From: Nemertoderma westbladi
Taxonomy: Eukaryota; Animalia; Xenacoelomorpha
Reading direction: 5' to 3'
Length of the DNA: 64,000 bases
Assembly (NCBI GenBank): GCA_032718475.1
Contig: JAUCBJ010006426.1
Span: forward strand, 13,498-77,497
This document shows, one piece after another, positions 1-64,000 of this stretch (position 1 is the first letter of the stretch; every line of letters begins with the position of its first letter). The notes below the pieces were generated by a model that was not told where the DNA came from, did no database searches, and saw only the letters and a list, made by a program, of their open reading frames with translations. Position numbers and translations under genes: made by a program.

Positions 1-200
1 GAACAGACAGACCAACAAACAGACTTACTGACAAAGAGACAGACCAGACATACAATAAATTACAGAGACCACAGAAGTCATAAAATGTCTGTTTAAAACA
101 ATTGTGTGTTCTTATACAGCAATTTAGTAGATAAATGTACTTGACTAAAATGGACAGACAGACCAACAAACAGACAGACTGACAGGCAGACAGACATGAT
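1..200. repeat. GACA-rich low-complexity / degenerate microsatellite with a short local duplication
   Basis: Runs of acag/gacag; the block acagacagaccaacaaacagac occurs near 3 and again near 153. Confidence 0.6.
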
Positions 201-859
201 TGTCTGTCTATATTTTTAAAAAACGGACCAAAACGGAATTCTCAGGAACCTAACTAAAATTTTGAAATGCCCCAATTCACTGCCTGCCCTGGCAGCCTAA
301 TGAACTACTGTATTCCTTCGATTAGAGAACAAACACCGAATAGTAGAAGATAAATTACTATTGATATATACCCCGTTCACTAATAGAACATAGATAAATT
401 ACTGTTGGTTTTAGCAGGCAAATACACAAGAATAAGTTACTGTAGAATAAAATACCCCAATGTATCACTGTAGCGATATATATACCATTTTTCACAAATG
501 GATAAAATAATTATTTCATAAAGCAAAAACAATTCAAAACAAATCAAGCAAAACAATCCTGTCCTGACTATTTTTTTATATATATTGTTGTAATTGAGTA
601 GGCCAATTTGTAAATGTATCATTTAATTCAATAATTGTACATACTTTACCATTTTACCGTTTTAAGTATTCATAAAATATAACTAAAGATAATATTAAAA
701 GTATTTAAAAAAAGTGACTGACGGGTAAAAAAGTTATGCTGGAGCAAAATAATAAAAGATGCTATTAAAAAAAACTTATTCTTTTTAGTATTTAAACAAT
801 ACAGTTTGGGAATGGTTAAATATTATTATATCGTAATCCGAATGGATATTTAATTTTTC

Positions 860-1220
860 TTAGTTTTTTTTGGTATTGCATTTATAAGTTTTATGTAAAC
901 CATTCCATTCGGATTCCGTGAAATCTTCCAATCCCAAGCACACATTGTGTATCCAATATGTACGACTTTTGCCCCCAACGTTTGTCACACCCCAACCAAA
1001 AGCCCGCCGTTTTCTTGTCATCAGCACTGTTCCACATTGCTTTGCAAAGTTTGCACTGATTCGCGATGGTTAACTGTCTTTTCTTGATTATTGGTTCCAC
1101 TCTGGTCATTGGGGACAGTCCCAGGGCCACATCTGCTTGAGAAAGCTGCCGACTGACAGTGGGTGCCCTGATCGAAGTCCAACGATTTATTGCCTGTAAA
1201 TATTGTATTAATAGTAACAA
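860..1220 (-). pseudogene. PHD-finger protein remnant, similar to the PHD fingers of the 22111-23800 gene
   Basis: CKLC...GFWLGCD, then after a frameshift near 965 TYWIHNVCLG...YKC; same W.GC...W.H..CLG pattern as the PHDs at 23300-23720. Confidence 0.6.
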
Positions 1221-1744
1221 GTTTTTTTATTATTGTCGAAGAAAGAAAAAATTATTTAAAATTATAATTGTGAATATTTTATAATTTTATAATAAATTGT
1301 TCGGTGCATAGTTACATCTTCATCGTTGAGTGGGGCATTGTTACGCTCTTGGTAAAGTTGTACAAAGATTATAAAGTATTATAAATTGGTATAATAAACT
1401 AACATCCATTCCATTTGCCTCAATGTTATTCTTTAATGTATCAAATCCCGAATCAGGGTGTATGAAAACAATGGTCTCTTTCTCTTTTCAGATTAGTATA
1501 GCAATCCCACAACTTTCTGGCGTTTATTGATTGAATTTATCAACCTATTAACATTTTTATCTAGGAATTAATAATAATTGTGTTTGTGATTTCAATTTCA
1601 ATTTTGTATGCAAGTCTTTTATTATATTAACTTGAATGTGAATAATATAATATCATAATAATAAATATAATATAACTTATGTATAATAAAATTATTAACA
1701 TAATCCATCCGTGTTTGTTTTGTCTTTAGTGGTCACGTATTTAA

Positions 1745-1775
1745 CCCTATTAAACCCGGGGGGGGGGGGGGGGGG
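1745..1775. mobile_element. Orphan terminus of a piggyBac-type non-autonomous element
   Basis: TTAA followed by CCCTATTAAACCCGGGG, the reverse complement of the right end of the element at 55417-56984. Confidence 0.55.
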
Positions 1776-1779
1776 CAGT

Positions 1780-3146
1780 CTCTATACAAGACTGTAATGC
1801 ATTTACACTTCGACCCTTCTCCAGTGATCACCGCCTTATTGTGGCCAAGGTAAGACTTAGTCTGCGTGCTAGCAGAATAACGAAATCTGCTCTCTGTTGC
1901 AACAGCCAAGTGTGAGATCCAGCTTCACACTACAGCTGAGCAACAGGTATGAGGCTCTTGCCTCTGAGGCGGCAGATCACTGTGAGGGCTATACTGCCTT
2001 TACAGAAGCAGTTAAGTTAGCAGCTGCAGAAACAGTTCCTGTATACCCTCGAAACAGGAAAAGGGCCCCCTGGTCTGACAACAAAATTCAGAAGTGCCGA
2101 AATGACCTCTACAAGGCGCAGAAAGAGTCCCGACTCAAATAGACTACAGCGGCCAAGAATGCAGTTAAGGCCGCATCTAGGTCCCTGAACAGGCAGTACT
2201 CCGTTAATTTACAGGAGCTAATAAACGAACAGGTTGATTCCATCAATGATGCTGATGACAGCAGGCAATCATCCCAGGCATGGAGATCGATTAACTTGCT
2301 TGCTGGTCGAAAAAGCCAACCAACCGCCAAGGTTAAGGCTGAATCACCAGCCGATCGCCTCAATGGTTGGAAGGCCCACTTTGAAAAGCTGCTCAATAAT
2401 GACAGGGTATTGCCTGATAACTTTATAGAAGTAAAAGTGTCTGAGTCTGTACTCCCAGATATTCCCATTGGTGATATCTCCTTTGCAGAAGTGAAGGCTG
2501 CTGCAAAGAGCATTAAGACCAATCGTGCCAGTGGAGTAGCTAGATGGTGTTCCCCCTGAGGTCTTTAAAATACCTGAGTGTTTAAAGCTCATCTATCCCA
2601 TCATAGTAGACATGTACCGAACAACAAGAGTCCCACAAGAAATGAAAACAAATAAGTTGGTGCCAGTTCCCAAGAAGGGCAACCTAACACTCTATGGTTC
2701 TTTTCGGGGAATATCATTGATCTCGATTGCTGCAAAGCTATACAATAGAATTATATTAAATCGTATCAGGGATCCCATTGAGAGACTGCTCCGTGGAAAT
2801 CAGAATGGGTTCCGTAAAGGTCGTGGGACCATGGAGCCCATTTTGGCACTTAGAAGGATAATTGAAGAGTTATCAAAAAAGAAAGACAGGCATCTGGCTG
2901 TTATCTTTGTTGACTTCTTCAATGCCTTTGATTCAGTCTCTCACTCACATATGTTCAGCATACTTTCATTATATGGGATTCCTGATGAAATTATTGCAGC
3001 AATCAGATCAGTATACGATGGTTCGACAACATTTGTGTCTACTGTTGATGGTGACACAGAACCATTTGAAGTGTTATGGGGCGTCCTCCAGGGAGACACA
3101 CTTGCACCATTCTTGTTCATAATTGTTGTTGACTATGTTTTACGCA
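1780..3146 (+). mobile_element. RTE-like non-LTR retrotransposon fragment (frameshifted ORF2, partial RT)
   Basis: ORFs 1897, 2296 and 2612 give LSNRYEAL, PVPKKGNL...FRGISL...NQNGFRKGR, FVDFFNAFDSV and GVLQGDTLAPFLFIIVVDYVLR; breaks off before the FADD/YADD motif. Confidence 0.85.
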
Positions 3147-3149
3147 CGT

Positions 3150-3445
3150 ATGGTGTTCAACTGTCACAATTATTCGGAATAAAGTCTAACCCGGAGAACG
3201 ACACTCACTCGAAGTTTGTACTACGCTGCCTGGAACTGGTATTTGATGACAGTGTTTTAAGAAACAATTCCAAAATTGGTAAAGAAAGCCGTGAATCAAC
3301 GAACAAACTCCAGCTCGATATTGGAAGAGTAAACTGGTGTAAGTTCGTTATCTTTAAGATGCGACCAGTCAACACTGGAGAGGATATGAGAAAATTATGG
3401 GGTCGAATTCAAATAATGTAAACACAGCCATAACGAAACGTTACA
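3150..3445 (+). pseudogene. BEN-domain-like fragment abutting the RTE fragment
   Basis: KFVLRCLELVFDDSVLRNNSKIGK...KLQLDIGRVNWCKFVIFKMRP...LWGRI resembles the BEN pattern F...L...F....L...S..G...LD...W..I; frameshift near 3410. Confidence 0.45.
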
Positions 3446-3789
3446 ACAAAAATTATAACTAGTAACTCTGTACTATATATACCTACTGTTAAACTGTGAA
3501 TGCATGTTTTGTTTATATTTTACTATATTTACAGTACCTGTTTACCATTTATTGTTGTATGCAATATTTATTAACCCTTTACCACGCCCTTTTGCAAGTC
3601 CTGTTTTGTGTCCAATTATAAATTAATTATTATATTATTATAAATTAAACTAGTTCAAACATGGGGGGTGGTTGGTTTTTCTGAATAATATCCCAATCTG
3701 CCCTCCATCACCGTCTCATTGCCCCCTGCCAATGCTTCACTCCTACCGCTAGACCCAACCGCAACATCACTCCACAACCACCAGCACGA

Positions 3790-4110
3790 CTACCGTTCAT
3801 TGTCCCTATTCCAGCCCCAAGTCGCCGTTTTATATCCCCACCCCAACCGGCTCCTCGTCAATGTTTTGTTGTCTCTCCTCCCCAACCTGCCCCCAGTCAA
3901 AGTTTTATCCCCTCTCCCCAACCAGCTCCTCGTCAACGTTTTGTCTACCCTCCCCAACCTGCCCCCCGTCAAAGTTTTGTCCCCTCTCCCCAACCAGCTC
4001 CTCGTCAACGTTTTGTCTACCCTCCCCAACCTGCCACCCGTCAAAGTTTTGTCTACCCTCCCCAACCTGCCACCCGTCAAAGTTTTGTCTCCCCTCCCCA
4101 ACCTGACCCC
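3790..4110. repeat. C-rich minisatellite, ~33/66-bp units
   Basis: Repeats of ctccccaacc(t/a)g...cgtcaa(a/c)gttttgtc; the ORFs over it on both strands are repeat-derived. Confidence 0.85.
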
Positions 4111-4401
4111 TGTTTCATCTCCTCTCCACAACCATCCCCAAGACGTCGATTTATCTCCCCGCAATCCTCCCCCACCCCTATGTCACCCGATTTTACTCCA
4201 CCAGTTTCCCCGATGTTGATCACCCCACCACCCTCACCATTCGTTACTGTCTCTTATCGTCGTCCCCATTCTCAACTATCTAATTATCTAATACTATCTA
4301 ATAATTATTAAAACCATATACAGTTTAATATATTCAAATATCCAAATCCTTCCCCATACTTTCATTATTATTACTTACTATGGAACATAAGTTTGTCGAA
4401 T

Positions 4402-5206
4402 CAGTCATCACAGTCATCAGAACATCAGTCAAAACAACAAAAGGCTTATAAATTAATTGGATCAATAAACAACCTTCATCTCCTTTCCATTGAAACAGCT
4501 CTAAAGATTTTCGAAATAAAGATTGCCCCAATGGCACTTTATGGCTTCAAAAGTTATAGCCACCACCTTAAGCTGCAAAATCTAAAAGATATTGATCGGA
4601 TCAAATCGCGCTTTGTAAAGAAAATGTTATGTCTACATAAATCATCGTCTTCGACAGCTGCAATAAAGCTTGCCAACTCAAAGATGTTTATAGAGACGAC
4701 TCTAGACAAGAACCCTGATATCCTTAATCCAGACGTTCTAGAACAATATAGAGCACACAGGGAGGAGCGCACCGCCAACTTCGCAGCCAGGGGGTACCAG
4801 CGTGGCCCAGGGTTCACCACTAACTGGTGGAGACTCCCGGGGCAACGCAAAAGACACATCATTACCAGGACCACGATCCACGGCTGGCACCACAGGATCT
4901 GCGTAAACCGCCGATACCACGACCCGGAGGACAAATGTGTCTGTTTGTTCTGCAATGGCTGCTGCAGCGACAGATACCACGTCCTGTCTTGCCCGGACTG
5001 TCCTCGACCCGAAGCCCTCGCTACAGAAACCAACTAGAAAGGATAACTGGTGCAAAACATCTGCCGCTAACCATTTCTTTTTTTTATTAACATTTGTTTT
5101 TTACTAACTATTTATTGTGCTTAAATATAGAATTAATTGTGCTTTTTCTTTTTTAATACTGGACTTAATATACTTACCCCTAAAGGGGTGTAACTTCTTT
5201 TAAAAA
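4402..5206 (+). mobile_element. 5'-truncated non-LTR retrotransposon (ORF2 C-terminus with Cys/His finger plus 3' UTR)
   Basis: 15-bp TSD ATAAGTTTGTCGAAT at 4387-4401 and 5207-5221; A-rich 3' end; ORF ending 5037 with CVCLFC...HVLSC. Confidence 0.8.
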
Positions 5207-5248
5207 ATAAGTTTGTCGAATTCGAATACGATATCATACAGTATTTAA

Positions 5249-6895
5249 CACCTGAACAGCCGGCATTTTGATATACCTAGAACAGCCAAAGTGAGTCAAT
5301 TGACTCATTTTAGTTTTGAGGCTATTTTTTGGTATTTAAAACCAAAATTACATCTTGAAATGTCTTTAATATAGTTCACATGTATTATGCAATCATTATG
5401 ATATATGTATATATTAACTGATGTGATGACTCATCACAATGATGAAGATGTGGCTGGCCACGAGAAAAGGGACCTTATGTCGCAAAACCTGATTCTGAGA
5501 TAATCGCGTTTAAAGTTTCCCTCTATTTTTGGACAAATTTGATTGGATTATCAATTTAGAAATGTATAAAACGATGAGGGAAATTCAAATTGGTTCTGAT
5601 ATTCATTATACCTAGGAAATAACTAATTACAGGAAGCAATATAAGATGTTGCAGTATTCTATATCCCACTGTTTTAGGGTTTTCATGTCTGAATTTAGGA
5701 CTGAAATAAATTCTACTACTGTAATATATGTAGGTACTGTAGGCCTACAGTTATTTTTTAAATGCAATATACAGTAGCTATCATTTTCTTAATTTCATTG
5801 TTTACATTATCAGTTCATTATCTGTGAAATCTTGCATGTCAACATGGCATTTCTAAGACGACGTATGAATTCTTCTCAAGCTTTGAGAAGGCTACAAGAA
5901 CTAATAGATTTCGATGATATGGACAGTGGTAGTGATGCAAGTGATGGTGAAGTTAATGATGATGCTGATGCTGAGATGCAGTTGGAGTCCGATTCAAGTG
6001 ATAACGACTCATCAGAAAATGATTCATCAGATGAAGCTGTCCCAAATGAAGATCAAAAAATTAGAAGTTGTGACGGTACAGAATGGACAATACTAAGAGC
6101 AGGATCGACGGGAAAGTTCCAAAAACAAAATGTGCTAAGAAGAGCATCAAGAGTGACTGCCTACTGCAGAATTGTAGAAACGCCTATTGATGCCTGGCGA
6201 CTCTTGATCGATGAAGGATTACTACACAATATAGTTCAATGCACCGAGGAATATGCAAAAACTTTCAATGTTGACTGGAATGTATCCGAAGATGAACTTG
6301 ATGCTTTTATTGGATTATTATACATGAGAGGCTTATCAAATCAGCGAAATTTTCCGTTGGATTTACTTTGGTCAAATGAACTGGGCTCTCAGATATTCAA
6401 AGATACCATGTCGCGTAATCGTTTTAGAGAAATAAAAAAATTTCTTCGGTTTGATCGAAAATCTACAAGACGTATATGTTTAGAGGATGATAAATTTGCT
6501 CTTGCTTCCGAAATTTTGGATCGATTTGTGGAAAACAGTCAAAAGGCTTATCTTCCAGATGAATCCCTCACTATTGATGAGCAGCTGTTTCCGACTAAAG
6601 CGCGCTGCAGGTTCACTCAATACATGCCAAATAAGCCTGATAAGTTTGGGATAAAATTCTGGATATTGGCGGAATTAGACTCAAAGTACTGTCTGAACAT
6701 TCGTCCGTATCTTGGCCGAGATGAAACGAGAACTGAACAGCTAGGAACTCATGTTGTGATGACACTGATGAAGCCATACTTTGGATTTGGTTATAATGTC
6801 ACTACCGATAATTATCAAACACTCAAACTCATAGAGAAACGGACTTCGATAGTAGGTACGGTACGTGGAAACAGACGGGAAATACCTACAGAATA
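5249..6895 (+). mobile_element. piggyBac element, 3'-truncated
   Basis: TTAA at 5245-5248 followed by CACCTGAACAGCC with a nearby repeat of gaacagcc; transposase downstream; no right TIR found. Confidence 0.75.
5844..6895 (+). pseudogene. piggyBac transposase (PGBD4-like), truncated
   Basis: Acidic N-terminus, MSRNRF, LTIDEQLFP.K.RC.FTQYMPNKPDKFGIKFW, VTTDNY, GTVRGNRREIP; third catalytic Asp and Cys-rich domain absent. Confidence 0.9.
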
Positions 6896-7099
6896 CATGT
6901 CTGTTGTAGGTACCATCAACTCAAGACAGGGGGTGGGGGGGGGGGGGGGTCATGGTTCATGGGTCACGTTTCATTACATACATAGTTCATTCATTACACA
7001 CAGTATACTATATGCAGCTGCAGTGTTATAGATAAAATAATAAACTACAGGGTGACAGGTACTGTACAGTATGTAACAGGCAGATTTTATGTTTTATAC

Positions 7100-7330
7100 A
7101 TCAGTCAGTCAGCCCGGCGCAGCATTTTGCATTGCACAGAGCCAGTGCATGATTTTTGGCCCTTGCATGGGCGTGGGTTTGCACAGAGCCGACGCAGGAT
7201 TTTTAGCACCTGGCGTTGTTTTGCAGAGCCGGCACAGGATTTTTTTTACACCCAGTGTGGTTTTGCTCAGAGCCAGCGCAGGATTTCTGGCACACAGCGG
7301 CGCAGGATTTCTGGCACCCAGCGCCGCAGA
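7100..7330. repeat. Degenerate tandem repeat (cagagcc..cgcaggattt units)
   Basis: Several copies of agagcc(a/g)..gcaggatttt and of cagcggcgcaggatttctggcac. Confidence 0.6.
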
Positions 7331-7848
7331 AAATAAAACTATTCTAGGGCCTACAATACTACAGTACTGTAATGATTAGTACATTATTTTTTTATAATAT
7401 TATTATAAAAGTATTTATTAATGTAAGTACCGGTACAGTACCGGTCAGTATACCGGTACAGTACAGGGCCGGATTAACCAAAGCAGAGGCCCTGGACTAA
7501 TAAAAATGTGGAGGCCCCCAGCCCCCCCCCCCCCCCCCCCCCCCCCCCGTAAAAAAATATCAAAAGTTTGGTTCGAACAAACAAACAGACAGACAAGATA
7601 TAAATACAAAATATTAAATTTTATTTCACCCTGCAGCTGCAAATGAGTCGATGATTCTCTGTAACTTTTAACTTCATCATTTTTCCGAGGCTACAGTAAA
7701 TGACCCGCATTACTTCATTAAACGTGGCTCGGCCCGCAAACTTGGTTTTGTAATTTTGTAATATATACGTTTAATTTCCTGATCCTGTAAATAATATAAG
7801 AATAATAGGCCTATTTAATATGTTCACTCACAGTTACATCACATTTCT

Positions 7849-10526
7849 TCAGCATTTTAATAAGGCAAAATCATCAATAATTGAGCTGCAATCCATATCA
7901 CGAACAATGTCACTTTCTATAGCCATCAGGGCTAGATTTGATAATCGTCCATGACCCATCGATGAACGCAACACATTCTTAATCCGTTTGAGGAAATTGA
8001 AGCTGCGCTCACCACTACAGTTTGTGGAAAACTGGCAGAGATAGATGCGTAAAGCAACTTCTACATTCGGAAACGTTGATAATAAATCGGAGTCGAATAT
8101 TATTGAATACAGAGACATTGCAGTAATCTTAGCGAGCTTGCATCCTCTAACGAAGCAACAGAACTGCGCAAACTCACCGGGAAAGTCTGGCTCGATATCA
8201 CAGCTGTAAATCTCTGTAAGGTGTGTTGCTTTTTGATGCAGGGATTCTGAACTTAGTGATTCAAATTCTGTTAGAAAACCGAATTTATCATAAACTGTCC
8301 TGTACGCCTCTATGCGGGTATTCAATGCAGCTATCAACTGGTCAATGATAATTAAGAAAGTTTCTCTTCGAAATTTATCTCGGCCTGACAATGGGTCTTC
8401 ATCGGGAATCGGGTTATCATCAAAACTAAATCAAAATATTCAGTGTGAAGTAGGTAATTTTGTTCCACGGATGAAACTCTATTATAATAAATTAATTAAC
8501 TGTTTAATTAATTTTATTTAATTTATTTAATTAATTTATTTATTTAATTTATTAATTAATAGTATCACTTACCGCGTATTTCGTCGTCGAGTTCTTCTGA
8601 TATTAACAACATAGTCGACATCAACTTTCTTGAGTGCCTTTGCCTCAATTTCATCAAAGCCATGCCTTAAATTGTTTAGAAAGTCGACTAAAGACTTCAG
8701 AAGCGTGATGGCCGAGTTTAAATCAATATCATTTTTCTGTAATGATTTACTTGTTGCATTGAACCGTTGAAGAACTATACTCCACAGCTCGGCCACAATG
8801 GCAGTTTCTAAACTTTCCATATTTGTAGCCAAACATCTCGATTCGTGCCTCACATCAGCCTTCTGATCCTCATCAGCTGAAATACTTTCCAGTGCCTCAG
8901 CAATCTCTTTAAATTGTTTCATGAACGCTTGGGTTGCATCAGCATGAGCTGACCATCTCGTGTCTGATAGACGCTTGACTGTTACTGGGTGGGGATTGGA
9001 TGCAGGATCTTTTGTTAAGCAGTTGGTAAGAACACCCCACCGATATGTAGAAGCTGAAAAAAATGTATAAATATGCTGCAGTAGCCCGAAAAGATACTGC
9101 AGCAGGACAGCAATCCACAGCACATTGGCCAACTAAATTTAGTGAATGAGCGGCACAGGGAATATAATCAACGAGTGAATTCTGCTGCAGCAGCCGCGCT
9201 TGAACGCCTTTATACTTACCACTCATGTTAGAGGCATTATCGTAACATTGCCCACGACAGTATTTAAAATCTATTTTTAGCTCACTTAAATATTTTAGCA
9301 AAGATTCTGCAATAACTTCTCCGGAATGGCCTTCAATTTGCAAAAAATGCAAAAAGCGTTCAACGGGTTTGTGGATTTTGGGGTTAATATATCACAACAC
9401 CAGCGTCCATTGATCAATATGTTCCAAGTCCGGCGTTGAGTCAATGCTGACTGAATAATATTTGGCATCGTGAACCTCTTGTACTATAATCTTTAAGGCT
9501 GTTTCACCCATTAAAGAAATGAACTCTTCACATTTAGTGGAAGACAAATACGAAACATTCAGACAAATACGAAACATTCCCTCTTCCAGTGTTACCATAT
9601 TTTGCAATATGGGTTGATAAGAATGGATCAAATTTGGCTATTAGTTCTAAAGCCCCAAGATAGTTCCCATTAGAAACAGATCCAAATGTTTCATTGTCAC
9701 CTCGGAAAGGAAGTCCCCATTCTGATAAAAATTTAACTACAGCAACAATGCGCCTAAGAACATCCCGCCAATAGTTTTTTTCGTTTTCAAACTGAGTTTC
9801 CAGTTCACTGTCAATCCATCCCGGAGCTGTCTGTCTGCTGCAAAAGCTAAACATTGCCTTTCTATGGTCAGCAGATATTTCATGCTCTGCAATATGGTGA
9901 GAACTGTGTTGCCAGTCACTATATCCAGACTGTGCAAGCTGTGATGTAGATGTTGAATATAGCCGGCATACAAAGCAATATACACTTCCAAGCGATGGTG
10001 AATAAAGCAGCCATTCACGTTTCACCTTTTCTCCATTACATTGATTGATTCGAGAAAATAAATTTCGTGATAAATAATGTTTCTGAGACTTGGTTTGTCT
10101 CTCGGAGGACATCAAATCCGCATCACGATTCTGGCAGGAAGATGGTCCTATCTTGGACCAATAGTTAACAAGATCGGTGTTGATACTCCACAATGCAGGA
10201 TCTGTACTTGGTTTAGTTGATCTTGATATTGCAGGTGCAGGTACTGAATGACTTTGATCAAAATTCAACTCACCAGAATGCCCAGGTTCAAGTTCAACAT
10301 CACCATCATGTGGATCACTGGCTGATGACATATGTAGATCCTCAGCCTCACGATCAACACTCGAAGTTGAAGTTGGCATTGGGAGATCCTGATCAATAAT
10401 TGCTGACTGGGATATACTGAAATATTGAGACAATTTCGGCGTCTTTGATAGCAAAAGGTCATCTTCAGCTGTTTTCTTTGCTTTATTCTTTCGCTTTGAA
10501 CTTCCACTCATAAACACAGGTGACAT
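7849..10526 (-). pseudogene. hAT transposase with TTF zinc finger, DUF4371-like region and dimerisation domain; frameshifted; one intron
   Basis: REWLLYS...YCFVCRLY, LPFRGDNE, DSTPD, GQCYDNASNMSG, CAAHSLNL, TRWS, CSGERSF; GT-AG intron 8572-8426 restores RRRNTR|FDD; a 19-bp tandem duplication near 9542-9579 causes a frameshift. Confidence 0.9.
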
Positions 10527-11680
10527 CTTTCAGTCTTTGAAGTAAGCAGGAAAGTTGTTAAGTTAATAGCAATACAATATATATAATAAACAAAGATTTT
10601 TTAGATTTTATTTTAGATAGATTTTAATTAGGCCTATTTCTTTTGTGTCTGTTATATTGTGTTTGTTTATAGTATCACAGTCCCTAGCCCCCCCCCGCCC
10701 CACGGCCACACCCACAAACAAACTAACAATCTGACTGCCCCCCCCCCCCCCGGACTGTAATACAAATTGCACTTAATATTTTGGAGCAAAAATAATAATT
10801 CAATAACTAAAAAACACTAGTACACAGTTTTATAGGTACAGTAAAGTCCGGGGGGGGGGGGGGGGGGGGGCGTCAGATAGATAGTAAAATAATATAATAT
10901 TATTATTATAATACAAAATAATATTGAAAGTGACGTTTTGATTGAAATTGAGCCTATTATGAATAATGATTTCAATATGGCGCCCCCTTTAAAGTGCCAG
11001 GGTGGTGTTCACTGTACAGTATGTATGACTGCCTGCATAGTCGTGTGTGAGCAAGCCAATCCAGTGGCTAGGGGAATGTCAGAGTAGGCCCCTTTCCATT
11101 ATTGGTTTGCTTGAGGCTGGCTGTAATGGGATCAATGTATCAATGTAACCAACAAAGAGGTTAATAAAGGCACTACACACTAAGGCAGTGAGCCTATCCT
11201 CCTACCACACATCACATCCTATCTAGAGGCATTCATTCTCTGCAGTGTTTGTTGGCCTAAGGCTTAAGGTAGATCCGGCCCTGTGAGCGTGAGACAGAGA
11301 CAGGTAGTGGTGTCCAGTAGTAGGCTTTGCCTCATCATTCAATGTATACAGTCCAAGCCTGGTGGGCCCTGATCCAGTGCTTGCCTCTATGTTAAGACGG
11401 CACTGTGTAGGCTGCTGCAGAGATAAATAAATAGGTGTGGGGGGGGGGGGGGGGGGGGTGTGGGTGTGGGGGTGTAACTCGTAGGAAGGGATGCCATAAA
11501 TAGTGGATTTCTTGACAGCCTCGGAGCTTAAGCGTAAGCGTTTGCATTCACATAAAAAAGATAAACAATATATTAATTTTTTTAACACCATTTTTTAAAT
11601 AAAAAGGTTGTAATTTTTCGAGGCCCCTAGATATCGGGAGGCCCTGGACTGCAGTCCATTTAGCCCTGCTGTTAATCCGG

Positions 11681-12744
11681 TGTAACAGCGGATTCTGTCC
11701 CCCCGCGGATATGGTCCGGGGGGACCGAATCCGCTAGCGGATTGAGTCCGGGGGGACCGAATCCGCTAGCGGATTCTGTCCCCCCTCCGCAGATTGAGTC
11801 CCCCCTTAAATTATAATTTTACAGTACAGTCAGACAGTGCTGAGTGCAGCAGTACTGGTACTGACATAGCAGCGTAGCTTATGCATTAAATTATAGACTG
11901 ATTAAAACTGCAGTAGCTACCACTACTGCGTTAAACTAAATTCCCACATCTGTATATACTGATATAGTCGCATCAGTACAGTAGGCTATTATGGCCAACT
12001 TCGATGAGACGCAGCTTTATCAAGCCGTCTATAATTATATTTCGGGAGATGACACATATCCAGTCAATTCAACAAAGTTGCAACTATACTCAGGAAAGCG
12101 GCTAATTTCAACATTATAGATTCATTATGGATGAGGGATGATTACATGAGGAGGAGGAAGATATTGTACTGTCCCTATTACAGTAAATAATCATACTGTA
12201 GTTCGAGTTGTCAGGTGTATTTGGTTGGATTTGTCATTGGTCAGTTGGTGTCATTTCGGTATATTCAGGTATATTCAGTTCAGCTGTTACACCTAAACCC
12301 AACTGAGTAACAGTTATTCATATTCATTCATGTTCATTCATATTATTATAGTTTGCAGGTGGGGAGGATAAATTTTCTAATAATAAAAAGGTTAAAACAA
12401 TATAACCTCATTACAATAAATTTATCGTACTACGAAATTGGAGAGGAGCAGGTTACACACAATGTTTTCTAACCAGAACAATAAACGATACATACTGAAT
12501 AACCGGTCTGCCAGTATTGTATCCATTGACAATAAGGAAGGGAACGGAGCAGTCTGGCAGTGTATTTTGAATTTATTGCAATAACATTGGGGGGACCAAA
12601 TCCGCGAACGAGGACCCAATCCGCTAGCAGATTTGGTCCTAGGGAGACCAAATCTGCTAGCGGATTGGGTCCGGGGGGACTAAATCCGCTAGCAGATCTG
12701 GTCCGGGGGGACCGATTCTTCGGGGGACTGAATCCGCTGTTACA
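11681..12744 (+). mobile_element. Non-autonomous Ginger1-type element
   Basis: Termini TGTAACAGCGGATT...AATCCGCTGTTACA, 4-bp TSD CCGG (11677-80, 12745-48), ~30-bp subterminal repeats; remnant N-terminus MANFDETQLYQAVYNYISGDDTYP at 11991. Confidence 0.8.
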
Positions 12745-13122
12745 CCGGCACTGGTCAGTCAGCTGGTACCCTATATAATTAACTCACCAATCAACTCTTA
12801 AAACCCTTCCATGCATGAATTAATTTTTTTTTCAAATTTTTTCAGAAAAAACTATTTTCTGGTATATTTTTACCTGCAAATTCAGAAAAAAATATCAAAA
12901 ATTAAAAAAAATGGTCAGTTTTTGAGCTATGGTGCGTTTTGTCTGCGTGCCACATATGGCACGATATGCATTAGAGGTAACAAAAAGTATAAACCCTTTA
13001 GTGCATGATGGGCCATATATGGCACAACACATAACACGACTCCCACGAAGTAGAAGAAAAATGTGCTTTTAATTTTATTATAATTTCCTTTTTTTATAAT
13101 TACATAGATAATTACACACAAA

Positions 13123-15369
13123 TCAGTTTGTGTGAAATTTCCTGAAACAATTTTGATCTTTATTAAAACATAAGGCAGTTTGGCATTTTTCGCAACTAAC
13201 GAATGTCCTTTTATGACAGTTTGAAAGTTTACACCTCAGTCGCTTTGGTTCATAAGAAGGCCAATGGCCAGTGCAGTCAAGCCTTATATCATCTCTTGGA
13301 AGTGGGGGTTCCCTTTTCCTTGGTTCTGTGGACAATGTACTTGGGCGACCACCTCTTGCACTTGAAATTCGAGATCCAATTCGGCACATCGTCACTCCTA
13401 GACTCTCCCGAAACTCTGTGATGGTCATGTTAGAACTTGGACCATGAACCTTCCTGAACAAGATCCAACTATTGACAATAGTTACATCTATTAGATGGTA
13501 AAACATGCGAAAATACCATTTCTTTGTCTTCATCCTTATTCGGTTTCGACCTAGGAAACTATTATGCAGGTCTACTCCTCCCATAAACCGATTGTACTCA
13601 CGGATTGCAGCAGGCTGTGATACTTCTCTATATTCCCCAGCACTTCTGAAATATCTTCTACATGTTCCAATAGGCATTTCCCCAACATAACTCGATGCCA
13701 CATGTACTGCTTTATTATCATTCCATGCCACTACACTAATATCTACACCTTTCTTTAATTTATCCTGCATCTCACTAACAGTTATATCATCCCCCTCTTT
13801 ACCTGAACCATCTGCACCAACAATTCCTCTTCCACCCCCTCTCATTCTGACGTTTCCTCTACTACCTGCACTTCCGGCTCCAATAATTCCTCTTCCACCC
13901 CCTCTCACTCTGACGTTTCCTCTACCACCTACACCTCCAATTCGAGCAATTCCTCTTCCACCCCCTCTCACTCGAATGTTTCCTCTACCACCTACAACTC
14001 CAATTCCAACAATTCCTCTTCTACCCCCTCTAACTCTGGCATTTCCTCTGACACCTGCACTTGCCGCTCCAACAATTCCTCTACCACCTCTCACTCCAAA
14101 AAAATCGCTATCACATCCACTGTCTCTCTCATCCTGAACTGGCGCAATGTTGGTTACCACTTCGTCTGAATAACCTCTATCTTCCTTTCCGATATCTGCC
14201 ACTGACTTGATTGGAAGTCCAGGAAATCGATTTCTCTGAATTGTCCCAAGCGAGTATATTCCACAGATAGCCAAATATACAAAAAGGCCCAGTGTACTAA
14301 AATAGTTATCGAAATACAATTTATGGTTTTTATTTCTTGGTATACATCTACTAAGACGCATGACTATATTCGCACTAGCCCCAAGATCAGGTTCGCATGT
14401 ATATCTCTTTGGTTGTTCACCTGAATAGATCTCAAATACATATGTAAAGCCACTGATACCACATAGACATAGAAACTTAAATCCCCACTTATGAGGCTTC
14501 TTCGGGTTATACTGTCTCATGAAATGTTTAAACTTGGTTGCACAAATTTGTTCGTCCACGGACAAATACTCCTCACATGGAATTGTTCCAAACATCTTGT
14601 TTAGATGGTCAATAATAGGTCGCAGCCAAAATAAGCGATCATGATTAGGTTCACCCCTGGGAATCATATTAGTCACATCATTAAAATGTAAGAAGCGGCG
14701 AATTTTCTCGAATATATTAACTGGCATTGTGTTAATTATTGTAGCATTGCCCATATAATAACTCCAGTAATGTCTGACATTGTTCAGCGGCATTATTGAC
14801 ATTAAGATGAGTATTCCTAAATATTTTGTGACAAGATTAGGAGTCAAAGAAAATTGTTGATTAACATCAACCTGCCTGGTGTATATATTAGATTCCCAGC
14901 ACATCTTTTCAACAATTTCTTTATTAAAGAAATACGAAAAAAATTGGTATGGTGATTCTAAACAGGTTACCGATTCTGGGAGCACTTCTGGGGAAAATGG
15001 ATTGTCATGCCAGACAATGTGGCCTTCTTCCCATTTTACCTGCGTTGCTATGATGCCCAAGTTTGGTTTGAATTGCCCTTGATCGTTATCTGTCGTTGCT
15101 ATCTGAACGTCCACTTGATCGTTGATAACATTTTGTTCTTGGCTTTGTTGAACTATTTCTGATGTTGAGGTGCTTCTGATCATGGGATTTTCATGATGTT
15201 GATTTCCATAAAATCTTCTCACTGGAATTGAAATTGGAGTTTCAATCTCTGATTCCGATCCGGAATCTGATATATCTAATGAACTGCAACTATAATCCGA
15301 ATCTGCTGATATGACAATGTTTAATTGTTCAATGTCTTCAAGGTCATCTTCTAAAAAAGAATCATCCAT
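13123..15369 (-). CDS. piggyBac transposase, intact 748 aa, with an RGG-rich repeat insertion
   Basis: LSVDEQI, YNPKKPHKWGFK, YFDNYFS, YNRFMGGVDL, C-terminal Cys-rich domain CKLSNC...CEKC..ALC...CFRKFH. Confidence 0.92.
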   Translation of the reverse strand: MDDSFLEDDLEDIEQLNIVISADSDYSCSSLDISDSGSESEIETPISIPVRRFYGNQHHENPMIRSTSTSEIVQQSQEQNVINDQVDVQIATTDNDQGQFKPNLGIIATQVKWEEGHIVWHDNPFSPEVLPESVTCLESPYQFFSYFFNKEIVEKMCWESNIYTRQVDVNQQFSLTPNLVTKYLGILILMSIMPLNNVRHYWSYYMGNATIINTMPVNIFEKIRRFLHFNDVTNMIPRGEPNHDRLFWLRPIIDHLNKMFGTIPCEEYLSVDEQICATKFKHFMRQYNPKKPHKWGFKFLCLCGISGFTYVFEIYSGEQPKRYTCEPDLGASANIVMRLSRCIPRNKNHKLYFDNYFSTLGLFVYLAICGIYSLGTIQRNRFPGLPIKSVADIGKEDRGYSDEVVTNIAPVQDERDSGCDSDFFGVRGGRGIVGAASAGVRGNARVRGGRRGIVGIGVVGGRGNIRVRGGGRGIARIGGVGGRGNVRVRGGGRGIIGAGSAGSRGNVRMRGGGRGIVGADGSGKEGDDITVSEMQDKLKKGVDISVVAWNDNKAVHVASSYVGEMPIGTCRRYFRSAGEYREVSQPAAIREYNRFMGGVDLHNSFLGRNRIRMKTKKWYFRMFYHLIDVTIVNSWILFRKVHGPSSNMTITEFRESLGVTMCRIGSRISSARGGRPSTLSTEPRKREPPLPRDDIRLDCTGHWPSYEPKRLRCKLSNCHKRTFVSCEKCQTALCFNKDQNCFRKFHTN
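13810..14100 (-). repeat. 63-bp (21-aa) in-frame tandem repeat encoding RGN.R.RGG.RGI units
   Basis: tttcctct anchor recurs at 63-bp spacing (~13852, 13915, 13978, 14041). Confidence 0.9.
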
Positions 15370-16972
15370 TTTACATTTTGCTTTTACATATCATGTCACA
15401 CATACAAATTACACATCAATTCCATATTACAGTTAAAGTAAGCCAAATCTCTAAACAACATGTATAATTATTGAAGACATTCAACTAAATCTATAACATG
15501 TATGTACATACAATCGAATAATTACCAGTTCACATAAATTCCACACAAAATGTGAAGTTATACAATAAATTGTTCAAACTAATAAAATTAAAATAACACT
15601 ATATTATTAATGTAATTTTAGAAGATATTGACAAACTGTTGTCTAGTGCAGTAGATTCATAAAAGATTTAAAACAGAAAAGAAAATGGATAAATGAAAGA
15701 CTGATTGAAATATACAATAGTCTGACTATAAGTAGCTGGATTCAGGCAGACAGGTAGAGTAAACGATGTTGGTGTTCCATTTGTGGCACGCTATGCAGTG
15801 AACACGTAAACATTTCTTTAAGTCTCTATTGCACACTGTGCCATATATGGAACACATGTATTTTTCACTGTAATGGACAAATTCTAAACTTTTACAATAA
15901 TTTTGCATTTTTGGGTTATAAAGCGATAATTTGTTTACTAGAAAATAGTTTTTTTAACCACCACTGGCATATACATCGAAAATTACAACTCATTGAAAAC
16001 TGTCAATTTTTGAAATTATCAATTTTAGACCTGGCCCGTTCTAAAGCATTATAAAAGTAATTCACACGCCATCTTGTGTACAGATTGTGTTTCAACTGCA
16101 AGAATATAGAATTCAAGACATGTCCACCAAAGATTAGGATATTATGAGCAGGTTTCCATTCTGTAGAATTAAAAATAATAGGTGTTCCATATATGGCACA
16201 GCATGCATGGAAGGGTTAATACTAGGTAGGTATTAGGTAGGCCTATCTGCCTAGGCCTATACCAACATAGACAACAATAATAGGCCTAGTCTAGCCTAGC
16301 TAGACGGTCATTGAGGGGTTTTGGTTTCGGGGACTGCGCAGGCCTATATGGGGAGAAGGACTGGTGGACGAATTCTAAACTCCACTCCGACCAAGAAACT
16401 GCTGCCTGCATTACAATTATTTTTCTGTCATGTTTGTGCCATTTCATCCTAAACCAATATTGAATAAGTATTAATAAGTTAAACCCACGTTCGTTGTGAC
16501 CCTGTCCAATAGTGATAATTGTATTAATATAATTCAATTATTTTATTAAATTATTTTCCAATAATAGGCCTAGTTGAAATAAATGTATACATATCCAGCA
16601 CCAGTATTACCGGTATGGTGAAATGAAAAAAATACATTTTAATATTGAAAAAGAAGGAGCAAAGCTATCAAAATTTTTATGGCAAAATATTTTTCTCACT
16701 TTGCATGCACTTCATGACTTTTGATCTTTTGCAAAGATTACTGAGCACTTTCAGTGTTTTTTACACAATTCTGCATAGGCCTATGTTTATTTCAATTCCA
16801 CTCACAGCACTATTGACTATTTCAAATCCGTGCACAATGTGTTGCAGTTTTTGCATTCCATTTTCAGCCTGGTATAGGCATAGACTATACTACAGTACTA
16901 CATACCAGTAGTATACTAATTAAGATATAAGTAAGTTAAACCCTAGTAAATTTACATTCCCTATGCTATAGG

Positions 16973-17326
16973 CAGTTACGGACAGTTGCCTATATAGGCA
17001 TCAATAGACATTTCCTATTTAGGCAACATTTACAATGTAGTGTTGCCTTTATAGGTAATAGTGATGTATCTTTACTGCCTAATTAGGCAACATGTGACGG
17101 TCAGTGTTATAGATTATATTTTTTAAAATAAAGAATTAATTTGGCGCTGAATATTATTGTTACTTTAATAAATACAACAAGGTATAGCCCTGTAATTGAT
17201 ACTGGAACCAATTTTATTTACCTGTTTGTCTGGACGCAATGGTGTCTTTTTGTGAGGTGATGTCACTCATGTTGCCTAAATAGGGAACCTCAAAAAATTG
17301 GTTTGTGATGCCTATTTAGGCAACTA
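16973..17326 (+). repeat. Left TIR (~354 bp)
   Basis: Reverse complement of 28198-28551 apart from a few substitutions and small indels. Confidence 0.93.
16989..17320. promoter_or_regulatory. Six CArG boxes CC(A/T)6GG in the left TIR
   Basis: CCTATATAGG 16989, CCTATTTAGG 17014, CCTTTATAGG 17046, CCTAATTAGG 17078, CCTAAATAGG 17275, CCTATTTAGG 17311, mostly within a GTTG-CArG-CAAC-like palindrome; the motifs are seen directly, their function is inferred. Confidence 0.75.
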
Positions 17327-17838
17327 CATACAGACATATACATACTGATATACTTTGATTATAAGAAAACGTTTTGGAGGATTGAGCTCAGTCAATCATT
17401 TTATCTTTTTTTACTCTGTTACCGATTTCAGGATTTAATTTCTTTTAATTTACTTCCAGTACCTATACTCTTAAGACTGTCATGTCATAGTGGGGATTCA
17501 TATTGCGTAGTAGGCCTACAGTTGTAGCAGAGCAGCGCAGCAGTAGGTATGCCATGTCAAGATACTAGTAGTTATTATTTAGGCTGCTTTTAAGGCTCAG
17601 ATTGGCAGATTGTTTCTATTTCGAATTTTTAATAATTGAGTCTGAGCGTTTCTGTATTTAGTATTGTGAAATTTTATACCTTCACTAATTCAGTCAATAT
17701 AGGCTAGGCGACTTCATTTCATTGCAAGTGATCAAAGACATATATGTAGTTGCTATTCAGTCTTAAATCAGTTAGTATATACTGGATATTATATAGTGAT
17801 TAGAGTACAGCCTTTGATACTGCCGACAGCCAGACTGC

Positions 17839-20800
17839 TTGGCGCCAAACAAAGGAGTAGAAACCGGATTGTGGGCCGCCACTATCCCTCGAAGAGGAAT
17901 GCCGTGTTGCAGGTGCGGCATCAACAGCACTTGCGTGCGGGGCTGCGCCTGTGTAAAGGCCAAGATAGACTGCCTGAACTGCGTTCCCGGTAAGCGGAGA
18001 CGGTGCCGAAACGGCGGGACCGATTCACCGATCAGCCAATCCCAACCCACCCCGACCAGCGATGGACTACGAGACTTGGTTTCACCCATTTCGTTCTCCC
18101 AGCCAACAGCTACAGAGTCGGGGGGGAGGGACGAGTCCTTCGACGAGACTTTGGTGGTGGAATTGTCGGACAGCGATGGTTCTTTCCATTCGCTCAGCGA
18201 CACATTGGTGTCACGTAGTTCTGTGTCCGAGGTCAGTCTATCAGCCTCAACGACTCCAGAAGTCGGACTGTCGGGTCCAGATGTGCTCATGGGTCAGGGG
18301 AACCCCGTTTCGCCAACCATTGATGCCGCCTCCCTGGACTGCGCCTCCGGTGTAGCCCCTACGGTGTCCAGTGCTGCCCCCCTTACCCCAACAGTGTCCG
18401 GTGTTGCCCCCCTCACCCATATGGTGTCCGGTGTTGCCCCACTCTCCACAACGGTGTCCGGTGTTGCCTCCCTAGATCTCACGCATACGGTGTCCGGGGT
18501 CGCCCCTACGGTGGCTGGTGTCGCCGCCCTCACCCCTACGGTGTCCGGTGTTGCCCCACTCACCACAACGGTGTCCGGGGTTGCCCCCCTCGATCTCACC
18601 CCTATGGTGTCCGGGGTCGCCCCTACGGTGTCCGGTGTCGCCCCTATGGTGTCCGGTGTTGCTCCCCTCGCCCCTACGGTGTCCGGTGTTGCCACCCTCG
18701 CCCCAAATGTGTCTGGTGTTGCCCCCCTCGCCCAAACGGTGTCTGGTGCTGCCCCCCGGGCCCCCATGGTGTCTGGTGGCTCCCCCCTTGCCCCTATGGT
18801 GTCCGGGGTCTCCCCCCTCGCCCCAATGGTGTCCGGTGTTGCCCCCCTCGCCCCTATGGTGTCTGGTGCGCCACTGGTAGCCACAGCAACGCGACCACGC
18901 GGAACTACGCAGCCGCTGAGTGCCACAACGCCAATAGCTGCCCCAATCCCGCCAACGAACGCCAACTCCAACAGAATAGTTTCATGGGGCAATGTAAGGC
19001 TACCTTTACTTCAGTTGGAGACCTCGATCAATGGCGTCTACGACGTCATTGTTCACTGGCGACCCAATCTATTTTTGGTTCCACAGGGTATGGTCGGGCG
19101 CGATTTTGTGGCAGGAATGTCCAATCTTCTGTCACTAGTGACGACGGGGAACCCTCTGCAGTCGTTTGCGCTGAAGGCGTTGATGGCAGCCCCGGCTTTG
19201 TTGCTCCAGAAACCAAGCCGCGCATCAACAACGGCGACACACCGGCGGGTTCTAGAATGCCGGCTGGAAAGTTGGAAACGCGGCGAATTCGGTGAACTCC
19301 TCGTGGAAGCCAGAGCAATTCAGGCGCACCTCCCCAAGCAACGTTTCCGAGCCGATTCTCAGAACGTTGCCATGCAGAAAGCGTTTGTGCGTCACATGCT
19401 GGTGGGAAACGTGTCTGCGGCGACAAGGAGTCTCAGCGACCTGAACCAGGGGAAACCGCTGAAGTTGGACGATACTTTCGTGGACAAAGACGGAACGACG
19501 AAGATTGTCCGCGATGTTCTGCGGGAGAAACACCCGGCCGCGAAACCCGCCGATGAATCCATTCTCCTCACAGAGTTCGTTGGAGCCCCAGAGTACCACA
19601 GCGTGATATTTGAGCGCCTGAATGGACAGCTCATCTTGTCCAGTCTTCTAAGGATGCGTGGAAACGCTTCGGGACCTTCGGGGTTGGACGTCCAGGGATG
19701 GAAACATCTCCTGACGAGGTTCCGGAATCAATCAACGGAGCTCTGTGACCGAATCGCCGATTTGGGGAAACTCATATCGCAGACTGTTCTTCCTCCAGGA
19801 ATTCTTACACCGTTTCTGTCCGCCCGACTGCTAGCGCTTGATAAGAACCCCGGAGTCCGTCCCATCGGGATAGGCGAGGTTATCCGCCTGGTGGTCGTCA
19901 AGGCGGCGATGACCTGTATCCGCGGGGATCTACAGGAGGTGGGCGGCCAGAAGGCCGGCATCGAGTCCGCCATCCACTCGCTGAACGACGTGTTCGCCAC
20001 GGACAATGGCGACGCCGTCCTCCAGATCGACGCCACAAATGCGTTCAACGCGCTGAACCGCGAGGCGGCGCTGCAAAACATCCGGCTGGTCTGCCCCGCG
20101 CTTCACACCATCGTAGTGAATTGCTACGACCAGCCGTCGTGTTTGTTCGTGGGGGGCGAGACGATGTTCTCGGAGGAGGGCTCGACGCAGGGCGACCCGG
20201 TGGCGATGCCGATGTTTGGCGTCGGTCTCGTCCCGTTACTCGCCGAGCTTATGCGCGCCTGTACTGTCGTTCAGAAGTGGTACGCGGACGACGGGAATGC
20301 CGTGGGGAAACTCAAGGAACTCCAGAAGTTCTGGGACGTGGTGTCAGTGAGGGGGCCTCTCTACGGGTACTACCCGACTAAGTGCTGCCTCACCGTCAAG
20401 CCGGAGAAGTTGGAGGAGGCGAAGGAGATTTTCGCGGACACCGGCGTTGCCATCGACACGGTGGGGAACAAACTCCTCGGCGGAGTAATCGGGACCGAGG
20501 AGTTCCAGCGCGAGTACACCGAGCGGAAGGTGGAGGAGTTTGCCGCCGACGTGGATCGCCTCGCCACCATCGCCGCAGTCGACCCGCACTGCGCGTACGC
20601 CGGCCTCGCCTTCGGTCTCTCCTGCCGGTGGCGGTTCTTGGCGCGCGTCGTCCCGGGGGCCACGGATTCTTTTGGGAAGTTGGAGGAGGCCGTGGAACAG
20701 TGCCTCTGCCGGATCATTGACCGGCCGGCGGTATCGGCGACGGAACGCGAGTTGCTGTCGCTACCGCTTCGGGATGGTGGGCTGGGGATCCCGGTTCCCG

Positions 20801-21791
20801 AGGATCTACGACCCCAATACGAGAAATACTGCGACCCGTTCATCTCCATGGAGGGCGAGTCAATGGTGGCAGTTAGGGAAGAGCAGACGCACGTAGCGAA
20901 GTTAGTTGCAGCCTCCTCCTCTGTTGTAGCGAAAGCTAAAAAGGAGGAGGTTTATGACAAATTAAGTAGTGAAATGCACAATTTGTGCGGACTAACTACT
21001 GAGAAAGGTGCGTCTGCCTGGCTAAATACCAAACCCTTAACGTTACACGACACTCACCTGTCCAAGGAAGAGTTCCGTGATGCAGTTTGTCTCCGGTACG
21101 GTTGGTCGCCAAGAAATCTTCCCTCTCGTTGTGTCTGTGGGTCGCGATTTTCTCCTTCCCACGTTCTGTCGTGTCCCACTGGGGGGTTCCCCTCAATCAG
21201 ACATAACGAGATCCGCGATTTCATCGCCGACTCCCTGACTGAGGTGGCCCACAACGTGGCTGTCGAGCCGATGCTCCAGCCGCTGACGGGGGAGTCCTTC
21301 ACTCTCCGGTCCACCTCGACGGACCAGCAGGCGAGACTCGACGTGTCGGTAAGCGGATTCTGGGGCAACTGCTTCCAGAAGATGTTTATCGCGTGTCGGT
21401 GTTCAACCCGCTGGCGGACACCAACGCAGCGATGTCGCTGGACGCCGCCCACCTCCATCACGAGGCGAGGAAGATCCGGAGATACGAGGAGCGGATCCGT
21501 GAGGTTGAGCACTCAACCTTCACCCCCCTCATATTTTCCGCTTTCGGGGGCATGGCGCCGGCTGCGAAGCAGTTTGTCAAGTGGCTGGCGTTGAGGCTGT
21601 CGGAGAAACGACAGGTTCCCTACCCGGAGTCAGTAGTGTGGGTGCGGCGATGCATCAATTTCGCCTTACTCCGGTCGTCCCTGATGTGCCTCCGTGGGTT
21701 TCGGTCGGCCGCTAGAAGACCGGTGCGGGCAGCGGTGGCGGACGCGTCCATTGTGTGGGCGAACGCGGACTCGGACCCCGGGATGGCTTAG
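17839..21791 (+). pseudogene. CRE-like single ORF: N-terminal Cys cluster, VSGVAP repeats, RT, zinc knuckle, RLE; one frameshift near 21390
   Basis: CCRC...C...CAC...CLNC, PGVRPIGIGE, DATNAFN, EGSTQGDP, WYADD, CVCG...HVLSC, RHNEIRD, RLDV..GFW; continues as VFNP...KIRRYE...FTPLIFSAFGG in ORF 21393-21791. Confidence 0.9.
18340..18870 (+). repeat. In-frame 21-36-bp tandem repeat (T/MVSGVAPL) inside the CRE ORF
   Basis: Many copies of ggtgtccggtgttgcccc. Confidence 0.9.
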
Positions 21792-22110
21792 ATGTTAGAG
21801 GTCTGGCGGGTTTGTTGGGTACTGGCAGTGGCAGACTGGTGATGGGTACTGAACCAATTTGTATGGTTTGTATTGTTGCTAGGTAACAGTTTGAATCAGC
21901 TGGTGGTGGGTTATATTTGTACTTGTTTTGGTGCGTTTTTATATTCGAATTATTGTTTGTTAATATTATAATATATGGAGGCTTTTGAGTAAAAAAAAAA
22001 AAAAAATATACTGTATTAATACATTTATCTCACCATCCAACTGTATATTACACACTATAGTTAGTCAGTCACATACTGTATTTAACCTAAATATATATAA
22101 CCTAAACTAA

Positions 22111-23800
22111 ATGGAATTCGAAATTGGGAGCGATACCGATGATGATTGTAATGATTCTGGCCTGATGTTGATGAATAGATTGTGGCAAAATACACTACCC
22201 GAACTTAATATACCGCCGCACTACTACCCAGTTGATCCACAACCCAAAACACCTCCATTATCCAACTGTGATATCCCATCTACGATTCTATTGGATTTCG
22301 ATGACGAAAGTAAAGATAAATCCTGGTTTCCTGTGAGGAATGATGGCAAGGGCATGTGTAGGGGTGGTTATGGTGTTGGACATGGTGGTTGTGACGGAGG
22401 AGGGGACAATGACATTGGGGTTATCACAGGGGGCATTGAGGGTAGGCCTATTGTAGTTGGTGCAGAAGGTATTTGGGGAGGTGATATTGGGGACACAGTA
22501 GTTGGAACTAACGTCATTGGGGGTGTTATTGGCAATGGGGAAATAGTAGTTGGAACTGCTGAGGACATTGGGGGTGATATTGAGAATATAGTAGTTGGAA
22601 CTGAGGACATTGGGGGTGATATTGAGAATATAGTAGTTGGAACTGAGGACATTGTTGGTGATATTGAGAATATAGTAGTTGGTACTGAGGACATTGTTGG
22701 TGATATTGAGAATATAGTAGTTGGTACTGAGGGTATTGGGGGTGACGTTGGGGACATTGTAGTTAGCGCTGAGGGCTTTGGGGGTGAGATTGGAAGTGGG
22801 GCTGAGAACATCGGACATAAAAAGAGAAAACTGAAATGCAAGACACAGGATCAACTGACTTTCAGTGCTGATAAAAAGCGCAATAGAGATTCAACTCTTT
22901 ATAAACGAAAGTCAACCTTAAAATCTAAGTCTGATGATTTGGATATTACGACTCAAGTAAAAACAGACTTAATTTTTATGACCTCAAAGATTTCAAAGAC
23001 AACCAAAAAGGAAGTTTTCCATTTAGAATTTTATTCTTCGCATGATAAACACGCTACCAATACAAGTATTACAAGTCTTCTTTCTGGCCTAAATCTTCCC
23101 CTATCTACTATTGGCAAACAAGAGTTCTCAACTAAGGGAGAGGCACGACAGGCTGTGGGCCGCATACTTATGGGAGATGAGTCTGCAGGCTATGGTGGCG
23201 GTGGAACTGCATGTGATTCGCATGTGGATGCACCACAGCCACTAGTCACACCAACAAAGGCGCCATATAGTGCAATGCCACGTGTGTTTCCTATTCCATC
23301 CCAAGTATGTAGGATTTGTGGGGTACTTAGTGGAGGAGAACGGGATATGGGAGGCTTGTGGTTTGGATGCCGTGGTATTGAAGGTAAATGTTCTGCATGG
23401 GCACACGCCACTTGTCTTGGTGTTGGAAAAAATACAACAGCTATTACGGATAAATTGGAATGGAACTGTGCTGTTCATTTATCAGGGATCAGCACAACAC
23501 AAAGCCGTGTTACACAGGTAATATCTAATAATCACGAACAAATGTGTCGGATCTGTGGGCGTCAGTATGGTGTCATTGTGGACATCGCTGGCCTTTGGCT
23601 AGGTTGTCAGGGGGGGTGATAGCGTCTTTAAACAGTGGGTCCATGCCCACTGCTTAGGTTTTCCAACTTTACGGAAAGGGAGTGAAACAGAAAAATCATT
23701 AGTGTGGGAATGCAAAGAACTCTCGAAATTACCTAATGTCCCTGTTTTAACCAAGAGAGGTAGAGGTCATCCTGCAAAAAGACAAATAAATAATTTGTAA
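22111..23800 (+). CDS. Transposon accessory protein: acidic/Gly repeats, MADS-box-like domain, two PHD fingers, AT-hook-like motif (frameshift in the G run near 23610)
   Basis: KKRNRDSTLYKRKSTLKSKSDDLDITTQVKTDLIF...HLEFYSS aligns by eye with SRF/MEF2 RRYTTFSKRKTGIMKKAYELSTLTGTQVLLLV / KLFQYAS; PHD1 CRIC..WFGC..C..WAHATC..WNC..H; PHD2 CRIC..WLGC|QWVHAHCLG..WEC; KRGRGHP before the stop at 23800. Confidence 0.75.
22480..22790 (+). repeat. 39-bp (13-aa) in-frame repeat GGDIENIVVGTED
   Basis: Repeats of gatattgagaatatagtagttggaactgaggacatt. Confidence 0.9.
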
Positions 23801-24480
23801 TCAACTAATTGAGTTTTATAGTTTAATATATAGGCCTACTTGTTGATTTTAAAACATTATTTACCTTTGTAACCTCACTATGCAATGATTTAAATGCAAT
23901 AGTTAAGAATTTAATCAGTGAATCATACTTTTAATATTTTGTTTATCTTAAACTCAATTTAAGTATCAAACTCAATTCGAGACAGGGGAGCTGGGAGGGA
24001 CTTGACACAAATCACACCTCGATGAATTAAATATATAATCTCGGCAAATTAGCAATGTTAATTATCAATTAAGGGAAAGGAGCAGGTTACAGTGGTATGC
24101 TATTCTACAATAAACGAAAGTCAATAGCAAAGGCTACAGTGGCATATTATTCTAACCAAAACAATAAATTAAATACATATATTCAGGTTACAGTTTCATT
24201 TTTGAGAGTAACCATCTATGAGTTGCTTTGAATTTCCCCAGGGGAAGGATGAATTTTATTTTAATTGTGTCAAGAGTAACCCACCCCCCCCCCCCCCCCA
24301 CAACCCCATCTGCTCAATTCCAACTGATCATAACAACATTCAATAGGTGATTAGGCTAGGTGATGTATAAGATTTAATCAGTTTCATAATCACTAGAATT
24401 ACTTGTATCCGTTTCATTACAGTCCAAGAGAGGCGGGAGTGAAGAGACAGTTTCAGTATAATCCTCTAAATATTTATTTA

Positions 24481-27035
24481 TTAGCACCTGTATATATCAG
24501 GGTACTCAAAAATATTATTATACAGTTCAATGAACGAATTCTTCAGATGGCATCTTAGAAGTCTTTGTAAAATATGATCACTAATGTCCTTATTTGAGCA
24601 ATTTTTAGAAAACCACTCAATAATTGTCTTTAATTGGTCTATGGTTTGATGATCAGACGATTCTTTAAGACATTCTTGCGTATATGTAATTGGAACTGGC
24701 TCGCATTTCGGATTTTCTGATCCTGAAAATACAGCTTTGCAACAAGTTATTAAATTAGTGTAGCCATATTCTAAAAACATTCCAAAATGAGAACTCATTT
24801 CTCCACTTAGTCCAAGTGGATGACGTTTGTCGGGTATAAATTGCGAACTCATTACGAAATGAGAATTGTGTAATAATTTCCTAAATTCCAGTACCATTTT
24901 CGAAAGGTCTACATTTTTTTTTCTCAATATATCAGCTTTGTATGGATCCACTGTATATGATGCAATAAAGACACTGTCTCTCACTTCTGCAAGCGAGTTG
25001 ACAGTTCTGTAGTTTGTAATCCATCGTTTCCAAGATGGTAGACCCCCACTCGTATTCCTCTTAATTTTTTTGTGCACTTCTTCTAAAACATAATCTAGCC
25101 CCTGGCCTTTAAATGACAGACCCCGGGAGAAACCTTCATTTTCATACAGTCTTGAAATATACCCAGGTAGCTGCCACTTTTGTATGAAATAGTGTGTTAT
25201 AATTTTTCTGTAAATATGATTTGTGTGTGCAAAAAAGGTTGGTGCGAACTTGAATAAGAAAGTGTCAATTGCTTTAGAGTTGTTGCGTCGAATTCCAGAT
25301 TTAAATAAGTAGGCTGATAGTTAGGACCAATTGTCCAATCAAATAACATTTTTTGGGATGGATTCTGAATCTTGTTCGCCCATAGATAAAAATCATTTAT
25401 TGTAATATCTGTTGTCATTTTCTTTGCATATATTTCACTGATGGCCAACATCATTATCTCTTTCAAATTAGCAATTAATATTATATCGAATACTTCAGTC
25501 ATCTTGTGGTGATCATTTGCTTTTAAAAAGGCTGATTGAGCCTTGGTCGTTTTGTAATTAGCAATTTCGGTAGCAAACATCTGTAGGAATGGTGTCCAAA
25601 GAATCTTAGTTAAAGTTTTTATCATGTTCAAATGAATATGTCCAAGTCCAGGCTTTAATATAATTTGTGATGCCAGCTCCATATTTTTTTTTAGAATATC
25701 AATAGCCAGAGAATATGGCAAACCATCCATGACAACAACTAACCACTTTCGGTTTTCTGATAAAAAATGTAGGCATAATTTCTGTAGAGAATTTTCCACT
25801 GCCTCTGATGACCCTGGATCACCTGGAAATGGATCATGTATTCTAAACTGTATGTCACCATCTTTCTTATCGAAATTAATTGATGTGCCATCGATAAAAG
25901 GATATGTATCCATTACACGAACACCAGTAGACAATTTGTCAGAGGCAAGATAATCATCATGCAGTTCGTTTACAGAACAACCATTGGAAATAAATTCAGC
26001 CTTGACCTCTTTGAAAACCGAACTTAAGAATCTAAGTCTTGTTGCTGCCGCAAACTCATCCATCTTGTCAACTTCGCATGACAACAAACTATCGAAACTC
26101 CCACGGTCTATGAACTGAAGCGCAGTGAACTGTGTAGGTTGGATCGTATGGAACAGCATACTAGCAACACTAGTCGTTTTAGATATAGGAACTCCTTGGA
26201 ATATTACATGATAAGTTTTTAGATAATGTTGGTTGTTATCAATGACTACATGCAAATCACCAGGAGTTTCATAAGGAACTTCAAGTGCTTTCTTCATGAC
26301 CTGACCTTTTAGAAATGTGGTGCTTCCACTGGGAGAACCTAAACCTTGTAACATCGTTCCAATTTTACTACTGGAAAGCATATATGACACATACTTCTGC
26401 ATAAAAGTAACAGGACCAATAAATGAATTCATCAATAAAAAACATAGTTGTTCAACAGTTTTAATTATTTTGAATTTTATACTTTTTGTAGCTTGAATAT
26501 CAATTGATTCCACATCTGCCATGAAACAGCAAAACTCCAAAAGAGTGGGATCTACATGAGAAAAGAAATTATCGCCAATAATTTCTTCATGAAAACAACC
26601 TTTAAGGTTTGCTGCAGTTTTAATAATAGAGGTTTTTAGAGATTTAAGGTAGTCTTGAATGTTATCCTTCGAATGTGAATCATTCAGATGATATACAACT
26701 TCAACATTATCCTCTTCCATATTGCCACTTCCAATATAATCGTGCACAGTTGTTTCCTCAGTATATGTCCGTTTGGTTACTTGACTTACATGTTGAAGTA
26801 GGTTGTTTTCATTGAATTCAATTTTTGCAGAATGGTAACAAGAACGGCAAACATACCTGGTACTGGAAGGTCCCATACTTGATGTTGTTTTCTTTCTGAT
26901 GAATGCAACAACTGCGGCACTTACTTTTTTGCGTGCAGGATCAGTGCTCAGCAAGTCTGTAGTTTTATTACATGATCTTACCATGCATTTTGCCTTCCAA
27001 TGCCAACTGGATCCTTGAATAGGAGGTACTTCCAT
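24481..27035 (-). CDS. Academ-like DDE transposase (~850 aa; one frameshift near 25320)
   Basis: N-terminal CMVRSC...CRSC; candidate catalytic motifs VVIDNNQ and VVVMDGLPY, then PGLGHIHLN and DHHK; after the frameshift AYLFKSGIRRNN...KGQGLDYVLEEVHKKIKR; motif order matches the Academ/DUF6589-type DN..D..GxxH..DxxxE arrangement. Confidence 0.7.
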
Positions 27036-27180
27036 TTGAGATCAAATTATTTGATGTATTATAAGGTCTGAAGGTTAATGCATCAACTCTTACAATTATA
27101 ATTTAATTTAATCATTTATACGTAACATATACGTGTACACCACATCTGATCTGTGGTACGTACGTCATACGTATACACTA

Positions 27181-27653
27181 CAGTACATTCCTCATTCCGG
27201 GTGGTCCTCAAACCATTTTATAATGGCTGTCAATGGGAGGATTGAAAGGATTGAATGGCTAACTTCAAACCAAATTTTTTATAAAAATGATGGTTTGAAA
27301 CTTTCAATCCGCTCCAGGCGCCTGGTTTGAAAGGATTGAACATCCACATACATTCATTCATTCATACTTGAACATACATTTTTTTTAAAGGCTGTTACTT
27401 CTAAGTTAATTTGATTGATGAAGTCGGTTGGCTTTGTTTGTACAATTTCCGAATGTGGTTACAGACAACACATGCCCCAGGCTCCTTCCCACATACAGCG
27501 CCGATAATGGGATTGGATACAGGCAGCTCAGCATTAGGATTGAATATTCCAGACATACAAACCTGCAATTTTTTGTGGTTTGAAGTTGGATTGAACAGGA
27601 TTGAGGAATGACCCCCAGAATGAAGAAAACCACCCAGAATGAGGAATGTACTG
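27181..27653. mobile_element. Tc1/mariner-type MITE nested in the TIR element
   Basis: TA|CAGTACATTCCTCATTCCGGGTGGT ... ACCACCCAGAATGAGGAATGTACTG|TA. Confidence 0.8.
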
Positions 27654-28197
27654 TATACAGGATACCAGGTATATAAAATGATCCTGAGCTATTTATTATA
27701 GGCTTAGGCTGCTATGTGAATCTATGGATCCGGCCAGATAATAACTATTGATTCAATTTACCATTATTTTAATTAAATGAAATAATTAATATATTATCAG
27801 ACTAGAGCAAGACAAAAAAATTTACATTTATTCAATAAGGCAGTACAGTATGGTACAATACTGTGTAGTTCAGTCTAGTTATGCCATAATCAATCCCAAT
27901 CATTATTCATTATATTTCATTTTACCGGTAGTGGACTTCATAAATTTTTAATATATGTACACATACAGGCTGACTGACAGGTACCGCGTCATTAAGTCCT
28001 TTGGCCATTAGTTCCTGTGGCATTAGGTCCTGTGGTGTAATATCATGGTGTTGTTAAGGGAAAGGAACAGGTTACAGTGACATCATTCTAACCAAACAAT
28101 AAGTCAACCAAATGACGCTTTTTACCTTTACCGAAGATACTAGGCTGAAAGGATATATTTCAAGAGTGGATTAAATATACTGTAGTGCGAGTTAGGC

Positions 28198-28551
28198 TAG
28201 TTGCCTAAATAGGCATCACAAACCAATTTTTTGAGGTTCCCTATTTAGGCAACATGAGTGACATCTCCTCACAAAAAGACACCATTGCGTCCAGACAAAC
28301 AGGTAAATAAAATTGGTTCCAGTATCAATTACAGGTCTATATACCTTGTTGTATTTATTAAAGTAACAATATTCAGCGCCAAATTAATATCCTTATTTAA
28401 AAAAATATAATCTATAACTCTGACCGTCACATGTTGCTTAATTAGGCAGTAAAGATACATCACTATTACCTATAAAGGCAACACTACATTGTAAATGTTG
28501 CTTAAATAGGAAATGTCTATTGATGCCTATATAGGCAACTGTCCGTAACTG
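28198..28551 (-). repeat. Right TIR (~354 bp) with four perfect and two C>T-mutated CArG boxes
   Basis: Perfect boxes at 28204, 28240, 28469, 28526; mutated CTTAATTAGG at 28437 and CTTAAATAGG at 28501. Confidence 0.93.
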
Positions 28552-29424
28552 ATAGGTAATATGAATCCCATAACCTTCATCAATATATTATGGTATATAT
28601 CAGAAAAATTGGTATTAAAGCAAACATTGCCAGTAGCATTTCATTGCAATAAGTTATTTAAGTAGGCCTACTGGTACCAGTAGGCCTGGACTACCAGTAT
28701 TAAACCTTTGATATCTGAGGCATATCAGGGCATTGCATGTACTTACTAATATAAGTTAATGCAATGTCTAGTGATGGTCCAGATAATGTTCTTCTGAATT
28801 TTGTAAAAATAATTGAAAGTCAATCCTGATTATAAAAAAGTGTGAGTCAGTCAATCAACAGGTTGGTTTAGTAAAAAGTTGGCAAGTTAATGCTATAATG
28901 TTATATATATACCTAAAACTCTAAAAGAGATAAAACACTGATAGATAATTGATAATATAAAAAGGAAAGTACATGCACTGCTTAGTGTCACTGTCTTTAA
29001 ATGGTACCGGTACTAAAATTCTCATGCCCCCATCTCACATCTAGTAGCCAGTATTATTTGTCTTACAAATATGATTATTATATTTATTACCGGTATTTAC
29101 TGGGATATGGCTTCTTCAATCGCTATATATCTTTACAGTTTATAAAAGTAGAGTCCAGATATGATATAGTTTATTTTTTTTTTAGTTTTAGAGTTAAAGA
29201 AAGGGTATTTCCGCGTTTCAGCATCGGTGGCATCATTTTTTTTTGCTACAAAACAGGGCTCTCTGGGAAAAATCTCTCTCTCAAAATTCAGTTACTACAC
29301 GGAAAGGACTCAGACACTTTTGCCTAAATTTCCAGTCTCTACAGGAAAATACTGGGAACAATTTTTTAAATTTTTTATTTTTAGTTAAAGAAATTAGTAA
29401 TATTCAACTGGCAATGATGTACAT

Positions 29425-29990
29425 TAGGGTGAGGCTGGAGCCCCAACTTCTTCAGAATGGGCCTAGTATCAATCAAACCTCAATGGTCAATTTAGTGGGG
29501 GTAGAAACCCTCAAAACTAAAATAGAGTGAATATATATAGGACATAAACAGCAAATAATACATTTTATTTTAATTCAGCAAATCACTCACAGCTATACTA
29601 TCTATAATATAAATCATTAATGATTAGTAGTAGTAGTGTTATGCCAATTCAATATGATCTGAAAATTTAATGCCTATACCAACTCCTAAGAAGTTCAGAG
29701 AGTTAAGAACCAAGTTCTTTCATTTGGAGCTCTTTTGGATGATTGGCTGATTGGGCACACGTTTAGGGTCATTTTCACGTTCAGGTTCAATCTTTGCAAC
29801 TGAACTGAAATCACTTGCCAACTTCACACCTCCCTCTGCACTATCGTTTAATAACCTGAAATCTTCAACTGCTCTTTGAAATGCTAGATAAAAAATGTCA
29901 ATGGGCCATGGAATAACAGGTACTTGGATGAATGAAGAAGATTCTAGACCCATGATACTAAATTTCATGTACCTCTTTAAATTTTTTAAT
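29425..29990 (-). mobile_element. DNA transposon 3' fragment, probably hATm-like (transposase C-terminus plus terminus)
   Basis: ORF 29720-29968 W...Y......V....LNDSAEGGVKL resembles the VND.AERGVKL motif; candidate terminus TAGGGTG at 29425. Confidence 0.5.
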
Positions 29991-30784
29991 GGTCAATGAA
30001 TACTTTCGGCACTCATACCTAAATCCTTAAGCTTGTACAAATACGTAGACCTTACGTAGACCGTACATTTATGTAGAGCAATATTAATAATACACATTAT
30101 AATGTGTATCTATGAGTAAAATATCTGAAAATTGTTCATGTTTTTTTTCCTGTTTGGTCATTTATATATCTTACTATTTGTAGTATGTCATAGGCCTTTG
30201 ATTTTGGGTAACTTTGACTCCCCCCCCCCCCCCCCCAGATTTCCCTTCTTTCCTATTGCATTCTGAAAGATAAAACAAATTTACAGATGGTGATTCATCC
30301 AGGGTGAAACTTTTGTATAGTCCTGCATTTCGAATTTTATATAAAATCATTCCCCCCATGAAGTAGATGGTTCAGATATTCTTCATTTTCTATTCTTAAT
30401 TTTTTAGGTGACTTTCACTAAAGCTACTTTCAGAATGTTGCAAAAATGGTATCAAACAACAAACAAATCAGTGTTTAGTATGTTAAAAAAATGTATTCTG
30501 TAAAATATAATATGTGTATACAGAAACCTAGTAACATTGCCATTGTTTTCTTAGCAAAATAAAATTTTAGTAGCTTTCGTAAGCAACGGATGTGCAATGA
30601 AGCAACCTATGGATACAAACTTTTCCATAAACAAAGTGATTTAACTGTGTAAGTTAAAGTGTCTGTAAAAGTTACCCCCCCCCCCCCCCCCGTATCAGTA
30701 TACTTTACCATCATAACATTTCAGTTCCTATGTGCATACTCAGAATCCCCCTCAACCCCCAGCCCCCCCCCCCCCCCCACTTTA

Positions 30785-30960
30785 TTTAGTAGAAGCTGTG
30801 CATCTGCTAGCTTATTAGAGAGCAGGGCGATGTCATCCGCGAAGTCGGTGTGGTGTCTGTAACTTTAGTTGCTGGATATCTACTACTTCGTCGTTCTTGA
30901 AGTGTTAATCCCAGATCTTCACCCTTTGTGGCCGTCCTCATCCAGTATCCAGTACAATTA
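30785..30960 (-). mobile_element. Small RTE-like RT fragment
   Basis: Minus strand reads MRTATKGEDLGLTLQERRSSRYPATKVTD...DFADDIALLSNKLADAQLLL. Confidence 0.7.
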
Positions 30961-31029
30961 CAAATAGTAATGGTGCTAATGTATCACCTTGCAGTACGCC
31001 AGCCAGGATTGAGAACCGTGACATCCATG

Positions 31030-31781
31030 ATAATGGAAGTTACAGAGCGATATCCATAGCCCCCATTATCACGAAACTCTGGGAAATTATTGTAGTCGAT
31101 GAAATAAAGAAAATTAGAACCAATGACCTACAGATGGGTTATAAGTCTGGTTATGGAACAGATGTTCCATACTTAATGGCAAGCAAAATTATCAAACACT
31201 TTAATGCGCAAGGCTCAAATGTCTACATGGTGTCGCTTGATCTTACCGCTGCCTTTGACACTGTGTCATATAAAACTTTATTTGATAAATTAGAAGACAC
31301 AGACATAAACAAGTCCCTTCTGTTTTCGTTGGTATCATATTATAGGAAGTCGCATGGATATATAGCTATGAATGGACAAATAACTAGAAGTCCAATAAAA
31401 CTTGAATGTGGTGTTAGGCAAGGTGGTGTCCTCTCTGCACTAATTTTCAACATCTACCTTTCGGAGTTGTTCGAAGAACTAGAAAAATCAGGCTACGGGC
31501 TTTACCTTAATAAATCTGCCTTCCCTGGATTATCTTACGCTGACGATATTTTATTGCTTGCTAATTTAAAGGGAGATATACAATCATTATTAATGATATG
31601 CGAAGAATATTTTATAAAACATAATCTACGTCTGAATCAGAAAAAGACCTGGTATGTCGTGAGCCCAGCAACGCAAAGAGATAGAGCTGACATTAACCTT
31701 GGGAGCAATATCAGTTACAATGTTCATCTAAAGGATGGTACCAGACTTACGAGAACCCAATTCTGTACCTTCCTTGGTCTG
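31030..31781 (+). mobile_element. LINE reverse transcriptase fragment cut by the BEL LTR
   Basis: YRAISIAP, QMGYKSG, LDLTAAFDTV, GVRQGGVLS, YADD; the ORF runs into the LTR at 31782. Confidence 0.85.
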
Positions 31782-32681
31782 TGTACGCGCTTTTGAAGAC
31801 CTTTAGCAGTTTAACCCGCCAAAATTTATATGTCTTTTGGTTTATAAATATACTTTAGAAGATGACAAATATTTAATACCAATAAACACAACATTAGCAG
31901 AAGCCAGCCTAGTGCGTGTCCATTCACCCGCTGGATATTCCCGGGAGACTGGATTCTGAGGGCTTAGATTATTATTGCAGTGTAAGCTTACTGTACTGTA
32001 TTATTCGATTGATCGTTAATAATTAATTTCTGACTAATATTATTCACTTTCGGGAAATATTAACAGTTCCTTTAGGACGTGGCGCTCTATCTAAGTAAAC
32101 AGAGATATGACTTATACTAATCACAACGGTAAGTTGGTAAGGCTTAAGATTCACGTATGAGGCGCATTCTTTAGGAAATGCTTAGTTATCAGTCACAATC
32201 AGGCACACTACCGGTAACATACAATACTGCTCACTAATTTGCCGACCGTCAATGAATTTTATCATATATAAAGAGAACAGCAACGAATCATGTAGGGCTT
32301 ACCAAATAGCATTAAATTCACTACAAACCACAACAATATAAGTCGCAATCGCTATATATAACCCGTCTCTCTAACCTGTAGTGTATCAAGAAAATTGGGA
32401 AATTTGGGTTCTTTATATATGTTCTCCAAATAATGTTCAACCAAACACAATAGTAAACAGCAGTATAATAATGTATATTGAACCGATAATATAAAAATAG
32501 AAACCAGTTGATATGAATTGATATATGATGTGGACTGTTATGAACTGGTAACAGCTATACGCTCTATAATTTAAGCCTACTAATGTTTCTTCTAAAGTAT
32601 GAAACTAATTGATTCTAGAGCCGTTGTTCCTGGCCTAGATAGCAATAACAAAGTATCAAGAAAAAACAGTAAGACTGAACA
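31782..32681 (-). repeat. 3' LTR (~900 bp; inner boundary inferred)
   Basis: Minus strand reads TGTTCA...GTACA, preceded by a PPT-like AAGGAGAG (32682-32689); direct homology to the other LTR covers only 31782-32405. Confidence 0.7.
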
Positions 32682-33132
32682 CTCTCCTTATGATCGGCCG
32701 AAAAGCTACACGTCGACAGGAAAAATCGCTCTGATTGGCTCAAGCCAAACAAAGAACCATGCGTCCAATGGCTGTTTCCATGTCAGCAACCAGCTGTTAG
32801 ATGTCGTAATATGAATCATCACGGCTAAGCTGTGAAAGGTATTTGGTGCATTGCAGGTTTTTTGCCTTACCATGTCCGTTAAAACACGTATATAGCAGAA
32901 TGACTTTTATGTCCGTTAAAACACCGGTAACGGTACCTTGCGGGCGAGGGGAATATATATACAGTTAGAGAACCTTTTTTAGAGTATTCCAGCGCCTGGG
33001 GGAAACTGGATTGCGAAGCAAAAGGGCCAGTTATATCCCACAGAAGCTTTTACACCGCTCCCAGAAAATGGGATTTGAGTCTATACAATATACAAAATCA
33101 CAGTTTCTAATATACGTAAATACTCTAAACAG

Positions 33133-34908
33133 TTAGTCTTTCTTGCGCGGACGGCGTTTACGCAGTTTTTTAAAGCTAGCCAGAGTCCTTTTCTCTTTGG
33201 GGCGAGCCACTTTACAAGGAGGGCTATAACTCCTGGGTGAAGGGTGCAATATGATTGCATCAGAGGTTGTAGGATTATGGTCGGTGTATCCGCCAGTCGA
33301 AGTACCGGGTTGATTGACATCAACGTCAGGTGAGAGGGGTCTAACGGCTTTGAGAGCTCGTTTCAAGACAGCCGCTCTTACGGGTCCTTTACGAGTGGTC
33401 TGAACGAGGGCCGTGGGTGGACCATAGGCAGTTAGAAACTTCCGGGGTTTAATGGTCCTTTCCAACTCGCGTTCGCGGGCTCGGTATTCGTAAGGCCTTC
33501 GATGTACTTCCTGCAACTCGGGGTGTGAGTTAACAAACAAGTCTCCATAGTCCGGATCCTGACGGATATAATTGATTAAGTTATAGGAATGAAGGTCGCT
33601 AGGATTAACACTCCTGAGAAATTTGCGTACGAATTTAGTTGAAATACATTCTCCGACGCGCTTCAGTAGCTCGTAACTTGATATGCGTGATTTCTGTTCA
33701 ACAGAAGCGAATAGATAAGGATGGAACGCATAAACTCCTTCGTAAGCGCGTCCGGGATAATAGCGATGGCGCGAATCACAATGTAAATCAGCGTTCGCTT
33801 CCCAAGCTCTGATGTAACGCAGTGTGATCATTTCATCTACGCTTTCCAAATCGTGATTAAAAGGGCAGTCGAAACTAGCATGTCCCTTTAGTTGACAATG
33901 GTGACATTGAGTCATAAATTGAGGGCAAACCGCAAAGATATGTAAGTTATTGAGTCTGCAATATGCGCAATAAGTTTCCATAGTCGGTTGTTCTTGGAAA
34001 TAGGAACAGCGGACGTTGGTGTCCATGGGCGTATCGTGGTCTCTCGATGCGCATAACCGACAACGTTGCCTAGAAACATAGTTGGCATGTCGATAATCGT
34101 ACGCAGTGAGACACTGTGGACCTTGATACCATTCTATGATGTAATCGTTATCGCTGTTCCGGGGCGCGATAGGCTGAATCTCTTCAGATTCTAGACATAT
34201 TGGTTCGTCTTCCAAGTGCATAGCTGAAGTGGGCGCGTCTGTCTCTTCAGGTGAACCTATTGTCTGAATTTCCACGACAGAATAACCTGTGGGGATTCGA
34301 GGTCTTTGTATAACAGAGGAGTGCAAGTTCGATATACAAATCTCTTTGAAAATGGCGAATCCAGCGCTATCCAACTTCTCTGCAGCTGAGTTTCTTAGGC
34401 TGAGTTTGGTCAAAGCGCGGTCTTTAAATTGGCTATCCACGTTGCGGAACGGGGTTAAAAATCTCCGGAAACATTCGAAACGGATGAATTTATTATGTTC
34501 ATCTAGCTTAGCGAGTTTGGTCCCAAGTATTAATGGATGGGCGCGTATAGTACGACTGCACACATCGGCTAGCCAACCGGCAAGTGCGGTGTTTTCAAAG
34601 ATCGTGTATATAGCTAAGGAGGGACGGAGTGGAACACTCATGAAGCTATACACGGCGCCAGGTGCGGTCAATGGTCCATCAAAGTATAATCGAGAATAAT
34701 GGTCTCCGTATACCTGTTGATAGTTAATGGGATTTCCGACCTTGAAATTCCATCCGTATTCCTGAAAGGCAAGATGTCCGATGGAAGTTCGTTGCACCTT
34801 GGTAATGTTGCTAGACGTATTAGCATACATGGTGCGGAAGAAACCTCGACCTTCTGCCCAGGGAGCAATCAGCTGAGTATCAACGAAAGGGTATGGAATG
34901 TCCTCCAT
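33133..34908 (-). CDS. Extra BEL ORF of unknown function, 591 aa, with clustered Cys/His zinc knuckles and a basic C-terminus
   Basis: Open 591 codons; CRLC..DH..C, CAYC..LH..VC, CHHC.LKGHASFDC; KKLRKRRPRKK tail; no evident TM segment. Confidence 0.7.
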   Translation of the reverse strand: MEDIPYPFVDTQLIAPWAEGRGFFRTMYANTSSNITKVQRTSIGHLAFQEYGWNFKVGNPINYQQVYGDHYSRLYFDGPLTAPGAVYSFMSVPLRPSLAIYTIFENTALAGWLADVCSRTIRAHPLILGTKLAKLDEHNKFIRFECFRRFLTPFRNVDSQFKDRALTKLSLRNSAAEKLDSAGFAIFKEICISNLHSSVIQRPRIPTGYSVVEIQTIGSPEETDAPTSAMHLEDEPICLESEEIQPIAPRNSDNDYIIEWYQGPQCLTAYDYRHANYVSRQRCRLCASRDHDTPMDTNVRCSYFQEQPTMETYCAYCRLNNLHIFAVCPQFMTQCHHCQLKGHASFDCPFNHDLESVDEMITLRYIRAWEANADLHCDSRHRYYPGRAYEGVYAFHPYLFASVEQKSRISSYELLKRVGECISTKFVRKFLRSVNPSDLHSYNLINYIRQDPDYGDLFVNSHPELQEVHRRPYEYRARERELERTIKPRKFLTAYGPPTALVQTTRKGPVRAAVLKRALKAVRPLSPDVDVNQPGTSTGGYTDHNPTTSDAIILHPSPRSYSPPCKVARPKEKRTLASFKKLRKRRPRKKD

Positions 34909-35278
34909 ATTCCTGTAGGATGACTAATATGTTTTCCGCCATTGATGGTAGTGGTAGAGAGCAGGGGAAGGCCTATGTCGTATTCAGAAATATTCAGAAA
35001 TACGATCTCAGTAGGAGGATTCAATCATTAGGAGGATTCAATCATTCGAAGACTATCTCTAAATGAATTTATCCCTAGCGAGGAGGTAAATACCAGTTCA
35101 AGGATATGTTTGTCTCAGTTGTTCTACATAAGATTTATTTCTCCAATCATTGAGGGAGGTGAACAACCAGATTTATGACACATAATGGTACCAGTTGTTC
35201 ACAAACTATCCTCGTGTCCTTTCAGTCCTTGTTTGTATCACGGTTGCGGACTTAAGGAAATTATTGGTGGTTGATTTT

Positions 35279-35593
35279 CTAATCAACAACGCGAGGGTGG
35301 AAGTTGATATCATAAATATCAACAGAATGTGGAATGTGACATGGACGAGAGGTGCGGACACCAATATGAGCATACAAATAAACAGTAAGGGGTGGGGGAT
35401 TTATTAGGAGGCGGTATGATCCATACCACGATACGGCAATGATTGGTCGATCGTCTCCCAAAGCTCCGAGCACATTGGGAAGAGAAGGTGGGACGAAGTA
35501 TGCTATATTTTCGATAGCGATGTATAGAGGGATAAAGGGAGTAAAGAGGAGGGAGGATATATGGTAGTATCCATAAGATACCACAATGGACAT
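35279..35593 (-). CDS. Possible small extra ORF or exon in the BEL 3' region
   Basis: 104-codon ORF co-oriented with its neighbours; no recognisable domain. Confidence 0.25.
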   Translation of the reverse strand: MSIVVSYGYYHISSLLFTPFIPLYIAIENIAYFVPPSLPNVLGALGDDRPIIAVSWYGSYRLLINPPPLTVYLYAHIGVRTSRPCHIPHSVDIYDINFHPRVVD

Positions 35594-35817
35594 GTTTCCG
35601 TCACATCATCATTCATTCTTGCCCTTTAATTGTGATACTGATCACAATAATTACAGGAAAACGATGAAGGAAGAGAAATTACAGCCTCCCGAAGGAGACC
35701 GCCCGCGAGCACCCGTGCCCCGGGGAAAAACTATTCACATCATGGACCCTAGACATTAACCCATGTCTCTTCTCCAGTGTTCTCCTCTATTTGTCTTTAC
35801 AAGTTTTCTTCCGCGTT

Positions 35818-36195
35818 CTATCTTTCGAGTTGTTTTCGAATAGAATTCTCGCGTTCCATTCTCGGTTTATCGTTACGACTCCGCTGGGTATGATATTTAA
35901 ATAGAACCATTTCCCTTTCTGTATCTACATCGTCCGTATCATGTAAATCGATAGGGTGGCCGGTCTCTAGGAAGTCCATATACGTACCATTACGATTCGT
36001 ATAGCGAGTGGTGAATTTTCGATAGTCCAATTCATGCGCAAGTTGCTCTTGGGACATCGGCGGTTCGATATAACGACCATCGTCCTCCGTAATGGTTGGA
36101 TCGGCTTCACCGCGTATTAAGCTATCCACAAATGCTTGTAAAGGTAGAGTATATCGCTCCCTAATACCAAGATCATCTTCTATCAACTCCGTCAT
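35818..36195 (-). CDS. Possible small extra ORF or exon in the BEL 3' region
   Basis: 125-aa charged, protein-like ORF starting with ATG just after an acceptor-like ctcag. Confidence 0.4.
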   Translation of the reverse strand: MTELIEDDLGIRERYTLPLQAFVDSLIRGEADPTITEDDGRYIEPPMSQEQLAHELDYRKFTTRYTNRNGTYMDFLETGHPIDLHDTDDVDTEREMVLFKYHTQRSRNDKPRMERENSIRKQLER

Positions 36196-37655
36196 ATCTG
36201 CTATCTGAGTTTATTAATATCAAATAAGTTTGTATTTAGGCGAGCGGGCGTCGCTGCCTACTTCTCTTTGCCCCCGGACAGTGGGATTCTCAGCGCCGAT
36301 GTACCGTCGTCGCGGTGTTTACGCCAACATGTAGCAACAGCACGACAACGATAACCGGCACAAGTCACTCCACTGTCCATCCCAAAGGCTTGGATCCACT
36401 TAGGTTCTTTCTATAGGAGAGTTGGGCTATTTTTACAATTGCGACTAGCTACTGTAAACATACTTTAGCAGTAACATTCACCTATAAACGCACAAATTCC
36501 ACACAACTGTCAACAACTGCACACACACAGGCCATTTGTCCGTTAGTCAGTGCCTTCCAGAATGTCACGTTATTACTGTGTATCCTTGGATACTAACAGT
36601 GTGCTATGTTCTCTATGCTATGCAATGGGACAAGCTTTCTATTGTTCTTTTAACTTGCTTCTAATTCTAGCGTGGGTGTTGCTATGGTGACATTATGGAA
36701 TGCTAGCGGTAGAATTAGGGTAATTCTCATGCATACAGATCTGGGATGCTATTTAATAATAATTCTTTAATTGTCAATATCCTCTTTATGCATGATTTTG
36801 TTAATTTTATCGGCTATTGACTATATGTTGGAGATTCTCGCACTCTAATACACTCAATAGGATGAATCTCCGCTCCCATGATCTATTAATTAATGGAATT
36901 TTGGGAATGTTATAAATTGTACAAAATGACAATTTATGAAATTCATTTAAAAATATGAATTTAAATTTATTCCCGTGAATTTTATTATTTGATGTTAAAA
37001 TTGACACAATTTGATTCCAGAGCAGGTCTGGGGACATAGGATCCTTAATTCTATGAAATTTGTCTTTTAAGAGTATCGGGAAGTGCTACGATATCTTAAT
37101 CGACTAGAATTACAGATGGTCAAAAGGTTTAACAGATTTATTTGCGTTTTACGCTACTGTTAGAGGGACATCACGCTACTATATGTATTATTTAATATAA
37201 GGTAGAAGAGCAATATCGCACGAAGCAATGTCAGTGTGAAGAGGCAAGTCGTTTCCAAGGTCTACCCAGAGCTTGGCTTAGCCGAGACACGAGGATCTGA
37301 ACTTTGCATTCCTAATACTCTGCCTACCGATAATACTTGAATATAGTAGTGGCTTTATTGTACTTTAATAAGTACGGACATTTCATCTTACTGTAGTCAC
37401 GTATTTATAATATGATACGGACAGTAAGGAAAGAGAAAAATTATTTCTCGCCGTCGCACTAAATATATATTATAAGTAATTACGTACGTAATAAACACTA
37501 ATATATTGCACTAATCTACTAAATAATCACTAAAATAACATTTTACTAAATAAAATTGAATAAAAACGATTATAATAAAGTACATAATAAAGTTCGCATA
37601 TAAAAATATAATAAAATAGATAAAACAATATAGTCATACACCCACTCCAGACGTA

Positions 37656-40600
37656 TTACGTGGGGGAGTCCCTAGATGTTTGAGGAATTAGGGAGGTGGT
37701 CGTGGGAAGAGTGTCTTGCCTTCCATAGTTCCCAGAGAGTTCTCTGTCTCTTTCCAGTAAACATAAACGACCAACTGGGCGATTGAGTTGTTGCGTCTCA
37801 AAGATGATGCCTGGCTTCTTGAAGTTACGCCGCATGACGATGAGTTCTACCGAGCGTATTAAACCATCATCTGAGATGTGTGTCTCGATGATACGACCTG
37901 TCTGCCACCGTTTACGTGGGAGGTCTGGATCTACAATAAGCACCATATCTCCGGCGCTGACGTTTTCTTGCTGCGCAAACCACTTAGTTCGAAGTTGTAG
38001 CGTGGGCAGATAATGTTTCTCGAAATGGTCAGCGAAACGACGGGATAGCAACTGCATAAGTTGCCAAGTTCGACGGCAGTATTCGTCTCCGTCGGCAATC
38101 TCCGATCGTGGGAGCATGGCTACAGGTTTCTTCAGTAGGAAGTGCGCGGGTGTTAGCGCTTCCAGGGAATCGGGACTCGATGAGACTGGCATAAGCGGTC
38201 TCTCGTTGAGATAGGCAGCGATTTCCTCCATTAACGTCCGCAAAAGTTCGTCGGTGAGATACGCGCGGCATGGCACTATAAAGTGAAATGCGGTTTTGAC
38301 ACTTCGAATTAATCTCTCCCAACTTCCTCCCCACCAAGGGGCGTCGGCAGCGTTGAAGGTCCAGCTAGACGCTGTTATCCTTAGCTGGTCGTCCACCTGT
38401 CTTTGGTTCCAGTCCTTCACGTAAGCCTGTATCTCGTTGTTGGCACCTATGAAGTTCGTTCCTTTATCCGATCTCATGGTATTACTCGTCCCGAAGCGAG
38501 CGATCTGTCGTCGTAAACTTAAGACGAAGCTGTTAGTAGATAGATCGTTCACCATATCGAGATGGATGGCTCTACAAGTCATGCACACGAAGATGACACA
38601 CCATCTCTTGACTATAGTCCTTGCACGATATACTTCAATAGGGCCAAATAAATCTACACCAGTATTAGTAAAAGGTGGTTCATAAAAGCTTACTCGTTCC
38701 CTAGGTAATTCTGCCTCTCACTGTGTTAAAGGCCTACTGAATGCTTTCCTACAGGGTATGCAGTTCCTAAGAACTTGGTTCAGAGCTCTACGGGGTTTAT
38801 CAAAATAATAGCGAGTTCGAATTTCGCTAAGAATTCGTTCTCTACCAGCATGATAAAGTTTACCGTGAACGTCTACAATCATCTTGATTTGTACTTCAAG
38901 ATTTCTAATAAGTATGGGGAATTTGATGTCAAAGGATAAGGGCGCATTGGTGAGTCTTCCTCCAACACGTATTAACCCATCTATCATTGTGCTCGAGAAT
39001 CGATCCCTTAAGCGCATCTGCGGATTTCTCAACAACAGGAAGTACTTTTCGGAATCCTCATAGCATTGCAGGAGTCTCAGTATCTGCTTATTTGTTTCTT
39101 CATGCTCCTGGTGACTAATTTTCTCTTTTAGAAAACGATCAGATATCTTATATTTGGGTAAATTCTTAATAACATGAACTTGTGCAGATGTCAATGGAGC
39201 GTGATCACTAGTGGTCTTCGTCCTGGAGTAGTGATGATGAAAACATCGTCTTAAATATATGACGGCTTTACAGAGCCGATTCCAGTAACTGTAATGATGC
39301 ATTGCTCTCTGCAGCATGGGTGAGATTCCTTGCGAGACGTCTGGTATTCCAGATTTCCAATCTTTATCTCTAATTTCCACAACAGACTTATTTGTGTTGA
39401 GGGATTGTGGATCCGAAGCATAATTCCCGGAAGTATGTAATACAGATAGATCGATAGTCGGTTTAAATAACTTCGATTTACTCGCCCGGGTTTTAGGTTT
39501 GACTGTCTCCACTCCCTTGGCTTGTCTAATCTCTGCCGTAGTAAGGTGAGGAGGCCATTCATCCTCTTCCTTGCTCAGGAAGTCGGGTCCATCCAACCAA
39601 TCTGGAGTATCTATCAGTTCCTGTGGAGTTGCTCCCCTGGAGGCGATATCGGCTGGATTAATCGTACCAGGGCAATGTCTCCATTGATCTATCTTTGTGC
39701 GACTAAGAATAATAGCTACTCGGTTAGTAACAAAAACGCTAAACTGACAGACTTCATTGGTTAGATACTCTAACACGAGTAAAGCGTCAGTCCAATAAAC
39801 CGTTTTCTCCAGTGGATAGTCGATTTGTTCCGTTACGTTCCGGCCGATGGCTGTAGCGTATAAAGCCGCCTTTAACTCCGCTCGAGGAACCTTTAACTTG
39901 TTGTTAATCAATGCCTTAGAGGTAACCAAGGCGACTTTGATTCCATCCGGAGTTTCGACTCGCAGATATGCTACTATACCTATTCCCATGTCGCTGGCGT
40001 CTCCAAACACATGGAGTTGATAGGAATACGTAGGAAGAACATGGCCAAAATATGCACGGGAAATTATAAAGTTCTCGATGGCAGGTAGAGAATCTTCCCA
40101 TTTCATCCATTTCTTTAACAATTCCCCTTTAAGCGGATCGTCCCATGAGTGGTTTTCAAGCCACATTTGTTGTACTAAACTCCGAGCAATCAATATAACT
40201 GGGCTAATAAATCCCAATGGGTCGAAATAAGTGCTCAGGATACTTAAACAAATCCGTTTGGTCCGAACTGGATTATCTCGCTGTTTTAACTGAAAAAACA
40301 GGATGTCTCTTTCAGTGTCCCACTTCAAGCCTAGCGTCTTGGTTTCAGGAAGATCGTCCTTTATTAAATCTAGGTCTTTCGCTCCGCGGTCTTCTACCGG
40401 TATGGCTTCCAGAAACTCACGGGAGTTGCTAGTGAATTTCGTCCGCCTCTTTTCAAACACTCTACCGTTCCTTTCGCGACAGCTATGGCTTCTTCTACTG
40501 ATGGAAGGGACCTTAAATTGTCGTCCATGTATATATTGCATTTTATGTTGTCTATCACTTCTTTGGAGAAGGAGTCTCGGTTATCATTCGCAGTGGTTCG

Positions 40601-42358
40601 CACCACGGAGCAGGCGTTGGAAGGGCTTGATATGATCCCAAAAGCCTGGATGGTCATCCAGTACTCTACCGGTTTCTGGTTGAGGTCTCCTTCAGGCCAC
40701 CACAGAAATCTCAGGCTGTCTCTATCTCTATCCAGCGCCTTGACTTGTAAGAACATTCCTTCTATATCAGAGGCGAACGCGATGGAATATTGTCTTAATC
40801 TTAATAGTATTCCCAACAAAGATTGGAGTAAGTTGGGTCCTGGTAACAACTCGGAATTAAGGGATTGGCCCATATATAGAGCGGAGCCATCAAATACGAC
40901 TCTTACTTCATGGGGTTTACCGGGTTTGGGAACGTAATGATGTGTTAAATAATACGTTCTCTCAGTCACTGGTGTTCCTTCCGGTACTCGCTCCGCGTAT
41001 CCCTTTGTTATAAATTTCTTCAGCTGAGTTTGGTACATTTCTTTCGCTGAAGCATTAGCTGTAAGTCGTCGATGTAATTGAGCGATTCTTTTCTCTGCTA
41101 AAGGTCTGTTATTTATAAATCTAGGTTCTCGTTTTCGAAATGGTAGGCCGATTTCATATCTACCTTGGTCTTTTAAAAAACGTGTAGTTGTTTCCTGGAT
41201 TTGCTTGGCTCTTTCTTCTTCTATCGATAGAGCCTTATCATATGAATTGGGTTCTACCAGTTCCTGAGTAAAGAATCGTATGGCTAGTTCGTCCCGAGTT
41301 CTAGCGTTGTAGCGCTCTATCTCATCGTTTAGTTCGTCATTGTAAGCGATGGGTTCCGATGGGTGAATCAGTTGACATAGGTTCACCTGACTTTTCCAAG
41401 TTTGGTTTTCTGTAAGTAGGTCGATTGTGTTCTCTTCATCGAAGAGTTGGTAGATGTCGTCATTATCTGAGGAGTATGGTGTTCCCTCAGTTAGTTCGTC
41501 CACCTCACTGCTCTCCACTTCCCAATCGTGTACTTGGTATGTTTGTTCTTGTGGCATTCTCTCTTCGAGAGTCCTGCGGGAAGGGCCAGTAAAGTACCAA
41601 CCTACTCTAGTTCTTACTGCATAGGTTTGCAGTGGCTGTGGTTGAGCAGGCCGTTTCTCCAATGTTTCGAGCGCCTCATGCGCGTTTTGGCCGATGAGTA
41701 TTGGCACTCCAGGATAATCTGTCTGGAATCGAGGTATCTTAAGATGTTGGATGCTCTGGTCCTCGTCCCAATCATAAAGGTCTGCTTGAGTAGTAGCGAA
41801 GTTCTTTATAGCCACCATTTTTACCGACCTTATACCTTGTGTTCCTAACTTATCCTGGGGGGTGGACAACACACCTACATAGTAATCTGCCGTTAAGGTC
41901 GATTTCCAAACCTGCATAATTCCTGACATATTCAATTTAGTCCGGAACTTGGGTTGTCCAGCAAAGATATCTTCGGCTAGTTCTTGATCGATGAATGTTC
42001 CTGTGCTGCCAGAGTCAAGGAGGGCGTTCACTATGTAACTTTTGTTAAGACCGTGAACTCTTACCTGCACTACAGGAAATTCTCTGATTCCTACGTTGGA
42101 AGTTGGAGCTTTCCAAGATGGTTGTTTGGCAAAAGTAGTTGGGGGAAACTCATTGTTGGTGTCCTTTTCATAAGTAAGTGCTCGATACACTGCGGTATTG
42201 ATTAGATAACAGGATTCGTTGGCGTCGGAGAATTCGTCAGTATAGAATCCTTCCATCTCAGACTCCTGATCAGTGTCGTTTACATCACTGAATTGGACAT
42301 GTAGTTCGGGCTCACTTACCTGGCTCGGGTTGTCTCGGTCGAACTCACTGTGTAACAA
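37656..42358 (-). pseudogene. pol: BEL/Pao pol (protease, RT, RNase H/Peptidase A17, integrase), disrupted by a frameshift and a stop
   Basis: ALLDSGS, VRVVFDGS, LNSELLPGPNL, DIEGMFLQV, YMDD, LHVFGDAS, NPADIASRG, GVDLFGP, SDKGTNF, PWWGGSWERL. Confidence 0.93.
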
Positions 42359-42359
42359 G

Positions 42360-45300
42360 ATGTGATGTTTCGCGCCACACTTTGCACACTTTATGTCGGA
42401 GTAACAGGTTCGCCGTTGGTGTCCTGGTCTGAGGCAATTATAGCATAACCGCTTGTCCTACACAACTGCACGTCTGTCTACAAGGGATTTCTTTAGAAAT
42501 TCAGCACACGCACTCAAACGGTGGGTCCCGTCGCACAGCGCACAGTTAGGTTTTATGTTACTCACTTTACCTTGGGTAACCTGATGCACTCTCGTTCTTT
42601 GTTCGGGCTTTCTTACGTGCATTCTGTTAGGGGACTGAGGAGGGGTCTTGGCAACCTGTTCTCTCCTATCGTTGGTTCGAGACTTGTATTTACTTACGTC
42701 TTTTGGGGTTTTGCTAACGTAGTAAGATCGGTCAGTGTCTTTCCCACTGTCTTCTTCTTGAGAAGCTTGGCTTTCGCCGTCGTCAGTGTAACACACCGGT
42801 GTTACTCTTCTCCTAGAAGCGGGTTTCTCACTTACCTTATTTTCCGATGTTTTCTCTCTGGACTGCTTGATGAGTTGTAATTTTACCTCACCATCTAAGA
42901 AGGACATGAGATCAGCCATGGTAGGGCTTCGTCGTTGTTGTTCATTCATGTACAACACTTTCTTGTCCCAACGCGTACATACTCCACCCTTTGGTAAAGT
43001 AGAGACTACGGCTCCAATAACCATTGAACTCTGATATTCATGAGACTTACCTAACCAGTCCAATTGTCTACAGATCTCTTGAATCTCATCGGAAAACTCT
43101 ATAATCCCGCTACTAAGGAAGTGTCGGGGGGCTACTAATTTTGCATACAAATACTTAGCTATGTTATCCTTATTACCATACCTGATGTTTAATGTATCCC
43201 ATACTTGTCTTAATCCTTCTGGATGTCCAATAAACTTTAACGCCATTAACTTGGGAGGTCCTTCCAAGCACTTGATGAGGAACCTAAGTTTCTCTCCGTT
43301 AGATAGTACAGAGTTCTGTATGCTGTCTTTGTAATATTCATTGAAAGGTAACCATTTCATCTCATCTCCATTGAATTTGACGATCTCTCCCACTTTGACC
43401 GCTTGGCGGGCTTCTGTTCTAGCCATCTGACGCGTAAAGCTTTCTTGGGCCATCGTGTTATTTAATATCGAATTATCGGTATATAAATTTCTCGGATCAT
43501 TGTCAGGTCTATAGGGGATATCATTAATAACAGGTCTATAATCACCCTTAATAGGGTTTGCTATAGGAGTTTCAACTTCACTAGCAGTATGCGGATGCGT
43601 GTAGGCTCCACACCTTGCGCATGTAATGCTTCAGACCTAACAGGTTGACACAATGTTACAGGGGGTATTGGTATGCCCTTTTGTATATTGACTAATTTGT
43701 CGCGTTCCAGTGCGATACTTTGCTGCACTTCTTGCAATTCTGCCCTACCTTCCCTTACTGTTCCCTTAAGCTGGTGGACAGTCTCCTGCATCTGTCCGAG
43801 CAGGAGATTCATCCCCCGCCGTCCCTCCTCTACCCACTCGACCGCCGAAGCGGGAGTCGCCAACATTGTAGCGGGCTGACGTGGGACGACGGGAGACAAA
43901 TCTTTGATTTCTCTCTCAGCTTTCAGGACAGGAATATTCTCATGGACTGTTCTACCGGGTACAGGCAGTGTAGTACTGTGTAAAGGGAACTTAGAGTTAA
44001 GCTCTGGAAGTACAGGGGTCTCTAGCACAGAAGTGACTTTGGGAACGACAGGCCTAATTATTTCAGGCTCATCAACTATTGTAGGGAGTCTTTTGACCCG
44101 AATAATTTGTTCTGTGGGTTCTGTATTGCCTAAGTCTGCGCTAGTTAATTGTCTTCTAACCGCCGGGGGTAAATCAGGCAATTTGTGACGGTGAGATGTT
44201 TTTCTACGCCTGCTTAGACGAGATATATTTCCTCCGCCTTCAGGATCGGTGGTTTCGCTTTCCTCAGAGGATGTGTATCCCTGGCGTTTGGGAGTAGATC
44301 TACTCCTCATCTGCATTTGCCTAGCAGTTAACTGTTTATTTATGCAGTCTTGCGTCTCTTGAAGATTTTCCAACTCCAGTTGTGTGGTCTCTTCAGACGC
44401 TCTCTGTTCTGCGTCTGCCAATGCCATTGCTGCTGCTGCTTTGGCTGCTTCCACTGTCGCTGCCGCTTTTGCTTCTGCCTCTTCCACTGCCGCTGCTGCC
44501 TTTGCCGCTGCTACTGCCTTTGCCGCTTCCACTGCCGCTGCCGCTTTTGCCTCTTCCACTGATGCTGCCGCTTTCGCCGCTGCTACTGCCTTTTTGTCCT
44601 CTATCCGCCTTCTCTTTACCTGTTCTTCTTGGACTCTAGCGAGGCGGAGTTTTTCATCAAATTCTGCTTGGTTAGCAGCTAACATTTCAGCATCGATTGA
44701 ATCTAACATACGCTGGGTTCCTTCACTATTGGGGGAAAGTCCAGACAGCCGTCTCCTCAACTCTTCGTCTCCTAGGAATCGCTGATAGTCGGACAGATAA
44801 ATGTCGATGGCGTCTCTCGTTCGTGGTTTCTCTGAGGTCTCTTCGCCTTCCACTTGAGAAAGGGTGGCATCGGTTGGTTCTTCATAAGTTAGTCTCTCAG
44901 ACAGCTGGGATTTCCACTGGTCCGTTTCTTGTACTTTGCGACCTACCCGCTGGAACCAAGTTTTGACAGCAACCTGCAGCGACGTGTCCTGTCTTCTTTT
45001 GGAAGTTTCCTCAAAAGCTGATAGGATTAGTCGAATGCGTAGGGTTCTTTCGCGTACTTGATATAGCAGTTCTTCCTGCTCTTGAGGTCCTTGGGGTTGT
45101 CGAAACAGTTGTTCTTCTAATCTCTCTAAGGAGCCGAAGAATCCCTGCACATATCCTGCTGCCGACCTCTTCCAAACAGCTGGATCCATCGTATCTTTAG
45201 CCACTCCCATCCTGTGTATATCTTCCCAAGTAGCCTCGGACAAATCTAACGGGAGTCCGGGTCCGGGAAAGTTCCATTGTGACTTGACAATAGACATCAA

Positions 45301-45768
45301 TTCTTCCCTGGCGTATCCCGCATAATCATCTTGGGTCGCTCGCTTATTTCTCGCCCAATCTGCTTGATGTTCCTCCACCGCAATCGATATAGTTGTTAGC
45401 ACTACGGCAGGAAGGGTGAGAAGGGGGTCCGAGTAGGCTTTAGCCGTCATCTGCACTCCGCGTTCGGGGGTCAGCTCTACAGTATCCGAACTACTGGAGC
45501 TATCGGATCGCTGGGAACAAGTTTCTTGACTAGGATGTTGCTGCTGTTGGACAGCTGCTTCCTGGTTCCGTTTGACTTGGGCCCGAGTGCCGATGATAGA
45601 CCTACGGTGTTGGATTAGCTTACGGTCTGATACTACTACTGTAGGGATGACCTTTCTTTCAGTAGGAGGTGAGCTGAACTCCTTTCTTAATCGCTCCACA
45701 CTCCTATCTGTGTCACAGATGGTTGTATCGATTAGACTGTCTGACAGGTTTTGCTGAGTGTCAGACAT
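42360..45768 (-). pseudogene. gag: BEL/Pao gag (coiled-coil N-terminus, DUF1759-like region, CCHC knuckles), frameshift near 43600
   Basis: KFNGDEMKWLPF, KLRFLIKCLEG, CALCDGTHRLSAC, CYNCLRPGH, CAKCGAKHH; the copy at 60-61 kb shows the two ORFs were one frame. Confidence 0.88.
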
Positions 45769-47094
45769 GTTTAGCTATACAGTTGAATGTCTACTGCTAT
45801 AGTTTTAGTTAAAGCAAGTCTAGTAATTCAGTATGACCGTTGGCCTAGTACCGTTAATTTATTACAGTATATTATAATACCGGTATACTTATGGTATATA
45901 TAAGTATTGTAAACTAGGTTTGTCACAGAGTACCGGTATATAAATTTAGCACAAATATATATAAATATATAATAGGCCTATCGTGAATACCGGTATACAG
46001 CTTACACTGATAGTATATATAAGTATAATTATGGACTAGAATTAATCACAGAATACCGGTATGATTTTAGCTCAAATTTATAGAAATAAATATAATAAGC
46101 CTATGGTAAATACCGGTATGTCAATTATTTTAAAATAATTGAATTTCTGAATATTTTAGGGTTACTTGGTTACTTTAACTTACTTTATTACCGTTATTTA
46201 AGCAGTAGTCCAACTGATATTGACCTAGTTGTTGTATGGCAGGCCTACTATTTATAAATCGTTTGAGTTGATTTATAATAGATATATACCCGTTTAAAAG
46301 GGTTTTGTCAATATTTGAAATAAATGTTATTATTTCTGGGGGAAGTCACTACACAGAAGCTGTGCGCTCTCAGTGAAGTGCTACCTATGGGACACTAAAA
46401 CAGATAATTCTAATTTACCTAAGTTACTTAATACTACAAATTACTTACGATACGGGTGAGATTAATTCTCTAATTAAACACAACAAAAAATTACGTATGA
46501 AATTTTTAGGGTAATTTTACAGGGAAACTACAAACCAGTCTAACAAAGGGTTAGAATTCTGGTTATTACAACGGACGGGGTACTACGGTATTTGAAATAA
46601 TAAGTAGTAGTAAATATATTGCACTGTCCAGATAGGAAAATACCACCGCCTGACGACCTATAGCCGTATCACTATAGGTACTACGTTATGTATCACGGAG
46701 TGTTCCTACCTAGAAGTTAATTACCGCGGACTACCAGATCCAACGTGCCTATTAACCACTTTACAACACAATACACTGCCTACACACTAATTACTTTCGG
46801 AAAGCACTGTACACTAAACCCTAAATTAGGTACAAGTACTGGTACTTGTATCATATAACCAGTAGTTAAATATACTTGAACAGTTAAAAGAACCACGGCA
46901 TCTGCTGGAGTGACCGAAGCACAAAGTCACCAGTCTTGTCCTACGCCAAGCAGCCCGTGTAGTACCGGGGTTAATTTAACTATAACGGTATGTGTAACAA
47001 GCACAATTACTGTAGGAATAAACTTGGGGACCTGAATGTTGCGAATAATCGCATAAACTCTGAATAATAAATATTACGCTACCCGTACAGAATA

Positions 47095-47640
47095 CTCAAA
47101 CAAATACAAACCAAAACGCTGGCAGACTACCACCAAGCCTAAATAAACTACTGTATGTGCAGATTCCAAAACGGTTAGTTAGTATGCGTTCTAACACGGT
47201 AGTACGACTTATTCTTTAAGAGGGGATTGACCTTACAGCTATGGCTGCCCCAACTTACTAACTGGCACTTTATCAGACAAACTCTACACACGCAGCAATC
47301 TCTTCAGACCTAATAATAGCTAGACAACAATCCAGCCTACAAAATATCTGAGTAATAACTATTACGGTACCTGAACAGACCACACAAACAAACACAGGCC
47401 AAAACGCTGGCAGAATACTGTCAAGCCTAAATAAACTACAGTATGTGCAGATTCCAAAATTGTTAGTTAGTATGCGTTCTAACACGGTAGTACGACTTAT
47501 TCTTTAAGAGGGGATTGACCTTACAGCTATGGCTGCCCCAACTTACTAACTGGCACTCTATCGGACAAACTCTACACACGCCGTAATCTCTCCAAACCCA
47601 ACAACAATCCGACAACAGTCCGGCCTACAATTATCTGAAC
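47095..47640. repeat. ~290-bp tandem duplication in the BEL 5' UTR (short gtaccggt repeats follow at 47810-47940)
   Basis: ccaaaacgctggcaga...aggggattgaccttacagctatggctgcccc occurs twice. Confidence 0.85.
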
Positions 47641-48001
47641 AATCTGAGCAGACTTACACGTCTTCAGCTCAATATTAACTTACTAGGAAATAAAACTGAC
47701 AGAAATAGACCTAAGTAAAATCCCAATAAAAACCAGGCGTCCCCGATTTAATATCGAGACCTACCGGTATACAATAATCAAATCGAATAATACTAATGTA
47801 CTTATACTGGAAGTACCGGTTAGGACAGTTGGGCCTACAGGCCTACAGAAGTACCGGTTCTGGCAGTTGGACCTACGGACCTACAGCAGTACCGGTTCTG
47901 GCAGTTGGGCCTACTGACCTACAGAAGTACCGGTTCAGGTTTACCGGTTGACCGGTACTTTCAACTTTATTGCTTACTGCAATAAAGTCAATAGCTGTTA
48001 T

Positions 48002-48625
48002 TGTACGCGCTTTTGAAGACCTTTAGCAGTTTAACCCGCCAAAATTTATATGTCTTTTGGTTTATAAATATACTTTAGAAGATGACAAATATTTAATACC
48101 AATAAACACAACATTAGCAGAAGCCAGCCTAGTGCGCGTCCATTCACCCGCTGGATATTCCCGGGAGACTGGATTCTGAGGGCTTAGATTATTATTGCAG
48201 TGTAAGCTTACTGTACTGTATTATTCGATTGATCGTTAATAATTAATTTCTGACTAATATTATTCACTTTCGGGAAATATTAACAGTTCCTTTAGGACGT
48301 GGCGCTCTATCTAAGTAAACAGAGATATGACTTATACTAATCACAACGGTAAGTTGGTAAGGCTTAAGATTCACGTATGAGGCGCATTCTTTAGGAAATG
48401 CTTAGTTATCAGTCACAATCAGGCACACTACCGGTAACATACAATACTGCTCACTAATTTGCCGACCGTCAATGAATTTTATCATATATAAAGAGAACAG
48501 CAACGAATCATGTAGGGCTTACCAAATAGCATTAAATTCACTACAAACCACAACAATATAAGTCGCAATCGCTATATATAACCCGTCTCTCTAACCTGTA
48601 GTGTATCAAGAAAATTGGGAAATTT
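48002..48625 (-). repeat. 5' LTR, truncated at its outer end
   Basis: Matches 31782-32405 (one mismatch noticed by eye), then switches abruptly to unrelated sequence. Confidence 0.9.
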
Positions 48626-49064
48626 TAAAAAATCTTACTCAATTTTAACATCAGAGGTGTTGAATTTATATGGAATATATGGGATCCAATCAATTCGTAT
48701 ACATAATGTTAAAGCCATGATTTCAGCCTACTATAAAGAGTTTCAAAGCCATCAAAAACATCCAGGAAGGAGTAAATTCTTGGATGACTGTGACACACCA
48801 ATATCTTTCAAGTCCAATAAACAGCCTAAATGGGTTCTGGAGAAGGATTTATTGTGGTATGAAAACCGACAAGCCAGTCTTGGTGGCAGTCTAGGCCCTG
48901 TTGACAAGGAGGCTTTGAAACGATCAAATAGGCAGAAATCTGAAGTCCATGGATCCATGACAAGTCCACTTTCACTTGGCGGCCGACATTTTTTTACCAA
49001 AACAATAAATGGAAGCTGGAATTTCAGGAATACAGCCCCGACTTTAAATGCAAAACAAATATAA
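48626..49064 (+). mobile_element. Possible DNA transposase N-terminal fragment (hATm-like?)
   Basis: LYGIYGIQSIRIHNVKAMI...KFLDDCDTP...DLLWYENR loosely resembles the N-termini of that family. Confidence 0.3.
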
Positions 49065-49299
49065 TTCCCTGCAAGGTTTTCGGGGTCGAGAAATCTATTT
49101 TTGACATTTTCATGGTCATATCACTTTGTTCTGTTGCCATGGTAATGGGATAATTTTCATCTCTAAAGCTACTATCAGTTGCCGAAACGCGACAACAGCG
49201 TAACAATGCTGATAATTCAGGAACTCAAACTGATCCCAGTACCGAGGAAGTTGTCTTTGTATTTGGGGACTACAACCTCCCCTGTATCATAAACTCATC

Positions 49300-50461
49300 A
49301 ACTCTCCACACAAAGGAAACTTACCACGATCCTGAGATTCTATCGGTTACTACAAAGTCGCGGTTTCTACAGATGGGAACTGCGTTGCATCGGGAACCTG
49401 GGAGTGGGAAGCAACAGGTTGGAGGGTAGTAGTCGAGGTAACGGGGAGGGAGTTAGTGGTTGGTGGGTGAATGGAGGGGGGGAATAGATATAAATCCCTC
49501 CAACCAGGACGTCATTGCAACATGTGGGTTCAACGGGGGATTTCATTAATATCAATAACTGGTAGGAACTATAAACTGGGAGAACTATAAGGTTACTACT
49601 AACTGGAAGGGGCATTCTGGGCGGGTTTACTGTATTTGGTTCAACTCGAATGGGTCCGGTTGGCCAGCTGACCATGCAAAGCCATGTGGTTTATAGGAAT
49701 ATAATAAAAGAAATACTCGTCTTCATTATAAGCCTCATTGCATTCGTCCTGTTTTGTATTTAAATATATTTCTTAAACGCAGGCTGACGATCTTTATAAT
49801 AATAATAACTAGGGATGCGTTCAACATGTGAAGCCAGGTGGTTTATATAATAATATAGTCAACACAGTACTCGTCTTCATTATAAGCCTTGTTGTGCTTG
49901 TCCTGTTTTGTATTTAAATAACTTTCCTAAACGAAGACTGATGATCTTTATAACTACAGATGCGTTCAATAGGCGAAACCAGGAATGGTTTATAGGAATA
50001 TAATCAACGCATTACTCGTCTGGGCGGGTTTACTGTATTCGGTTCAACTCGAATGGGTCCCGCCGATTGGCCAGCTGTTCGAGTGATAGTACAGTAAAAG
50101 TTTGGTGGACTGGAACCCAAGAGCTGTTGTACGAATACGGGGGCACAGTGGCAGAGTGGGGGGGTCTATAGACTGGGTTGGGGTCCGGGTGGGGAGTCTG
50201 TGGTGTCGGTAGGTGGGGGGGGGAGGATCCATCATTCGTTGTTGGTACAGGGGAGACCTTGTGGAGACAGGAAGCAACTCATGAGATCCCGAGGATCGTA
50301 TTGAGTCCCAACGGGTTGAGAATCGCTGCTGTTGGGTTGAATGGGTTGATTTATATTATAAATTCTGGAACTGGGGAGGTTATCAACCGGATTGAAGGAA
50401 AGGATGGGAGCCGCATCAAAGCTGTGGATTTCTGTAAAGATAAACGGCATATTATTACAGG
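49300..50461 (+). pseudogene. WD40-repeat gene fragment, disrupted
   Basis: WKGHSGRVYCIWFNSNG (49601) and GRVYCIRFNSNGSRRLASCSSDSTVKVW (50021); IVLSPNGLRIAAVGLNGLIYI...IKAVDFCKDKRHIITG ends at donor ag|gtaatt at 50461. Confidence 0.6.
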
Positions 50462-50851
50462 TAATTAATATACTGATATAATAGGCCTCCTTTATTACAA
50501 CAATTACATTAATTAGTTAGGAAGAGGGCCTAATTTAGTATTGTAATTGTACTATCGTAAGCAATAATCTTTAGGGCCTAATATCACTAAAATGAATTCA
50601 TTAATTCATTAATTATTACATTAATTAAATATTACATTAATTATTATTATCTAAATCAATTCAATTTATTTAATAATCTACTTACCGATATTATTTTTTG
50701 TTTTGTATTAAACAGTTTTGTATTAAATTTTGTATATTTTGTAAACTATTTGTATATTTTTCTGTGGTTCCAAACAGCCAATGGTTCGATTGGATAAATT
50801 AGAAAAAACGGCTGGGGCGAGTCATGAAGATAGGTAACTTGGGGAAACTAG

Positions 50852-51020
50852 GACAATTGCCCCATGGACAATTGCCCCCAGGACAATTGCCCCCGAACAA
50901 TTGTCTCCCGATCACAATTGCCACCCGAGGACAATTGCCGCCGATGTAATTTGCCACCCAAGGACAATTGCCCCCGGTACTATTGCCCCCGGAGTATTGC
51001 CCCCAGACAATAGCCCCCCA
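50852..51020. repeat. Short tandem array of ggacaattgcccc units (probable transposon subterminal repeat)
   Basis: About ten degenerate 14-19-bp copies. Confidence 0.8.
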
Positions 51021-52274
51021 GATATTTTATTTAATGAATATATTTTAAATCTTGAAATCCTTTGAATGTTCTTCTATAGTTTTATGAAATTCAAGTATTA
51101 TTAACCTTGAGCAACACTTCTAAACTTCAAATTTTTTTTAGAAAAATCCAAGATTATTTTTACAACAATTTGATTTGATCACAATTTCTAAACTTATTAA
51201 CTTTTGTGTTTTTAAAAATATGCACAATTTTTTTTCTATAATAATTTGATTTTCTTTATGCTAGCTATAGATTTATATTTACTATAATTTCATACATTAG
51301 CAGTATCAGATATTCTTGAAGTAATTCAATTTCCATTGAAATTGTTATAATGGAAAATTTAATTTCCATTTTTTATATAGGCCTATCGGTAGCTAACAGG
51401 TTTTACTTGCCCATTTTTTATTCAATCAGGTTACAGGGTTAACTTCCCACAATCTTGACGAAATTCTAATTTTCTATATAACTGGACCATCGCTAGACAA
51501 TACATACAATTATGCAAGTTTGCATTGCCTCAATATGACTCAGGTATCTCAGGTTTAATTAATAGGCTGCTTGAGATCACCTCCATGGCCACTACTACAT
51601 GTCCACCGTCGCCACCAATCCTGGTTAGTTTAACATGTGGACCTACTTTGTCATTTGATATTTTGTTCCAAAAACCCCTGGATTGTACATTTTCATTGAA
51701 AAATTATATTCTCTATTAATTCATTAAATATTACAAATTAGTTACATTTTTCTTCTATTTTTACTCTTCTATCTATTATTTTTAAATTATTTAGGTCACC
51801 AATTCAACGCATTGGTTCCATGATGTGGCGGACGATCTCGATTGCGTTGTGGTGGAGATTCCTGATCATTCGATGACGCAGTTATCTGTGGTTGCCACGG
51901 CTGCAGGCTGGGGGATTTCAGCCCAAAATCACATGCAGCACGTGGTGGGTGGACTATATGTCTCTAAGAACGGCGAAGTATTCTCGGCAGTGGCTTTTCC
52001 GTACGGGAGGGCTGCAATCATTCGCGACATATTTGCGCCTCAAAGGCTCAAAATTTCAACCCACTTGGGATCCGTCAAGATATTGTTGAAATTTATTTTG
52101 CCTTAATTTTATTTGGAAAATTCTGTGGATCAGTAAAACACTAAAATAGAAAAAGAAGTGAAAAATGCACTGCCCTATTATATAGGCGTACCATATTAAC
52201 TTATAGGCCTAACAGCCTAATACAGAATATATTATGTATTATAGCAGTATAGTAATATATCAATATAAGTAGTA

Positions 52275-52804
52275 CAGTCGGGGAGAAGTTATATTTTCAA
52301 CTGAGTTGAATTTCAACTTTATTTTTTAAAATTCAACTTTTTATTAAAATTCAACTTTTGGAGTAGAGTTTAAAATTCAACTTTTTTTTAAAATTCAACT
52401 TTTGGAGTAGCTTTTGAAATAGGCCTACTGAAATATGGAATTGGAATCCATTACTGCATTACTGGTATTCCATTGCATAATAATTACGTATGATATTCAA
52501 TGGTAATTAAACATTAAATACATCTTATAAATTCCCATAGTATTTCAGCTATATAATTTGCAAATGTAATCACTTAAAATATAAAAAAAAAGTGTTCCCG
52601 AAGGTTAAAGTTTGTATTCCATCAGTAATGAGGGTTAATTTTTCGAGTTACATCCATAAAAACAATGAAAACACCCCTTCTATCACGTCTTGGGGGCCTT
52701 CTGAGCCTCCTGACATTTTAGAGTTGAATTTACAACTTAAAAGTCGAATTAAAAAAAAAGTTTTAAATTTCAACTCAGTTGAAATTTGAACTTCTCCCCG
52801 ACTG
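52275..52804. mobile_element. Tc1/mariner-type MITE
   Basis: TA|CAGTCGGGGAGAAGTT...AACTTCTCCCCGACTG|TA; ~40-bp TIR; internal ttcaacttt repeats. Confidence 0.85.
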
Positions 52805-53159
52805 TAGTAGGCCTACCGGTTGGCTATAAAAATTATCAACTACAGTTTAAGTACTGGTACGGTACTTTCCTGTCTGACCATAATGCTGTAGTATGTCTAA
52901 TAAGCTAAGCTTTGATTTATTATATACGGTATGGGCTTTTTTATATTATCAGTTTTTTAAATTTCATACATTACAGCAATACATTCTTCCAGTATCAGAT
53001 ATTTTTGAAGTAATTTAATTTCCCTTGACTTCTTGAAATTATTATAGGGCCTAATGGAAAATTTTATTTCCATTTTAATTTAGGCCTAACGCTACTGCGG
53101 TAGCTAACATGTTTTAGTTGCCCAATTTTTTTTATTCAATCAGGTTACACTGTTACAGG

Positions 53160-54064
53160 CCAGGTTGGAATTCATGCTGCAAAACTCGGACGCGTACCTG
53201 CGCGAATGACCGCAAACCAGATGCGCATTGCGCGTTTGGGTGAGACAGGTGCGCGTTCGGGTGTGAGACAGGTGCGCGTTGCGCCTCAGCGCGCAGCTCT
53301 GCCTCTGATGCGCACCACAAATTAATTGAAATCACGAAAATACACAAAAATATTTCGCTCGCTCCGCTCGCATTAGTTTCTCATTTCCAATTCTTCAAAC
53401 AGTCAAATCACTTCACCATAATACTGTAATACCGGCAACCGGAGCTGAATTTGTCTATTTATTTTAACTACAGTACTCTATTGTTGTATTGTTATTAGGT
53501 CTATGCTATGCCGATGTTACGTTAGTAAACAGGTAAAGTCAGAAAGTAACAATGTATTATAAGTATGACTTAATTATAAGCCAACTGTATGTTTAAGCCT
53601 AATTGTTAGGTAGGCCTATACAAAGTATTATTGGCAGACTGGTACCTATTTCAATATTCGTTTTTTTGAAATTACCGGTACATGTTTTGTTTGTAATCTA
53701 AAATAATATTTTCTGTTATAAAAGCAGTGAGCCCGATGGGCCACCATAGTAGTGGATTAAAAAAATATTTTTTAATATTAACAATTTTGATGTTGCAAAA
53801 ATTACATTTATTATGTAAGCCTAGATTCAACGTACAGACAGACAGACGTAAAGATAAGCTTAAAACGCTCAAACTTGTAAAATAGGAATGTAAAATTGTT
53901 CTTATGATGAACTGTGCGATTTTTTGAGATATGCATGACATGAGCTGCGCGATTTTGTTTGGATTATGACATATGAAGAGGTGCGCGACGAGCCAATTTC
54001 AGGTGCGCGGTGATTTCAAAACAACAAAGCGTACCTGCGCGCTCATGCATGAATTCCAACCTGG
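53160..54064. mobile_element. Non-autonomous TIR element with 8-bp TSD (hAT-like)
   Basis: TIR CCAGGTTGGAATTCATGC; TSD GTTACAGG at 53152-59 and 54065-72; subterminal gtgcgc motifs. Confidence 0.85.
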
Positions 54065-54306
54065 GTTACAGGTCCCAGGTTTAATTAATAGGCTGCTTCA
54101 TTTATTCAACTAAACTGATGATTAATAAGATTTTAATTGGAATACCATTTCGACATTTTCACAATGAATGTTGTGATAGCAGGGACAAGTGATCCGTATT
54201 CTAATTACCGGTACTTCAGTACTTAAATGCCTATATAACAACATAGGGCTATGTACATGATGTATACTGCAGTACTGGTATAGGCCTACCTATACTTACA
54301 GTACTA

Positions 54307-54751
54307 GGGGCCGTCCAAGTATGACGTCTGCACTTTTCCCCAAAATGTTGACCCCCTCCCTCCCCTAAATCAGATGTCATCAGATAGGCGTTGACCCCCC
54401 CCCCCCCCCCCCCCCCATCCCCTAAATCAGATTAAAAAAAATTTTTGTAATAAACTATTATATTATGAAGATTATTTATAATCACTTGTAAATCATTCAA
54501 ATCGTCCTAATCACTGAAACATGGTGACTGGTAACTGAAACAGAAGGTCGTGCTATGGGCCTTCGGGGGCTTCGAACAATTAAAATAGGCAAGCTATTTA
54601 CTCTTCTGCTATATCTCTTCTAGCACCTATAAATGAACATGCTGACGTCAGATTTTGGCTGAGCCCCTCCCCTCCCCTCATCAGCATGTCATCAGATTTT
54701 CCCAACCCCCCTCCCCCCTCTAAAGTGCTGACGTCATACTTGGACGGCCCC
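54307..54751. mobile_element. PIF/Harbinger-like MITE
   Basis: TIR GGGGCCGTCCAAGTATGACGTC; flanks cta / tta. Confidence 0.75.
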
Positions 54752-55416
54752 TTAGGCCCCTATGCCAGTACCGGTACCTAAATTAATTAATTAAATGTTC
54801 AGATACTACTATGCATGTAGGCTATACAGCTATCAGGGCTCCCACTGGTGCACAATAAAAACGCCTTGGGATCAAAATACCGCTGTGGATTTTAAGAAAG
54901 AGAGAGAGGAATGAAGGGGGGGGGGGGGGGGGCTCCGTATTTTGAAAATTGTCAAATTTTAATGATCATATCATGTGCTGAATTTAATGGAGAATTAAAA
55001 TACACAAGCATTTTTTCAATTGTATACGGCAATTTCATCACAAAGGCACCCAAGGTGCCTTTGTTAATAAAAATGGCTAAAGTTTTTCATGTATATCTTA
55101 GGAATGATATAAAATTTCTAATAATTCTCGAACCATTTCTCGAATAATTCTGACTAAAATCAAAATATGGAACAGAGAGGATCTAAGGCCAGAAAGCTGT
55201 CGAGTAATGTTGGCTAAAAATGATTTGGACTCAGTTTTAATCGAAAAGGGCTTGTTTTGGGCTGTATTGTGTATAAAATGGCCCCAAGTCTATTTCAGTC
55301 AAAATTGCTCGTAGGCAATGGATGTGGCAATGAATAGAATTAAAAATTAAAAAGGAAATAAAAAAATAAAAAAAAACTGAAATATTTTAGTTCTATTGAA
55401 ATTTTAATGTTTTTAA

Positions 55417-56984
55417 CCCTATTAGTACCGAGCTATAAAATGTTGTACAAATACCGGGGGGGCGGGGGTCATACTGACCCCTCCCCCCCCCCCCCCCCCC
55501 CCCCCCCTCTAAAATCTACAAATATTTACGAAAACGTCTGAGTTTTTGTTTGTACGTAGGTATCACTTGTCTGGATCCGACCGAAAAAAAAAAATTTCGA
55601 AAAAATGTACTGGGGTGGTTATATTGCAGCACCAAAATTACAAGTAGTGCACAATTTTCACAAAATTTGAAAGTTACATTTTCGGCTAATTATTTTTCAA
55701 TACAGGTTTTTTGGGGTGCAAAATACATTGGAAAATATTTAAAAATGATATGATTACTATAAATTGCTGTTTAGTCCTCTCTGCGTAGGAAAAAAATGAA
55801 AAAAACAAGTAACCAGCACTTTTCATTTAGAACCAAAAATTTTTAATTCACTTATACGATGCTATAAATTCACATTTTCAGGTTTTCAAGGGCGCTGATT
55901 CTAATGGAATACATTTCTAATATGCCAGATCATTGCTACTTGTATTTTTCGGCGTAATTTGGCAAATTTTGGTGCTAGCAACAAATTTTGTACCCATCAC
56001 CAAAAAGTACAAGTTTGCGATGTCCAGTGCTGTTTTTATTGATTCCATCGGATTCAGGACCCTCATAAACCCGTATAACGCTAGAAACAAGGTGATACTA
56101 TCTACTTATCAATTTGCATATTTTCCAAAATTTGGTGCTGGCACAACAATTTTCACCCGCCGGCGAAAAATACAAGTTTGAGAACTCTTATGAAATTTTT
56201 ACTGATTCCATTGAATTCAGAACCATCACAAACCCGTATAACGCAAGAAACAAGGTGACACAATCAATTGATATATTTGATGGTTTTCAAAATTTGGTGC
56301 TAGCACCACATTTTGCACCCACATCCGAAAAATACCAGTTTGAGATGTCTAGTTCGATAATTATATTTTCCATTGAATTCAGAACAGCGATAAACCTCTA
56401 AAACGCAAGAAATAAATTGTCACAAGTAATTTTATATATTGAATGGATTTTCAAAATTTCGTGCTAGCACCAAAATTTGCACACAGCACCGAAAGATACA
56501 AGTTTGATACGCTTGGTGCAACTCGTATATATTTCATCGAATCCAGAACCCCAAAAAACCCCAATTGCGTAAAAAAGAAGTTTCAAACAATCAATTTACA
56601 AAATTGACTTATTTCAAAATTTGGTGCTGGCACAAAATTTGGCATCCATCGAAAAAAACAAGTTTGAAATTTCTAAATCAATTTATATGAATTCCCTCCA
56701 ATTACTAACACCAAAAAACCGGTGTAAATCAAAAATAGAGATGGTACAATTCATATTTAATGAAATGTAATTTTCAAAAAACGTAATCGTAATCAAATAA
56801 CGTAAAAAACGTGTAATTTTCAAATATTTTTGAAAACGGTTTTCACTACCATGAAGACAATAGATTTTTAGAAAAAGTCATAAAATTTCAGATTCCCAAC
56901 TGCGTTTGTTTCAGAATTATAATAAAAAAACCACGAGGGGGGTCATATTGACCCCCCCCCCCCCCCCCCCCGGGTTTAATAGGG
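55417..56984. mobile_element. Non-autonomous piggyBac-type element with an internal ~163-bp tandem array
   Basis: TTAA|CCCTATTA...TAATAGGG|TTAA; ggtcata.tgaccc subterminal palindromes; ggtgct.gca anchor at ~55971, 56134, 56296, 56460, 56623. Confidence 0.85.
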
Positions 56985-57299
56985 TTAAATGTTAAATTAT
57001 AATATCAATCCTTGTCTTGTAATTGGGGAGGGGAGGGACCAAATCAAAGATCGATTATCAAAGTAAATCTCAAACTAAAAGTTCCCTTCATAACGAACAG
57101 GTGCAACATTAATAGGTGAAAAAAAACACAATAAATTAAAAATAGTAACAAGCTTATCTAAAAATAGTTACTCTTACTAGCATATTATTTAAAAAGATTC
57201 ACAGGCATATCTAAAATTAGTAACATAAATACAGTATGCACGGAAAATATAAAATATTAAAACGGAGGCGAAAATATTGTTTCATTAAAAGAAAAGGCC

Positions 57300-57855
57300 T
57301 TTCCATCATGTACACGATAAAACAATTAATTAATTAACTACATAGATCTATTGAATTTACAATATTGTAACAGGATTACCTCCTTTAGCTTTGAAATGAA
57401 AATGTCCTTGCTGGCGGAGTTTACAATGGTAGAAGATAAATTGTTCCAAATTGAAACAACTCTATTACTAAAGCAATATTGACTGATCTGTAGTCTTGAG
57501 TGGTGTTTAAATAATCTAAAATTGTAGCCTCTTGAACCTGAACTACTGTAATTGCACCAGTGAAGAAAGAATCTGAGTCTAAGTCAACACATTTATTGAT
57601 AATTCAATAAGTAAATTTCAAATCAAAAATTAACCTACACACTTCCAGCGGCTGCAAGTCAAAAAACTGTAAATGTTCTATATAACTACGTTTATCCAAT
57701 CCACATCGAGCAAATATCCTTCGCGGGAAATAAATTTGCACCCTATCGATTAAATCAATAGATCCCAAATTAAAAGGCGACCAAACTGGAGTACAGTATT
57801 CTACTATAGGTCTAACGTACAATTTATATGTAGTTAATAACGCCTTTAAATTAAT
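57300..57855 (-). mobile_element. CR1-like LINE 3' fragment
   Basis: YVRPIVEYCTPVWSP...IDRVQ..F.RRI, plus downstream FSNRVV.IWN.L-like sequence. Confidence 0.75.
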
Positions 57856-57870
57856 ACGTTTCGTAATACG

Positions 57871-60800
57871 TTCGCTCCGTTATGGGTGTTTCCACCGGAA
57901 CTCGCTCCGCGTATCCTTTATCTATAAATTTCTTTAATTGCGTCTTATACATCTCTTTGGCTCGATCGTTGGATGATAAGCGCCGGTGCAGTTGTTCGAT
58001 TCTTTTGATGGCTAAAGGTTGGTTATTAATAAAGCTGGGTTCTCTCCGCCTAAAAGGCAGACAAAAATCGACCCTCCTCCTTAATATAACGAGTAGTCGT
58101 TACTTGGATTTGTGCGGTCGAGCAGGCCGTTTCTCAATGGTTTCTAGCGCTCCATGCGTGTTCTGACCGAGTAATATTTGTACCCCTGGGTAATCTGTTC
58201 TAAATCTGGGGACATTATGTTGCTGGGCAAAGCTGTCCTCGTCCCAGTTATAAGGCTCTACTTGACTAGCAGCAAAGTTATTGATGGCCACCATTTTAAC
58301 TGACTTTATATTGTCCTCACCTGATTTGTCCTGGGGAGTCGACAATGATCCTAAGTAGAAATCTGTAGAAACTTCTGGGCACGCAACTTTCTTTATAAAT
58401 CTGTAGAAACCATAGATTTCCATACCTGCATGATCCCGGAAAGATTCAGTTTGTTTTGGAATCTCTCTTGACCAGCGAATATATCCTCGGCCAAATCTTT
58501 ATCGATGAAAGTGCCTGTACTACCTGAATCAAGGAGGGCATTAACAATAAAGCTCTTACCTTGTCCATGTACCCTAAGCTGCACCACTGGGAACTCTCTG
58601 ATGCCGACAGATGGTTGCGAATCCTTCCATGAGGGCTGTCGATCCAGAATGGGTAGTTGGGGTCAGTCGCTGCCCATAAGTAAGGGCTCGATATACGACT
58701 GTGTTGATCATATAGCAGGATTCATTTTCATCAGAAAACTCATCCGTATAGAATCCTTACATCTCTGAACTCTGATCTGTGTCGTTTACGTCACTGAACT
58801 GCACATGCAGTTCTGGTGTACTTACCTTATCGAACTCGGTGTGCAGTAGGATAGGATGTTTCGCTCCACACTTAGCGTACCTCACGTCTGAGTAACAGGT
58901 TTTCCTTTTATGTCCTCTCCTGAGGCAATTGTAACATAACCTTTAATGCCAAGTTATACTACGTCTATCATTTAATTATTTCCTTAAGAATTCCTCACAC
59001 CCACTCAAGCGATGGGGCCCTTCGCACAATACACACTTAGGTTTGATGTTAGTAACCTTGGTTTGCATGGTGTTTGTCTTCCTTCGGGCTTCCTACCAGG
59101 GGATTCCTTCTTGGGAGATGTAGGAGGAGTTCTAAGTTGTTCTTCCTTGTTACTAGGTCAAACCTTGGGTTTACTTCTGTCCTTACCTTTACTCGTATAA
59201 TAAGTTCTTTCGGTGTCCTTGCCACTTTCTTCATCATAGGACATCACTTTTCTTTACTTGTTTTAATTCAGTTGCAGATGCATCCATACTAGCGTATAGG
59301 CCTAGGCACTTAGGCTACAGCTGTACAGTGTATACACTATTCCAGTATTCAGTGCTCCTTTATACAGTTATATTACGCCATTAGCAGATTAGGCCTGGGA
59401 GCCTGGTCACCAACACACCGTATGACTGTATGATACGGACCGGTATTACAGCCCAGTATTTTTGTATTTCAGCATAGTTCCTGCATATTGTAGCAATTAT
59501 AAGCAGAGCAGTGAATTTACATGTAGGTAGGCTTCCACCCATTAATTTTGTTGACAAGCCGGCACAGCATTCTTAAAAATGCAGCTGCAATGCAGCATGC
59601 CGATCCTAGTAGTAGTAGGCTTCCATCGAATAACTACTGGTATTCCTTTATTTGTATATTACTGTATTACAGTATCAGGCCTACACACTTGCGCCATGGT
59701 GTAATCAAATGTATGCTGACTACAGGACTAGACTGGGACATCCAGACGTATATTACTCATCTCAGACTTAAGAGTGACATAGTATATTGTGTACCGGTAG
59801 CAGCACTATACTTAATAATATATAATATATAGGCATGGCCTCTTATGTATACCCGTCACCGCACAGTATAGTTATATCTATTACATCAATAATCGGTATA
59901 ACATACTGGTGTTATCTTTCTCCTAGTAACAGGTTTCTCACTTACCTTGGTTTCTGGAGTCTTCTCTCTATACTGTTTTATTAGCTGTAAATCTTACCTC
60001 TCCATTTAAGTATGACATAAGGTCCACCATGGTTGGATCTCTCTGATGTTGGTCCATAAAGTATAAAACCTTTTTGTCCCAACGAGTACCTACTCCGCCT
60101 TTTGGCAAAGTTGACGCTACAGCACCTACCACCATAAAACTTTGGTATTCATCAGACTTACCCAACCAGTCTAACTGTCTACAGATCTCCTGAATCTCAT
60201 CGGAAAACACTATAATCCCATTGCTAGGGAACTTCCTAGGCGCTATTAATTTCGCATAAAGATATCTAGCTATGTTAGTCCTATTACCATACCTGATGTT
60301 AAGTGTATACCAGACTTGTCTTAATCCGTCAGGATGTCCAATAAACTTTAACGCCATTAACTTGGGAGGACCTTCCAAGCACTCGATGAGGAATCGTAGT
60401 TTTTCTCCATTGGATAGTATAGAGTTTTGTATGTTATCTTTGTAATATTCATTAAAAGGTAACCATTTCATCTCATCTCAATTAAACTTGACAACCTCTC
60501 CCACTTTTACAGCTTGACGAGCTTCCGTCCTAGCCACCTGACACGTGAAACTCTCTTGAGCCATCGTACTGTTTAATATCGAATTATCGGTATATAAATT
60601 TCTTGGATTATTATCAGATCGATATGGGATATCATTATCAACAGGTTTATTAATATTATTAACATGGTTTACTATAGGAGTTTCTACTTCACTAGCAGTA
60701 TAGATGCGTCTATCTGATCGTACAACCTGAGTCATTGACTCTCTAGCTCTTAAGTCTACATTAGCTAATTCCCTTCTCACCGGGGGGGGGGGGGGGGGGG

Positions 60801-61200
60801 TTAGGTAACCTATGTCCTATGGGCACTCTTCTACGTCCGTTTGAATGGGATTTATTGCTTCTACACTCGGAATCAGTGGTAGTACCCTCGTCCGAGGAAG
60901 TAGTAAATCCATGTCTTTTAGGAGTAGATCGACTTAGGTATTGCATCTGATTTGCTGCCCTTTGTTTACTTAAGAAATCTTGTCTCGCTTGAATGCTCTC
61001 TAACTCCAGGTGTGCATTGGCTTCAGCTGCCCTTTTTTCAACTTCTACTGTGGTAGCTTTAAGTTCGACTTCTGCTGCTGCCGCTGCAGCTTTCCGTTCG
61101 ACTTCCGCCGCTGTAGCTTTAAGTTCGGCCTCAGCAGCTGCAGCTCTTTTCCTATCTTCTATTAATCCTTTCTTTATCTGTTCCTCCTTGTCCAAAGCGA
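57871..61200 (-). mobile_element. Second, decayed BEL/Pao copy (gag-protease-RT start) of a sister subfamily, with internal deletions and a ~650-bp insertion (~59238-59890)
   Basis: Paralogous motifs MAQESFT.Q.ARTEARQAVKVGE, KWLPFNEYYKD, VNALLDSGSTGTFID; no LTR seen. Confidence 0.88.
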
Positions 61201-61501
61201 TGAGAATGTATGTCTTCATCTATTTTAGAATCTGAATGCTAAATGTAATCTGAATGCTAAGCGCATTCGATACAAAATTATCACATTTTAAAATTTACAC
61301 CACTGAATTCCTTGCAAAATATAGTGACATTTCACCTCTTAAGAAAAAAAATTGCTTACGGAAAGAGAAGTTATCTAACTTCTAAAATATTATCAGAATT
61401 AGGCGTAATGGAATGCCAAATTATGTCCTTGGAGGGTTTATTGATTAACAAGTCAGACAGTAGGTATCCTGTGCTGAGCTGTAATAATGTGGTTGACTAC
61501 T

Positions 61502-62657
61502 GTATAGGCAGGCATAGACTATTCTACATACCAGTAGTATACTAATTAAGATATAAGTAAGTTAAACCCTAGTAAATTTACATTCCCTATGCTATAGGTA
61601 ATATGAATCCCATAACCTTCATCAATATATTATGGTATATATCAGAAAAATTGGTATTAAAGCAAACATTGCCAGTAGCATTTCATTGCAATAAGTTATT
61701 TAAGTAGGCCTACTGGTACCAGTAGGCCTGGAATACCAGTATTAAACCTTTGATATCTGAGGCATATCAGGGAATTGCATGTACTTACTAATATAAGTTA
61801 ATGCAATGTCTAGTGATGGTCCAGATAATGTTCTTCTGAATTTTGTAAAAATAATTGAAAGTCAATCCTGATTATAAAAAAGTGTGAGTCAGTCAATCAA
61901 CAGGTTGGTTTAGTAAAAAGTTGGCAAGTTAATGCTAGAATGTTATATATATACCTAAAACTCTAAAAGAGATAAAACACTGATAGCATTGATAATATAA
62001 AAAGGAAAGTACATATATATACAGTAATTATATAAAATACTACTATAAAAAAAGGAAAGTAAATTAAACTGATCAAGTAAAAACTTATCAATGTGGACTC
62101 AGACTGCTTAGTGTCACTGTCTTTAAATGGTACCGGTACTAAAATTATCATGCCCCATCTCACATCTAGTAGCCAGTATTATTTGTCTTACAAATATGAT
62201 TATTATATTTATTACCGGTATTTACTGGGATATGGCTTCTTCAATCGCTATATAACTTTACAGTTTATAAAAGTTGAGTCCAGATATGATATAGTTTATT
62301 TTTTTTTAGTTTTAGAGTAAAAAAAAGGGTATTTCCGCGTTTAGCATCGGTGGCATCATTTTTTTTTGCTACAAAACAGGGCTCTGTGGGAAAAGACTTA
62401 GACATTTTTATCAAAATTCAGTTACTACACAGAAAGGACTCAGACACTTTTGCCTAAATTTCCAGTCTCTACAGGAAAATACAGGGAACAATTTTTTAAA
62501 TTTTTTATTTTTTGTTAAAGAAATTAGTAATATTCAACTGGCAATGATGTACATTAGGGTGAGGCTGGTGCCCCAACTTCTTCAGAATGGGCCTAGTATC
62601 AATCAATCCTCAATGGTCAATTTAGTGGGGGTAGAAACCCTCAAAACTAAAATAGAG
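61502..62657. repeat. Duplicate of 16872-16972 plus 28552-29527, containing the empty insertion site
   Basis: cattccctatgctATAGGtaatatgaatccc is contiguous at ~61581-61611. Confidence 0.92.
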
Positions 62658-64000
62658 CGAAAATAGAGAACTTTACGGGTATACCTGCACTCTGAGTAAC
62701 TGACAGATACTGGAAATATTACAGGTTATAAGTAAAATAAGGCTATTGAAGAATAAATAGACATATTGAATCCAAACTTACAGTAGGAAAGTCATTGCGT
62801 AGCAAGAAACCGCTTTAGGACGTTTTGCTGGTGATTGTTGTGTCCTAGAAGACTTTTTGTGTGATGTCGTTACATTCAATACCACAGCATCAATGTAATG
62901 CCCCTCATATATCGGTGTGTTGTTCATTACCTCGCGCAATTACCTCATATCCGGGAGTAAGTGCGGAATACCGATCCATAGTTAAATAATTCTAGGAAAT
63001 ATATATAGATAACCAATTACTAAAATAATTTATTATTAATATTATTACAGTATTATTATTAATATACATTGCGAAATACACTGATCTTGAGTTTTTAAAT
63101 ACAAAAATCAAGATGTTCCTTATAAAAATGTATCACATCACATATTACAATATTCATAGATAGATATGCATAGGTTATTATGACAGCGGTTAAATTAACT
63201 GAGGAACAAGGGATAGTGCATAATGTTAAAGGAATTTCATTTGGAAAATATTTACAGTATAGCTTCATTAATTAAATTAATGAAGGCGTTCCTGGTTTGA
63301 CTGGGCAGCATATTATTTCAACTAGGCGGCAAAAATTCCGCCCAGTGACAATATTAAACGAGACTATGCTCAGTATTACATTACATAAGTATTATTTACC
63401 ACAATGGTACTGTCTATTCGGTGTGATTCTCCAACGTTATCGTCGTGCTATGGACCTTATGATACAAAAACAAGAATAATAATTAAAACTTACCTGTATA
63501 GAAGAACGATGTATGGGAAGAATGTATGTATGTATGTATAGAAGAACGAAATAAGATGTATGTATAGAAGAACGATGTATGAGAAAGCGAGTTGTTCTGG
63601 TTGAAATCGTTCTGGTTGAGAGAGCAAATCTGGATGCGATAATACTGTAATAATAAAAAATTATCCCTTTCCTGTCTTTATTTATATTGCCTCCTTCCTG
63701 TAACCATGTCAGTCCCGTTGATTTATGGCCCGGGGATATTAGTATTGGTTAGTTGATTATCTAAACACAGGATTCTTGTCTGCAATCTCAAACTAAGACT
63801 CACAGGAGTAGATGTGATTATTGCCTGATGTATCTTATACAACATGCTGGGAATCAGAGCTAATCTCTGTGACCTCTTCTATTGCAGTCAAAATAATTTT
63901 AAAAACAAAAATTATATTATAGGAATTTAAAGACACTGAGGGCTGACGAAAAGCATACAGCCTTAAATTGGTCAATAAAGGCTATAGCTAGAGTAGGTCA

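What the first reader, a model, noticed from the sequence alone, without database searches (positions are those of the whole stretch)
16973..28551. Candidate new two-component DNA transposon: Academ-like transposase plus MADS-box/PHD protein, with CArG-box arrays in its own TIRs
Seen in sequence: ~354-bp TIRs, a 5-bp TSD confirmed by an empty site, and two convergent genes (22111-23800 + and 24481-27035 -). One gene has a MADS-like segment, and each TIR carries six CC(A/T)6GG boxes (two mutated in the right TIR). Established: CC(A/T)6GG (CArG) is the binding site of SRF/Mcm1-type MADS dimers, and Harbinger elements use a separate Myb/SANT protein to bind their ends. Inference: this element uses its MADS protein to recognise and bend its TIRs and to recruit the transposase, with the PHD fingers and AT-hook reading chromatin. 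I do not know of a described transposon with this architecture. Without the nested CRE and MITE the core element is ~6.9 kb.
Basis: partly seen in the sequence, partly recalled or inferred. Interest (0 to 1): 0.92.

Follow-up and report, generated by a model that had tools for sequence, protein, structure and literature searches.

The report
Transposon carrying its own SRF-like end-binder
This is a real cut-and-paste jumping gene whose two ends each carry six copies of the DNA word read by the switch protein SRF (two are mutated at one end), and whose second gene encodes a likely SRF-type DNA-binding domain that is predicted, but not shown, to grip those words and help the element move.

Summary
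The element has 354-bp TIRs (96% alike, CAG...CTG ends), a 5-bp duplication confirmed by an empty paralogous site, and six CArG boxes in the left TIR (shuffles give 0.06). The right TIR has four intact and two mutated boxes. The core is 6.9 kb without the nested CRE and MITE. Both convergent genes are frameshifted here, but another sample lacks both frameshifts and has the second PHD's zinc ligands. The transposase is a divergent DDE enzyme of a large unnamed animal family with weak DUF6589 (Academ-like) links; it fails Academ's TSD and accessory-enzyme tests. The MADS call is the top hit of three methods but stays below Pfam's cut-off, and folding was uninformative. The AT-hook is imperfect. 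The scan already found this MADS-PHD architecture in other genomes (e1-8593426, e1-8792906, e1-9349136). New here are the matching CArG arrays in the TIRs, a frameshift-free allele, and a candidate enzyme for this genome's N5-CAG/CTG-N5 scars. Binding is untested. A piggyBac transposase binds a CArG-like palindrome without any MADS protein, so the boxes alone do not prove the model. Verdict: new variant, interest 0.7.

The parts
16968..16972 (.). left target-site duplication (ATAGG)
   Evidence: single copy at the empty paralogous site
16973..17326 (+). left TIR, 354 bp, begins CAG; six perfect CArG boxes at 16989, 17014, 17046, 17078, 17275, 17311 (spacings 25, 32, 32, 197, 36)
   Evidence: (RVT_1, E 0.014, weak)
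22111..23800 (+). accessory gene: acidic Gly-rich repeats, MADS-like segment, two PHD fingers, basic tail; frameshift near 23610 in the window and X1, absent in X2/X3
22846..23007 (+). MADS/SRF-TF-like segment
   Evidence: Pfam SRF-TF E 2.8e-5, 23.9 bits, cut-off 26, only family at E<=10; only PDB hit a MEF2 chimera, E 0.65; Atlas MADS clusters 0.82-0.83
23308..23472 (+). PHD finger 1
   Evidence: 24.3 bits, cut-off 24; similar to the PHD of related locus L003, E 5e-8
23545..23722 (+). PHD finger 2; broken in the window, with its Cys and last His present in X2/X3
24030..24250 (.). fragment of an unrelated high-copy repeat between the two genes (limits approximate)
   Evidence: read depth thousands of times that of the genes
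24481..27035 (-). DDE transposase, about 850 aa: ZAD-like N-terminus, RNase H-like core, candidate triad D266/D437/E651; frameshift near 25321 in the window and X1, absent in X2/X3
27181..27653 (.). nested TA-flanked MITE with CAGT ends (Tc1/mariner-type by its TA duplication; label recalled)
28198..28551 (-). right TIR; perfect boxes at 28204, 28240, 28469, 28526, one-mismatch boxes at 28437 and 28501
   Evidence: TIR contigs of X1, X2 and X3 show the intact base at both mutated boxes, but left and right TIRs collapse in those contigs
28552..28556 (.). right target-site duplication (ATAGG)
61594..61598 (.). empty paralogous target site in a second copy of the flanking repeat
   Evidence: flanks 95-98.6% alike on the right and 97 columns on the left

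Best explanation
This is a dead allele of a two-gene cut-and-paste DNA transposon with 354-bp TIRs and a 5-bp duplication, whose divergent, Academ-like DDE transposase is likely helped by a second protein whose likely MADS domain would bind the six CArG boxes in each of its own ends. Shown: the ends, the duplication, the boxes, both genes, a frameshift-free allele in another sample, and conserved D266/D437/E651. Predicted: the RNase H-like core and the ZAD-like N-terminus. Inferred: MADS dimers load on the boxes (boxes 2-4 lie 32 bp apart, about three helical turns, so bends would add up), bring or shape the ends for the transposase, which acts on the outer 16 bp and cuts at CAG/CTG, as the Myb protein does for Harbinger. 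Also inferred: the PHD pair reads histone tails and steers the complex on chromatin. My step-wise odds are: real element 0.99; MADS-derived domain 0.85; it binds these boxes 0.7; the binding serves transposition itself 0.5.
For: Six boxes vs 0.058 expected, all fitting one longer dyad. The same element encodes a segment whose best match is MADS by Pfam, PDB phmmer (basic-helix R, T, KRK and K kept) and the Atlas (9 of the 10 best family hits share the family). Sample S2 (X2, X3) lacks both frameshifts and has PHD2's Cys and His, with no stop among 25 coding SNPs, so the two genes existed together as open frames over the part examined (22830-27250). The triad is kept in 44/44, 46/46 and 43/44 relatives and in the window. 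A PHD gene sits opposite the transposase in 3 of 6 related loci. Precedent: the Harbinger3_DR Myb protein binds a subterminal 9-bp motif and the transposase (PMC9710019, passages).
Against: The MADS score is under the cut-off, and a 54-aa PDB search found nothing. Atlas scores under 0.9 are leads only. The human PGBD3 transposase binds a palindrome that contains a CArG match (PMC3459987, passages), and the piggyBac next door (12986-16223) has three CArG boxes and no SRF-TF hit in its transposase. Giant-virus contigs carry similar box arrays with no SRF-TF hit in 3 of 3 records searched, though no control rang. No SRF-TF hit was found in the decayed partner regions of L002, L003 and L005. No second element's TIR could be read, so co-variation of boxes with the MADS gene is untested.
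Confidence: 0.5

Rival explanations
1. The MADS-PHD protein binds the TIR boxes as a transcription factor. Both genes read inward from a TIR, so the arrays act as mirrored promoters through which the element switches on or dampens its own two genes, with no role in end synapsis.
For: The genes are convergent. In the core element the inner boxes lie about 0.55 kb upstream of ORF2 and about 0.7 kb upstream of the transposase start (coordinates). MADS proteins are transcription factors (established). ORF2 has a long acidic stretch. An unchecked note reports CArG-like arrays before genes beside a MADS gene in a fungal giant element (e1-7585223).
Against: The boxes are confined to the TIRs and four lie within 115 bp of the tip. 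None is perfect in the unique sequence nearer the start codons.
Confidence: 0.2
2. The transposase itself binds the palindromic boxes, as piggyBac enzymes do. The likeness to CArG is coincidence, and the MADS-PHD protein acts elsewhere, for example in target choice or nuclear import.
For: PGBD3 binds a CArG-matching palindrome. The window's piggyBac has such boxes. The transposase has a ZAD-like domain and about 160 helical residues before the core that could hold a DNA-binding unit.
Against: It needs a chance meeting of six perfect CArG boxes with a MADS-like gene in one 6.9-kb element. The other CAG-ended, 5-bp-flanked MITE in the window (52275-52804) has a different motif and no CArG, so the boxes are not a general feature of such ends.
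Confidence: 0.2
3. ORF2 is a captured or decaying passenger, and the boxes are read by host SRF (for expression) or by nothing.
For: The MADS segment is divergent and has no close relative among 5.8 billion proteins. Of 11 ORF2 differences between alleles 9 change the residue.
Against: ORF2 has no intron, is frameshift-free in S2 over the part examined, and the changes at conserved PHD sites are losses in the window's allele. A related PHD gene recurs opposite related transposases, and earlier unchecked notes report the MADS-PHD partner in other genomes.
Confidence: 0.1

Closest known systems
Academ superfamily (AcademH, AcademX); DUF6589 / PF20231
   Same: TIR element with a large DDE transposase. 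20 of 48 relatives match DUF6589 at E<=0.01 and 7 pass its cut-off; Atlas rank 3 is a DUF6589 cluster at 0.89. That DUF6589 is the Academ-type transposase is recalled and taken from earlier notes, not from a call.
   Different: The TSD is 5 bp, against 9-10 bp (AcademH) and 3-4 bp (AcademX) (PMC10045372, passage). There is no helicase or nuclease gene; the partner is MADS-like plus PHD. The window's enzyme has no Pfam hit itself.
PIF/Harbinger (Harbinger3_DR)
   Same: Two genes, one a transcription-factor-type DNA-binding protein, and repeated subterminal motifs (PMC9710019, passages). This is the best 'works like' model.
   Different: The partner is MADS-like rather than Myb/SANT, and the transposase is about 850 aa rather than 400-500 aa, with no Harbinger-type Pfam hit.
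RAG-like transposons (ProtoRAG, protostome RAGL) and Transib
   Same: 5-bp TSD, convergent gene pair (PMC7204232, passages) and a PHD in the partner (RAG2 PHD recalled). 7 of 48 relatives carry a RAG1_imp_bd-like N-terminus.
   Different: The ends are CAG rather than the invariant CAC. ORF2 has no kelch match. No RAG1 core hit appears by sequence or fold.
piggyBac PGBD3/MER85
   Same: CArG-matching palindromes near the ends (PMC3459987, passages).
   Different: There the transposase itself binds them; single gene, TTAA target (recalled).
SRF/Mcm1/MEF2 MADS-box factors (PF00319)
   Same: Basic helix pattern aligned to a MEF2 chimera; cognate-looking CC(A/T)6GG sites in cis.
   Different: Below the family cut-off, internal rather than N-terminal, fused to two PHDs, and carried by a transposon.

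Membership tests
Academ | transposase homologous to Academ/DUF6589 | tested here: inconclusive
   no hit for the window protein; 20 of 48 relatives at E<=0.01, 7 over the cut-off; no reference Academ sequence was available
Academ | DDD/E RNase H-like catalytic core | tested here: met
   D266, D437 and E651 near-invariant; model residues 256-466 align to integrase cores, Z 7.4, rmsd 2.5, 80 residues, a middling Z
Academ | TSD of 3-4 bp (AcademX) or 9-10 bp (AcademH) | tested here: not met
   5 bp, one insertion, confirmed by an empty site; lengths from PMC10045372
Academ | helicase or nuclease accessory enzyme | tested here: not met
   only two genes in the core; ORF2 matches SRF-TF and PHD only
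Academ | nesting within Repbase Academ families in a tree | not testable with these tools
   Repbase and Kojima 2020 not held; in my own tree the window enzyme is a long branch of unsure place
PIF/Harbinger | second gene with a DNA-binding domain | tested here: met
   ORF2; binding itself untested
PIF/Harbinger | Myb/SANT/MADF domain and a 400-500 aa Harbinger transposase | tested here: not met
   no such Pfam hit; transposase about 850 aa
RAGL/Transib | 5-bp TSD and convergent gene pair with PHD | tested here: met
RAGL/Transib | 5'-CAC termini | tested here: not met
   termini are CAG; CAC invariant per PMC7204232
RAGL/Transib | RAG1-type core fold | tested here: inconclusive
   not listed in fold searches of an N-terminal 565-aa model; absence there excludes nothing
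MADS-box (SRF-TF) | profile match over the curated cut-off | tested here: inconclusive
   23.9 bits vs 26, E 2.8e-5, positions 4-39 of 48
MADS-box (SRF-TF) | MADS fold | tested here: inconclusive
   single-sequence model pLDDT 46
MADS-box (SRF-TF) | binds CArG boxes | not testable with these tools
   needs EMSA

The most novel reading that the evidence does not exclude
This is a distinct lineage, possibly a new superfamily, of animal DNA transposons that took over the SRF/MADS-CArG code as its end-recognition module. An element-encoded MADS-PHD protein binds phased CArG arrays in the TIRs and is required for jumping. The enzyme makes 5-bp duplications and cuts 3 nt inside its CAG/CTG ends, leaving the N5-CAG/CTG-N5 scars that litter this genome. 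Each insertion would also drop twelve ready-made SRF sites into the host genome.
Probability: 0.35. Interest if true: 0.85.

Novelty: new variant of a known kind. Interest (0 to 1): 0.7.

Why it matters
It would be a second, independent case, after Harbinger's Myb protein, of a transposon delegating end recognition to a transcription-factor domain, here the MADS box with its textbook site. Protein and candidate site lie on one 6.9-kb unit, and a frameshift-free natural allele exists, so the idea is directly testable by EMSA and excision assay. It also opens the mechanism of the Academ-like enzymes, for which my searches found no biochemical study, offers a candidate writer for this genome's excision-type scars, and gives a route by which transposons could seed SRF sites in animal genomes.

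Tried and rejected
No whole genome is held, so copies could not be collected. Contig depth over the TIR is about 1.2-2 times that over the genes, which fits a low-copy element but is not a copy count. No RNA holder was listed. Run X5 barely covers the stretch. Word-based homologue searches found nothing for either protein, and the Atlas gave no usable hit for residues 230-502. The single-sequence fold of the MADS segment failed (pLDDT 46). The homodimer job returned 'no answer' (0.28 vs mark 0.32). Foldseek gave no match at E<=0.001; ISCth4 and P-element transposases led the weak rows. The family profile against PDB sequences gave only small zinc-finger hits. There was no relative in viral contigs and one 1-kb piece in genome contigs. 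The six metagenome loci are short, share one assembly prefix and hold no TIR pair (one search scanned 4 of them). An 8-residue likeness to the MADS helix in L003 (E 4.6) got no Pfam support and was rejected. The CArG-pair scan of viral contigs gave 89 loci, none with a transposase hit. The tree leaves the window enzyme unplaced. Assembly error as the cause of the frameshifts was rejected, because short-read contigs of X1 show no gap at either site. The AT-hook was not accepted. Literature: searches (7 papers; 5; 1; 0; 0; 0; 2) showed, by listing and abstract starts, no transposon with a MADS partner or CArG TIRs. Passage searches of PMC10799480 and PMC12730594 found no MADS or SRF. Kojima 2020, Yuan and Wessler 2011, Repbase and Dfam could not be read, so an entry there is not excluded. 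No supplements were opened.
Full report
1. Observation. The element spans 16973-28551. Its TIRs are 354 bp, 96.4% identical over 357 columns, and begin CAG. ATAGG flanks both ends. A second copy of the flanking repeat at 61510-62665 is 95-98.6% alike on the right and holds one ATAGG and no element, which fixes the duplication at 5 bp. The left TIR has six perfect CC(A/T)6GG boxes, against a mean of 0.058 and a maximum of 2 in 5000 dinucleotide shuffles. The right TIR has four perfect and two one-mismatch boxes. The boxes share a longer dyad, and boxes 2-4 are 32 bp apart, about three helical turns. Removing the CRE-like retroelement (17785-22013, 8-bp duplication) and the TA-flanked MITE (27181-27653) leaves 6875 bp; a scrap of a high-copy repeat also sits between the genes.

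2. State of the genes. Both genes are frameshifted in the window. Public contigs settle what that means. Run X1 shows no gap at either frameshift site and has a further one-base loss at 25684, so the breaks are real. Runs X2 and X3 (one sample) lack both frameshifts. None of the 25 coding SNPs makes a stop, and two restore zinc ligands of PHD2. X2 alone has an extra base at 23717, and both have a 2-bp loss at the transposase's last codons. I examined only 22830-28800, not the 5' part of ORF2 or the left end, and could not tell whether the S2 copy is at the same locus. The window is thus a dead allele of a two-gene unit that was recently open.

3. Transposase. It has no Pfam hit and no close homologue, but an exhaustive search finds 273 representatives at E<=0.001, the best at about 23-36% identity. 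Two of ten looked up are named, both from bivalves. Of 48 scanned, 20 match DUF6589 at E<=0.01 (7 over the cut-off) and 7 match RAG1_imp_bd. Among the 46 relatives of 650 aa or more, D266 (44/44), D437 (46/46), E651 (43/44), D647, H466 and H510 are near-invariant and kept in the window. The model of the first 565 residues (pLDDT 78.7) has an RNase H-like core (Z 7.4 to an integrase, rmsd 2.5, 80 residues; a middling score) and a ZAD-like zinc domain at 11-89. In a fast tree of 51 rows the window enzyme is a long, unplaced branch. It is a DDE transposase of an unnamed family with distant DUF6589 ties; equating DUF6589 with Academ is recalled.

4. Partner protein. Residues about 245-300 give SRF-TF as the only Pfam family at E<=10 (E 2.8e-5, 23.9 bits, cut-off 26). 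The only PDB sequence hit is a MEF2 chimera (E 0.65), with the basic-helix residues aligned; a shorter query found none. The Atlas returns MADS clusters at 0.82-0.83. Each result is weak; together they point one way. The fold could not be confirmed. PHD1 passes its cut-off; both PHDs have the tryptophan before the zinc-binding His that marks many methyl-lysine readers (recalled). The tail reads RGRGHP, not a clean AT-hook. Of six related metagenome loci (one assembly prefix, so not independent), L002, L003 and L004 carry a similar PHD on the opposite strand. In L003 it lies between two transposase pieces, like the interleaving reported in note e1-8593425. No SRF-TF hit was found in the decayed partner regions of L002, L003 and L005.

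5. Mechanism. The best reading (0.5) is Harbinger-like division of labour: MADS dimers on the TIR boxes, the transposase on the tips, and the PHDs on chromatin. In Harbinger3_DR the Myb protein binds a subterminal 9-bp motif and the transposase (PMC9710019, passages). Only the anatomy is shown here. Against it, human PGBD3 binds a palindrome containing a CArG match (PMC3459987, passages), the neighbouring piggyBac has three such boxes, and giant-virus contigs have tandem arrays with no SRF-TF hit in 3 of 3 records, with no control ringing. So boxes alone prove little; the weight lies in their meeting with a MADS-like gene. Since both genes read inward from the TIRs, transcriptional self-control is a real rival (0.2), as is binding by the transposase (0.2). 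A passenger gene is least likely (0.1).

6. Scars. Following note e1-10611558, I counted exact 5-bp repeats around CAG/CTG: 34 of 2033 sites, against 12 of 4329 for six control trimers, with no excess at 3, 4 or 6 bp. One, at 16888, matches an 8-bp gap in the paralogue. Sleeping Beauty leaves TSD-CAG/CTG-TSD by cutting inside its ends (PMC6943129, passages). This element has the right ends and the right TSD, so its family is a candidate writer. That is not shown: a second CAG-ended MITE with a 5-bp flanking repeat (52275-52804) has other subterminal motifs and no CArG, and by my count it differs at 4 of the first 11 bases, failing Repbase's rule for shared assignment (PMC4455052, passage).

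7. Known systems and novelty. It is not filed as Academ: the TSD is 5 bp, not 3-4 or 9-10 (PMC10045372, passage), and there is no helicase or nuclease. It is not RAGL, since the ends are CAG, not CAC (PMC7204232, passages), though the 5-bp TSD, convergence and PHD run parallel. It is not Harbinger, though it likely works like one. Seven library searches showed no described transposon with a MADS partner; the key Academ paper and Repbase were out of reach. The scan has already reported an Academ-like MADS-PHD element in other genomes (unchecked notes, not independent proof). None of those notes came up as holding 'MADS', 'CArG' and 'transposon' together, and nothing matched this TIR or transposase by sequence. 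Verdict: real, a new variant of TIR DDE transposons, mechanism plausible and testable but unproven; interest 0.7.

Noticed in passing
window-wide; e.g. 16888, 17326, 17424, 27063, clusters at 52208-54265 and 59316-59718: N5-CAG/CTG-N5 motifs at 34 of 2033 sites vs 12 of 4329 controls; one matches an 8-bp gap in a paralogue. They look like excision scars of CAG-ended elements with 5-bp duplications.
   Followed up: partly
window 52275-52804: A 530-bp MITE with CAG ends and a TAGTA flanking repeat, with repeated subterminal motifs unlike CArG; it could also be a TA-type element with a chance 3-base match.
   Followed up: partly
window 12986-16223: A piggyBac-type element (DDE_Tnp_1_7, E 7e-65) with an open 755-codon frame holding a Gly/Arg-rich repeat insert and three CCATATATGG boxes, resembling the MER85 palindrome.
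   Followed up: partly
L034:5001-5131 and 6407-6558; L047; L079:5001-5170; L013; L077: AT-rich giant-virus-like contigs carry tandem intergenic arrays of a CArG-containing unit, in L034 and L047 in inverted orientation around a kinase-like gene; no SRF-TF hit in 3 records searched, 2 not held.
   Followed up: partly
window 33136-34923 (-): An open frame of 596 codons with no Pfam hit at E<=0.001.
   Followed up: no
window 37659-45774 and 57864-61219: BEL/Pao-type retrotransposon pieces (Peptidase_A17, DUF5641) and an older related copy, 68-81% alike.
   Followed up: no
window 5793-7028 (+) and 7852-10529 (-): A second piggyBac-type frame (E 6e-50) and fragments that look by eye like a hAT transposase; the two fragments scanned had no Pfam hit.
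   Followed up: no
L096:67-951: A 41%-identical relative of the transposase family on a 1-kb contig of a bacterial symbiont bin, probably host DNA in the bin.
   Followed up: no
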